Assembly (NCBI GenBank): GCA_000004695.1
Contig: CM000155.2
Span: forward strand, 2,912,001-2,976,000
Direction: 5' to 3'
DNA: 64,000 nucleotides
Source: Dictyostelium discoideum
Lineage: Eukaryota
Positions 1-64,000 of the stretch are shown here, piece by piece. How positions within the stretch are numbered: position 1 is the first letter of the stretch; every line of letters starts with the position of its first letter. The translations under genes and the position numbers were made by a program. The notes under the pieces were generated by a model. The model had not been told where the DNA came from, searched no databases, and was given only the letters and a program-made list of their open reading frames with translations.

Positions 1-269
1 GGTGGTATTCCAGCAAAAGAATGGGAGAGATATAAAGGTGAAGCAATTTATACTCCTGAAGAAGATTCTCATCATCCAACATTAACAGTACGTGAAACAT
101 TAGATTTTGCACTTAAATGTAAAACCATTCATAATCGTTTACCAGATGAAAAAAAAGTTACATTTAGAGAGAAAATTTCAAGTTTATTATTATCAATGTT
201 TGGTATTGTACATCAAGCTGATACTGTAAGTTAATTTTATTTTATTTTATTTTATTTTATTTTATTAAA

Positions 270-301
<32 letters not shown>

Positions 302-3300
302 GTTGGTAATGAATATATTAGAGGTTTATCAGGTGGTGAAAGAAAACGTTTAACAATTACAGAAGCAATGGTATCATCAGCATCAATTACATGTTGGGAT
401 TGTTCAACTCGTGGTCTTGATGCAGCATCAGCACTTGACTATGCAAAATCAATTCGTATTATGTCTGATACATTACATAAAACATCTATTGCATCATTTT
501 ATCAAGCATCCGACTCTATTTATAATTTATTCGATAATGTATTAGTATTGGAAAAAGGTAGATGTATTTATTTTGGTCCAGTTGGTCAAGCCAAACAATA
601 CTTTTTAGACTTGGGTTTCGATTGTGAGCCACGTAAATCAGTACCAGACTTTTTAACTGGTGTTACCAATCCACAAGAACGTATTATTAGAAAAGGTTTT
701 GAAGGTCGTGTTCCAGAGACATCTGCAGATTTCGAACAAGCATGGAAAGCATCCGAGTTGTGTAGAGAAATGGAAAGACAACAAACTGAACATGAGAAAA
801 AGATTGAAGTTGAACAACCACATCTCGATTTCATTGAAGAGGTAAGAGCAAACAAAAGTAAGACAAATACAAAGACATCAGTTTATACTACTAGTTTCCC
901 AACTCAAGTTAGAGCTTTAATCGTTAGACATAGTCAAATTATTTGGGGTGATAAGTTTTCATTGGTATCTCGTTATCTTTCAGTTATCATTCAATCATTT
1001 GTTTATGGTTCTGTATTTTATAATATGCAAACCAATCTATCAGGTCTTTTCACTAGAGGTGGTGCAATCTTTGCTGCCATTCTTTTCAACGCTTTTCTAA
1101 GTGAGGGAGAGCTTTTTGCTACATTTTATGGTAGAAGGATTTTACAAAAACAACAGTCCTATGCTATGTATAGACCAAGTGCTTTTCATATTGCACAGGT
1201 TGTAACTGATATTCCATTGACTACAGTTCAAGTTTTTTTATTTTCCATTGTTGTTTATTTCATGTTTGGACTTCAATACGAAGCTGGTAAATTCTTTATT
1301 TTCTGTTTCACTTTAATTGGTGCTACCTTGGCTACAACCAATATGTTCCGTGCCTTTGGTAATTTATCACCATCACTTTATGTAAGTCAAAATGTGATGA
1401 CAGGTATATTAATTTTCATGATCAGTTATTGTGGTTATTCAATTCCAAAGAATAAAATGCATCCATGGTTCGGTTGGTTCTTTTGGGCAAATCCTTTCAC
1501 TTATGCTTTTAAAGCATTAATGGCAAACGAATTTATGGATTTAAATTTCTCTTGCGAAACTGAAGCAATTCCATATGGTACTGATCCAACAACTGGTGCT
1601 CCTTATGATAATTCGGTTAGAGTTTGTGCATCTGCTGGTTCACGTCCAAATACATTGGAGGTTAAAGGTTCAGATTATTTAATGGATGCCTTAACATTTA
1701 AAAGTGATGATCGTACATTAAACATTTTCATTACTTATCTTTGGTGGGTACTTTTCATCATTATAAATATGGTCGCAGTTGAATATTTAGAATGGACAAG
1801 CGGTGGTTTTACAACAAAAACTTATAAAAAAGGTAAAGCTCCAAAATTAAATGATGCTGAGGAAGAGAGAAAACAAAATGAAATTGTAGCAAAAGCAACT
1901 AGTGAAATGAAAGATACTCTTAAAATGAGAGGTGGTGTTTTTACATGGGAAAACATTAAATATACTGTTCCAGTTGGTAAAACTCAAAAATTATTATTAG
2001 ATGATGTTGAAGGTTGGATTAAACCAGGTCAAATGACTGCATTAATGGGTTCATCAGGTGCTGGTAAAACAACACTACTCGATGTTTTAGCAAAGAGAAA
2101 AACATTGGGCACTGTTCAAGGTAAAACTTTCCTTAATGGTAAAGCTTTGGAAATTGATTTCGAACGTATCACTGGTTATGTAGAACAAATGGATGTTCAT
2201 AATCCAGGTTTAACGGTTAGAGAAGCATTACGTTTTTCTGCTAAACTTCGTCAAGAACCATCAGTTTCATTAGAAGAGAAATATGATTATGTCGAACATG
2301 TTTTAGAAATGATGGAAATGAAACATTTAGGTGATGCTTTAGTTGGTACTTTAGAAACTGGTGTTGGTATTTCAGTTGAAGAAAGAAAAAGATTAACAAT
2401 TGGTGTTGAATTGGTTGCTAAACCTCATATTCTTTTCCTTGATGAACCAACGTCTGGTTTAGATGCTCAATCTTCTTATAATATTGTTAAATTCATTCGT
2501 AAATTAGCAGATGCTGGTATGCCATTAGTTTGTACAATTCATCAACCTTCCTCTGTATTATTTGAACATTTCGATCGTATTCTTTTATTAGCTAAAGGTG
2601 GTAAAACAGTTTATTTCGGTGATATTGGGGAAAGATCAAAAACTCTTACTTCTTATTTTGAACGTCAAGGTGTACGTCCATGTACTGAATTTGAAAATCC
2701 AGCTGAATATATTTTAGAAGCAACTGGTGCTGGTGTTCATGGTAAAACTGAAATTAATTGGCCAGAAGTTTGGAAACAATCACCAGAACTTCAAGAAGTT
2801 CGTAGAGAATTATCATCTCTTGAAGCTTCTGGTTCATCTTCATCCTCTAATGAAAATGGTGTTCCAAGAGAATTTGCAACAAGTATTTGGTATCAAACAT
2901 GGGAAGTTTACAAGAGAATGAATGTAATCTACTTTAGAGATCCTTTCTATGCCTATGGTAGTATTCTTCAAGCTGTTATGACTGGTATAATTGTAGGTTT
3001 CACTTTTTGGGATTTAAAAGATAGTTCATCCGATATGAATCAACGTATTTTCTTCATTTTCCAAGCTCTCTTACTTGGTATCCTTTTAATTTTTGTAGTT
3101 ATGGTTCAATTTTTAGTACAAAAAGAATACTTTAAAAGAGATTACGCTAGTAAATTCTATTCTTGGTTCCCATTTGCAATCTCAATTGTTTTGGTTGAAA
3201 TTCCATATACCATTGTTTGCGGCTCGGTTTTCTTCTTTTGTTCATTCTGGACTGCTGGTCTTTTCATGGAAGGTCAAAATGGAGCAAACTTTTACTTTTG

Positions 3301-3823
3301 GATTATCTTTATCATTTACTTGTTCTTCTGTGTCTCATTTGGTGGTGCAATTGCTGCAGTTTGTAATCATATGTTTTTGGCAATGACTCTTGTACCATTA
3401 CTAATTGTTTTCCTATTTCTTTTTTGTGGAGTTATGGTTCCCCCAAGCCAAATTCCTACGTTCTGGAAGGGTTGGGTCTATCATTTAAATCCCTGTCGTT
3501 ATTTCATGGAAGGTATCATTACAAATGTTCTCGAACATCAAAAAGTTAATTGCTCATATGAAGATTTAACTAAATTTAATAATCCTACAACTTTAACATG
3601 TGAAGAATATTTTGTACCAGCAACTGGTTATGTTACAAATACTACCTCTGATAACTCTGAATGTGGTTATTGCATTTTCAATAGTGGTGAACAATATTAT
3701 AAAACTCTTGAATGGGATGCTTCAAATAAAGGTCGAAGTATTGCAATTCTAATTGCTTTTTGGATGTTCAATATTTTCTTAGTCGTTTCATTTGTTTATT
3801 TAACAAGAAAACCAAGTAGATAA
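1..3823 (+). CDS. ABC transporter, G family (PDR-type full-size), 5'-partial. Exons 1..225 and 299..3823 with intron 226..298 (GTAAGT...AAG). The window opens inside NBD1; it then runs through TMD1, NBD2 and TMD2 to the stop codon.
   Basis: Translating from base 1 in frame gives 'LSGGERKRL' (ABC signature) straight after the intron. Later come the Walker A '[15 protein letters not shown]', a second signature '[13 protein letters not shown]' and Walker B '[12 protein letters not shown]', then two blocks of 6 hydrophobic helices. Codon usage is Dictyostelium-like. The gene continues upstream of the window. Confidence 0.85.
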
Positions 3824-3875
3824 ATTATCTCAATAGTCCTTATAGTAATATAAAAAAAAAAATAAAAAAAAATAA

Positions 3876-3930
<55 letters not shown>

Positions 3931-3946
3931 TAATAATAAAAAAAAA

Positions 3947-4262
3947 AAAAAATATATTCAAATAAAATAAACTTTATCTTTTTTTTTTTATTTCTTTTAA
4001 AAAAAAAGTATTTTTTAAAATTTAATTGACTAAGAGTTTATAATCCAATTTTTATTAAATATTAAAATATATAAATTTAGGGTTTATCATTTTTTTTTTT
4101 CAAACCACATTAGTCACAAAATATTCAAATAAAAAAAACTTTGTCTTTTTTTTTATTTCTTTTAAAAAAAAGTATTTTTTAAAATTTAAATTGACTAAGA
4201 GTTATAATCTAATTTTTATTAAATATTAAAATATTTAAATTTAGGGTTTATCATTTTTTTTT
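3947..4262. repeat. Two tandem ~140-150-bp copies of the ABC-gene 3'-flank unit ('attcaaataaaataaactttatc...gactaagagtttataatc...tagggtttatcattttttt'). A third copy lies at 6376..6490.
   Basis: Direct sequence comparison: 3957..4092 is about the same as 4123..4262 and as 6391..6490, with a few substitutions or indels. Confidence 0.8.
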
Positions 4263-4395
4263 TTTAAAAAATATTAATTTTAAACAAAAGAGAGGAAGAA
4301 AAGAAAAAACAATAATTATTAATGTTGTTTGTGATATTATTAAAAATTTAATCATTATTACTATTATTGTCAAAAATTTGCTGATAAATCATCAA

Positions 4396-4860
4396 AGTAA
4401 GAATCTTTCAGTTATCATTCAATCATTAGTTTATGTTTCTATATTTTATAATATGCAAACCAATCCATCAGGTCTTTTCACTAGAGGTGGTGCAATCTTT
4501 GCTGCCATTCTTTTCAACGCTTTTCTAAGTGAAGGGAACTTTTTGCTTGTCTGCGTAGAATTTCACAAAAACAATATTCCTATTCTATGTATAGACCAAG
4601 TGCTTTTCATATTTCACAGTTTCCAACTGATATTCCATTGACTACAGTTCAAGTTTTTTATTTTCCATTGTTGTTTATTTCATGTTTGGACTTCAATAAG
4701 AAGCTGGTAAATTCTTTACTTTCTGTTTCACTTTAATTGGTGCTACCTTGGCTACAACCAATATGTTCCGTGCCTTTGGTAATTTATCACCTATCATTGT
4801 TGTTTATTTCATGTTTGGCTTTCAATACCAAACCGGTTAATTCTTTATTTTCTGTTTTAC
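4396..4860 (+). pseudogene. Decayed partial copy of the ABCG transporter. It corresponds to about 975..1390 of the intact gene (TMD1 start) and has frameshifts, indels and an internal short duplication.
   Basis: Long near-identical strings match 980..1110, for example 'cagttatcattcaatcat..tatattttataatatgcaaaccaatc.atcaggtcttttcactagaggtggtgcaatctttgctgccattcttttcaacgcttttctaagtga'. Identity then breaks, the ORF is disrupted, and 'ttgttgtttatttcatgtttgg' is duplicated. Confidence 0.65.
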
Positions 4861-5989
4861 CAAATCCACCATTTTATTAAAAGTTTACTAGAAATAAAAA
4901 ATAATAATAATAATAATAATATTAAAAATAAATAAATAATAAACAATCAAACATAACAAGAGAACTCTACCTTTAATTTTTTTTTTTTTTTTTTAAATTT
5001 GGTTTGAATAATAATATTTTTTTTTATATTTTTTATTATTATTATTTTGTTAATTATTAAAATTTTCAAAAAATTACTAATAAATCATCAAAATAAGATT
5101 CTAAAAAATCTGGTAAAATTTGCTTATTCACAAAGCAAATTCTTTTTTTTGCTTTATTTTTCATTTTTCATTTCTTTTTTCAAACTATTTTAGTAACAAT
5201 AAAGAATAAGCAAATAATTAATTTATTAAATTTAAAAAAAAGCAATGGCCATAACGAAAACAATACCACAATTATCAAAGAGTGATTTTAGCATCTGGTT
5301 TGTTTAAATTAAATTTTCAATATCATCACCATCATCACAACCAACAATACAGCTGTTCTTAGGTGTTTTAGATACTACATAAACAATATTACTCCCAAAT
5401 CACTATCAATTATAAACAAAATAAAACAATCTGAATAATCAAAATAATTCTTTGGGTGAAGAAGATATAGGTCAACCAAAATTATTTTCATCAACACTTC
5501 AATCTTCAAAACCCGTATCACCAAAAATAAATGTAAACGCCACATTATCATCACCAACTACGAGCTCATCAATACCAAGACCACTAACAAAATCAACAAC
5601 CACTACATCACCTTTAACAACAACAACAGCCACTACAGGTAATCTTTTCAGTTCAATTCAACCAATGGCACAATCAATCATCCACACCTATACGTGATAA
5701 ACCTTATGTACTTGGGCTAATGTTTAGGCTAAACTAACAATCACTTCAACAATCAAACATTCAATTTAACAATCTTCTTCTTTGCCAAATTTCACCTGTA
5801 CCACCAAATTTCTCAGCACAACCATTTTACATGTTCATAAGATCTCTTTATCAATGCATCATGATGACTATATATTATTGTAACTGTAAGTTTTAAAAAT
5901 CATACTAACACAAATATTTCAACAAAAATAATTTGAAATCTAATAAAGATATAGATTTTTATTCTTTCTTTTATTTTTAAATCTTCATA

Positions 5990-6115
5990 TGAGCATATAA
6001 CTTCTTGATGTTCGAGAACATTTGTAATGATACCTTCCATGAAATAACGACAAGGATTTAAATGATATACTCATCCTTTCCAGAAGGTAGGAATTTGGCT
6101 TGGCCGGGTCATAAC
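5990..6115 (-). pseudogene. Inverted fragment of the ABCG transporter 3' coding region (equivalent to about 3440..3545).
   Basis: The reverse complement of 'cttcttgatgttcgagaacatttgtaatgataccttccatgaaataacgacaaggatttaaatgata' matches 'catttaaatccctgtcgttatttcatggaaggtatcattacaaatgttctcgaacatcaaaaag' in the intact gene. Confidence 0.6.
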
Positions 6116-6375
6116 GATGGCGCTAATAAATTATCAAAAAAAAAAAAAACCAATCAATTCTATTGAATCCATAACCCATCTCTAATTTTGCAACTGATTC
6201 AGGTTTGTGAAGTTGGGTAATTTGTTGCTGTGGTTGTTGCTGTAGTAATTGTTGTTGTTGTCGATATAATTCATAGTAAAGGTGCAGTAGGTAAATTATC
6301 TTAATAATTAGAGTAGTCTTTATAATAATTAGTTTATAAAAAAAAAAAAAATTAAAAAAAAAATAATAATAATAA

Positions 6376-6490
6376 TAAAAATAAAAATATATTCAAATAA
6401 AATAAACTATATCTTTTTTTTTTTTTATTTCTTTTAAAGTATTTTTTTAAATTTAATTGACTAAGAATTATAATTCAATTTTTATTTATA
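6376..6490. repeat. Third, partial copy of the ABC 3'-flank repeat unit.
   Basis: 'atattcaaataaaataaactatatcttttttt...atttaattgactaagaattataattcaatttttatt' matches 3955..4060. Confidence 0.7.
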
Positions 6491-7080
6491 TTATTATTAT
6501 TATTATTATTTTTTCAAAATTTAAAAATAAATTTGGTTTGAATAAAATAGTAAATATTTTGCGAAGGTTGCTTTTTTTTTTTTTTTTTTTTATTTATTTT
6601 TTGCTATTAAAAATATATTGCCGTGGTTAGAAAAAAAAAAAAAAAAAAAATCGTTTCGGTATTTAAAGTATTTAAAGGCGAGGGGTTGCCTGATCTTAAT
6701 TTTATCCTTTTGGTCAAAAAAAAAAAAAAAAAAAAAAAAAAATAAAATTCGTTGGGAAAAATAAAAAAAAAAAAGTAGATTCCCACCCCGACACATCAAA
6801 TCTTTGCATCATTTAAAAAAAAATTTTTTTTTAAAACGCTTCCAAACCCAACACAAAAAAAAAATATCTAAATTTAATTTATTTTTATTTTATTTATTTT
6901 TTTTTTTTTTTTTCGTTTTTACCTCAAAATAAGTTTTTTTTTTTTTTTGTTTTAAATTTACCAGCCTTCATTTCACTTTTAAATAAATTTATTCTTTTTT
7001 TTTTAATAAATTTTTTTTTTAAAATATAATTTTTTTTTTTAATACTATATATATATATATACAAATAGAAAAAAAAAAAA

Positions 7081-8002
7081 ATGAAATTAATTTTAATATT
7101 TATTTTATCAATAATTATAAATTGTTGTTTTTCAATAATTCCAACATCAATTAGATTAGCATTTACAAAGAATCAAGATGAAGTTAGAGTTACATGGTGG
7201 ACAGATGAAGCAATGGAATCACCAATCGTATTATTTAATAATGAAATGTTTGTACCAAATCAAGATTCAGTCAATGGAATTGAAGCAACCGTTATGAGTT
7301 ATGATACATTAGGATTTCATGGTCATCCAACTACTGCAATTTTAACAGGATTACAAGAAATGACTCAATACTTTTATTCAATTGGTAATAAACATAGTGA
7401 TGAATATTCAGAAGTTTTTAATTTTACAACAGGAAAAATCAATCAAATCGGTGGTCAAGTTACACCATTCTCTCTTTCAATTTTTGGTGATATGGGATAT
7501 GGTGGAAAAGGATTAGATTCAGATTTCTATACAGTTGCAAATTTATATGAACGTTCAAATGATTTAGCATTCAATATTCATGTTGGTGATATTGCATACG
7601 CTGATGAAACTTGGGAGACTGCAATCAATGGTAATCAAACTATTTGGAATCAATTTTTAGATTCAATTAATCCAGTATCCTCTCATTTAATCTATATGAC
7701 ATGTCCAGGTAATCACGATATTTTCTATGACCTTTCAGTTTATCGTCGTACTTGGTTAATGCCAACTGATGATAATGATCAAGTATCTTGGTATTCATTT
7801 GATTATAATGGTGTTCATTTCGTTGGTATCTCTTCTGAACATGACTTTTTACCACTCTCTCCACAACATACTTGGATTGAAAATGATTTAAAAAATTTTA
7901 GATCAAATAATCCTGATAATTTTATTATTATGTTTGCTCATAGACGTAAGTAAAATTTATTAATTATTTTTATTATTTATTTTAATATTATTTTTAATTT
8001 AC

Positions 8003-8033
<31 letters not shown>

Positions 8034-8452
8034 TTTTTTTAGCATTTTATTGTTCAACAGTTTGGAATTGGTGTAATACTACTGAAGATTATTTAAAGAA
8101 AGCATTTGTTTATTCACTTGAAAATTTACTTTATAAATATAATGTTGATATGTTTATTTCTGGTCATACACATTCAAGTGAAAGAACTTTACCAACTTAT
8201 AATGGTCAACCAATTGGTACCTATTCAAATCCAAAAGCTACGATTCATATCACTGTTGGTACTGGTGGTAACTCTGAAGGTAATCAACATCATTGGTATC
8301 CACAACCAATTTGGTCAAGTGGTTATAGAATTTCTGATAATGGTTTTGGTTTAATGAATTTTATAAATTCTACAACTTTATCTTGGCAATTTGTTGCAAA
8401 TATTAATAATACAATTATTGATGAAATTTTCATTACCAAAGGTCAATTTTAA
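7081..8452 (+). CDS. Purple acid phosphatase-like metallophosphoesterase, secreted. Exons 7081..7945 and 8043..8452 with intron 7946..8042.
   Basis: N-terminal signal peptide MKLILIFILSIIINCCFS. All five PAP motif blocks are present in order: GDMGYGG, GDIAYAD, PGNHD, the spliced 'FAHRP-FYCS' that spans the intron, and SGHTHSSER. Splicing joins ...HR(c|ca=P)FYCS in frame. Confidence 0.85.
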
Positions 8453-8776
8453 AAAAATAAATAAATAAATATAAAAATAAATAAATTTTCATAATTAAAA
8501 AAAAAAATAATAATAATAAATAAATAAATAAATAAACAAACAAACAAATAAAATAATAGAATAAATAAATAAATTATTATATATATATATATATTTTTTT
8601 GTAATTATTTAAATATAAAAAAAAAAAAAAAAAAAAAAATCTATTTTTAAAAATGATAAATCATTTTCACTCAAAATATTTTTTATTTTTATTTTTTTTT
8701 TTTCGTTTTTTGGAAAAATCATTTTTTTTTATTTTTATTTTATTTTTATTTTTTTTTTTTTTTTATTTTTTTTTTA

Positions 8777-8807
<31 letters not shown>

Positions 8808-8899
8808 AAAAATTCAAAAAAAAAAAACGAACGACACTATTTTTGAGAGTATTGTTTTCTGGTATTAATATATAAATATTAATTAAAATTAGAGTAATA

Positions 8900-15823
<6,924 letters not shown>

Positions 15824-16132
15824 TTAATTTAAAAAAAAAAAAATGATAAAAAAAAAAAATAAAAATAAAAAAAAAAATGATTAAAAATAAAAAATTAAAA
15901 TAAATAATAACCTAAAATTCTTTTTTTTTCTTGGTTTTAAAAAAAACAATATTTTTTTTATTTAATTCTTTTTCTCCTATAAGAATAAAAAAAGAAAAAA
16001 AAAGAATAAAATATAAAAATTTATCGTGGTTTGTTTGAATCGTAAAAGGGTTTTTTAAATTTTGTTAATCGTTATTATATTATTATCTCTTGGGGAGGGG
16101 GAAAAAAAAAAAGATTATAGGATCATATATAA

Positions 16133-20557
<4,425 letters not shown>

Positions 20558-21474
20558 CGTAGTATATTATTTTTATTTTTATTATTATTATTATTATTAT
20601 TATTTAAAAACTGCGTTTATAAAAGGTGTTGTGTTGTATTGTTGTTGGTTGTGGGTTTTTTTTTTTTTTTTTTTTTTTTTTTGTGATTTTTTTCTTCCTT
20701 GATTTTTGGGATTTTTTTTTTTTTTTTTTTTTTTATTATTATTAAAAAAAATTTATTTTACAAATTGATCGTTTTATTGTTGAGTCGTGATTATTATTGG
20801 GGGTTTATTTTATTATTATTACTATTTACAATATTATTAAATATATCTATCTATCAAAAACCGAATCAAAAAAAAAAAAAAAAATTGGAAAATAAGGAAT
20901 TAGTAATTTTTCTTCTTTTAAAAAAAAAATTAAAAATAAAAAAAAATAAAAAAAAAAATATCCCTCTTTTAGGGAATAATAAATTGAGTTAAAATAAAAA
21001 TTAACGAAATAAAAATAAATAATAGTAAATTTTTAAAAATGTAATTGTTTTTTTTAAAAAAAAAAAAAAAAAATTATAATAAATTATAAAAAGTTTGAAA
21101 ATAAATATTAAAATAAATTACTTTTTATAAAAAAAAAATAAAATAATGACTAAGAATAAAAATAAAATAAAATAAAATAAAAAAATTGTAATAAAAAAAA
21201 CAATGATAAATACAAGTAAAGTATACCTATAAATGTTACTACAACACAAAAATACTGTTTTAAAAAAAAAAAAAAAAAACTACATTAATGCTATTATTTT
21301 TAATATTATTATTTTTTTTATTCATTTATTTTTTTTTATTATTTATTTTTTTATTTAATAAAAAAGTAAAAAANNNNNNNNNNNNNNNNNNNNNNNNNNN
21401 NNNNNNNNNNNNNNNNNNNNNNNNNNNNNNNNNNNNNNNNNNNNNNNNNNNNNNNNNNNNNNNNNNNNNNNNNT

Positions 21475-22812
21475 CTAAACTGAAGATTTGTGGATACTTG
21501 AAGTTTTGATTGCTTTGGTCACTTCATGTATTCTTATCGGTCTGTCTATCTCGAGTTTCTTGATTAAATCAACGTCTACTTCCCATTTTTCTAATAACTT
21601 CTGGTGGGTTTCTTCGTTATCTTCTTTCTCTTCATATTGATCTTGATAGAATTCAACAAATCTTTTTGCTATGTTCTCTTTATCTGATATGGTCTTATTA
21701 TCTTTATCTTTTATTTGGAATATTGATTTATCTTTGGCTCTGGATTTAAGGATACTTGTGAGGTATTTGCTTGGTGTTTCTTGATGCAGGTGGAGTTTTA
21801 ATTTGATATCCCATGCTTTTACCTTTCTTTCTTCTTCTAATATTCTACTTATTTCTTCATTGAATTCTTTTCTCATCTTTGGAATGATATCACTATTTTC
21901 AAGTAATTTGTGGATTACGTATTTTCTTTTGTTCTTTTCTTTCTTTATTTTGTTTTGTTCTTTTTTTAAATAATCTCTGATGACATTATTTTTAAATTTC
22001 GTCCATTCCTCCACTGATTTGATCTTATCTTTGTTCTTACTGATTAATTCTGATAACCCATCATGTATATGTTTGTTGTTGAGAATTTCTTTACATAATG
22101 TCCAAGGGAGTCTTTCTAGTTTGGTTGTTGTTGTTGTTGTTGTTTCTCTGTTGGTTTGTATTGTGATTGTGATGGGAAAGTGATCTGATTTGTTAAATAC
22201 TGTGTTGTGGACTACCAGTTTTGAATTTTGGTTTAGTAGTGTTGGATGACAGTAGATTCTATCTAGTCTCTTCATTGATCTTGGAAATGTTGGAGTGTTT
22301 TCTTCAATACCAGTATCTAGTAGCATGTCTTGGTCTATTATTTTACGTAATTCAGTACCGAAGAATCTGTTGCAATCGTGGTTGTTATTGAAGTCGCCTG
22401 CTATTATTTGATGGTTGATTGAATTATATTTTTTAAACAGTGATTTTGAGTTGATTATGAAGGTGTTTCTTTCAGATATAGTCGCTGGAGCATAGATCAA
22501 TAATATGTTGATAGAATTAAAGGAATTGTATTTAATTGATAGTATTCTACCATCATCGTCTTTGAAGTTTATTGATATTTGGCCTTTTCTTGTATCTCTA
22601 TTTTCTATTGCTATGCCAGTTCCTTTACCTGAACCATGATCTATTCTTTCAAAGTTGAACATTGTTTTGTGGTGGTTGAATCCATTGAAATTAGTTTCAG
22701 TTAGGAGTGCTAATTGAGTGCCAATTCTTTTTATCGTTTCTTCTGTTTTATTCTTAGCGTTGGTTGATTGATTACCTCTGCAGTTCCATAGTAATAATTT
22801 TAATTGTTCCAT
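21475..22812 (-). CDS. Retroelement ORF2, N-terminal endonuclease (APE) part. It is 3'-truncated by the assembly gap; the RT domain is not present here.
   Basis: Exonuclease-endonuclease-phosphatase motifs are present (N..E near the N-terminus, 'GDFN', 'SDH'), typical of a LINE ORF2 N-terminus. Confidence 0.75.
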   Translation of the reverse strand: MEQLKLLLWNCRGNQSTNAKNKTEETIKRIGTQLALLTETNFNGFNHHKTMFNFERIDHGSGKGTGIAIENRDTRKGQISINFKDDDGRILSIKYNSFNSINILLIYAPATISERNTFIINSKSLFKKYNSINHQIIAGDFNNNHDCNRFFGTELRKIIDQDMLLDTGIEENTPTFPRSMKRLDRIYCHPTLLNQNSKLVVHNTVFNKSDHFPITITIQTNRETTTTTTTKLERLPWTLCKEILNNKHIHDGLSELISKNKDKIKSVEEWTKFKNNVIRDYLKKEQNKIKKEKNKRKYVIHKLLENSDIIPKMRKEFNEEISRILEEERKVKAWDIKLKLHLHQETPSKYLTSILKSRAKDKSIFQIKDKDNKTISDKENIAKRFVEFYQDQYEEKEDNEETHQKLLEKWEVDVDLIKKLEIDRPIRIHEVTKAIKTSSIHKSSV

Positions 22813-23684
22813 TATTTTCTAATACTACTGGCAATTGGAAACTTGGTACCATTGCTTGTAGTAATTTTATTGATAGGTTTTGTAGTAGTAGTAGTAGTAG
22901 TAGTAGTAGTTTTGTTTAGGTTGTAGATTGTTGTATTGCTTGTTGGTAATTGATGTGTGGTTGTTGTTGGTGTGGTTGTTGTTTGTGTGGTTGTTATTGG
23001 TGTGGTTGTTATTGGTGTGGTTGTTGATACATTAGTTGTTGGTGGAGTTGATGGTATTGATTTAGTTGTGTTTGTAGTTGTTGGTTGTTGGTTTTTATTA
23101 CTTGTGTTTTTTTTTTTTCTAACATCTCTTATTTCTTTATTGTTATATTCAGAGATGAAGGCTCTTATTGGATGCTTACTACCTTTTATAGCATCAATGT
23201 TTGTTTTAATGATTGAGATATCATCTTCTTTATTAAATAATAGTATGCATGAATATCTAATCACATCTGGTAGCATTACTATGTTGCATTCATCTATTAG
23301 TAATGGCTCCAATCCCCAGTTTTCTTTTACCATTTGATTGTTTATTTTTTTTATTATGTTTTTTGTAAATGTGTAAAAGTGGACATAGTGATATCCTGGG
23401 GTGTAAAGTATGAATTTTTGCAGTGGGAAATCTTCATACTTGAAAGTGCTGTAACACTCGTGTAATAATGTGAATTTTTCTTTTAGTATTCTACCGAATA
23501 CTGTTATACCCTTTTGTCTTCTGACAATGTTGAGAGTACCATTAACTATGAAATTATCTATTAATTTTGTTGAATTACTATTTAATTCCAAGGTATTTGG
23601 GTAGAATAACCTTATTTGAATAGTTTTTTTATTTAACTCTTCTTCGCCTAAGTTGAGTTCACCTTTAAGTTTATCGAAAAAATT

Positions 23685-23687
<3 letters not shown>
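22812..23687 (-). CDS. Retroelement ORF1 protein.
   Basis: A 291-aa ORF immediately upstream of, and overlapping by 1 nt with, the ORF2 ATG (TAATGG). Confidence 0.75.
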
Positions 23688-23718
<31 letters not shown>

Positions 23719-23988
23719 TTATTTTTATTATTTTTTTTTTAATTATGTGTTTATATAAAAATATTTTTTATTTTTATTTTTATTTTTTTTTTTTTTTTTC
23801 TTTCTCGTTTATTCAGATCTATTCTTATTCCTAATCCAAGGATTGAAGGAATTAGTGTGTAGAGTAGATAGATTGAATGTAGTTGATGTTAGATTGATGA
23901 TGGATATGTTTTTCTGTATCTAGTATCCGTTTGATCAACTGTAGGCTTTTAGTTGTTACTCACTTAATTGTGGTAGATTTTATAATAA

Positions 23989-24001
23989 TGGGAATCGAAC
24001 A
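23989..24001 (-). promoter_or_regulatory. Putative external B box (exB) of the tRNA-Ile gene: 'GTGTTCGATTCCC' on the minus strand, about 33-45 nt downstream of the tRNA 3' end.
   Basis: Matches the pol III B-box consensus GGTTCGAnnCC and lies just outside the mature tRNA. This arrangement is characteristic of Dictyostelium tRNA genes. Confidence 0.5.
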
Positions 24002-24033
24002 CTTGATCTTCATCAATGGAAAGAAAAATATCT

Positions 24034-24106
24034 TGCTCGATGCAGGGATCGAACCTGCGACCGTGGCGTTATTAGCACCACGCTCTGCCGACTGAGCTAA
24101 TCGAGC
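24034..24106 (-). tRNA. tRNA-Ile (anticodon AAU), 73 nt.
   Basis: The minus-strand read 'GCTCGATTAGCTCAGTCGGCAGAGCGTGGTGCTAATAACGCCACGGTCGCAGGTTCGATCCCTGCATCGAGCA' folds as a cloverleaf: acceptor GCTCGAT/ATCGAGC, D-arm GCTCAGTCGGCAGAGC, anticodon loop CTAATAA, T-arm GCAGGTTCGATCCCTGC. The anticodon arm is near-identical to known eukaryotic tRNA-Ile-AAT. Confidence 0.9.
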
Positions 24107-24456
24107 TTGCATGAAATCATATTAAAATTACGAAAAATTAACCCGATATTTTTACGAAATTCTAAGGAAATATTTTTTTATTAAAACCATCATTTTTTAA
24201 ATTAATTTTCCAATCAATTATAAAGATAAAAAAATAAAAAATCACCTTGTAAATATACATGGATTGCAAAACTATTTTTAAAAATTCCATACTTCTCTTT
24301 TTTCTAAGAATTTGTTTTTTTTGTTGAAAATGAAATACATTTTTTTTATTTTTTTTTATTTATTTTTAATTTTTTTTTTACAATTTTTAATTTTTAATTT
24401 TTTTTTTTTTTTTTATTGTATTCAAAATATATTGTGTATAAACACACATAACAATA

Positions 24457-29811
<5,355 letters not shown>

Positions 29812-29960
29812 ATTTTATAAATATTTTTTTTTTAATTGTTTTAAAATTTTATTATTTTTTATTTTAAAATTTATTTGTGGGTTCTTTTGAAATCAAATCA
29901 AATTAAAAGGTGGAAACTGAACTGATTGGATTTTATTAATGCTTTTTTACTAGAATTTTT

Positions 29961-29994
<34 letters not shown>

Positions 29995-30974
29995 TTTTTT
30001 ATTACAATCGGAAAAACTTCAAAAAAGGCAATTTGTTTGTTTAAAAAAAATTGAAATCCCATAATTTGTAAAATCAAATATGACCTTTAAAAAACCCAAA
30101 TTTTAAAAAAATAAAAAAATAAAAAATAAAAACACTATACAAACAAATTTTAATGAATAAATATTTTATTTATTTAAATTTATTTTCAAATGATTCCCTC
30201 TCAGATTTAAAAAAAAAAGATTTAATTTAACTACTTACAAACAAAAATATTGATGGGAATTATATTTTTTTTAAAAAAAAAAAAAAAAAAAACAACATTA
30301 AAAAGGATAAATAAAAATTAAAATACATAACCAACATCTGTAAAATCTTTAAAATCATATTCAATGCGAATATCTTTTTTTTGGAAAAAAAAAGAAAAGA
30401 TTTTAGGAATAAAAAAAAAAAAAAAAAAGTTTTAATAAGTAAGAACATAAATTTTTAATTATATAATAAAGTATTAAAAAAAAAAAGAAACCCACATTTT
30501 AAAATTTTTATATTTCAGATATACAAAGCTTGTAGATACTATTCCTAAGCGTACATGTATATTTTATATAGAGATAAAAAAAAAAAAAAAAAAGTTAAAA
30601 AGAATATGTTTATAATAAATAATAATACTCCACCATTGGTGTACTTAAGTGTTTGTTAGGTATTAATAAAAAGTGGTTTTTGTTTTTTTTAATTTTTTTT
30701 TAAAAATATTGAATTCTATAAAATTGAAGAAAATTTTTGATTAGTTTTTTTTTTTTTTTTTTTTTTGGTAACCATTAGTTGTATGGTTATTATTTACCTT
30801 TGATTCATTTGTAGTTTATTAAATTTATTTTGAATTATTTTGAACGGAGCTCTATTCCTCATATCCACTCAGCGACCTTTATTTCCTTTTACAATTTAAT
30901 TTTCAATCTTTTTTTTTTTTGGTTAAATATATATACAGAGAGTTGTTACCTTTTTTTGTCTTTTTTTTTTTTTT

Positions 30975-32498
30975 TTAAATAAGAACTTGATCCTCGTTTT
31001 GATTTATGTTTAAACCATTTTGAGAACCTAAAAGATTGAAATCTAAATCAATAAAAGTAGAAGAAGGGTGTGAATATATATTTACATCAAAATTTTGTTG
31101 TTGTTGTTGTTTATATTCTAAAACATTTGAAAAAGATGATTTAAGTTTTAATTGAGAATCAATTAATCTTACCTCATGACTAAATGCAGATGTAGATGAT
31201 GAATTAGCAGCAGCAACTACGATATCATTGTTGTGAATACCGTCATTTGATGATGAAGAGTCAATATTGTTGTTATTATCAAAGTCATTTGCAACTTGAT
31301 AATCTGTAAAACTTTGGCAGCTACTGGATCCATCAGATGGATAACTATAACAGGTTTCATTGGTAGAAATTGATTTGAGAACATCAGAATCAATCATTGG
31401 AAATTGAAAATCTTGAATTTGGCAACCAGAATTATTATTGTTATTGTTATTATTATTATTATTGTTGTTATTATTATTACTATTGTTGTTATTATTGTTA
31501 CCCAAGGCATCACACGATGTTGAAGTAATACTTAAATTACTTGATTCAGATGTAAATGGGAATGGAGTTGGTGTGTTTGGATTTGTTGGTGGTGAAGGTG
31601 GTAATGAAAATGTATTTGGTGTTTGAGGTGCCTCATGTGATGGAGGTGATGATTGGTACATATTTTGAAAATTATTTATATTATTATTATTATTATTGTT
31701 GTTAGTATTATGGTATGTAACCAATGAATTAACAATTGATGTCACTGAATTTAATTGTGTTGTAATTAATTTATTTTGTTGATAAAGTAATGATATTAAG
31801 TTTTTATCATTTTGACGTAATTTTTTAAGTTTTTTAATAGTTTTAGCCATATCAGATGTATGTCTATGATTTGATGATTTAGTTTTTTTTACAACTGGAC
31901 TATTTGTTGATGAGATTGATTCATTATCAGTTATTATTTCTTTATTATTACAATTACTATTATTATTATTATTATTACTATTACTATTTAAATTATGATT
32001 ATTATTACTATTGTTATTATTAATTGCATCTCTATTATCTTTATTTATTACTGTATTTGTTATTTTTGATACACAACGAATTGATTCAGTGTATAATGAT
32101 TTACCATCTAATTCCAAGATAATTTTAAATAAATTATTTTCATGTTTAGATGATAAAGTTTGGATTCTTGTTTCTACGGTTACTGTTTGATCTTTGATGT
32201 AGATATTGTAATCCAATGGACTGGTTTTTAAAGAGTTTACCTTACTTTCCAAATCATTTTCGTATACTAATTTTAGTGAAACTTTATCTTTGGTAAGGTT
32301 TTGGAATACACCTCCATTTGATTTATTTAATTTATTTGAATTTAATTTCTTTGGATCGATTACCAAAAGGAATGGAATATTTTTGGTAACAATGTTTACA
32401 CTATTATCAGCTTTTAGTGTATCAACTAATGTGACATTAAATTTGGAATTTTGGAATTTTGTTGTTGTTGTAGTTGTTGTTGTTGTTGTTGTTGACAT
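30975..32498 (-). CDS. Hypothetical protein, 507 aa. It has a structured N-terminal ~150 aa, then poly-Asn, a short basic/coiled segment (KTIKKLKKLRQNDKNLISLLYQQNKL) and a Pro/Ser/Thr-rich tail.
   Basis: A long ORF with Dictyostelium codon usage, flanked by AT-rich non-coding DNA. I recognise no family. Confidence 0.5.
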   Translation of the reverse strand: MSTTTTTTTTTTTKFQNSKFNVTLVDTLKADNSVNIVTKNIPFLLVIDPKKLNSNKLNKSNGGVFQNLTKDKVSLKLVYENDLESKVNSLKTSPLDYNIYIKDQTVTVETRIQTLSSKHENNLFKIILELDGKSLYTESIRCVSKITNTVINKDNRDAINNNNSNNNHNLNSNSNNNNNNSNCNNKEIITDNESISSTNSPVVKKTKSSNHRHTSDMAKTIKKLKKLRQNDKNLISLLYQQNKLITTQLNSVTSIVNSLVTYHNTNNNNNNNNINNFQNMYQSSPPSHEAPQTPNTFSLPPSPPTNPNTPTPFPFTSESSNLSITSTSCDALGNNNNNNSNNNNNNNNNNNNNNNNSGCQIQDFQFPMIDSDVLKSISTNETCYSYPSDGSSSCQSFTDYQVANDFDNNNNIDSSSSNDGIHNNDIVVAAANSSSTSAFSHEVRLIDSQLKLKSSFSNVLEYKQQQQQNFDVNIYSHPSSTFIDLDFNLLGSQNGLNINQNEDQVLI

Positions 32499-32566
32499 TT
32501 TATATTTTATTAATATTAATTTATATATATTTTTTTATTATTATTATTATTATAAAATATTAAATT

Positions 32567-32608
<42 letters not shown>

Positions 32609-32609
32609 A

Positions 32610-32654
<45 letters not shown>

Positions 32655-33489
32655 GATTAATAAATTTATTTAATTAAATAATATTGTTGTTTTTAAAAAA
32701 ATATTGTTTAAAAATATATATATATATATTTTATTTAAAAAAAGAAAAAAAAAAAAAAACTTTTATAGTAATATTAGTGTTAAGTGATATTATAAAACTA
32801 ATGGACAAAATGTTATTTGTTTAATGTTGTGTTTATTGGGGTGTGGAAAAAATTTCAATAAAAAAAAAAAAAAAAATTTATCAGCCAAAAAAAAAAAAAT
32901 TAAAAAAAAATTAAAAAAAATTAAAAAAAAATTAAAAAAAATTAGAAAAAATTTTTTGGTTGTTGAATTTTCTATTGTGGAAAAAAAAAAAAAAAAGAAA
33001 GAAAAAACAAAGAAAAAAATGAAAAATTAAAAAATTAAAAAAATAAAAAAATAAAAAAAGAAGATTTGTTAAAACTTAAAAAAATAAAAATAATTTTCTA
33101 AACGATTAAAAAAAAGTGGGAAAAAAGTCAAAAAAAATATATTTTATATATTTAAATATGATGACTTATACAAAATACATGTACAAAAATCTGAAAAAAT
33201 AAAAATATATCTAAATATAATTTATTATTTATTTTTTTTTTTTTTTTATTTATTTTTTTTTTATTTCATTTTTTTTTTGAATTGATTAAACTCTTCTTTA
33301 ACTAATTTAAAAGAGTTTTTTTTTTTTTTTTTTATTTTCGCGTTTAAAATACATGTAATTATTTTTTTTTTTTTTTTTCTTTTTTTTAATTTTTTTTTTT
33401 TTCGCCTTTAAAATTTTTTATTTTTTTTTATAATTTTTTCATTTTTCAATTTTTTTTTTTCATAAACAAACAAATAAACATATAATAAA

Positions 33490-33935
33490 ATGTCAAGTGG
33501 TATTGGTGCTTGGGGTGGATCTGGTACATGTTATCCAATTTTTTCAGATTTTTGTACATGTATTTTTGATAAACCATTAGAATTATGTGAACCATACAGA
33601 AAAGATTATTTAGAATGTCTCCATAATGTTAAAGAAGTATATATCATTATCATCATTATCAACCAATCAATCAACCACTGATAGCAATAAAATTACCATA
33701 AATCAACTTGTGAATTCACCCCCCCAAAAAAAAAAAAAAAAAAAAAAAAAACCCACCATCAACAAAGTGATACTAATTTTTCTTTCTTTTTTTTTTTTCC
33801 CCTTAAATAAAAATATAGTATAAGAGTCAATCATCAGAAAATTACCATAAAGGTGGTGAGGAAAGAATTAACAAAGTTAGAGAAGCAATTAAAAGAGCTC
33901 AAGAATATGATCCAAAAAAAGGAAAATCTGAATAA
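33490..33935 (+). CDS. Small Cx9C-motif (CHCH-type) protein, possibly an NDUFS5-like complex I 15-kDa subunit, 87 aa. Exons 33490..33636 and 33819..33935, intron 33637..33818.
   Basis: 'CEPYRKDYLEC' is a Cx9C motif, preceded by 'CYPIFSDFCTC', followed by a basic C-terminal exon 'YKSQSSENYHKGGEERINKVREAIKRAQEYDPKKGKSE'. The donor E|gtatat and the acceptor tatag| are in phase 0. The pattern resembles NDUFS5 (CHAFEKEWIEC ... CKIEYDDFVEC). Confidence 0.55.
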
Positions 33936-34447
33936 ATTCAATTTTTTTTTTAATAGTAATAAATAATAATAATTAATAACTAATAATAATAATAATAATA
34001 ATATAATTTAGTGATAATACGATAAAACCCAAACAACAAAAAAAAAAAAAAAAAAGAACAAACTAGCATCACCCTTTTTTTTATAGTGCTAGAATATTAC
34101 ATGTAAAAAAAAAAAAGAAAAAAATAATAAAAAAAAATAATAAAAAAAAATATATATAATTTAAAAATAATATACTATTTTAATATAATTAATTTGAATC
34201 AAATTTATGAGAATTTTTGTTAACTTTTATTTATTTATTTATTTACACCAATAATCATAATAACAATAATAATAATAATAATAATAGACCATTTTTGGTT
34301 TTTGTACTTTTATTTATTATATACAATTAAATTCTTTACTTTGTTTTTTTTTTTTTTTTTTCATTATTTTTTTTCTTCTATAGTTATTAATTATGATACA
34401 AGTTAAATATGTGTATATATTTTAATTCTTTTTCACTAAAAATTAGC

Positions 34448-34747
34448 CAAATGGGATAGTAATTGAAATATCATCACCAAATGCACCCCATTTATTTCTA
34501 TTTACTAAATAAATACCCATCCAACCCATGAAAATGGTTGAATATCCTAAAAATCCAATTAATGAGAATTTTAAATCTAAATAAATATAAAAAAAAAAAA
34601 AAAAAAAAAGATAAATTAGTTAATTAATATTTAAAATTTTTAATTTAATAATAATAATAAAATTATACATACACCATTTTACTTTATCATTCAAAGAATT
34701 TCTATATGGTATAAAATATAAAATGTTAATTAACCAAACCCAGGTAA
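34448..34747 (-). CDS. 3' end of a multi-exon membrane-protein gene: the last two exons, about 34654..34747 (runs into the gap) and 34448..34577. The upstream exons are lost in the N-gap at 34749..34848.
   Basis: The minus-strand translation '...LTWVWLINILYFIPYRNSLNDKVKW|YLKFSLIGFLGYSTIFMGWMGIYLVNRNKWGAFGDDISITIPFG*' has hydrophobic helices. The intron between the two exons has a GTATGT donor and a TTTAG acceptor. Confidence 0.4.
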
Positions 34748-34848
34748 GNNNNNNNNNNNNNNNNNNNNNNNNNNNNNNNNNNNNNNNNNNNNNNNNNNNN
34801 NNNNNNNNNNNNNNNNNNNNNNNNNNNNNNNNNNNNNNNNNNNNNNNN

Positions 34849-35689
34849 CACTCGTTCAGATTTATCAAGAAGAAATCCAAACAATTCTCATGTCCTTGCC
34901 GCAAGATTGGATGACTATGGTAGATACCATTATCAACAAGAACCATTATATCAAGATAAAATGGCTAAAGAAGCCTTCAAATTGGCTAAAGCTGAAAAGA
35001 AGAATGAATACGTTGCCAATAAAGCAGTACTTCAAAAAGAAGGTCTCATTAGAGCTGTTGAAAGAAATGATAAACTTAATAAAACTCAAATTGCACCTGA
35101 AAGACCAATTTTCAAGAATGATACTATGGTTATTGAAGAACCAGTGCTTACAAATACAATTGTTTACGAAACAGTTCCAACTACTTCAACTTCACAAATT
35201 TTAATTCCACAAGAAACAATCATTACTGAAAATAAAACATTTGAACAACCAACTTTAGAGAAACAAACAACTACAACAACCACCACTACTACAACATCAT
35301 CATCATCTGAAGGTAGCTCAAATGTTGCCCCTCCACAAGAAACTTTTGTTCCACAATTAGAAAAGGATGAAGCTCCAATTTATAGAGAAGAAGTTGTTTT
35401 GGTTCCACACATTGAAGAGGATACTTTTGATTCTGGTAATCAACAATTAAGTTATTCTGAAATTACTCAAGTTCCAGTTCAAATGACAAGTAGTGAATTT
35501 GGTGGTGGTGGTGGCAACAATAGTGGTTCTTCAGGTAGAAAAGGTAAAAAAGGTAAAAAACAACAATATCGTAAAGAAATCATTACAAAACAATCAACTG
35601 ATGGTGGTAAATCTTGGACAAATGATTCAAACTTGGCTGGTGATAATGTTGAATTTATTCAAGAACAAACAACAATTAGAAATCAATAA
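34849..35689 (+). CDS. Hypothetical protein, 5'-partial; the ORF is open from the gap edge. The annotated 'M' at 34907 is a TTG codon, so the real start is upstream in the gap. Lys/Glu-rich N-region, Thr-rich middle, GGGGNNSGSSGRKGKKGKK near the C-terminus.
   Basis: The reading frame is open from 34849 (first base after the Ns) to the TAA at 35689: '...RSDLSRRNPNNSHVLAARLDDYGRYHYQQEPLYQDKMAKEAFKLAKAEKKNEY...'. Codon usage is good. Confidence 0.5.
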
Positions 35690-36896
35690 ATTATTATTTA
35701 ATAAAAATATTTAATAAAATTTTATTAATATTTTTTTAATTTAATAATTTTTTTATTTATTTTTATCATCTTTATTATTATTAAAAAAAAAAAATATCAA
35801 TAAAATAGTCAAAAGAAAATTGATATTTAAAAAAAATAAAAATAATCATTAATTTATATTATAACGAATTTATTAACTAATATCAATAATTCGTTTTAAT
35901 ATTAAAAATAAAAAATAAAAAAATATAAAAAAAAATTTAATTATTATAATAAAAAAAAAATTAATAAAGCTTGTATAATTTTAATAATTTGTAATTAATT
36001 TATTTATATTTAAAGTAGGTTATTGTTTATATAATTACTAGTTAACGGATATTAATTTTGTTTAATCTATTTGAATCTACTATACTATATCCATTTTGAT
36101 TTCTTATAAATCAAATAAAATAATTACTAAAAAAAAAAAGTAAAAAATCAGGTGAAAAAAAAAGAAAAAAAAAAAAAAAACCCATTTTTATCTAACCAAA
36201 ACCATTTCATTACAAGTCAAATTTGATAATCTTTTAAATATGACAATATTATTTTATTTGAAAAAAAAAAAAAAAAAAAAAAAAAATTCACCCAAAATCG
36301 AATTAAAAAAAAAAAAAAAAAAAATTCAAACCAAATACCAAAGATTTCCCACCCCTAATTCTTAAAAAAAAAAAAAAAATTTAAAAAAAATTTTAAAAAT
36401 AAAAAACCCCTTTTAACATAAGGAATTTAAAATATTTAAATAAAAAAAACTTCCCCAAACTTATAACCCCCAATTTGCTCGACAATAATTAATTAATTAA
36501 TTAATTAAAATTTTTTTTTTTAATTTTTTTTTTTTTAATAATTAAAAAATAAAAAAAAAAAAACCCTTTTTTTTTTTTTTTTTTTTTTTTTGAAGGGAAA
36601 AATTAAAAATGAAAATTTAAAAATCCCGGGAAAAAATTTAAAAAAAAAAAAAAAATTTCCTTCCAAAAAAAAAAAATTAAAAATAAAAAATTCTGGGGGG
36701 GGGGAAAAAAAAAAACCCCCAAATTTTAAAAAAAAAAAGGGCCCCAAAATTTTAAAAAAAAAAAAAATTTTTTTTTTTTTTAAAAAAACCATAAATNNNN
36801 NNNNNNNNNNNNNNNNNNNNNNNNNNNNNNNNNNNNNNNNNNNNNNNNNNNNNNNNNNNNNNNNNNNNNNNNNNNNNNNNNNNNNNNNNNNNNNNN

Positions 36897-38768
36897 CAAA
36901 AATTGAAATTAATGGTAGTACTACTATACCCTTTGAGATCAAAAGAGGAGTTAAACAAGGAGATCCACTATCACCCACCCTGTTCGTCCTTGTAATAGAG
37001 GCTTTAGCTAGAAAAATTTTACAAGATGACCGAATTACTGGCCTTCCTCTAAACAACAGCAACCACAGAGAGAAATTCCAAAGCTTTGCAGACGACTCGG
37101 CTTCAATGGTCCCAGACTCTCAACAACTTGAATTAGTACTACAACACTTCAATTCGTTTTGCAAAGCCACTTCCTCAAAACTAAACATCGACAAATCTTC
37201 ATCAATTCTTATAGGCAACCCAGACAATACCAACCAAAGAATTCCAATATCTACAAATCCAGAAAGATACTTGGGATACTTCTTCACAGGCAAAGGGATA
37301 ACAAGAAAAATGCCAGAAATATTAAACACAATAAGATCATCCTTAGTACTATGGAAAACCACTGACTCAACAATCAAAACCAAAACCAACATCCTCAAAG
37401 CATTCGCACTCTCTAAATTAACCTACTATTCATATGTAGAGAAATTTAAGGAAGAGGAATTAAACCAAATCAATAAATTAGTCGAATGGTTTTTATCGGC
37501 ACCAAACAACAAAAATGCTAGTGGATTTCAAGTTATTAATTTAATGAGAACCAAAAGAGCAAGATACCCACTAAAAGTAGGAGGCTGGAACATTTGGAAT
37601 ATAGAATTGAGACAACTGGCGCAGAAACTTTGGATCATAAACCAATTCATCCTAGCACTAGAAACCAAACAAACAAACTCATCTCATTACAAAAGCTGGG
37701 AATATCAGATCCAAAAAAACAAATTCACATCCAGATACCTAAAAGAAAACTTAGACGAATGGAACAAAATAAGAATAAAAAAAGCAATCTTCAACAATAA
37801 TCTCACATCCATAAAAAACGAAAATGGACAACCACTTTCACTGGCAGAATGGTATACCACAATTCAAGACCAAAATCCAACCATCCCTAAAACGGAATTC
37901 CAATCATCTCTAAACTTAAGAGGCTACAGCTATAATCAACTCTTCAACAACATACTGAAGATAAAAGACCATAAAACAAGAGACACAATGTTTAGATTCC
38001 ATGCCAGATGCCTTCCAATAAACTACCTTCACAACAAACAATGCCCACTCTGCAAAGAAGATATGAGCAAAGACCCATACGGTCACCTGTTCTTCTCATG
38101 CAAGAAAACAAAACAATTCATAAAAATAAATAAACTCAAAAATTTCATCTATATTACCACAGGCAAAGGTAAAAACTGGCACCATACAAGAATTAGGCAA
38201 AATAACAATTTCATTAATAGAATAACTCCAAAATTATCACCGACAGCCAAAAAAGATCAAGAAGTGAATGCAGATTACGCCAACCACAGATTCCACAAAG
38301 AATACTTTGAATGGAACTATAAAGCAATAGACTATGATCTAACCAGATCATTCGCATATAGAAACCTAATGGCCCTTATCCTCCACAACATTTGGATTTG
38401 GATTTGCAATCAAATATACAGTGAAGATCCTTTAACAGATGAATCACTATCATACAGCTCCCTTCTAAAGAAATGGCACAAATTGGCCACTCTAGAATAC
38501 ATCAAAAAAGCAAAAGATCTGAAAAACTTATCAGCAAAAGACCATAATAACTTCAAAGATCCTAAGATCCTTCTCACTTCAACGATCAAGCTAAGAAAAA
38601 CAAAAGCTAATTACTATTGTATTCCAGAATCATCTCTCCCAAATATTATATCTTTTGATCAATTCATATGATTAAAATAACCCTTCAGCTTAAATGATAA
38701 GCCTTTAAATAAATATTAAATAAAACTCGTATTAACACAGATGGACATATATCAATCTTGTTAATCCA

Positions 38769-38800
<32 letters not shown>

Positions 38801-38810
38801 TTGTATTAAT
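36897..38810 (+). mobile_element. Non-LTR retroelement (TRE family, probably TRE3-type), 3' portion: ORF2 reverse-transcriptase C-terminal half to the stop at 38671, a 3'UTR and a poly(A) tail at 38775..38810. The 5' part is lost in the N-gap (36797..36896) and in a low-quality stretch.
   Basis: 'IKRGVKQGDPLSPTLFVLVIEAL' and 'FADDSA' are the RT B' and C motifs. A C-terminal Cys/His-rich segment follows (CPLCKEDMSKDPYGHLFFSCKK). The element ends in A33. A fragment of this same sequence recurs at 41788..42410, downstream of tRNA-Lys. Confidence 0.8.
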
Positions 38811-39995
38811 AATTTCCAAGCCCTTAGAGATTTACCAATTTGATTTATTTTAAATGAATTAACAGGAAAGTGAATCGATGAAAACTCTCCAGGTGTTTCA
38901 TTTTGAGAAATCATTTAATTTAAAAAAAAAAAAAAATATAATTGTTGGGCTTGTTTTCATTCTTTTTAAAAATATCATTATTACTAAAATCACCCATAAA
39001 TACACCATATAAACCTTATTTTCTTTTAAATTTATATCGAGTTATCAATAATTGATCATTTTTTTAACGAGATCCATTTAGGTATGTTATTTTTAGAATT
39101 TTAAAAATTATTTTTTTTTAAAAAAAAAAAACCAAAACAATCATAATTTAATATTAAAACTTATAAATAAAAACACTAAAAACACAAAAATTATGAATAA
39201 AAATAAAAATAGAAAAAAACAAATATAGATTTAAAATTCCAGTAACCATGGTAATTTATTAACCCGGATTAAAATATTATAATTGGGGATATTACATTTG
39301 GAAAATCTAAAAATTAATACCATTTTGAAAATTTACAAAAAAAAAAAAATAAAAATAGAATTAATCCCTGGTATTAATAAATAATAAAAAATTAAAAAAT
39401 AAAAATAAAAAATAATATTTTTTTAAAATAATGGGGATCATTATTTTTTTAATAAAAAAAAAGTGATTACCAATTTTAAAGAAAGAAACCAGGTTAAATA
39501 AATAATTAGTTTTTTTATTATCAAAGTTGAAAAATCTAAAATGACATTGAAAAGATATTATGATCTGGCCTATCACTTTTAATAATTTACTAAAATAGAA
39601 GATATTTTTTAACATGCGGCATAGGTTATTATAAAATTACAAAATGTCAGTAGTGGGCACAAAAATGAATAAAATTTAAATAAAATTTAAATAAAATTAA
39701 AATAAAAAAAATTAAAAAAATCTTGAAAAAAAAAAAAAAGATATTTTTCAAAAATTATAGGAATAATGGCTTTTCAAAAATAATTAATATGGTTAAAATA
39801 TCTAATTTTTCATTTTTTTTTTATTTTTTATTTTTTTTTATTTTTATTTTTTTTTTTAGATTAAAAAATATCTGATTTTATTAATTTTGATTATTTTTAT
39901 TTTTATCCTGGTATTTCTTTTTTTTTTAAAATAAAAACAAAATTTTTTTTTTTTTTTATTTTTTAATATTATATTTATTTTTGTATTTGTAAAAA

Positions 39996-41079
39996 ATGAG
40001 ATTATTTCTTTTATTAATTACTTTTATTGCATTATTTGGTGCTATTAATGCATTTTCAGGTGTTGATATTTCACAAGGAAGTTCTGTAGGTGATTTCCAA
40101 TGTATGCTAAATCAAGGTTTTGAATTTGCAATCATTAGGTAATTATACAATTTATTAAAAAAAAATAAAACTTGTTTTAAAATATTTAAATATATTAATT
40201 TATAATTCAAAATTATAGAGGTTATATGGAAACTGGTCAAGTTGATCCAGAAGTTGTAAACAGTATTGCATGTGCACGTGAAGCTGGTGTCGAATATGTT
40301 GATACTTATCTTTTCCCATGTAAGAATGAAATTATTTTAATTTTAAACTTTATTTAAATGTGAATAATAAATTTATTTACAATTATTTTTTTAAAACATT
40401 TTCAGGTTTTAATTGTGGTAACCCACAAGATCAAGGTCCAGCTTTAGTATGTTTTGATTTTTTTATAATAATAATTATTTTATTTAGAAATATATATATA
40501 TTAAAAACCAATTCTAATATATAATTTAAAATTATTAATAGGTTAACTACTTAAGTGGATACAATGCTAACTATGGTATGGTATGGTTAGATATCGAATC
40601 ATCAGATTGGAGTGGTGATCAATCAGTATGTATCAATAATAGTAAACTTTAGAGTCTTTCATTTTTTTATTTAAACTACTAATATTAAAAATTTAATTTA
40701 AATAGGCAAATGTTGCATTTTTTGAAGGCTTAATTTCAGGTTTACAAAGTGTTGGTGCTCATATTGGTGTATACACCTCAGCTTCACAATGGATTCCAAT
40801 CATGGGTGGTTATACTGGTGGTTCCGAATTCCCACTTTGGGTAAGTTGTTTTTTTTTTTTTTTTAATTTTTTATTATTTTATTATAGATTTTATAGTATT
40901 ATTCGATATTAATAAAAACTCTTTCATTCAACAACAACAACAACAATTAGTATGCCAATTGGGATGGAGTACAAAGTTTTGATGATTTTTCAGCATTTGG
41001 TGGTTGGAGCACTCCAGCAATTAAACAATATAATGATGGTGGTAGCAACTGTGGTGTTGGTTATGATTTTAATTGGTGA
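39996..41079 (+). CDS. GH25 (Chalaropsis/Entamoeba-type) lysozyme, secreted, about 210 aa, six exons: 39996..40138, 40219..40319, 40406..40446, 40542..40625, 40706..40840, 40951..41079.
   Basis: Signal peptide MRLFLLLITFIALFGAINA, then 'GVDISQGSSVGDFQCMLNQGFEFAIIRGYMETGQVDPEV...' (the GH25 N-terminal block G.D.S..QG.ID...). The C-terminus is 'YANWDGVQSFDDFSAFGGWSTPAIKQYNDGGSNCGVGYDFNW*'. All introns have GT(A/ATGT)...AG boundaries and the phases are consistent (2,1,0,0,0). Confidence 0.8.
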
Positions 41080-41775
41080 GTATTGAAAAAAAAAAAAAAA
41101 GATAAAAAAAAGATTAAAAATTTAAACAAATACTAACCATTTTATTATTCTAATTTGAAAACCAGGTATCCAAATTAATATTTTAATTTATATTTAATCA
41201 GATTGGTTAAAAATTTAAAATAAATATGTTAAATGGTTTTTATACAAGCATAAATATATTTTTTTATGTTTTAAATATCCTATTTTTAAAAAAAGATAAA
41301 TTGGTGGAATTATTATTGAACTTTTTTTTTTTTGTTGTTGTTGAGTAGTTTATGTTAACCTCATGATCCTTCTTTATATTTGGTGGGATTATAGGTTTAA
41401 TTCTTTTTTTTTTTTTTTTTTTTTTTATATTTGATCATTTTAATAAAAAAAAATTAATGCATTAATCAAATGATTTTTTTTTAAAGTTGATTGCAAATCC
41501 ATATCCATATCTGGTGAAATATCATTACTATCAAGTTTTTATATGAGAAATGTGATAATCTATAGCCTTGTAACACCATATGAAGTGAGGTTTATGAAAT
41601 CTTATATGAATGTAGTCAATGTTGATTTCATGGTCTTTCTTCATATTAGGAGGTATAATTGGTGTGATTTTGTTTGTTGTTTGTTGTTTATGATTGTTCC
41701 GCCTGTTAATTTGAAGATGAATCCTGTTAATTTGGTATTGTTAATATATGATTTGGGAGCACTTGTTCTGAAATA

Positions 41776-41787
<12 letters not shown>

Positions 41788-41823
<36 letters not shown>

Positions 41824-42410
41824 TGGATTAACAAGATTGATATATGTCCATCTGTGTTAATACGAGTTTTATTTAATATTTATTTAAAGGCTTATCATTT
41901 AAGCTGAAGGGTTATTTTAATCATATGAATTGATCAAAAGATATAATATTTGGGAGAGATGATTCTGGAATACAATAGTAATTAGCTGTTGTTTTTCTTA
42001 TCTTGATCGTTGAAGTGAGAAGGATCTTAGGATCTTTGAAGTTATTATGGTCTTTTGCTGATAAGTTTTTCAGATCTTTTGCTTTTTTGATGTATTCTAG
42101 AGTGGCCAATTTGTGCCATTTCTTTAGAAGGGAGCTGTATGATAGTGATTCATCTGTTAAAGGATCTTCACTGTATATTCAGAATTCCAATATCTACAAA
42201 TCCAGAAAGATACTTGGGATACTTCTTCACAGGCAAAGGGATAACAAGAAAAATACCAGAAATATTAAACACAATAAGATCATCCTTAGTACTATGGAAA
42301 ACCACTGACTCAACAATCAAAACCAAAACCAACATCCTCAAAGCATTCGCACTCTCTAAATTAACCTACTATTCATATGTAGTATATTGTATTTCAGAAC
42401 GGAAAAATAT
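41788..42410. mobile_element. Rearranged TRE retroelement fragment of about 620 bp, present only in copy 1. It comprises T30, the reverse complement of the element's 3' end (about 38416..38774), a forward internal ORF2 piece (about 37236..37438), then a 19-nt inverted copy of the target site.
   Basis: 41818..42180 is the reverse complement of 38416..38774. 42181..42381 matches 37236..37438. 42382..42400 'gtatattgtatttcagaac' is the reverse complement of the empty-site sequence 'gttctgaaatacaatatac' seen at 44861..44879. Confidence 0.8.
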
Positions 42411-42490
42411 AACTTTGCAGGTTAGTTTTCTTAATTTTATTATTTGTATGGTAAAGTCATTTGGGTCCTTTTACAATATCTTCATAGCCG

Positions 42491-42501
42491 GAGTCGAACA
42501 T
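42491..42501 (-). promoter_or_regulatory. Putative external B box of tRNA-Lys ('TGTTCGACTCC' on the minus strand), about 35 nt downstream of the tRNA 3' end. The same box is at 44953..44963 in copy 2.
   Basis: B-box-like GTTCGAnTCC outside the mature tRNA, as for the tRNA-Ile gene. Confidence 0.5.
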
Positions 42502-42533
42502 GCGATCTCAACTATACTCAGTAAAAATAATTC

Positions 42534-42606
42534 GCCCAACGGGGGGCTCGAACCCCCGACCACCAGATTAAGAGTCTGGCGCTCTACCGACTGAGCTAGC
42601 CGGGCA
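42534..42606 (-). tRNA. tRNA-Lys (anticodon CUU), 73 nt.
   Basis: Minus strand: 'GCCCGGCTAGCTCAGTCGGTAGAGCGCCAGACTCTTAATCTGGTGGTCGGGGGTTCGAGCCCCCGTTGGGCG'. It is near-identical to eukaryotic tRNA-Lys-CTT outside the anticodon stem, with a canonical cloverleaf and the anticodon loop 'CTCTTAA'. Confidence 0.9.
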
Positions 42607-43998
42607 TTTTTATGAATTTTCAATTAAAATACTGGTATACGTAATAAATTTACTCCAATTGAAAAAAGATGAGTTTACAGGTGAAGCAATTTATTTTATC
42701 CAAAAAAAAAAGGTCAAATAATTATCAATTTAATACACAAAAAATAAATAGTTTATTGTTGTCTCTTTCTTTTGAAATTAATAAAATATTTTAATTTAAG
42801 AGTTTTTATTTCAGATTTTTTGTTCAATTGCACAGAACAGAGATTTAAAATTGTGGTGTGGCAAATAAAAAAAAAAATTATGAGAAAATAGATTATAATA
42901 GCTTTTATTAAATTACACTTATTTATACATTGATATTTAAATAGAAAATCGATTTAATTTTAATTTTATGAGAATAATAATTTCAAATAACTAATCCTCC
43001 ATTTGGTTTTTGAAAAACTTCTAAATGTACAGAGTTTGAAGTGGGCTGAGTATTTAAATTTACAACACTTTTTGATTGATCTTTTTTTGTATTGATAAAA
43101 CTTGTTGTTTTAACTGATTTATTTTTTGCCAAACAATCTAACAAATTTTTAAATCAATATGTTAGAAAATAAATAAAATAAATTTTTGAAAAAAATAACT
43201 TAATTAGTTTACACACATACCGTAAATCATTTTTTAATAAATTTTTTAAATAAATAAAAAAATAAATAAATTATATAAATAAAATAAAATATAATAAAAT
43301 AAAATAAATAATTAAAAAACTAGTTTAATAAATAAATATTTTTTAAAAAATAGATTAAAAAAATTGTAAATAAATTTTTAAAAAATGAATAAAAAAAAAA
43401 AACAGAAAATTGAATTTAAATATTTTATTCTTTTATTTTTGTATTTTTTTAATTTTATAATTTTTTTTAATTGTTTATTTTATAAAATAATGAAAATATT
43501 AATTTAATATCCATATTTGTACTTTAAGATTATTATTTATAAATCTTGTGATTTTGTTTATTTAAATAATTATTTCAAAGAATTATAATATGAGTTTTTA
43601 AAATTAAGGCAATTATAGTACACTTTTACATATAATTATACAATAAATATTTTAATTTTTTATTTTAAAAAAAAAAAATATTTAAAAATAAATTAAAAAA
43701 AAAAAATAACCACTCTTACTATTTGTTTTTATTATAATAATAATCGAATTTTATTAATTTTGTTTTTATTTTAATATTTTGCTCTATATTGAATTTCAAA
43801 TTCCATACGTCCTTCATTGTTTTTTTTTTTTTACACAGAATAATAACTGATTAAGATTTTTTTTGTTTATTATTTTTAAAAAAAAAAAAAAGAAACAANN
43901 NNNNNNNNNNNNNNNNNNNNNNNNNNNNNNNNNNNNNNNNNNNNNNNNNNNNNNNNNNNNNNNNNNNNNNNNNNNNNNNNNNNNNNNNNNNNNNNNNN

Positions 43999-46364
43999 AT
44001 ATTAATAAAAACTCTTTCATTCAACAACAACAACAACAATTAGTATGCCAATTGGGATGGAGTACAAAGTTTTGATGATTTTTCAGCATTTGGTGGTTGG
44101 AGCACTCCAGCAATTAAACAATATAATGATGGTGGTAGCAACTGTGGTGTTGGTTATGATTTTAATTGGTGAGTATTGAAAAAAAAAAAAAAAGATAAAA
44201 AAAAGATTAAAAATTTAAACAAATACTAACCATTTTATTATTCTAATTTGAAAACCAGGTATCCAAATTAATATTTTAATTTATATTTAATCAGATTGGT
44301 TAAAAATTTAAAATAAATATGTTAAATGGTTTTTATACAAGCATAAATATATTTTTTTATGTTTTAAATATCCTATTTTTAAAAAAAGATAAATTGGTGG
44401 AATTATTATTGAACTTTTTTTTTTTTGTTGTTGTTGAGTAGTTTATGTTAACCTCATGATCCTTCTTTATATTTGGTGGGATTATAGGTTTAATTCTTTT
44501 TTTTTTTTTTTTTTTTTTTATATTTGATCATTTTAATAAAAAAAAATTAATGCATTAATCAAATGATTTTTTTTTAAAGTTGATTGCAAATCCATATCCA
44601 TATCTGGTGAAATATCATTACTATCAAGTTTTTATATGAGAAATGTGATAATCTATAGCCTTGTAACACCATATGAAGTGAGGTTTATGAAATCTTATAT
44701 GAATGTAGTCAATGTTGATTTCATGGTCTTTCTTCATATTAGGAGGTATAATTGGTGTGATTTTGTTTGTTGTTTGTTGTTTATGATTGTTCCGCCTGTT
44801 AATTTGAAGATGAATCCTGTTAATTTGGTATTGTTAATATATGATTTGGGAGCACTTGTTCTGAAATACAATATACTTTGCAGGTTAGTTTTCTTAATTT
44901 TATTATTTGTATGGTAAAGTCATTTGGGTCCTTTTACAATATCTTCATAGCCGGAGTCGAACATGCGATCTCAACTATACTCAGTAAAAATAATTCGCCC
45001 AACGGGGGGCTCGAACCCCCGACCACCAGATTAAGAGTCTGGCGCTCTACCGACTGAGCTAGCCGGGCATTTTTATGAATTTTCAATTAAAATACTGGTA
45101 TACGTAATAAATTTACTCCAATTGAAAAAAGATGAGTTTACAGGTGAAGCAATTTATTTTATCCAAAAAAAAAAGGTCAAATAATTATCAATTTAATACA
45201 CAAAAAATAAATAGTTTATTGTTGTCTCTTTCTTTTGAAATTAATAAAATATTTTAATTTAAGAGTTTTTATTTCAGATTTTTTGTTCAATTGCACAGAA
45301 CAGAGATTTAAAATTGTGGTGTGGCAAATAAAAAAAAAAATTATGAGAAAATAGATTATAATAGCTTTTATTAAATTACACTTATTTATACATTGATATT
45401 TAAATAGAAAATCGATTTAATTTTAATTTTATGAGAATAATAATTTCAAATAACTAATCCTCCATTTGGTTTTTGAAAAACTTCTAAATGTACAGAGTTT
45501 GAAGTGGGCTGAGTATTTAAATTTACAACACTTTTTGATTGATCTTTTTTTGTATTGATAAAACTTGTTGTTTTAACTGATTTATTTTTTGCCAAACAAT
45601 CTAACAAATTTTTAAATCAATATGTTAGAAAATAAATAAAATAAATTTTTGAAAAAAATAACTTAATTAGTTTACACACATACCGTAAATCATTTTTTAA
45701 TAAATTTTTTAAATAAATAAAAAAATAAATAAATTATATAAATAAAATAAAATATAATAAAATAAAATAAATAATTAAAAAACTAGTTTAATAAATAAAT
45801 ATTTTTTAAAAAATAGATTAAAAAAATTGTAAATAAATTTTTAAAAAATGAATAAAAAAAAAAAACAGAAAATTGAATTTAAATATTTTATTCTTTTATT
45901 TTTGTATTTTTTTAATTTTATAATTTTTTTTAATTGTTTATTTTATAAAATAATGAAAATATTAATTTAATATCCATATTTGTACTTTAAGATTATTATT
46001 TATAAATCTTGTGATTTTGTTTATTTAAATAATTATTTCAAAGAATTATAATATGAGTTTTTAAAATTAAGGCAATTATAGTACACTTTTACATATAATT
46101 ATACAATAAATATTTTAATTTTTTATTTTAAAAAAAAAAAATATTTAAAAATAAATTAAAAAAAAAAAATAACCACTCTTACTATTTGTTTTTATTATAA
46201 TAATAATCGAATTTTATTAATTTTGTTTTTATTTTAATATTTTGCTCTATATTGAATTTCAAATTCCATACGTCCTTCATTGTTTTTTTTTTTTTACACA
46301 GAATAATAACTGATTAAGATTTTTTTTGTTTATTATTTTTAAAAAAAAAAAAAAGAAACAAGTG
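43999..46364. repeat. Copy 2 of the duplicated segment. It starts exactly at the gap edge and lacks the TRE-fragment insertion. It includes a second copy of the lysozyme last exon (44044..44172) and of tRNA-Lys.
   Basis: See copy 1. Unique sequence resumes at 46365 ('gtggagattaaatat'). Confidence 0.85.
44996..45068 (-). tRNA. tRNA-Lys (CUU), second copy, identical to 42534..42606.
   Basis: Identical 73-nt sequence at an offset of 2462 bp. Confidence 0.9.
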
Positions 46365-46490
46365 GAGATTAAATATATTTTGTGTATTAACACTTTTAAG
46401 TATCATTTTTAAAAAAAAAAAAAAAAAAAAAATTGTAAAAAAAAAAAGAATTTATTTTGTTTAGAAAAACTTTTTTTTGTTTAATTATTA

Positions 46491-46523
<33 letters not shown>

Positions 46524-47521
46524 TTAAATAATAAAAAGTGGTATTTAATAATATAACAATATCAAAAGGGAAAAAAAAAAAGAAAAAAAAAAATAAAAAA
46601 AAAAAAGGAATGACAAAAAAAAAAAAAATTGGTATATTTATTTTGAAAAATTAATTTAAATCTTGCAATTACTTATCTTGATAATCAAATAAAAAAAAAG
46701 AAATTGTACAAATTAATAATGGCAATCTAACTAATAAATAAAATTCCACCCCCCCCCCTCTCTCTCCTTACAAAAGGATGAATCAGGTTGAAGGGGGTAT
46801 TATTTTTATATACATTTTTTTTAACAATCAATGTACATATAAAAAAAAAAAAAAAAATTATTATTTTCATTTTCCAATTCTTAATTTTTTGTATTGAAAC
46901 AAATTAAAAATAAATTTTGAAAAATTGAATTACTGAATTAGCTTACTTTTTTTGGTGTTTACCACAAAAAAAAAAAAAAAAAAAAAAAATGAAAATTAAT
47001 TTTTTTTTTTGAATTTTTTTATATGACAATTATAATAATAAGTATTAATCATGAAAAAAAACACAACCTAAAATTAAAAAGGGGGTTCGGGTTTATTTTC
47101 ACAGCTTGGTACAGATTTAAAAAAAGGAAAATAAAAAAAAAAACAAAATAAAAAACCCCCCCTTCCAAAAAAATATTACCCCCCAAAAAACAACATATTT
47201 AAAAAATTTATGGTTTTAAAAATCATTAATTTTAATAATTTTTTTTTATCCATTTTTTATTAATTTTTTTTTTTAAAAAAAAAAAATATTTTTAAATTCC
47301 CTTTAAACAAGGAATAAAAAATCAAATCAAAAAAAAAAAATTTACCTACAACTTTTTAGGGAAAGTTTTTTTATAGAAATTAAATTTTTATAAAAAAAAA
47401 AAAATTAGGAAAATTAAGAATTTAAAAATAAAATACCATTTCAAAAAAATATTTTTAACTTTTTAATTATAAAAAAATATCAAAAAATGAATTTAATTGG
47501 AAAGTTTAATTACATTTTTTA

Positions 47522-47571
<50 letters not shown>

Positions 47572-47995
47572 ATATACTAACTTTTGTTTTTTAATTTTTT
47601 TTTAAAAAAAAAGACTCTTTCAAAGATCTTAGTTTATCAAACGAAAATAAACAATTTTTAAATGTTAGAAATAATTCAAATAATGGATTTCACAATAATT
47701 TTACTTTAATAAAAAATCAAAACAATTCAGTTATTAGTAATAATCCAGTTATTGTTGTTTCTTTTATAAAATAATATTAAAATCAAGTAAAAAAAAAATA
47801 ATATATATGGAAATAGAAATGATTTTTAAAAAAAAATAATAATAATCAATATATATAGAAATAGAAATAATTAAAAAAAAAAAAAAAAAAAATAATGACA
47901 ATCCGAATCTAAAAAAAAAATGTTGTAAAAATAAAAATTAATTTATTTATTTATTTAAAAAATATAAACTTTTAATTAATTAATTAATTAATTAA

Positions 47996-48745
47996 TTATA
48001 AATATGGTTTTAATAAAATTAAATCTAATTGTGAAATTAAGTTATTTAAATTTTTTGGAGGTATACCTTTAAAATTATAACGAATTAATTTATCTTGATT
48101 TGATTGTAATCTTGATTTTATTCTTTTTACAATTTCTAAATTATGATGAATTGCATTTAAATTAATATCTATTGGATCATTTCTATTGTCTAATAGATAT
48201 AAGAATATTTCATCTCTTTTATGACGCAATGCTTGAATTGGTACTAATGATGAAATTGGATAAATATTCAACTCTGTTAAATATTGAACCAATGCTAAAC
48301 TATCACTTGTTACAGCATTCTCCATAATGAAATTATTATCAATTAATTTATTTAACCCTCCATCTACACCATTTTGATGAATAAATTTCATAAATTCTAA
48401 ATCACCCCTATTAGCAATGAATTCACCAACTAATTTATCATTCCAAAGGAAATTCTCTTTAAAATTATAATAAAGATATTTAAATAATTCAAAATTTTCA
48501 CATGCTAATCTAATACCATATTTATATAAAAAATCATTATTATTATTATTATTATTTGAATTATTACTATTTTTATTTATTGCTGTTGAATTTCTAATAA
48601 TCTTTTTTACAAATTCAAATTCTTTATATTTTAAAATATATTGAAATCCAATTCTAACTTTATCTTTTTCTTTTAAATTTTCTTTTATTCCTTTTTTATA
48701 TAAAAAATTAAAAATAAATAATTTTTTAATATCTTTGTCTTCCAA
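47996..48745 (-). CDS. Hypothetical protein, 249 aa, with possible ankyrin-like helical repeats. The start is within 40 bp of an N-gap, so the N-terminus may be incomplete.
   Basis: ORF with repeated '...G(D/N)LEF(M/V)K(F/Y)(I/L)...NG.D...L...A...' segments (FIANRGDLEFMKFIHQNGVDGGLNKLIDNNF; NAVTSDSLALVQYL), flanked by AT-rich DNA. Confidence 0.45.
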   Translation of the reverse strand: MEDKDIKKLFIFNFLYKKGIKENLKEKDKVRIGFQYILKYKEFEFVKKIIRNSTAINKNSNNSNNNNNNNDFLYKYGIRLACENFELFKYLYYNFKENFLWNDKLVGEFIANRGDLEFMKFIHQNGVDGGLNKLIDNNFIMENAVTSDSLALVQYLTELNIYPISSLVPIQALRHKRDEIFLYLLDNRNDPIDINLNAIHHNLEIVKRIKSRLQSNQDKLIRYNFKGIPPKNLNNLISQLDLILLKPYL

Positions 48746-48883
48746 TTCATTTAAATTATTTAAATTTAAAATTTTTAAAGTTGNNNNNNNNNNNNNNNNN
48801 NNNNNNNNNNNNNNNNNNNNNNNNNNNNNNNNNNNNNNNNNNNNNNNNNNNNNNNNNNNNNNNNNNNNNNNNNNNNNNNNNNN

Positions 48884-48924
<41 letters not shown>

Positions 48925-49149
48925 TAAATATTTTTTTGGTAAATTAAAAATAAATAAATAAATAAAATAAAAAATATTATTAAAAAAATAAAATATATCC
49001 ATTTATATTATTATTTTTATTTTTAATAAAAGTTTTTTGTTTTTCCAATATTTATTTATTATATTATATTATTATTATTATAAATATTTTTTTATTTTTA
49101 TTATTATTATTAATATTTTTTTATTTTTATAATTTTTATTATTAGGTGG

Positions 49150-49939
49150 TTAATCAAAAGAAACATAATATTTTTTAATTTCATAAGAAATTTCAGTTTC
49201 AGCCAAATAGAAAGGACTTGTTTTCAAATTTTTAAAATATTTTAGAATGATTTGGGTGAATTGTTTATAGCAATTGAATAGTTTATCAAGAATCATTTGA
49301 AAGATTTTCATACCATTTTTAAAGTTTGGAAATTGTTGAGTGACTATTACATTCATTTCTTCGATACCAGATCTCCAATTTTGATAAAATTGTTTCAATA
49401 TTTCTTCAAGTATTTCTTTCTTCAATTGTGGATGGTTAATTTCTTCCAACGTATATAAACCAATCAATGGATACAAATCTCTAACAGTTGTAATAACATT
49501 TTTAAAATATACAAATGAAACCAATTGTTCTAAACAATATTGTTCAGCTTCTTTTTCAAATAATAAAATCCAATAATCTTTATCTTCATTACCGCTACCA
49601 ATAAATTCATTTTCATTATTATTATTATTATCATTATTATTTTCATCATTTTTATTACTATTATTACCATTAATTTTATTATTATTATTATTATTATTTA
49701 CAATATTATTATTACTATTTAATTTATCAGTTAAAATTGTTAAAATTAAATCAAAATTATTTAATCTAAAAATTAATTTTGAAAGATGATTTGATTTTAA
49801 ATCATCAGATAGTCTATTAATTAATTTATACATTTCAACTCTCATTATTGCTAAATTTTCATTAATTATTGAATGTGATTCTTTAATATTAAATAATAAA
49901 TGATCATTATCCGTATTAATTAAATCATTATTATTATTG

Positions 49940-49980
<41 letters not shown>

Positions 49981-51780
49981 ATTATTAAAATTATATAAAA
50001 CTGAAAATGAACCAATTAATTCACTATATCTTCTAACAACATAATGAGGTCTATTTTCTTCAATTGGTGATAAATCTTTAACATTTGCATCTCTAATAGA
50101 TTGAATATTCTCTTCGAATAATATTGTTAATCTTGATAGAGTTGAATTAATAATGAATTGAAATAATCTATCAGTACAATCTGATTTGAATTGAATTTTA
50201 CTTCTATATTTACTAGTGATTGATAATATTAATAACAAAGCCACTATATCATAAGTTGATGCTAAATAACCATTTAAATTCTCCATAAATAATGATTCTG
50301 ATTTACAAAATAAAAAAGTAGAACTATCTTTATTTGATAGGAAATAATCCTTTAGAAACATATTTTCATATGATACTAAATCAATGATAAAGAATAACAA
50401 TGATCTGAATATAACTTCATAGGAATATTTTATAGAGTCAGAGGCAGAGGAAGATTCGAAATTGATAGATTGGGGTTTTAATGGTGGAGTTTCGAGTTCA
50501 TTTAAAATCTGATACCTAGTTTCAATGGTGTAAATGGATGATTTACACTTTAATTTATTACTTTTACTCGAGAAGAATCCCCTGGTTTTACTCTCGTGCA
50601 TACCAATTAAATCATTTCTTGATGTTGGTTCCATTTGAAGTTTCTCCAAGAATGTTATATAACTTCTATAATAGGATGAATAGATTCTTTCAGCAATCTC
50701 TTTATATTGATCGAATAGAATTCTAGCAACACGTCTAGTATGTTTATAGAGGAATATAAATGCTTGTCTGTATAGGGTGAATTCTTGTTGTTTCGATTGC
50801 AACGATTGTATATCCTTGATTTGGTTGAATTGTACCATGAAAAACCTATGAATCTTATCCAAAACCACGTTCAACAGTTTCAGTGTCACCTCTTCAATTT
50901 CACCCGTTGCAAAGACTCCATCGATCTTTTGTGACGATATGTGGCCTATCTTCTTACTGAATATTGAAAGATATTGAAGATACTGATCGTTAACCTCACC
51001 TTGTGTCAATAGGTGTATCAAATCATCCGATATCGAAACCTCCTCTATAATCTTATCCAATCGTTCCACCACCTTCTTCCTATTGACACATTTGGAATTC
51101 TGTGTAATCGATAACTCTTGTAAATTTCTCATTTCTTTTGAAATGTTTGTTAATTCACCTTGAAATTTACTTAACATATCTTCGAAACCACTCAATAGAT
51201 CAGTACTCTCTGTTATGGTTTTATAAAGTATTGCAAATGTTTCCCTCTCATTAACATAATCTGGTATAATATCTTGATAAAGTTCATTCATCTCCTTATC
51301 ACATCTCTCTAACGATTCACCAACTTCTTTTGAAAATTTACTTAAATCAATACCCTTATCCAAACAATTTGCTATAACTTGCTCATCCTTTGCATAGCGT
51401 TCAATTTGATTTTCAAAATCTTCCATACCCTCTCCCATTATATTGATTGTTGTTAAATCTAAATCAAATTTAAATTCCATATTGTCATCTTTTTCAATTT
51501 GTTCTTTATTATTTGTATTGTTACTATTATTTTGATTTTTAGATTTTTTTGAAATTTCTATTGATTGTAAACTATTTGATAATGAATTTGTATCATCATC
51601 ACTTATAAATTCATTATTTGTTGTTACTGCTTCATCTTCTTCGTGATGACGAAATCCTTTACTTGTACCATTTAATTCTTTATCAAATACTTCATCAAGA
51701 TTTGAACCTGTATTTTTATTATTTTTTAAATTATTATTATTATTATTTGTATTATTATTATTATTACTATTATTATTCAT
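49150..51780 (-). CDS. vps52: VPS52 (GARP/EARP complex subunit, Sac2 family), 876 aa, single exon, with poly-Asn insertions.
   Basis: 'KDEQVIANCLDKGIDLSKFSKEVGESLERCDKE...LSKFQGELTNISKEMRNLQELS' aligns with human VPS52 'EDELVKEALKTGVDLRHYSKQVELELQQIEQKS...LGAFQSDLSSISSEIRTLQEQS'. 'EIAERIYSSYYRSYITFLEKLQ...DLIGMHESKTRGFFSSKSNKLKCKSSIYTIETR' aligns with 'ETLSKIYLSYYRSYLGRLMKVQ...DLMGVEDTAKKGFFSKPSLRSRNTIFTLGTR'. Confidence 0.85.
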
Positions 51781-52406
51781 ATTTTATATTTTTCACACTG
51801 AGTTGAAAATGTGAATTGCAAAAAATAAAAAAAATAAAAAAAAAAATAAAAAATTAAAAAATAAAAAAATAAAAAAAAAATCCAACAAAATTTTATTTTT
51901 TTATTATTAATAAAATATTTTCTATTTTTTCCATAAATTAATTTAAAATGAAAAAAAGTATTTAAATGAAAAAATAGAAAATATTTAATTAATAATAAAA
52001 AAATTATTCCCCTTACTTTTGGAGTTTATTTTTTTTTTTTTCCTTTTAAAGTAATCTATCAAAAATTTTATTATTAACCATAGTGATTTAAATTTTAAAT
52101 ACAACCTAAACAATATCTCCTAAATGGTGTGTATCTCCTTTCAATTTTTTTTTTTTTTTTTTGTTTATTTAACATTATTTTAAATAATTTCTTTGAATAA
52201 ATTCATCAAAATTTTGTGAGTTTGGAAAAAAAAAAAAAAAAATAAAAATAAAATAAAAAAAAAAAATAAAAAATAAAAAAAAAAGTGTGTTCATAAAATT
52301 TAATTTAAAAAAAAAAAAACAAATTTCAAAAAAAAAAAAAAAAAAAAAAAAACAACACACATAACACAAAAATACAAATAATTTTAAAAATATATATAAT
52401 ATAATA

Positions 52407-53415
52407 ATGAGTGATCATAGTGAAGCCATTGCAACATTTCAATCAATTACAGGTGCATCAAAAGAAGAATCTACATTTTATTTAGAGAGTCATGATTGGG
52501 ATTTAGAAGTAAGATTTTATTATTCTTAATTTTTTATCACTTTTTTATTTTTTTTTTTTTTTTTTATCCTAAATTATTTATTTTTTTTTTTTTTTAAAAA
52601 AATTAAAGAAAGCAGCACAAACTTTTACAACATTACAAGAAGAAGAAAATCAAAGAAATGATCAACCACAAATTGAAGAAGATTATGAAGATGAGGAAGA
52701 GGAAGATGATCATAGAGATCCAATGCCAGCATCAAGACCAGTATATAGTAAACCAGTTGCAAAAACTGTTAGTAAGAAAGCACCAGCAGGTGGTAGAGTA
52801 GGTGGTATTAGAACATTATCAGATTTCAATAATGATGATCATGATGATCATGATCATAGTGATGGTGATGATGATGAAGATGACAGATCTCAACAATATT
52901 TCACTGGTGGTGAAAAGAGTGGTTTGGTGGTTGAAAGTGCACCAAAGAAAGGTAAAAACGGTGGTAGTGGTGATATTGTAAACGATGTATTCGATAGTGC
53001 CAAAAGACATGGTGCTGTTGCATCCAATGAAAAGAAAGTTGAAAAACCAGATTCATTCGATAGTGTTGGTTATCAATTGGGTGCCACTGATCAAGGTAAT
53101 CGTAATGTAAGCAAACCAAAGGAAAAAGATCCAAATTCTCAAGTCGTAGAAGTTAAAGTCACCTTTTGGAATCAAGGTTTCACCATTGATGATGGTCCAC
53201 TTCGTAAGTATGATAATCCAGAGAATAAAGAATTACTCGATGATATTCAAAGGGGTATTGTACCACGTGAACTTCAAAAAAAAGCAACCACTCCAAATGG
53301 TTTATCTGTAACTTTGATAAATAATCATAATCAAGATTATGTTGAACCAGCAAAACCAAAATATGTTGCATTCTCTGGTGGTGGTCAAACTTTAGGTAGT
53401 TCTTCCACCTCAACA

Positions 53416-53447
<32 letters not shown>

Positions 53448-53754
53448 CAATAGAGCAACCACTACTTCAACTACTACAACTTCAACACCAAATGTATCAT
53501 CAATCAATGTAGATCAATCACAACCAACAACAACAGTTCAAATTCGTTTAGCAAATGGTTCAAGACTTTCAACAACCTTTAATCACTCTCATACCCTTCA
53601 AGATGTTATTAATTATATCAATAGCTCAAGTGGTTCAAATCAATCTTTTGATCTTTTAACTGGTTTCCCTCAAAAACCAGTCACAAACCCAACTTCAACA
53701 ACTTTAAAAGATGCTGGTTTATTAAATGCTTTATTAATTCAAAAATTAAAATAA
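52407..53754 (+). CDS. p47/NSFL1C-like p97 (Cdc48) cofactor with UBA-like, SEP and UBX domains. Exons 52407..52508 and 52609..53754.
   Basis: Exon 1 'MSDHSEAIATFQSITGASKEESTFYLESHDWDLE' is the UBA-like N-domain (p47: ...[24 protein letters not shown]). The SEP domain is 'VTFWNQGFTIDDGPLRKYDNPENKELLDDIQRGIVPRELQ' (p47: [40 protein letters not shown]). The C-terminal UBX is 'TTVQIRLANGSRLSTTFNHSHTLQDVINYIN...FDLLTGFPQKPV'. The intron has a GTAAGA donor and an AAAG acceptor, phase 0. Confidence 0.85.
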
Positions 53755-53852
53755 ATAATATTAAAATAATATGAAATAAATAAAAATAATAATAATAATG
53801 ATAATGATAATAATTGAATCCAGTTTTTAGTTGTTTGGTAATTATTTGTTTT

Positions 53853-54947
53853 TTATTCATCTTTTGATTTGTTTTTTTCTTTTTTATCTTTTTTTACTTT
53901 CTTTTTATCATCTTTAGAGGATGATTCACTCTTTTCTTTTTTATCCTTTTTATCTTTTTTATCTTTCTTTTCTACTTTTTCTTCATTATCTTTTGAAGAT
54001 TTACTCTTTTTCTTTTCTTTTTTATCTTTTTTTACTTTCTTTTCATCATCATCATCATTGTCATCGTCATCTGAATTTGATTTTCTTTTTTCTTTTTTAT
54101 CTTTTTTTTCTTTCTTTTCTTTCTTTTCTTTTTTATCTTTATTATCTTTTTTAACATGTTCCATTTCATTTTGATCATTATCTTTATAATTAATATTTTC
54201 ATTTTCATTTTCTAATCTTTGTTTTTTAGTATTTCTTAATTCATCTTTTTCTTCAACTAATTTTCTTTTAAAATCTTCATATTTTTGACCACCATCACCT
54301 TTTAATAATGATGGATCATAACGACCTTCATCTTGAGCTTTTAATCTTTCTAATTTACCAATTGGTGCATATTTTCTAAGAGTTCTACCTTTACATGCTT
54401 CAAATTCTTCTTGAAGTCTTTTAGAAGAATCAAAATTTAATTTTGATTTTAATTTATCATTTTCTCTTTTAATTGATTCTAATCTTTCTGTCTCTTCTTC
54501 TTTATTTCTTTTTTCAGTTTCTTCAATACTTTCTAAAGTTTCACTCTCTAATATAAATGATGATTTCTTAAATTGACCAAATACTAATGTTTTATTTTCT
54601 TCTTCTTTTTTATTTACTTCTTTTGTAATTTCATTCATAATTTTATCTTTTTTATTATTTTTACTTTTAATTCCACCTTTACATGATAAATTATTATCAT
54701 TATCATTATTATTATTGTTTTTGTTTTTATTATTATTAACTTTATCATTTTCATTATCAGTATCATCATCACTTTTTTTACTATTATTTACATCTGATCT
54801 TGATTCAAAAAGTTCATTTTGTTCTTCTGATCCTATTTTTTTATTATCCCAAACTCTATCCCACCAATTATTATCATGTTGAAATCCTGTACTACCAACC
54901 TATAAAATAAATAAAAAAATAAAAAAAAAGAATATTGTTAATAAAAC

Positions 54948-54978
<31 letters not shown>

Positions 54979-55115
54979 AATTTACTTACACCAAATGTAT
55001 TTTTTTTCTTATCAATATGAATTGCTTTTGTTATACCATCTCTATTTTTACCTAAACCATCTCCTCTTTTCCAACCAGTTTTACCCATCCATTCTTCGTA
55101 TTTTGAAAAATCCAT
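53853..55115 (-). CDS. PINX1/Gno1-like G-patch protein. Exons 54990..55115 and 53853..54899 on the minus strand, with a Lys/Asp/Glu-rich C-terminal half.
   Basis: Exon 1 'MDFSKYEEWMGKTGWKRGDGLGKNRDGITKAIHIDKKKNTFG' is a G-patch. Together with exon 2 'VGSTGFQHDNNWWDRVWDN' it aligns with human PINX1 'LEKMGWSKGKGLGAQEQGATDHIKVQVKNNHLGLGATINNEDNWIAHQDDF'. The intron has a GTAAGT donor and a TTTATAG acceptor, phase 0, and runs in frame into the 261-aa ORF. Confidence 0.75.
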
Positions 55116-55907
55116 TTTATTTTTAATATTATAGCAAAATGTTTTAAAAAAAAATTACAAAATATGAAAAGTTTGAAATTATAATTGTGATGGAATAAAT
55201 TTTTTTTTTTTTTTTTGAAAGGGACTTTTGTCGTTTTTTTTTTTTTTGTCGACAAAAATAAATTAAATTATTTTTTTTATTTTTTTTTTTAAACACAAGA
55301 AATTTTGTTAATATGTTTTTTTCTTCAATTATTAAAATTAATTTTAATTAAAAAAAAAAAAAAAATAAATAAATAAATAAAATCCAAGTTTTAAAAATAG
55401 AAAAAAAAAAAAAGAATGATAATAAAAAACCAAAGTTGGTAAATCTTAATTATTTATTCGGATAATTGCTATAAAAAAAAATAATGATATAAAATATGGT
55501 TTAATTAAATAAAAATAAATTTAAAAATAAATATTATTTATTTATTTTTATTTAATTATTTCTTTTGGTAGAAAAAAAAAAAAAGAAAAAAGAAAAAAAA
55601 AAAAAAAAAAAAAAAGAAAAAAAAGAAAAATAAAATTTTAATTAAATTGAATAAAATAATAAAATATATAAATATAATTAAAAAAATTATAGTAATCTTA
55701 CTTTAATATTAATTTCAAAGATTTTTTTTATTTTTATTTTTTTTATTTTTTTTTTTTTTTTCCAACGTTAATCAAAATATTGTATGAGCGCCGCACAAAA
55801 TTTCAAAATTTTTTTTTTTTTTTCTCTCGTGCCTAATTTTTCGTTATTTTCAAAATTGTTTTTTTTTTCTTTTTTCGCGTTTAGTTTTACACAGATACAT
55901 TATCACC

Positions 55908-56721
55908 ATGGCAGGAAAAAAAGGTATGGTGTTATCTCTATCACATTTTATTTTAAATATATCATATATCTTTCAATTCCATCATCAATCTTTATCAATC
56001 ATTGAGTGTTGATAATAAATAAATTATAAAATTTAAATAATAGATAGGAGAGATAGATGATATATACAATTTTATAAAAATGAGAATATAAACTAATATT
56101 TATTATTATTATACTATAATCTGGAACCTATAGTCAAATCTAACACACCAAAACAAGACTTATCTGTCTCTAAATCAAAGCTCACCAGCATTAAAGCCCC
56201 AGCTGCTGCCATCAAAGCTAAAGCTGCCGCTTCTGCTGTCAAAAAGGGTGTCTCAAACAAATCTACCCGTAAGGTCAGAACCTCTGTCATCTTCAGGTAT
56301 GTATAATATTTATAGGGAATAACACAACAGGAAGAAGCAGGTAAAATAAAACAACAGCAAACTAATAGGTTATTTTATATAATTTTATAGACGTCCAGTT
56401 ACTTTAAACAACCCAAAGAAACCAGCTTACCCAAGAAGATCAGTCAACAAAATCACCAAAATGGATCAATTCAGAATCTTAAAAGCACCATTAACCACTG
56501 AATCTGCCACCCAAAAAATCGAAGGTAGCAACACCATCACTTTTATGGTTGATATGTTTGCCAACAAATCACAAGTTGCTGATGCCGTCGCTAAAATGTA
56601 TGATGTCAAAGTCAAGAGAGTTAACACTTTAATTACCCCACGTGGTGAAAAGAAAGCTTTTGTCACTTTATCACCAGAATTCGAAGCTGCTGATGTTGCC
56701 AACAAAATCGGTTTAATCTAA
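55908..56721 (+). CDS. rpl23a: 60S ribosomal protein L23a (uL23), 169 aa. Exons 55908..55923, 56134..56296 and 56391..56721.
   Basis: The spliced product 'MAGKKVKSNTPKQDLS...KKGVSNKSTRKVRTSVIFRRPVTLNNPKKPAYPRRSVNKITKMDQFRILKAPLTTESATQKIEGSNTITFMVDMFANKSQVADAVAKMYDVKVKRVNTLITPRGEKKAFVTLSPEFEAADVANKIGLI' is a textbook uL23 sequence. The introns are GTATGG..TATAG and GTATGT..TATAG. Strong codon bias (acc, ttc, aag, gtc) fits a highly expressed gene. Confidence 0.9.
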
Positions 56722-56919
56722 ACAATTCTCCCTTATATAATAAAAAAAAGCTTTTCAAAAAAAAAAAAAAAAAAAAAAACCATATATTCATGTGTATACA
56801 TATTCACAATATTTAATATTTTTATTTTTCAATATTTTATTGATTACCAATTTGTTTTATTTATTTAATTTTAAAAATTTTATTTATTTATTATTATTTA
56901 ATATTGAAAATTTTATTTA

Positions 56920-58687
56920 TTATTTAATATCTAATGTTAATAACCAATCTTTACAATCTTGTTCGGTTTTAGATGGATTTTCTAATTGCCATTCTAAAAT
57001 TAATTGTATGACAGGAGCCAACCAAGTACCTGGTTTTCTATTTAATAAATCTTGGACTTGTTTACCATTTAATAATCTTTTTATATTCCAAATACCAATT
57101 AAATCATGTTCTTTGATTTCACCTACAAATTTGTGGAAAATAGTGTATTTTTCATTTTCAGGTTTGTCGTATCTACTAAAAAGTGTTTGAAGTTTGTTGG
57201 GTCTATATTGTATTTTAATAAATGAAATAATTATTACAACGATCCAAAGTTGAGCAGATTTATGAATGATTAAACCAATTTCTTTACGATTGAATATACC
57301 AGCTGATACAAATTTAATTATATGTTCCATAAGTTGTTCTGAACATTCCAATATTAATGATACATCATCATAATCTTTATTTGAAAATTTAATATACTCT
57401 ATGAACATGTAATGAATGATCGACATTTCTTTATTCTTTTTATTTGCATTCTTAAATTTGATACCATAAAATGGTATCATTAAAGCAGAGAGAATCAATT
57501 GTCTCTTTGTATCAATCTCTTCATATTGTTTGCCCATCCCAATCCAAGAGTCTGCAATTTCACAATATTTTTCCGAATCTTTATTGGAATTCTTTAATTG
57601 TTCAATATAGGTTTCATCTAAACCAACAGTTGGTAAACTAAATAAACAATCAAATAAACCAAACTTATTGATTAATTCAATCGATAAATATGGTTCCTCT
57701 GCTGATAACATTCCATCAAATTCTTTTGCAATTCTTTCATGGGAAATCTTTGATTTAATTGCATCCTTTACAACTGGATCACTACCTGCTTTAAATAATT
57801 CTTCATCAATCTTAAAATTTAATCTACTTGCGAACCTAATCGATCTAAATACTCTTAGAGGATCATCTAAAAATGTTGTCAATGATGGTAATGGTGTTCT
57901 AATTATGCCATCCCTTAAATCATTAATACCTTGTCCTGTAAAATCTTCAATTCTATTCTCATTAATATTAAAAAATAATGAATTAATTGTTAAATCTCTT
58001 CTTAATGCATCTTGAAGTGGTGTACCAATTGACTTTTTTTTTTTTTTTTTAAATTAAAAAAAAATTAGTAAACTCTATTTTTTTTTTTTTTTAAAATTTA
58101 AATACTAATAATAATAAACTTACGATTACAGGTATTCTTGAAGTATCAGTATAACTTTCAGAACGTAAATTTACAAAATCAATCCACATATCAAATACTT
58201 TTACAGTCGCAGTTTCTAAATGTTTTGATTGTTCAGGATTTGATTGAATTACACCAATACGATGAGTTTGGTGATGTTTACTTGAGAGATGCTTATTTAC
58301 TAATTCTGCAAATGCTTCACCCATCATATTATCTAAGGTGATATCGATATCATTTGAATCATCGCCTCTTAATTTATCACGTACCCAACCACCTGCAACG
58401 CGTAGTGTTGTGCCACAACCACTATCTCGAATTACATGCATTAACTCTTTAAATAATTGGATTTCGCATTCTGTTAATCTAATATCCACCGATTCTGATT
58501 CTCTTTCATTTGAATAGTAAATTGAAACTTTAATATTTTCATGTGGTTGGTCTTTTTTTAAACTTGTTGGAGTTGATGTTTGCATTGGTGATAATTTCTC
58601 TTTTTCATTATTTGTTTGTTTATGAAAATATAATCTATCATAACCATCTTGACTTTTCTCTATCTTTGAAATTGGACGAGTATACAT
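56920..58687 (-). CDS. CCA-adding tRNA nucleotidyltransferase (TRNT1/Cca1-like), about 558 aa. Exons 58124..58687 and 56920..58032 on the minus strand, with an N-terminal extension of about 60 aa.
   Basis: Head-domain motif 'RVAGGWVRDKLRGDDSNDIDITL' (GGxVRD...DxD). After the intron comes 'GTPLQDALRRDLTINSLFFNI...EDFTGQGINDLRDGIIRTP' (the RRD motif of class II nucleotidyltransferases). The donor is ATC|gtaagt and the acceptor ...aaag|TCA, phase 0. It reads in frame into the 320-aa ORF. Confidence 0.85.
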
Positions 58688-60338
58688 CCTTTATTTAATT
58701 CTTCTTCTTTTTATTTCTATTTTTTTTTTTTTTTTTTATATAAATAAAATTTTTCATGAATAATAAAAAAAAAACTTTTTTTTTTTTTGAGATATTTTTT
58801 TTTTTTTTTTTTTTTTAAAAAAAAAATTTCTGGTATTTTTAATTGATTTTTTACTATTCCTTGTTTTTTTATCTAAATTTTAGTTACCAAAAATAATAGA
58901 AATAATAATTAAAATTTCCCAATGGATTTGAATCTAAAAAATTAAAAATGAAAAAAAAAAAAAATAATAAAAAAAATAAAAAATAAAACAAAATTTTTTA
59001 AATAGAATTTTTAAAGAAAAATAAAATAATTTTTTAAAAAAAAAAAAAAAAAAAACTATAATTCCAAAACAGAATTAGATGAACATGCTAGAATAATTAT
59101 TTTTATTTTTTATACTTGGATAATTTTTAATCCAACGAGAGCTAATAAATAAAATCCAAATCATTTTTAATTTATTTATATATTTGTTATTATTTTTTTT
59201 TTTTTTTCAATTTTTTTTTTTTTTTTTCACCATCGCTCAAATTTAAAATTTATTATTTATTATTTATTATTTTTTTATTATAGATTTAGTACATTAAATT
59301 CACAAGATAAATTATTAAGATATAATAGAGAATCAGATTATATTGCAAAACAATGTCAAGAATTAATTAAAGCAACCTTTGTTCAAACCATTACCAACAC
59401 CTTTGAATTGTAAGAATAAACCTGGAATCATTTCTTCTTCTGATTTTTGATTATCATCTGCTTCACCATTTTTTCTATCTGCTTCTTTTTCAGCTTTTCT
59501 CTTTTTATCAACCTTCTTTGACCTCAAAAAAATTAATATGACGCCCGCAGGAAAAGTCAAAATTTTGACTTTTTCCCAAGACAAAACAATAAACAAAATA
59601 ATTAAGGAATTTGCAACAGAGTGCTTTAACGTTATAATTTGAAAAAAAAAAAAAAAATAAAAAATAAAAAAAAAAAAAAAATGAAAAAAGCTTTTTTTTA
59701 TTTTCATTTCTCAAAATAAGGTTTATTTAGACTAAATTATTATTACTATTTAAATTAAAATAAATTCGTGAAGTAGCTATTTTTATAAATTTATTTATTA
59801 GGTTTTTTTTTTTTTTAACAATTTAAAATAAAGTATTGTCTAGTTGAACTTTCTAGTTGAACTTTCAGAAAGTTCTTTTTGTTCCTTTTCCAACTTTCTA
59901 CGATGATTTTCTTAACTAATCTTAATTTTTCTTTGTTGATTTTATTCACTGCCTTTCTCTTTTGGTTTGTTGATATTGGTTACAGGAGCTACAAATAATT
60001 TTACCCTTTACGGGTGAACGATTCTCGCATTTAATACAATCTCCCTGAAAATAATAAATATTGGATATCTTTCAAATCAACTTCCAAAAAAATAAAAAAA
60101 TATAAAAACAAAAAAAAAAAAGAAAAATGATTTAAATTTACCTCTAAAAAAAGTTTTTTTTTGAATTTTTTATTTAATTTTTATTTTTTTTTTTTAATTT
60201 TCAATTTTTTTTTTTTTTATTTTTTTTTTATTTTATTTTTTTCTATAATCCAAATTATCACTTCCTATTTATATTATTTTTATAATATATTCATTGATAC
60301 ATATTTTTTAATTTTTTTTTTTTTTCTTTTACTTTTAA

Positions 60339-60386
<48 letters not shown>

Positions 60387-60529
60387 GAAAAAAAAAAACA
60401 TTAATAAAACTTAATAACAATAAATAGTTTACAGATATTTTAAATATTATATATATACATATATGCAAAATTTTTAAATTGTATCAATATTTTGATAAAT
60501 ACAAATAAAAGTTTTATAGAAGATTAGAA

Positions 60530-63733
<3,204 letters not shown>

Positions 63734-63895
63734 AAAAATAAAAAATAAAAAAATAAATAATTTATCAAAAAAAAAAAAAAAAAAAAAAATCAAGCGAAAT
63801 CAAAACACCACATTTTGTTTTTACCAAAAAAAAAAAAAAATCTATCGAGATTAATCACCATTTTCATTTAAATTTCAAAAATATCTTATTTTTTG

Positions 63896-63933
<38 letters not shown>

Positions 63934-64000
63934 AAATAATAAAAAAATAATTAAAAAAAAATTGAAAATAAAAAAAAAAGCAGCAAACAACCATTTGCTT

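Follow-up and report, generated by a model that had tools for sequence, protein, structure and literature searches.

The abcG9 locus

The stretch of DNA analyzed here, called the window, comprises 64,000 nt of chromosome 6 of Dictyostelium discoideum AX4. Positions 1..3823 hold the gene abcG9 (protein AbcG9, XP_629126.1), whose translation in the window is an exact suffix of P0121 and in which Pfam domains were detected. The spacer between abcG9 and an acid phosphatase gene bears debris of several kinds. The features are as follows, with related loci cited in the text by their L numbers.

1..3823, plus strand: abcG9, the parent gene, 5' end cut off by the window boundary (exons to 225 and at 299-3823, separated by an intron at 226-298; stop codon TAA at 3821-3823)
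3824..4112, plus strand: native 3' flank of abcG9, in which 3951-4112 is repeat unit a (TRF, alignment, orthologue collinearity)
4118..4276, plus strand: 3'-flank unit b, which repeats unit a in tandem (BLAST 91.4%, TRF)
4335..4402, plus strand: copy 1 of motif K, spacer sequence repeated at 5034-5102
4403..4796, plus strand: T1, apparent direct pseudogene copy of abcG9 TMD1, gene 975-1375 (BLAST)
4795..4860, plus strand: mu, a second partial copy of gene 1246-1311 (66-bp re-copy)
4861..5102, plus strand: F, nongenic sequence that accompanies the TMD1 module as its flank and ends in copy 2 of K (5034-5102)
5103..5976, no strand assigned: U, filler that is C-rich on the plus strand, with short S/T-rich open reading frames and an intron-like gtaagt
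5977..6115, minus strand: C, apparent inverted pseudogene copy of the last TMD / PDR_CDR region of abcG9, gene 3431-3569
6122..6281, plus strand: Q, module sequence unrelated to ABCG, located after F in other genomes
6286..6493, plus strand: 3'-flank unit c, apparently the last codons, stop codon, and 3' flank of a lost copy, gene 3806-4064

All four elements that the original prediction reported in this spacer are present, at coordinates close to those listed, and their matches lie far beyond chance. An assembly artefact is ruled out because a near-identical strain, assembled independently (L001, GCA_054883475.1), is collinear with positions 1-9000 of the window in a single alignment at 99.9%.

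The prediction also tied the debris to tandem arrays of abcG genes and raised the possibility that the next such gene lies upstream of the window. Neither idea was borne out. A tblastn search of the 64-kb window and the 10 kb upstream of it turned up no second abcG gene and no further ABCG coding sequence, and abcG9 has no intact abcG neighbor within 10 kb upstream or 60 kb downstream (tblastn, gene list). There is no tRNA gene near the debris, and hence no tie to tRNA-targeted retroelements. A literature search for abcG9 or for abcG pseudogenes in Dictyostelium gave nothing relevant.

Copies of the 3' flank

The native 3' flank of abcG9 is collinear with its orthologues in L004 and L008 up to about position 4100. 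TRF detects a tandem repeat at 3954-4268 (period 164, 1.9 copies, 93% matches, score 556), and BLAST aligns unit a (3951-4112) to unit b (4118-4276) with 91.4% identity (E = 1e-57). A tight tandem pair of this kind was not seen in L004 or L008. The third copy was detected by BLAST at 6322-6493 (84.4% to 3892-4064, E = 9e-47), and alignment moves its start to ~6286, where the final codons of a gene copy and its stop codon lie. This unit c adjoins the upstream region of the phosphatase gene, where L004 and L008 are collinear with AX4 from position 6467 onward. Thus, the predicted arrangement of a tandem pair plus one dispersed copy stands, and the predicted unit length of ~145 bp is replaced by ~164 bp as measured by TRF.

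Copies of coding sequence

T1 matches gene 975-1375 at 92.8% over 403 nt (E = 1e-166). Three-frame translation and alignment reveal nine indels and an in-frame stop codon (TAC to TAA). Its substitutions number 10/10/10 at the three codon positions, with 25 nonsynonymous and 5 synonymous. Because of these even counts, the indels, and the stop codon, the pattern of decay in T1 appears to be neutral.

The adjoining mu is 89% identical to gene 1246-1311 (E = 2e-18) and 86% identical to 4666-4731. A re-copy of gene 1216-1312 also follows the TMD1 fragment in L010, L011, and L012, and mu is therefore probably old. The frameshifted direct copy of the TMD1 start with an internal micro-duplication, originally placed at 4396..4860, corresponds to T1 together with mu. 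The module T-mu-F is bracketed by the two copies of K, which form a direct repeat with 76% identity over 72 nt. Global alignment had offered 4366-4402 as a degenerate 5' start of the TMD1 copy, but alignment with L004, which has a single K, shows that K is a separate motif. For this reason the start of T1 is taken as ~4403.

The inverted piece of the last exon, predicted at 5990..6115, proved slightly longer (5977-6115). It matches gene 3431-3569 over 139 nt at 90%, or over 127 nt at 92.9% (E = 6e-49), and carries a stop codon (TGG to TGA) and indels. Its differences by codon position are 1/2/9, which is mostly third-position and unlike a neutral pattern, with n = 12 only. The 5' breakpoint of C and two derived substitutions recur in a fragment of L011 that is not inverted. 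There, the C-terminal piece runs unbroken into the 3' flank and then to the phosphatase gene at its ancestral position. Because L011 holds a piece with the same breakpoint, uninverted and beside its own 3' flank, the AX4 version is probably a derived small inversion.

Alignment demonstrates directly that the fragments are derived from abcG9 sequence, and their parent appears to be abcG9 rather than another paralogue. The nearest paralogues are only 76-78% identical at the protein level, and in a tree the fragments nest inside the abcG9 clade of the D. discoideum complex. Since unit c and the C-terminal piece of L011 include noncoding 3' flank, the copies were probably made at the DNA level. 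A processed pseudogene (retrocopy) was considered and rejected: the fragments are internal and have no poly(A) at their ends, and unit c carries 3' flank past the coding sequence. Intron loss is no criterion for T and C, for which the corresponding region of abcG9 is intronless.

On the predicted proteins and the sequence of the interval, capture of a fragment by a transposon was also rejected. No transposase was seen in the interval, and only the 70-bp, 76% direct repeat K brackets T-mu-F. Short predicted proteins that contain TMD1 in Dictyostelium assemblies all lie on abcG9 contigs, and the one that was traced is 26 kb away.

Sequence unrelated to ABCG genes

BLAST without low-complexity masking gave thousands of AT-rich chance matches, and the matches given here come from masked searches only. 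F matches an inverted copy upstream of abcG9 (L001 8329-8549, 75%) as well as module flanks in L008/L010, L011, L005, and L012. Q is 81% identical to L011 18111-18261, 88% to L008 87-149, and 86% to L012 10870-11036. For U, BLAST gave no match of at least 80 bp in the other fetched loci except one of 88 bp in L011 (window 5476-5558 versus L011 8198-8284, 79.5%, E = 4e-13), and a search with its concatenated plus-strand reading frames found no protein homologue at E <= 1. In L008/L010 and L012, F joins Q directly, so that those module copies lack U and the C piece (~5100-6121).

Arrangement in related genomes

Orthologous loci from nine other genomes were compared. The outgroup D. firmibasis has a spacer of only 793 bp with no relic, and the outgroup D. 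citrinum has only a relic of ~80 bp. Genomes of the D. discoideum complex have the debris in common, down to identical breakpoints, but differ in where it lies and how it is oriented. Each genome holds at least two copies of the relic modules, differently placed and oriented. AX4 itself has a further, inverted copy of TMD1 plus flank about 1.2-1.7 kb upstream of the start codon of abcG9, outside the window. L010 has two inverted modules upstream of abcG9, L005 has a direct TMD1 piece downstream of it, and in L010, L011, and L012 a module adjoins a 274-aa gene. The abcG9-phosphatase spacers of L004 and L008 contain no relics.

Several derived features are shared. A 5' breakpoint at gene 929 is common to L003 and two copies in L008, and a 4-bp insertion is common to the upstream copy in AX4, both copies in L008, and both in L005; further substitutions are shared as well. 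Pieces corresponding to window positions 121-569 and 727-820 occur in related genomes, which implies that more of abcG9 was once copied. Across genomes, the relics are collinear with the gene (121-569, 727-820, 929-1436, 1447-1526, and 3427-3889 plus the 3' flank).

Inverted repeats flank abcG9 in two cases. In AX4 the pair consists of the inverted T + F copies (L001 8329-8759 versus 15187-15831). The arms in L011 (7733-8259 and 18255-18780) are 527 bp long and 97% identical. The intact abcG9 of L011 is inverted relative to the relics, and the orientation of abcG9 against its conserved neighbors (a 275-aa gene, the phosphatase gene, and a WD40 gene) differs between L010 and L011. Two strains of D. 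citrinum (L006 and L009) show an inversion polymorphism of a spacer segment. Both orientations have therefore been observed for abcG9, for the C piece, and for the D. citrinum segment.

Origin of the debris

The explanation that we favor, with a probability of about 0.7, is that the interval consists of nonfunctional, DNA-level relics of at least one extra copy of abcG9 itself. The pieces in AX4 follow the order TMD1, C-terminal region, 3' flank, and phosphatase gene. This is gene order, as expected of an internally deleted second copy. Comparison with the related genomes indicates that the debris is probably old and that the locus has been rearranged repeatedly.

Segmental duplication would have produced an extra copy of abcG9 in the common ancestor of the D. 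discoideum complex, or perhaps earlier still, ahead of the divergence of D. citrinum, and that copy would then have lost most of its length through internal deletion. What would remain, ahead of the acid phosphatase gene, is the TMD1 piece (gene 929-1436), the 100-bp re-copy of 1216-1312, the C-terminal piece (from 3427), and the 3' flank. Further copying inside the locus may then have multiplied the TMD1 module together with flanks F and Q, with an inverted copy upstream of abcG9 among the products. Such direct and inverted repeats would have become substrates for ectopic recombination. Inversions could have yielded the C piece of AX4, the reversed abcG9 of L011, and the reversed 600-bp spacer segment in D. 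citrinum, and deletions could have yielded the clean spacers of L004 and L008. The 164-bp 3'-flank unit would have been duplicated locally in tandem in AX4.

We infer this order of events, and recombination as their mechanism, from the arrangements observed. Several results count against the proposed history. The tree puts the duplication after the D. citrinum split, yet a small relic exists in D. citrinum, and the few differences in C are mostly at third positions. Two fragments of the same genome often resemble each other more closely (97% in L005 and in L008) than fragments from different genomes do. This calls for gene conversion or independent recent copying and blurs the dating. Derivation of the AX4 arrangement from that of L010 or L011 by one or two inversions between observed repeats was attempted, and no simple path fits. 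Likewise, no single series of inversions and deletions that converts one observed arrangement into another could be written. In AX4, sequences P and Q are separated by the entire block that reaches from the inverted upstream copy as far as C; in L011 these two sequences abut, and in L010 and L012 they enclose just a 1-kb module.

The original prediction envisaged the remains of a tandem abcG duplication that decayed, possibly through inversion. The relics, their decay, their gene order, and the inversion of C all agree with that proposal, but a single tandem duplication is too simple. In its plainest form, one direct abcG9-abcG9 duplication would have been followed by decay of the downstream copy in place and by one small inversion that flipped C. 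The downstream relics T, mu, and unit c of AX4 are indeed direct and in gene order, with C alone inverted, and both the direct downstream TMD1 piece of L005 and the uninverted C of L011 fit as well. This account is unlikely because it leaves unexplained the inverted T + F copy that AX4 carries upstream of abcG9, the two inverted upstream modules of L010, the module beside the 274-aa gene in three loci (L010, L011, and L012), and the opposite orientations of intact gene and relics in L011. The lack of a neighboring abcG gene also weighs against it.

Alternatively, the debris could be a patchwork of templated insertions, in which replication-based or break-repair template switching took short stretches from the nearby gene and a full copy never existed. 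Both the filler and the 66-100-bp re-copy would stem from the same events. Directly behind the TMD1 piece, part of its own interior is copied again, as is typical of serial template switching. In addition, the pieces measure only 80-510 bp and alternate with the unrelated filler F, U, and Q, and K repeats bracket T-mu-F. We nevertheless regard this origin as quite unlikely, since the relics taken across genomes span many parts of the gene in collinear order and the C-terminal piece of L011 runs unbroken into the 3' flank and phosphatase gene. Both observations are better fitted by a full copy that was later deleted.

It is very improbable that the fragments are functional, whether by belonging to a transcribed gene or by yielding antisense or hairpin RNA directed at abcG9. 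C, which is inverted, does lie downstream on the same strand, inverted TMD1 copies bracket abcG9, and the modules persist across lineages that differ by ~5-9% in sequence. Automated annotation calls a 108-aa model on the minus strand at about window positions 5900-6809 in L001, and in L003, L008, and L012 it calls ABC2_membrane fragments of 102-253 aa. Against these points stand the frameshifts, stops, and codon-position-neutral substitutions of T1, the different disabling lesions in the fragments of each genome, and the absence of relics from the spacers of L004 and L008. We infer that the interval lacks function.

A bolder idea, to which we assign a similarly slight chance, holds that abcG9 sits in a cassette between inverted relics of its own coding sequence that have been kept for a purpose: they could let the gene switch orientation from one lineage to another, or read-through into inverted C (5977-6115) or inverted TMD1 could give hairpin RNA through which Dictyostelium RNAi tuned abcG9 expression.

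Relation to known systems

Decayed relics of a deleted extra copy would be ordinary in kind, and the feature appears to be pseudogene debris with no sign of function. It resembles nonprocessed pseudogene fragments from segmental duplication in being composed of DNA-level copies of a neighboring gene with 3' flank, lesions, internal deletion, and, in T1, an apparently neutral substitution pattern. Unlike those fragments, the abcG9 relics have been re-copied within the locus, with at least two TMD1 modules per genome that occur on both sides and in both orientations. Tandem abcG pairs of D. discoideum, such as abcG19/abcG21 (adjacent accessions EAL71953/EAL71954), involve DNA-level duplication in the same gene family, but only debris remains beside abcG9.

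Inversion polymorphisms can arise by nonallelic homologous recombination between inverted low-copy repeats, as exemplified by the emerin/filamin inversion at human Xq28. The abcG9 locus is similar in that inverted repeats bracket a gene segment and opposite orientations occur among related genomes. It differs because the bracketing repeats are themselves decayed fragments of the bracketed gene, and because the comparison spans diverged lineages, not members of a single population, with recombination as the putative mechanism.

The locus offers a clear and datable case in which relics of one gene were re-copied and then, as repeats, appear to have reshuffled their surroundings. Such reshuffling would explain why the orientation of abcG9 differs between closely related Dictyostelium lineages. 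The short “ABC2_membrane” gene calls on this debris in several new assemblies should be treated as pseudogenes, and lineages inside the D. discoideum complex could be told apart with the locus as a structural marker.

Decayed pieces of abcG9 in the spacer downstream of the gene

Translation of the open reading frame at 1-225 plus 299-3823 coincides residue for residue with the C-terminal part of D. discoideum AX4 AbcG9 (P0121, XP_629126.1), which places the window on AX4 chromosome 6. The spacer between abcG9 and the next gene, which codes for a purple acid phosphatase, spans 3.26 kb, and the elements described here extend over most of it.

Elements of the abcG9-phosphatase spacer (identities and E values from a BLAST comparison of this region with the window)
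3821-3823, + strand: stop codon of abcG9
3951-4112 and 4118-4276: 3'-flank units a and b, 91.4%, E 1e-57
3892-4064 and 6322-6493: 3'-flank units a and c, 84.4%, E 9e-47
4403-4796: direct TMD1 copy, matching 975-1375, 92.8%, E 1e-166
4795-4860: micro-duplication, matching 1246-1311, 89%, E 2e-18
5977-6103: inverted C-terminal piece, matching 3569-3443, 92.9%, E 6e-49
From 7081: purple acid phosphatase gene

The original prediction described a tandem pair and one dispersed copy of a 3'-flank unit, a frameshifted direct copy of TMD1 with an internal micro-duplication, and an inverted piece of the last exon, and all of these are real. Their dimensions require small adjustments. TRF assigns 3954-4268 a period of 164 bp, not ~145 bp, with 1.9 copies and 93% matches, and a repeat search lengthens the two inverted arms to 139 nt (3431-3569 with 5977-6115, where 5990-6115 had been proposed). 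In a three-unit alignment, the third flank copy begins at ~6286 with '...GTAGGTAAATTATCTT', which corresponds to the final codons of abcG9 and its stop codon. Because it opens at the counterpart of the gene end, this copy represents the 3' terminus of a gene copy since lost and is more than a dispersed spacer repeat.

Misassembly of the debris region is ruled out by an independent assembly of an AX4-like strain (L001, GCA_054883475.1), which aligns with window positions 1-9000 as one collinear block at 99.9% identity.

Both the TMD1 copy and the inverted C-terminal piece are dead copies. The former carries 30 substitutions relative to the gene, distributed 10/10/10 by codon position (25 would be nonsynonymous), along with nine indels, the majority of lengths not divisible by three, and a TAC to TAA stop. 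Three frames are required to translate it. The latter has a TGG to TGA stop, small indels, and 12 mostly third-position substitutions, a number too small for interpretation. These lesions, together with the loss of relics in some lineages, make it unlikely that the relics function. The L001 annotation includes a 108-aa multi-exon model (window 5900-6809, - strand; L001 16646-17555) whose last exon is the inverted C-terminal relic, and automated annotation of other assemblies calls ABC2_membrane fragment models of 102-253 aa on debris. The 108-aa model is probably spurious, and because of the frameshifts such short models are best regarded as pseudogene artefacts.

Genomic setting of abcG9

The debris had been linked to the tandem arrays in which abcG genes occur, with a check proposed for a next abcG gene upstream of the window. 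In this check, tblastn with AbcG9 detected no further ABCG coding sequence across the 64 kb of the window plus 10 kb upstream, and no abcG gene is called in those 10 kb. Thus, abcG9 lies outside any tandem array, and the proposed link is not supported.

In AX4, the 10 kb that precede abcG9 correspond to L001 1-8300, where a 615-aa gene gives a weak DUF5906 match. The part of this AX4 sequence beyond about -3040 is matched by nothing in the regions fetched from any other genome, and the ancestral left neighbours (a 274-aa gene and an ABCB half-transporter) are absent from the 10 kb upstream and the 64-kb window in AX4. The missing neighbours indicate a larger rearrangement breakpoint just upstream of abcG9.

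Elsewhere in the window, two tRNA-Lys(CTT) genes (42532-42606 and 44995-45069, - strand) lie 2463 bp apart, as do AT-rich matches at 43253-43308 and 45716-45771. The equal spacing suggests that ~2.46 kb, including the tRNA, were duplicated in direct orientation.

Debris in related genomes

Orthologues of the abcG9 cluster were compared from eight other assemblies, with each locus fetched. The 793-bp spacer of D. firmibasis contains no abcG9-like sequence. In both D. citrinum strains (L006 and L009) the only spacer relic is ~80 bp matching 1447-1526 (E 3e-18 and 1e-12), and it sits within ~600 bp that the two strains carry in opposite orientations (L006 11172-11701 versus L009 10972-11276). Genomes of the D. 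discoideum complex, taken here as the assemblies with 93-95% identity to AX4 over the abcG9 region, have the debris in common, but its arrangement is different in each. The spacers of L004 and L008 lack abcG9 relics; that of L004 retains the spacer motif K and a degenerate second flank unit, which is compatible with debris loss by deletion between direct repeats.

Across window positions 1-4100, divergence from AX4 is 4.6-6.6% in L003, L004, L005, and L008, all of them assemblies that carry the label D. discoideum or D. cf. discoideum. Diversity within a species is typically far lower, and so these assemblies are probably deep lineages or cryptic species.

In L011 (D. cf. discoideum ACTFIY), the relics beside the phosphatase gene, all in phosphatase orientation, run in the order TMD1 piece, re-copy, non-genic flank F, ~600 bp of filler, C-terminal piece, 3' flank, and phosphatase gene. 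The C-terminal piece is 460 bp long (gene 3427-3889) and continues unbroken into the 3' flank. The AX4 order matches, with four differences: only gene 3431-3569 is left of the C-terminal piece, this piece is flipped, 870 bp of unexplained filler (U) precede it, and element Q and flank unit c follow it. In both genomes the homology of this fragment to the gene stops at the same nucleotide, and two derived changes are common to both. The fragments therefore represent a single relic, whose orientation in AX4 is derived. Of the originally predicted decayed duplicate with inversion, an internally deleted copy before the phosphatase gene and a later small inversion are supported by the L011 piece, while a single tandem duplication is not.

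A recurring module and its descent

Relics recur as a module with three parts: a TMD1 piece corresponding to gene 929-~1430, a second copy of 1216-1312 (the re-copy), and F (4861-5099).

Copies of the TMD1 module
AX4, copy 1: downstream of abcG9, direct
AX4, copy 2: upstream, inverted, L001 8329-8759 (window -2417 to -1987, outside the window)
L008/L010: two upstream, inverted
L005: one upstream, inverted; one downstream, direct
L003/L011: one near the phosphatase gene, one near the 275-aa gene
L012 (D. discoideum ACTFIW): one, 26 kb upstream of abcG9, beside the 274-aa and ABCB genes

The upstream AX4 copy consists of a TMD1 fragment (gene 1014-1217, 91%) and F, ~1.2-1.7 kb before the abcG9 start codon, and the gene is thus bracketed by inverted relics of itself. 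The L003 copy and the two L008 copies have the same 5' breakpoint, at gene 929. A 4-bp insertion close to alignment column 224 occurs in the upstream AX4 copy and in both L008 and both L005 copies, where the downstream AX4 copy has a deletion, and several further substitutions are shared. These features point to descent from one original fragment, not to a series of separate captures.

In a neighbour-joining tree, every fragment falls inside the abcG9 clade of the D. discoideum complex, later than the separation of D. citrinum. Copies from the same genome are often the most alike (97%), a sign of gene conversion or of recent re-copying that leaves the date of the duplication soft. Extra relics in ACTFIW, two from the first nucleotide-binding domain (NBD1; 121-569) and one matching 727-820, indicate that more of abcG9 was once duplicated. 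The two NBD1 relics, at L012 827-1306 and 5319-5757, are inverted, have 75-82% identity, and form part of a repeated structure of ~4.5 kb that lies between the TMD1 module and abcG9.

Rearrangement beyond a single tandem duplication

L010, D. citrinum, and D. firmibasis have the arrangement ABCB<-, 274aa<-, abcG9->, phosphatase->. In L011, intact abcG9 is on the strand opposite to the relics and to the two conserved neighbours, the 275-aa gene and the phosphatase gene, and is flanked by a 527-bp inverted repeat (97%) at 7733-8259 and 18255-18780. A third, more diverged copy of this repeat is present at 6085-6565. AX4 carries inverted copies of TMD1 plus F on both sides of abcG9. Elements P (upstream, -3038 to -2446) and Q (6122-6281) are 8.5 kb apart in AX4, enclosing the whole abcG9 block; they enclose only a 1-kb module in L010 and L012 and are adjacent in L011. 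A search for a short series of inversions linking the arrangements observed in AX4, L010, L011, and L012 found none.

Derivation from abcG9, decay, breakpoints in common, and alternative orientations are all directly observed, and the positions of the repeats suggest recombination as the cause. In the best-supported account, a segmental duplication of abcG9, direct or inverted, would have come first, followed by decay of the extra copy through deletion and point mutation. The surviving TMD1 module may then have been re-copied inside the locus, and repeated ectopic recombination among direct and inverted repeats could have produced the inversions, the deletions, and the 164-bp flank-unit tandem duplication of AX4. 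For some junctions, template switching is a reasonable rival origin of the patchwork, above all where the TMD1 piece is followed at once by the re-copy of 1216-1312.

Duplicated pseudogene relics that serve as recombination substrates are a well-known kind of feature, of which this is a fresh example. Its interest is modest, and lies in comparative data that reveal an unusually restless small locus.

Follow-up and report, generated by a model that had tools for sequence, protein, structure and literature searches.

The window, a 64,000-nucleotide stretch of Dictyostelium discoideum AX4 chromosome-6-type sequence, contains the GH25 lysozyme 4 gene (39996..41178, plus strand), whose seven exons give a spliced product of 213 amino acids identical to Q54BQ8; intron 5 extends from 40841 to 40950, exon 6 from 40951 to 41075, and the 13-nt exon 7 from 41166 to 41178. 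ARAGORN calls a minus-strand tRNA-Lys(CTT) gene at 42532..42606 and an identical one at 44995..45069. An external B-box-like motif, GATCGCATGTTCGACTCC, is found 25–42 nt downstream of the first of these (42490..42507, minus strand) and is represented a second time at 44953..44970; the external B box has a role in TRE3 targeting (PMC5911963). The same stretch includes a 5′-truncated TRE3-type copy (36897..38800, plus strand) made up of the C-terminal part of ORF2, the 3′ UTR and a poly(A) tail. This neighbouring copy encodes RVT_1 (E = 2e-10), and a protein search with it returned only unnamed reverse-transcriptase proteins.

A segment that covers the end of the lysozyme gene and the tRNA gene is written twice around a gap, and as a feature of the deposited sequence this repeat is real and far exceeds chance. 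Copy 1 (40906..43898, 2993 bp) and copy 2 (43999..46361, 2363 bp) agree without a single mismatch or indel over their first 872 bp and their last 1487 bp, long homopolymer runs included. Their identity is thus 100% over 2359 bp, and the sole difference is that copy 1 carries 634 bp at 41778..42411 where copy 2 has 4 bp (ATAT, 44871..44874). The gap between them (43899..43998) is exactly 100 N, as are the other five gaps in the window, and it borders the 3′ end of copy 1 (...AAGAAACAA, ending at 43898) and the 5′ start of copy 2 (ATATTAATAAAAAC, starting at 43999) exactly; just past copy 2, GTGGAGATT begins at 46362. An earlier note on this DNA had described two near-identical copies that end and begin precisely at an N-gap, with a boundary at 40906 inside lysozyme intron 5, and our analysis agrees on each of these points; we place the end of copy 2 at 46361 instead of 46364, however, and the extra segment is the 634 bp given above, not ~620 bp at 41788..42410. 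The duplicated part of the lysozyme model consists of exons 6 and 7, which recur at 44044..44168 and 44259..44271. No duplicated sequence was seen beside the other gaps of the 64-kb window.

The corresponding locus in GCA_054883475.1 (hereafter L002) is gapless and derives from Nanopore plus Illumina sequencing (PMC12745789); the strain behind it appears to be AX2-214 and not AX4. Window and L002 are 99.96–100% identical, with 0 indels in 7.2 kb, followed by one 6-nt indel at 47527 and by mismatches only of a low-quality type. L002 6902..15689 is collinear with window positions 36897..41777 plus 44871..48783, as a single copy with an empty site, and merging the two window contigs in this way reproduces the continuous L002 sequence. 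The right end of contig 36897..43898, which is copy 1, is collinear with L002 10911..11782 plus 11787..13273, and contig 43999..48783, whose left end is copy 2, is collinear with L002 10911..15689. In four wild relatives (L001 and L003–L005), both window copies map to one place. Neither a second copy nor a hidden lysozyme was found in L002, and the segment is single in all of the independent assemblies, of which L002 is probably AX2-214 rather than AX4. Since a near-identical assembly has a single copy, a real tandem duplication is without sign there. The L002 locus does contain two tRNA-Lys(CUU) genes, which are convergent and lie one on either side of the lysozyme gene: the downstream one (L002 11907..11981) equals the window gene at 42532..42606, the genuine downstream tRNA-Lys at this site, while the upstream one (plus strand) is absent from the window. 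The neighbouring TRE3-type copy starts less than ~100 nt downstream of this upstream gene in the AX2-type L002. The earlier note's proposal of two tandem tRNA-Lys(CUU) genes with a lysozyme copy hidden in the gap is not supported by this comparison, which reveals one copy and a convergent tRNA pair.

We conclude that the duplication is very probably false and that a single-copy AX4 locus has been written twice as the overlapping, unmerged ends of two contigs. Contigs 36897..43898 and 43999..48783 would then be two reconstructions of one locus that overlap by 2363 bp, copy 1 being the filled-site and copy 2 the empty-site version of the overlap. Over one point, reads would have fallen into two incompatible classes, with and without the 634-bp insertion, and the contigs would have remained unmerged because the crossing reads were split between these classes. 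Subsequent placement in tandem around a conventional 100-N placeholder would have caused lysozyme exons 6–7, the tRNA-Lys(CUU) gene and 1.3 kb of flank to be written twice. As the copies are identical and both stop at the gap, the boundaries of the apparent unit are contig ends: copy 2 starts and copy 1 stops at a contig end, the other two boundaries mirror these positions, and none is independent of the contig structure. Such a match is automatic for overlapping contigs; had a true duplication been assembled from Sanger reads, two coincidences at once would be needed to produce it. The earlier note had offered both overlapping contig ends and a real tandem duplication with a second lysozyme without choosing; the contig-end overlap and the single copy in L002 favour the former and count against the latter. 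The arrangement resembles false duplications of draft assemblies, in which two identical copies likewise flank a placeholder gap, one indel blocks their merging and a long-read assembly has a single copy. It differs from the usual case in that the host is haploid, so that the indel is not heterozygosity and must stem either from a real second copy or from sequenced DNA that was not uniform; we assume that filled and empty reads from a haploid clonal strain require heterogeneity of the culture or the libraries.

The poor quality of the reference around this locus also favours an assembly error. Read-tail-like junk occupies 36140..36796, the interval 47082..47532 has 32 mismatches to L002 that resemble base-calling errors, and neighbouring contigs differ in order and orientation from the AX2-type assembly. 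Chromosome 6 reads came ‘almost completely from only one clone direction’ (PMC2665215), and read-pair information was consequently lacking (PMC2665215). If the duplication is an artefact, the AX4 reference holds a spurious extra tRNA-Lys(CUU) gene (44995..45069) and a spurious lysozyme 3′ fragment, and we consider it highly likely that the recurrence of exons 6–7 at 44044..44271 is indeed spurious. The reference is also without the real upstream tRNA-Lys gene here, and its local contig order differs from that of the long-read assembly. For counts of tRNA genes or TRE targets and for read mapping at this locus, the merged single-copy sequence is advised.

The segment that distinguishes the copies is a rearranged TRE3-type insertion, present in copy 1 only, with the element sense on the minus strand of the window. 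It opens with 41 T on the plus strand (41778..41818), a minus-strand poly(A) tail that abuts target sequence ending in ...GTTCTGAAATACA. This is followed by a 361-nt TRE 3′-terminal piece (41819..42179, minus strand; end of ORF2 plus 3′ UTR) that corresponds, 2 mismatches aside, to ~38413..38773 of the neighbouring copy, by an orphan base at 42180, and by a 202-nt internal ORF2 piece in inverted orientation (42181..42382, plus strand) that corresponds to 37238..37439 with 1 mismatch and, within the element, precedes the 3′ piece by 973 nt. Next comes an exact, inverted 19-nt copy of the target, GTTCTGAAATACAATATAC (42382..42400, minus strand), which spans the nick and has 1 nt in common with the TRE piece; this 19-mer occurs once forward, at 44858 in the empty site, and once as its reverse complement, at 42382. 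An 11-nt filler, GGAAAAATATA (42401..42411), completes the insert, and its last 5–6 nt may be the target ATAT plus one extra A. The filled site is marked by the junctions GAAATACA-T(n), GTTCTGAAATACATTTTTTTT and CAGAACGGAAAAATATAACTTTGC, the empty site by GAAATACAATATACTTTGCAGG; the empty target site (44858..44876, plus strand) is identical to L002 around 11782. There is no direct target-site duplication beyond 0–1 nt. The first-strand nick probably fell between 44870 and 44871, on the downstream side of the tRNA and 124 nt from its 3′ end. The insert is absent from copy 2, L002 and the wild isolates. In an exact look-up of ORFs across assemblies of public runs, the filled-junction (42139..42594), empty-junction (44636..44917) and tRNA-flank (42471..42623) ORFs were all unrecorded; the empty site must exist and was also missed. 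The single Logan contig reached through exon 1 (L006) probably ends before 40906, to judge by its length and by where the gene falls within it.

The earlier note had regarded the extra segment as fragments of a TRE-type (non-LTR) element and the pair of copies as a filled and empty site beside a tRNA gene, and both claims hold: the pieces match 36897..38800 at 98–99.5%, copy 1 is filled and copy 2 is empty. Two other origins were rejected. The insert is no stretch of the neighbouring TRE copy misplaced by the assembler, since the two show 3 mismatches over 562 bp and differ in poly(A) length, which argues against an assembly mix-up with that copy; nor is the 2.4-kb repeat a giant target-site duplication of the insert, which sits in the middle of copy 1 and away from the junction.

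TRE3 inserts 40–150 bp downstream of tRNA genes and shares their orientation (PMC5911963). The insert derives from a reverse-transcriptase element, has its own 41-nt poly(A) tail and sits 124 nt downstream of tRNA-Lys(CUU); the piece that carries the poly(A) is oriented like the tRNA. The neighbouring copy obeys the same distance and orientation rule in L002. Like other TRE3 insertions (PMC5911963, PMC5006619), the insert combines a poly(A) tail and 5′ truncation with a same-orientation tRNA gene accompanied by an external B box, and the resident copy that it matches, which encodes a reverse transcriptase, is itself downstream of a tRNA-Lys gene. It departs from canonical TRE3 in several ways: a direct target-site duplication is lacking, the 5′ part is inverted, 973 nt are missing between the pieces, and both an inverted copy of 19 nt of target and 11 nt of filler are present. 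We class it here as TRE3-type, without subfamily. From this anatomy, a genuine but non-canonical TRE3 integration, polymorphic in the sequenced DNA, is the most likely origin of the insert. Together with the artefactual duplication, it forms an explanation of the whole locus to which we assign a probability of roughly 0.85.

How the insert may have formed can be reconstructed from its one available sequence. The TRE3 endonuclease would nick the plus strand 124 nt downstream of the tRNA gene, and reverse transcription would then start on the poly(A) tail. The growing cDNA would switch template to a second, abortive cDNA. This one would have started 6 nt further on, primed by the same strand of an intact target copy, either the sister chromatid or the cleaved flap. 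After 202 nt of this second cDNA and 19 nt of the target strand that primed it had been copied, and a few filler bases added, the product would be joined to the right flank, and no target-site duplication would arise. The insert shares features with L1 twin priming, foldback and flap capture (PMC11702581): an inverted upstream segment (37238..37439) precedes a direct 3′ segment (38413..end) that carries the poly(A), two products of reverse transcription meet head to head, and a short piece of target is captured. In classical twin priming, the second primer is the opposite target strand, a direct duplication of 12–18 bp results, and only 1–10 bp are gained or lost at the inversion point (PMC11702581). 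Here, by contrast, the second primer would be of the same strand on a second target copy, the target duplication is inverted, direct duplication amounts to 0–1 nt instead of ~12–18 bp, and the inversion is not contiguous, 973 nt having been skipped.

We tentatively propose, as a possibility on which we would not rely, that the filled and empty pair records a de novo TRE3 retrotransposition within the AX4 stock, with two same-strand initiations 6 nt apart, a head-to-head template switch and an inverted 19-nt target copy. If true, this would be a twin-priming variant through sister-chromatid or flap capture that has not been described for Dictyostelium TREs, and it would provide sequence-level evidence for TRE3 activity in laboratory culture. 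The biological residue is modest: one filled and empty pair indicates that TRE3 integration can err in a twin-priming-like manner without a target-site duplication, and it is a hint of TRE3 movement in the culture that was sequenced.

A real tandem duplication that arose in AX4 after the AX2 split, with a TRE3 fragment in unit 1, a junction in the gap and an empty unit 2, would place two tRNA-Lys(CUU) genes in tandem and add a second lysozyme, whole or partial, and its two copies would directly explain how a haploid genome comes to have a filled and an empty site. A large AX4-specific duplication of chromosome 2 is known (PMC12745789), and from the inverted 19-nt copy it follows that another intact target was at hand as a template when the insertion formed. 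Such a target could equally well come from a sister chromatid or a cleaved flap, however, and two coupled integration events at tandem units should delete or invert the interval rather than spare an intact empty copy. The near-identical independent assembly and the four relatives, all single-copy, the coincidence of both unit boundaries with contig ends, the missing junction sequence and the zero divergence between the copies, homopolymers included, make this reading very unlikely.

Two further readings accept the false duplication and differ over the insert. In one, the insert is itself an artefact of a chimeric or rearranged clone or of misassembled TRE reads, and the filled allele was never in cells. 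At first sight, its patchwork of two opposed, non-contiguous TRE pieces and an inverted flank copy is clone-like, the local reference is poor and AX2 has no insert; yet both flanks are intact and native to the locus, and four or five junctions would be needed. Two of the junctions are of the target-primed type, joining a target 3′ end to antisense element 6 nt apart, one of them at the poly(A) tail, and they lie at the distance and in the orientation typical of TRE3. Compared with the neighbouring copy, the pieces show 3 differences. Random chimerism would not give this structure, and we consider an artefactual insert very unlikely. In the other, the filled site is fixed in AX4 and the empty contig comes from another NC4-derived stock or library. 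The AX4 project pooled libraries from several centres with chromosome-enriched preparations (PMC2665215), and the empty site is the AX2 state; in all else, however, contig 2 cannot be told from contig 1, and reads from a foreign strain are without evidence, which leaves this origin highly improbable. It departs from the best explanation, a false duplication around a polymorphic TRE3 insertion, just in which allele forms the majority.

All six N runs in the window, which is strongly AT-rich, are exactly 100 N long, and one of them (43899..43998) separates two near-identical segments: copy 1 on its left (40906..43898, 2993 bp) and copy 2 on its right (43999..46361, 2363 bp). Direct comparison of the copies revealed a common 872-bp prefix and a common 1487-bp suffix with 0 mismatches and 0 indels, an identity that holds even across homopolymer runs of 14–29 nt; they differ only between prefix and suffix, where copy 1 carries 634 bp (41778..42411) and copy 2 carries ATAT (44871..44874). 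The earlier note's description of two such segments around an N-gap, one with an insert, is thus accurate apart from coordinates: copy 2 ends 3 nt before the 46364 previously given, and the insert is present, with limits shifted by ~10 nt. ARAGORN predicts a minus-strand tRNA-Lys(CTT) gene in each copy (42532..42606 and 44995..45069). Seven spliced exons (39996..41178) encode a 213-aa GH25 protein (Pfam PF01183) that matches Q54BQ8, the 'probable GH family 25 lysozyme 4' of D. discoideum AX4, at every residue; the window is therefore AX4 reference sequence of the chromosome-6 type. This exon model confirms that the boundary at 40906 lies inside lysozyme intron 5; the repeated segment takes in exon 6 together with exon 7, which is 13 nt long.

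We compared the locus with five gapless assemblies built from Nanopore plus Illumina data (PRJNA1300491; Holland et al. 2025, PMC12745789), retrieving it from each by exact protein match. One of these, L002 (GCA_054883475.1), is 99.96–100% identical to the window with 0 indels across 7.2 kb, and we infer it to be the axenic strain AX2-214. Its positions 6902..15689 align collinearly, first with window 36897..41777 and next with 44871..48783; the unit is present once, with an empty site (...GTTCTGAAATACAATATACTTTGCAGG...). In each of the other four assemblies (L001, L003–L005), both window copies map to one and the same position. At the true locus, two convergent tRNA-Lys(CUU) genes flank the lysozyme gene; the window writes the downstream one twice, and the upstream one is missing.

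We consider the duplication to be an assembly artefact, with a probability of roughly 0.85–0.9, and, judging from these sequences, probably no real feature of the genome. Of the two readings proposed earlier, the one in which two overlapping contig ends produced a false duplication is favoured because a near-identical assembly has a single copy, because of where the contigs end, and because the local assembly is poor. The limits of the 'unit' are contig ends only: copy 2 begins at the start of its contig and copy 1 stops at the end of its own, which follows automatically when contigs overlap, whereas a true duplication in a Sanger-read assembly would need two coincidences. Moreover, chromosome 6 reads came almost all from one clone direction and read-pair information is lacking (Glöckner and Heidel, PMC2665215), which would explain why contigs are loosely ordered and why an overlap went undetected. 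The project DNA must have yielded filled-site as well as empty-site reads, and in a haploid strain this implies either heterogeneity or two real copies. Heterogeneity could stem, for example, from a de novo insertion carried by only some cells of the culture, or by the DNA of a single library. A real tandem duplication specific to AX4 would likewise account for both classes of read, but on the same three grounds it is very improbable.

Sequence quality nearby is poor, and contig order departs from that in AX2. The first ~6.9 kb of L002 (1..6901) is missing from all 64 kb of the window, which has a gap (36797..36896) directly before the TRE copy (36897..38800). This stretch, with genes for Sec6 and an acetyltransferase, the upstream tRNA-Lys(CUU) and the 5' part of the TRE3-type copy, lies ahead of the TRE copy both in the AX2-type assembly and in wild isolates. 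The contig left of that gap (34849..36796) is unrelated to it, and its end (36140..36796) resembles a degraded low-quality read tail, with runs such as ggggggggaaaaaaaaaaaccccc, rather than genomic sequence. Window 48896..61796 corresponds to 85349..98233 of the AX2 record JBTAPE010000034.1 in the same orientation; in that record it lies left of the lysozyme block (111080..119867), ~13 kb apart, and in the window right of it. The lysozyme contigs therefore appear to be misplaced in the reference scaffold, unless a real transposition has occurred. Window 10542..14668 matches 80275..76149 of the same record, in the opposite orientation to the 48896..61796 block; at 10542, within a poly(A) run where there is no gap, the similarity breaks off, which may reflect either chimeric joining in the reference or a true breakpoint. 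A (TA)n microsatellite of ~90 units (14769..14950) begins right at a gap edge and is the likely reason for the contig break there. Finally, window 47082..47532 differs from L002 by 32 mismatches and a 6-nt indel amid otherwise identical sequence, and has doubled G/C patterns of the kind that low-quality Sanger reads typically give; these differences are probably base-calling errors in the reference.

The insert itself is composite. In minus-strand reading, the orientation of the tRNA, tRNA-Lys is followed by a B-box-like motif (GATCGCATGTTCGACTCC) and flank (...CCTGCAAAGT), a filler (TATATTTTTCC), an exact inverted copy of the 19 nt spanning the empty site (GTTCTGAAATACAATATAC), 202 nt antisense to positions 37439 to 37238 of the neighbouring TRE copy (1 mismatch), one orphan base, ~360 nt in sense from 38413 to the element's 3' end (2 mismatches), A41, and flank (TGTATTTCAGAAC...). 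There is no direct target-site duplication. Misassembly of the neighbouring copy as the source of the insert is ruled out by the 3 mismatches and a different poly(A) length.

TRE3 elements insert 40–150 bp downstream of a tRNA gene, matching its orientation, via the B box or an external B box (PMC5911963; PMC5006619). The neighbouring copy (36897..38800), 99% identical to AX4 DDB_G0285835 and coding for the C-terminal portion of a reverse transcriptase (RVT_1), conforms to this rule in L002, where its start lies downstream of the upstream tRNA-Lys, less than ~100 nt away and with matching orientation. The insert conforms as well, with its nick site 124 nt from the tRNA 3' end and its poly(A) distal; it is an oddly structured new member of a known family. 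Two wild isolates carry a different 5'-truncated TRE3-like 3' remnant (L003, ~11800..11900; L004, ~11790..11890) ~100 nt downstream of the same minus-strand tRNA-Lys, also in the same orientation. These are independent hits, marking the site as a recurrent target. Elsewhere in the window, a minus-strand tRNA-Ile(AAU) (24034..24106) lies 350 bp from an ORF of 1784 aa (24457..29811) in which Pfam recognises FANCI solenoid domains (E = 6e-54); this tRNA has no TRE beside it within the window.

Two junctions of the insert join the 3' end of the target plus strand to antisense element sequence. At one, ACA is joined to T41, suggesting a classical target-primed start on poly(A); at the other, ...ACAATATAC is joined to antisense 37439. 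As the two are 6 nt from each other and on the same strand, a second intact target copy would have to have served as primer. In the simplest path that we could construct, cDNA 1, primed at ACA, would copy 360 nt of RNA and then switch onto an abortive cDNA 2, primed at ATATAC on the sister chromatid or on a later-cleaved flap; 202 nt of cDNA 2 would be copied, followed by 19 nt of its DNA primer, before the strand gained a few bases and was connected with the right flank without a direct target-site duplication. Two target-primed junctions at the distance and orientation preferred by TRE3 would be unexpected in a cloning chimera. The topology resembles that of L1 twin priming, but two marks of that model are missing from the insert: its inversion point is not near-contiguous, and it has no direct duplication of 12–18 bp; the foldback and flap-capture junctions of L1 are closer (PMC11702581).

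Two further observations concern the lysozyme locus. At the 3' end of the gene (41073..41178), the AX4 model of 213 aa adds YPN via the spliced 13-nt last exon, and the annotations in all five long-read assemblies, each of 210 aa, end at an in-frame TGA directly after exon 6 (AAT TGG TGA). L001, a 'D. cf. discoideum' isolate, carries the sequence right of tRNA-Lys (window 42886..43898) in inverted form at 2493..3475, ~7 kb upstream of the lysozyme gene and beside a DDE_1 transposase-like gene (4456..6329); this inversion is a lineage-specific rearrangement of the locus.

Follow-up and report, generated by a model that had tools for sequence, protein, structure and literature searches.

A rearranged TRE3-type insertion bordered by an inverted copy of its target site downstream of a tRNA-Lys gene in Dictyostelium discoideum

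How does a fragment of a non-LTR retrotransposon come to lie beside an inverted, rather than a direct, copy of its own target site? The question is raised by a TRE insertion next to a tRNA-Lys gene of Dictyostelium discoideum, located in a stretch of 64,000 nucleotides (contig CM000155.2, positions 2,912,001 to 2,976,000; the whole stretch is referred to as the window), in which the same flanking sequence is also found empty. An initial annotation of the window had described a target, a T run, an inverted TRE 3′ end, a forward ORF2 piece, an inverted target, and a filler, and all of these parts are present. The insert comprises 634 bp, is made up of a head-to-head rearranged TRE3 fragment, and lengthens the locus by a net 630 bp compared with the empty version (offsets of 3093 and 2463, respectively). 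On the + strand, the target GTTCTGAAATACA is followed by T41, a 361-bp inverted TRE 3′ end, and an orphan C, and these by 202 bp of forward ORF2, a 20-nt inverted target copy, a filler of 11–12 nt, and the right flank. The features of the filled and empty versions are as follows.

40906–43898, unstranded: end of the contig 36897–43898, overlapping 43999–46361 (the start of the contig 43999–48783) and differing from it only by the insertion
41765–41777, + strand: left target flank, GTTCTGAAATACA; the identity with 44858–44870 of the empty allele stops exactly at 41777, and T41 comes next
41778–41818, − strand: poly(A) tail of the inserted element, T41 on the + strand (measured run length)
41819–42179, − strand: 3′-terminal part of a TRE3-type element (ORF2 end and 3′ UTR) in sense, 361 nt, 99.4–99.5% identity
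42180, unstranded: orphan nucleotide (C on the + strand) at the head-to-head inversion junction, fitting neither element segment
42181–42382, + strand (sense): internal ORF2 piece of 202 nt (RT region), inverted, 99.5% identity with 1 mismatch
42381–42400, − strand: inverted target copy (GTTCTGAAATACAATATACT on the − strand), matching 44877–44858 at 20/20 positions
42401–42411, unstranded: filler, GGAAAAATATA; as a 12-mer without a second occurrence in the window or the compared loci
42412–42531, + strand: right (tRNA-proximal, reciprocal) flank; identity with the empty allele is back at 42412, corresponding to 44875
42532–42606, − strand: tRNA-Lys(CTT) gene targeted by the insertion (ARAGORN)
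44858–44877, + strand: target site without insertion, located 125 bp downstream of a tRNA-Lys gene (44995–45069) and identical to the ACTFIT site at L003 11770–11789

At the left junction, we infer that the 3′ end of GTTCTGAAATACA served as the first-strand primer in target-primed reverse transcription (TPRT), with the nick placed between ACA and ATATAC. The adjoining tail had been given as T30, and the measured run is 41 nt long. The 361-nt segment behind it has the orientation of the tRNA-Lys gene and is the reverse complement of 38413–38773 in a neighbouring TRE copy, equivalent to positions 2635–2995 of the TRE in locus L003; the BLAST match of this inverted 3′ end extends over 388 bp, including part of the A/T tail, with 2 mismatches. 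The 202-nt piece is in sense on the + strand, which makes it antisense to the poly(A) segment, and equals window positions 37238–37439 (L003-TRE 1460–1661). In the element, it belongs 973 nt further 5′ than the 3′ segment; the intervening positions 1662–2634 are missing. The letters of the head-to-head junction are ATATT-C-AGAATTCC, with an EcoRI site 1 nt inside the start of the 202-nt piece. No microhomology was found at this junction, the nearest 8-nt similarity being 6–18 nt off the junction and out of register.

The other end of the 202-nt piece meets the target-derived DNA. The 19-mer GTTCTGAAATACAATATAC had been recognized as the inverted target, and it is indeed the exact reverse complement, but the copy is really 20 nt long and its first two bases are shared with the element. 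The dinucleotide AG (+ strand, 42381–42382) is common to the element end and the inverted copy and constitutes a 2-nt microhomology; this 5′-junction microhomology involves target DNA that is itself inverted. The copy spans 13 nt to the left and 6–7 nt to the right of the first-strand nick, and ends 13 nt from the nick. The 19-mer has two occurrences in the window and none more (0 matches in 100 shuffles). When it was searched for as a possible part of the element, it was not found in the 2995 bp of TRE sequence, whereas the target sequence is present both in the empty allele and at an independent empty site (ACTFIT, L003 11770). Judging from this distribution, the inverted 19-mer is target-derived.

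The right junction can be read in two ways. In the ungapped reading, the left side breaks off at 44870 and the right flank picks up at 42412 (equivalent to 44875), with the loss of four target bases (ATAT); the gapped reading yields one extra A, not a four-base loss. A direct target-site duplication (TSD) is found under neither reading, gapped or ungapped, so that the target borders the fragment in inverted and not in direct orientation, as the initial annotation had maintained together with the point, which also holds, that ordinary TPRT does not predict such a border. As for the filler, its 10–12-mers were not found in the TRE copy or near the insertion site. The possibility that it represents a degenerate direct TSD was tried and rejected: the best right-anchored edit distance is 4, a value equalled by random 12-mers of the window and by shuffles (P = 0.16–0.39), and the longest common subsequence is 11/12 (P = 0.03–0.06 against random 12-mers and shuffles). 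Nor was a surviving palindrome or hairpin at the right junction supported: the minimum free energy is −2 kcal/mol (z = −0.46 against shuffles), as against −15.4 kcal/mol expected of a perfect 19+19 palindrome.

The element can be compared with a neighbouring TRE3 copy (window 36897–38800; L003 5784–8805). This copy lies 81 bp downstream of its tRNA gene in the orientation of the tRNA, with the poly(A) distal to the tRNA, and is 5′-truncated, co-linear, and flanked by an 8-nt direct TSD (AATTGTAT). It matches the Pfam family RVT_1 (E = 2e-10) and has RT-domain homologues in D. discoideum, which carry the database names ‘hypothetical protein’ or ‘reverse transcriptase domain’ only; of the other domains of a TRE3 ORF2, the APE endonuclease part is absent from the truncated TRE copies, and no zinc-finger family was reported. 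The insertion under study resembles this canonical TRE3 in its location downstream of a tRNA gene, its tRNA orientation, its tRNA-distal poly(A), and its 5′ truncation, and AATACAAT is found in the first-strand nick regions of both; it differs in being rearranged and without a direct TSD. The insert departs from the neighbouring copy by 3 substitutions, including one M-to-I change that two other copies lack, and so did not arise as an assembly copy of this neighbour. Three further TRE3 fragments are contained in the window and the compared loci, too few for a frequency of rearranged copies.

tRNA genes are recurrent targets of TRE3, which would suit a history of two events, in which an older insertion or repair patch left the ORF2 piece, a 5′-truncated TRE3 was later placed beside it, and a deletion or inversion came after. 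However, the empty allele and the ACTFIT site bear no trace of an older fragment, both pieces are equally near (99.4–99.5%) to the same neighbouring copy, the forward piece has no poly(A) and would point in the direction not used by TRE3, and such a sequence of events gives no account of the inverted target copy; we regard such a history as highly improbable. Reverse transcription of an RNA that was already rearranged (a 5′-inverted donor) was likewise considered and rejected, because the flank of the donor would have to equal this unique target.

In its position, the insertion follows the behaviour of the family. TRE3 integrates 40–150 bp downstream of tRNA genes and in the same orientation (PMC5911963), and at least one TRE is present at 61% of the D. 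discoideum tRNA genes (PMC5006619). In the empty allele, 125 bp separate the first-strand nick (44870) from the 3′ end of tRNA-Lys(CTT) (44995), a distance within the above range. The poly(A) segment and the tRNA gene share the − strand, with A41 distal to the tRNA, and the 202-nt piece runs opposite. [quoted passage not shown] At the orthologous tRNA-Lys gene of divergent strains, an independent TRE3-like fragment is present.

The filled and empty versions were taken by the initial annotation as two genomic copies (‘copy 1’ and ‘copy 2’). In the base-by-base comparison that it had proposed, the two are identical apart from the insertion (872/872 and 1487/1487 bases; 0 differences in 2359 bp). 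The N100 gap at 43899–43998 adjoins both boundaries of the duplication, and no other gap with duplicated flanks was found in the window. In the independent D. discoideum assembly GCA_054883475.1, the locus is single-copy and empty, and otherwise identical to the window save for two bases at the contig start and one low-complexity patch; the contigs here form a patchwork in the scaffold, in an order that conflicts with that assembly. From the complete identity, the gap-abutting ends, and the single empty copy in GCA_054883475.1, it follows that ‘copy 1’ and ‘copy 2’ are probably the same locus of AX4 chromosome 6, carried by two overlapping contigs that were not merged, so that one locus assembled twice across a gap is a more likely description than two genomic copies. 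If so, the allele with the insertion would be recent and either unfixed or specific to a clone. It is apparently not fixed in the lineage, being absent from the near-identical independent assembly, and this absence suggests an insertion that is young or subclonal; the empty site in GCA_054883475.1 is no proof of a heterogeneous AX4 culture. Look-ups by exact product gave no match for the junction-spanning ORFs (42139–42594 and 44636–44917), nor for P0001, the 249-aa ORF, or the AX4 lysozyme protein.

The same layout would arise if a unit of about 2.5–3 kb, containing the 3′ end of the lysozyme gene and the tRNA-Lys gene, had recently been duplicated in AX4 and one of the copies then hit, with the tandem junction hidden in the gap. 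Laboratory stocks of D. discoideum often carry duplications, some with ends near tRNA/TRE3 clusters (PMC2643946), but those known are at least 15 kb and not 2.5 kb in size. A true duplication is also at odds with the one copy in GCA_054883475.1, with the lack of any difference over 2359 bp, with homology boundaries that coincide exactly with the gap edges on both sides, and with the patchwork scaffold, whose contig order disagrees with the other assembly. We consider it improbable.

The concern that the assembly is chimeric was justified in part, as the duplication looks artefactual; yet the four junctions of the insertion cannot be reached by repeat-driven misassembly. A cloning artefact is a different matter. 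A simple 5′-truncated TRE3 insertion, or none, could have undergone rearrangement when cloned in E. coli or through chimeric ligation, and the product could have blocked the merging of the contigs. AT-rich Dictyostelium DNA is unstable in E. coli, the filled version stands only at one contig end in a gap-rich region of draft quality, the insertion is lacking in the independent assembly, and the EcoRI site is situated 1 nt from the start of the forward piece. Against this, E. coli cannot make a poly(A) tail joined precisely at the canonical TRE3 target position, and a random chimera would have to be composed of six fragments, including an inverted junction piece of 18–20 nt, between adjacent genomic flanks. 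Furthermore, the junctions, with 0–2 nt of microhomology and single extra bases, are like TPRT/NHEJ products, and the libraries of the genome project were reportedly prepared from sheared DNA, not from EcoRI digests. An origin in cloning therefore seems to us quite improbable.

Taken with moderate confidence, the reading that we prefer is that of a real but aberrant TRE3-type integration at the normal target window, in a single-copy locus that would be represented twice, filled and empty, across the N100 gap. The joining of a sense 3′ segment with poly(A) to an inverted piece from further 5′ in one element is the hallmark of twin priming or template switching. In twin-primed human LINE-1 (L1) insertions, as described in PMC2912911 and PMC11702581, the inverted segment comes from further 5′ and microhomology is seen at the 5′ junction; according to PMC11702581, most L1 twin-priming breakpoints have a deletion or duplication of 1–10 nt between the segments. 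The insertion agrees with the model of Ostertag and Kazazian in its poly(A)-bearing sense 3′ segment lying head to head with an inverted more-5′ segment, in the 2-nt microhomology where the inverted segment meets target-derived DNA, and in the 0–1 extra nt at the inversion junction, which fits end joining or template jumping.

In other respects the two are different. A direct TSD of 12–18 bp is missing here, and four target bases (in the ungapped reading) are lost with an inverted target copy in its place; the segments are 973 nt apart in the RNA, compared with within about 10 nt; and the element is an APE-type, tRNA-gene-targeted Dictyostelium retrotransposon. The absence of a direct TSD and the distance between the cDNA segments are departures from two defining features of classical twin priming and count against the preferred reading. 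The explanations put forward by the initial annotation, namely twin priming, template switching, and hairpin or fold-back repair, cannot be told apart by sequence alone. In addition, one pair of nicks cannot place target of + polarity covalently 5′ of antisense cDNA, and an extra step is needed, for instance the copying of a flap, the use of a second target molecule, or the capture of a fragment.

A precedent for the inverted target copy exists in human cells. Inverted DNA at the reciprocal end of L1 is reported for three cases obtained under induced L1 expression in the preprint by Mendez-Dorantes et al. (PMC11702581, Fig. S9 and Fig. 8A), whose authors explain it by processing of the DSB end before ligation. 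Going by that description, the cases are similar in that a short target stretch is inverted beside the retrotransposed sequence at the non-poly(A) end, and they differ from the present one, in which the flap is combined with a 5′-inverted element segment. In our case, the 20-nt exact copy covers the presumed 13-nt flap and a further 6–7 nt past the first nick. Our literature search found no report of an inverted target flap outcome or of twin priming in Dictyostelium, and nothing on an ‘inverted TSD’ for non-LTR elements.

Snap-back synthesis in alternative end joining (SD-MMEJ or polymerase theta type) inserts an inverted copy of break-flanking sequence, with short microhomologies and filler. 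The inverted flank copy at the repair junction, with its short microhomology and filler, is shared with the present insertion. On the other hand, snap-back synthesis produces a copy on the same strand as its template and separated from it by a loop, whereas here the direct arm is not recognizably kept and the copy is fused to a reverse-transcribed segment.

For the preferred reading of an aberrant TRE3-type integration, the following course may be proposed. A nick made by the element endonuclease in the + strand (ACA^ATA) would be followed by reverse transcription primed on poly(A), and the resulting cDNA1 would halt after 361 nt. A cut of the − strand about 13 nt away (GAAC^AAGTG) would then leave a 3′ flap on the tRNA-proximal (reciprocal) end, and this flap, made a few nt longer by 5′ resection, might be copied or inverted to give a reciprocal end of GTTCTGAAATACAATATAC-3′. 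Paired over 2 nt with an internal position in the RNA that templated cDNA1, the reciprocal end could prime the 202-nt cDNA2 in the manner of twin priming. Finally, the 3′ ends of the cDNAs would be joined via template jumping or end joining with the addition of one untemplated base.

The second primer might instead stem from a sister chromatid. Two TPRT events of the same polarity could start at nicks ACA^ATA and, 6–7 nt further on, ATATAC(T)^TTG, the second of them priming internally; the second flap (19–20 nt of target and the 202-nt cDNA) would be cleaved at the boundary of single- and double-stranded DNA, and the 5′ junction of the first event would then capture it in inverted orientation. 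Such a course accounts directly for the nick-spanning + strand target covalently 5′ of antisense cDNA and for the abrupt end of the target between CACTT and GTTCTG, and Dictyostelium cells are in G2 for most of the cycle. For L1, cleaved cDNA flaps are reported to be captured, and retrotransposition to occur on both sister chromatids at once (PMC11702581). The scheme nevertheless demands two coordinated events plus flap cleavage and capture, a broken sister chromatid would remain and have to be repaired or be lost, and the sequence gives no distinction from flap copying on one chromatid. We view it as unlikely. As a still tentative specification of the aberrant integration, TRE3 may possibly have transposed during the culture of AX4 for the genome project, with an inverted flap, tRNA-proximal or from the sister chromatid, as the second primer.

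By analogy, the scar is to be seen as a rare abortive integration of a kind known from human LINE-1. It would represent a sequence-resolved aberrant TPRT product outside mammals, which combines a 5′ inversion with an inverted reciprocal-end target flap, at a defined locus with a perfect empty-site control, and suggests that such intermediates may be general to APE-type non-LTR elements. The apparently unmerged contig pair of AX4 chromosome 6 would account for two phantom genes, a second tRNA-Lys gene and a partial lysozyme gene, and the insertion gives a hint of recent TRE3 movement in the AX4 lineage. If transposition in the AX4 culture proved true, the insertion would be the first evidence of LINE-1-like abortive, rearrangement-prone TPRT in a tRNA-targeted amoebozoan retrotransposon, and TRE3, besides TRE5-A, would be mobile in laboratory strains.

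The filled version of the site (40906–43898), on chromosome 6 of D. discoideum AX4 and carrying a fragment of the tRNA gene-targeted retrotransposon TRE (TRE3), is followed across an N100 gap (43899–43998) by an empty version (43999–46361). Compared with the neighbouring TRE copy (36897–38800), the insertion and its borders are composed as follows:

41765–41777, + strand reading: left flank, ending in GTTCTGAAATACA
41778–41818, + strand reading: T41 run
41819–42179, reverse complement: last 361 nt of the TRE-type element (38773 to 38413 of the neighbouring copy)
42180, + strand reading: single orphan C
42181–42382, forward: ORF2 piece of 202 nt (37238–37439 of the neighbouring copy)
42381–42400: exact reverse complement of the target, 20 nt, its first two bases (AG) common to the element
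42401–42411, + strand reading: filler GGAAAAATATA
from 42412, + strand reading: right flank

On the − strand (element orientation), starting from the tRNA side, the product reads CCTGCAAAGT-TATATTTTTCC-GTTCTGAAATACAATATAC, antisense 202 nt, G, sense 361 nt, A41, and TGTATTTCAGAAC. Against the empty version (44858–44884), the left flank ends at 44870 and the right flank restarts at 44875, with four target bases missing at the site, and comparison of the two versions reveals no direct target-site duplication (TSD) around the insertion. The inverted 19-mer occurs at only two sites in 64 kb (0 matches in 100 shuffles), bearing out the initial annotation of a rearranged fragment beside an inverted target; its layout also holds, the run given there as T30 measures T41, and the exact lengths, the orphan base and the microhomology are added here. 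A possible origin of the 19-mer within TRE, named there as the refuting case, was searched for: the 2995 bp of TRE searched (locus L003 of the independent assembly, 5784–8778), covering a full-length element except for its 5′ ~2 kb, do not contain the 19-mer, which the empty allele and the independent assembly's empty site both contain. Where it starts in the insert, the neighbouring TRE copy reads on as AGAAATTT... The inverted 19-mer does not appear to be element-derived. The likeness of the 11–12-nt filler to a direct target copy was not significant, and folding of the right junction was no better than in shuffled controls.

A tRNA-Lys(CTT) gene was located by ARAGORN on the − strand at 42532–42606 and at 44995–45069, and the gene at 39996–41181 gives a spliced product identical to GH25 lysozyme 4 (Q54BQ8). 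The poly(A)-primed junction of the insertion lies 125 bp downstream of tRNA-Lys(−), past an external B box-like motif, with the poly(A) segment oriented like the tRNA gene. Both position and orientation match the published TRE3 rules, namely integration 40–150 bp downstream and in tRNA orientation (PMC5911963; PMC5006619). The neighbouring TRE copy contains a reverse-transcriptase domain, its nearest relatives being D. discoideum RT-domain proteins; in the independent assembly it is located 81 bp downstream of another tRNA-Lys(+) and shares its orientation, carries a poly(A) tail and is flanked by an 8-nt direct TSD. Because the insert differs from this copy at three positions, the assembler did not copy it from there. 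Convergent tRNA-Lys(CTT) genes of L003, 5628–5702 (+) and 11907–11981 (−), flank the neighbouring TRE3 and the lysozyme gene; since the corresponding contig of the window begins within TRE, the (+) gene is missing there.

The external B box-like motif GGAGTCGAACA (42490–42500 and 44953–44963, 32–42 bp downstream of tRNA-Lys) is the reverse complement of a GGTTCGANNCC-type B box at 10/11 positions, and is kept as AGAGTCGAACC in L004 and L005, divergent 'D. discoideum' loci from assemblies with ~88% identity in intergenic DNA. Downstream of the orthologous tRNA-Lys(−), these loci hold a TRE3-like 3′ fragment in the same orientation (L004 11540–11880; L005 11545–11885); it is older and diverged, and its T-run has decayed. 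TRE3 has therefore targeted this tRNA gene repeatedly. In addition, AATACAAT is found in both TRE3 first-strand nick regions, 44866–44873 and 38801–38812 (− strand), the nick positions being ATACA^ATATAC at the studied insertion and ATACAAT(T)^ATTTTT at the neighbouring copy; with n = 2, this may reflect chance or an endonuclease preference.

The empty version had been taken as a second genomic copy. The stretches 40906–41777 and 42412–43898 are, however, identical to 43999–44870 and 44875–46361, respectively (2359/2359 bases), and the homology starts at the first base past the N100 gap and stops at the last base ahead of it; duplicated sequence flanks no other gap within the window. We fetched the locus from four other Dictyostelium assemblies via the lysozyme protein. 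In the key one, L003 (ACTFIT, D. discoideum, GCA_054883475.1), the locus is single and the site empty, and the sequence is identical to window 36897–48783 save for two bases at the contig start and the low-complexity patch 47082–47532, with the following correspondence:

window 36897–41777: L003 6902–11782
window 42406–43898: L003 11782–13273
window 43999–48783: L003 10911–15689

Each of the three more divergent assemblies has a single tRNA-Lys(−) past the lysozyme gene. In the simplest reading, contigs 36897–43898 and 43999–48783 would overlap by ~2.4 kb, left unmerged because one holds a 630-bp net insertion, and the tandem duplication, including the second tRNA-Lys(CTT) (44995–45069) and a partial lysozyme gene (exons 44044–44272), is probably an assembly artefact. 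The gap could conceal the junction of a real AX4-specific tandem duplication, which is improbable beside a complete, gap-bounded identity.

Repeat-driven misassembly joins reads at repeats they share; the four junctions of the insertion have ≤2 nt in common at each. To form by ligation, a chimera would have to combine six fragments between adjacent genomic flanks, one of them an 18–20-nt inverted piece from the junction itself. Poly(A) attached at a canonical TRE3 target position bears the mark of target-primed reverse transcription (TPRT), a process of the amoeba rather than of E. coli. On these three grounds, the insertion is very probably biological. The ORF2 piece starts 1 nt ahead of an EcoRI site (GAATTC, 42182–42187), which bears on a cloning artefact as the rival origin and is judged a coincidence in AT-rich DNA. 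Since a near-identical independent genome lacks the insertion, while the AX4 assembly has both filled and empty versions, it appears to be recent: subclonal in the sequenced culture, or present in one DNA source only or in few clones.

Twin priming, template switching and a fold-back repair intermediate had been proposed as mechanisms, all reasonably. The hallmarks of twin priming, an inverted more-5′ segment ahead of a sense poly(A) segment and microhomology at the target DNA (PMC2912911; PMC11702581), are both present (inverted 5′ segment, 2-nt microhomology), but the direct TSD of classical twin priming is absent, and 973 nt of the RNA lie between the two segments, outside the classical spacing (1–10 nt between segments in most L1 cases; PMC11702581). 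Given this distance, cDNA1 ended early. The real oddity of the insertion is the primer of the inverted cDNA. In classical twin priming, the − strand 3′ end (here ...TGTATTTCAGAAC-3′) is the primer; in this insertion it is the complementary + strand sequence, which reaches 6–7 nt across the first nick and has its other end exactly 13 nt to the opposite side of that nick, plausibly at the second-strand cut position. A single pair of nicks is insufficient for this product, and one extra step is needed. [quoted passage not shown] Alternatively, a second TPRT may have begun on the sister chromatid, with capture of its cleaved flap, or a small double-stranded fragment may have been cut out and religated inverted; sequence alone does not discriminate among these three candidates. 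Template jumping by the reverse transcriptase and end joining could each account for the single extra base at the inversion junction and for the 2-nt overlap.

Around the locus, the scaffold is plainly a patchwork. In the independent assembly (JBTAPE010000034.1; loci L001 and L003), 48884–61796 is placed ~13 kb ahead of 36897–48783, not after it, and 10542–14668 is inverted, ~5 kb ahead of 48884; L003 1–6901 and 15690–21084, both flanks of the locus, are missing from the window. The explanation is either a wrong contig order in this part of the AX4 scaffold or a structural difference between the strains. The AT-rich patch 47082–47532 holds all 32 substitutions and the 6-nt indel between AX4 and ACTFIT over 43999–48783, the differing bases in ACTFIT being nearly all A or T; one of the two assemblies probably has a consensus or polishing error here. 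The contig end at 36590–36796, ahead of the gap at 36797, resembles a low-quality read tail (K, G, F and P runs in translation), and the next contig, beginning within the TRE copy, has two mismatches to ACTFIT (36900/36919) among its first 23 bases. The short contig 34849–36796 lies between two gaps and contains a 260-aa ORF (34907–35689); nothing equivalent is present beside the TRE/lysozyme locus of the independent assembly, and the AX4 scaffold probably has this contig in the wrong place.

Among described cases, those obtained with induced human L1 resemble this insertion most closely. We found no paper on twin priming in Dictyostelium or on an inverted TSD for non-LTR elements, and the study of TRE5-A de novo integration does not mention inversions. 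Three points are new. What had been counted as a second copy is most likely one locus that was assembled twice; the insertion is unfixed or very recent; and its structure fits a class of aberrant TPRT outcomes that is rare but has been described before, with a TRE3 element as the source here. The finding is of some practical use to those who curate the AX4 reference.
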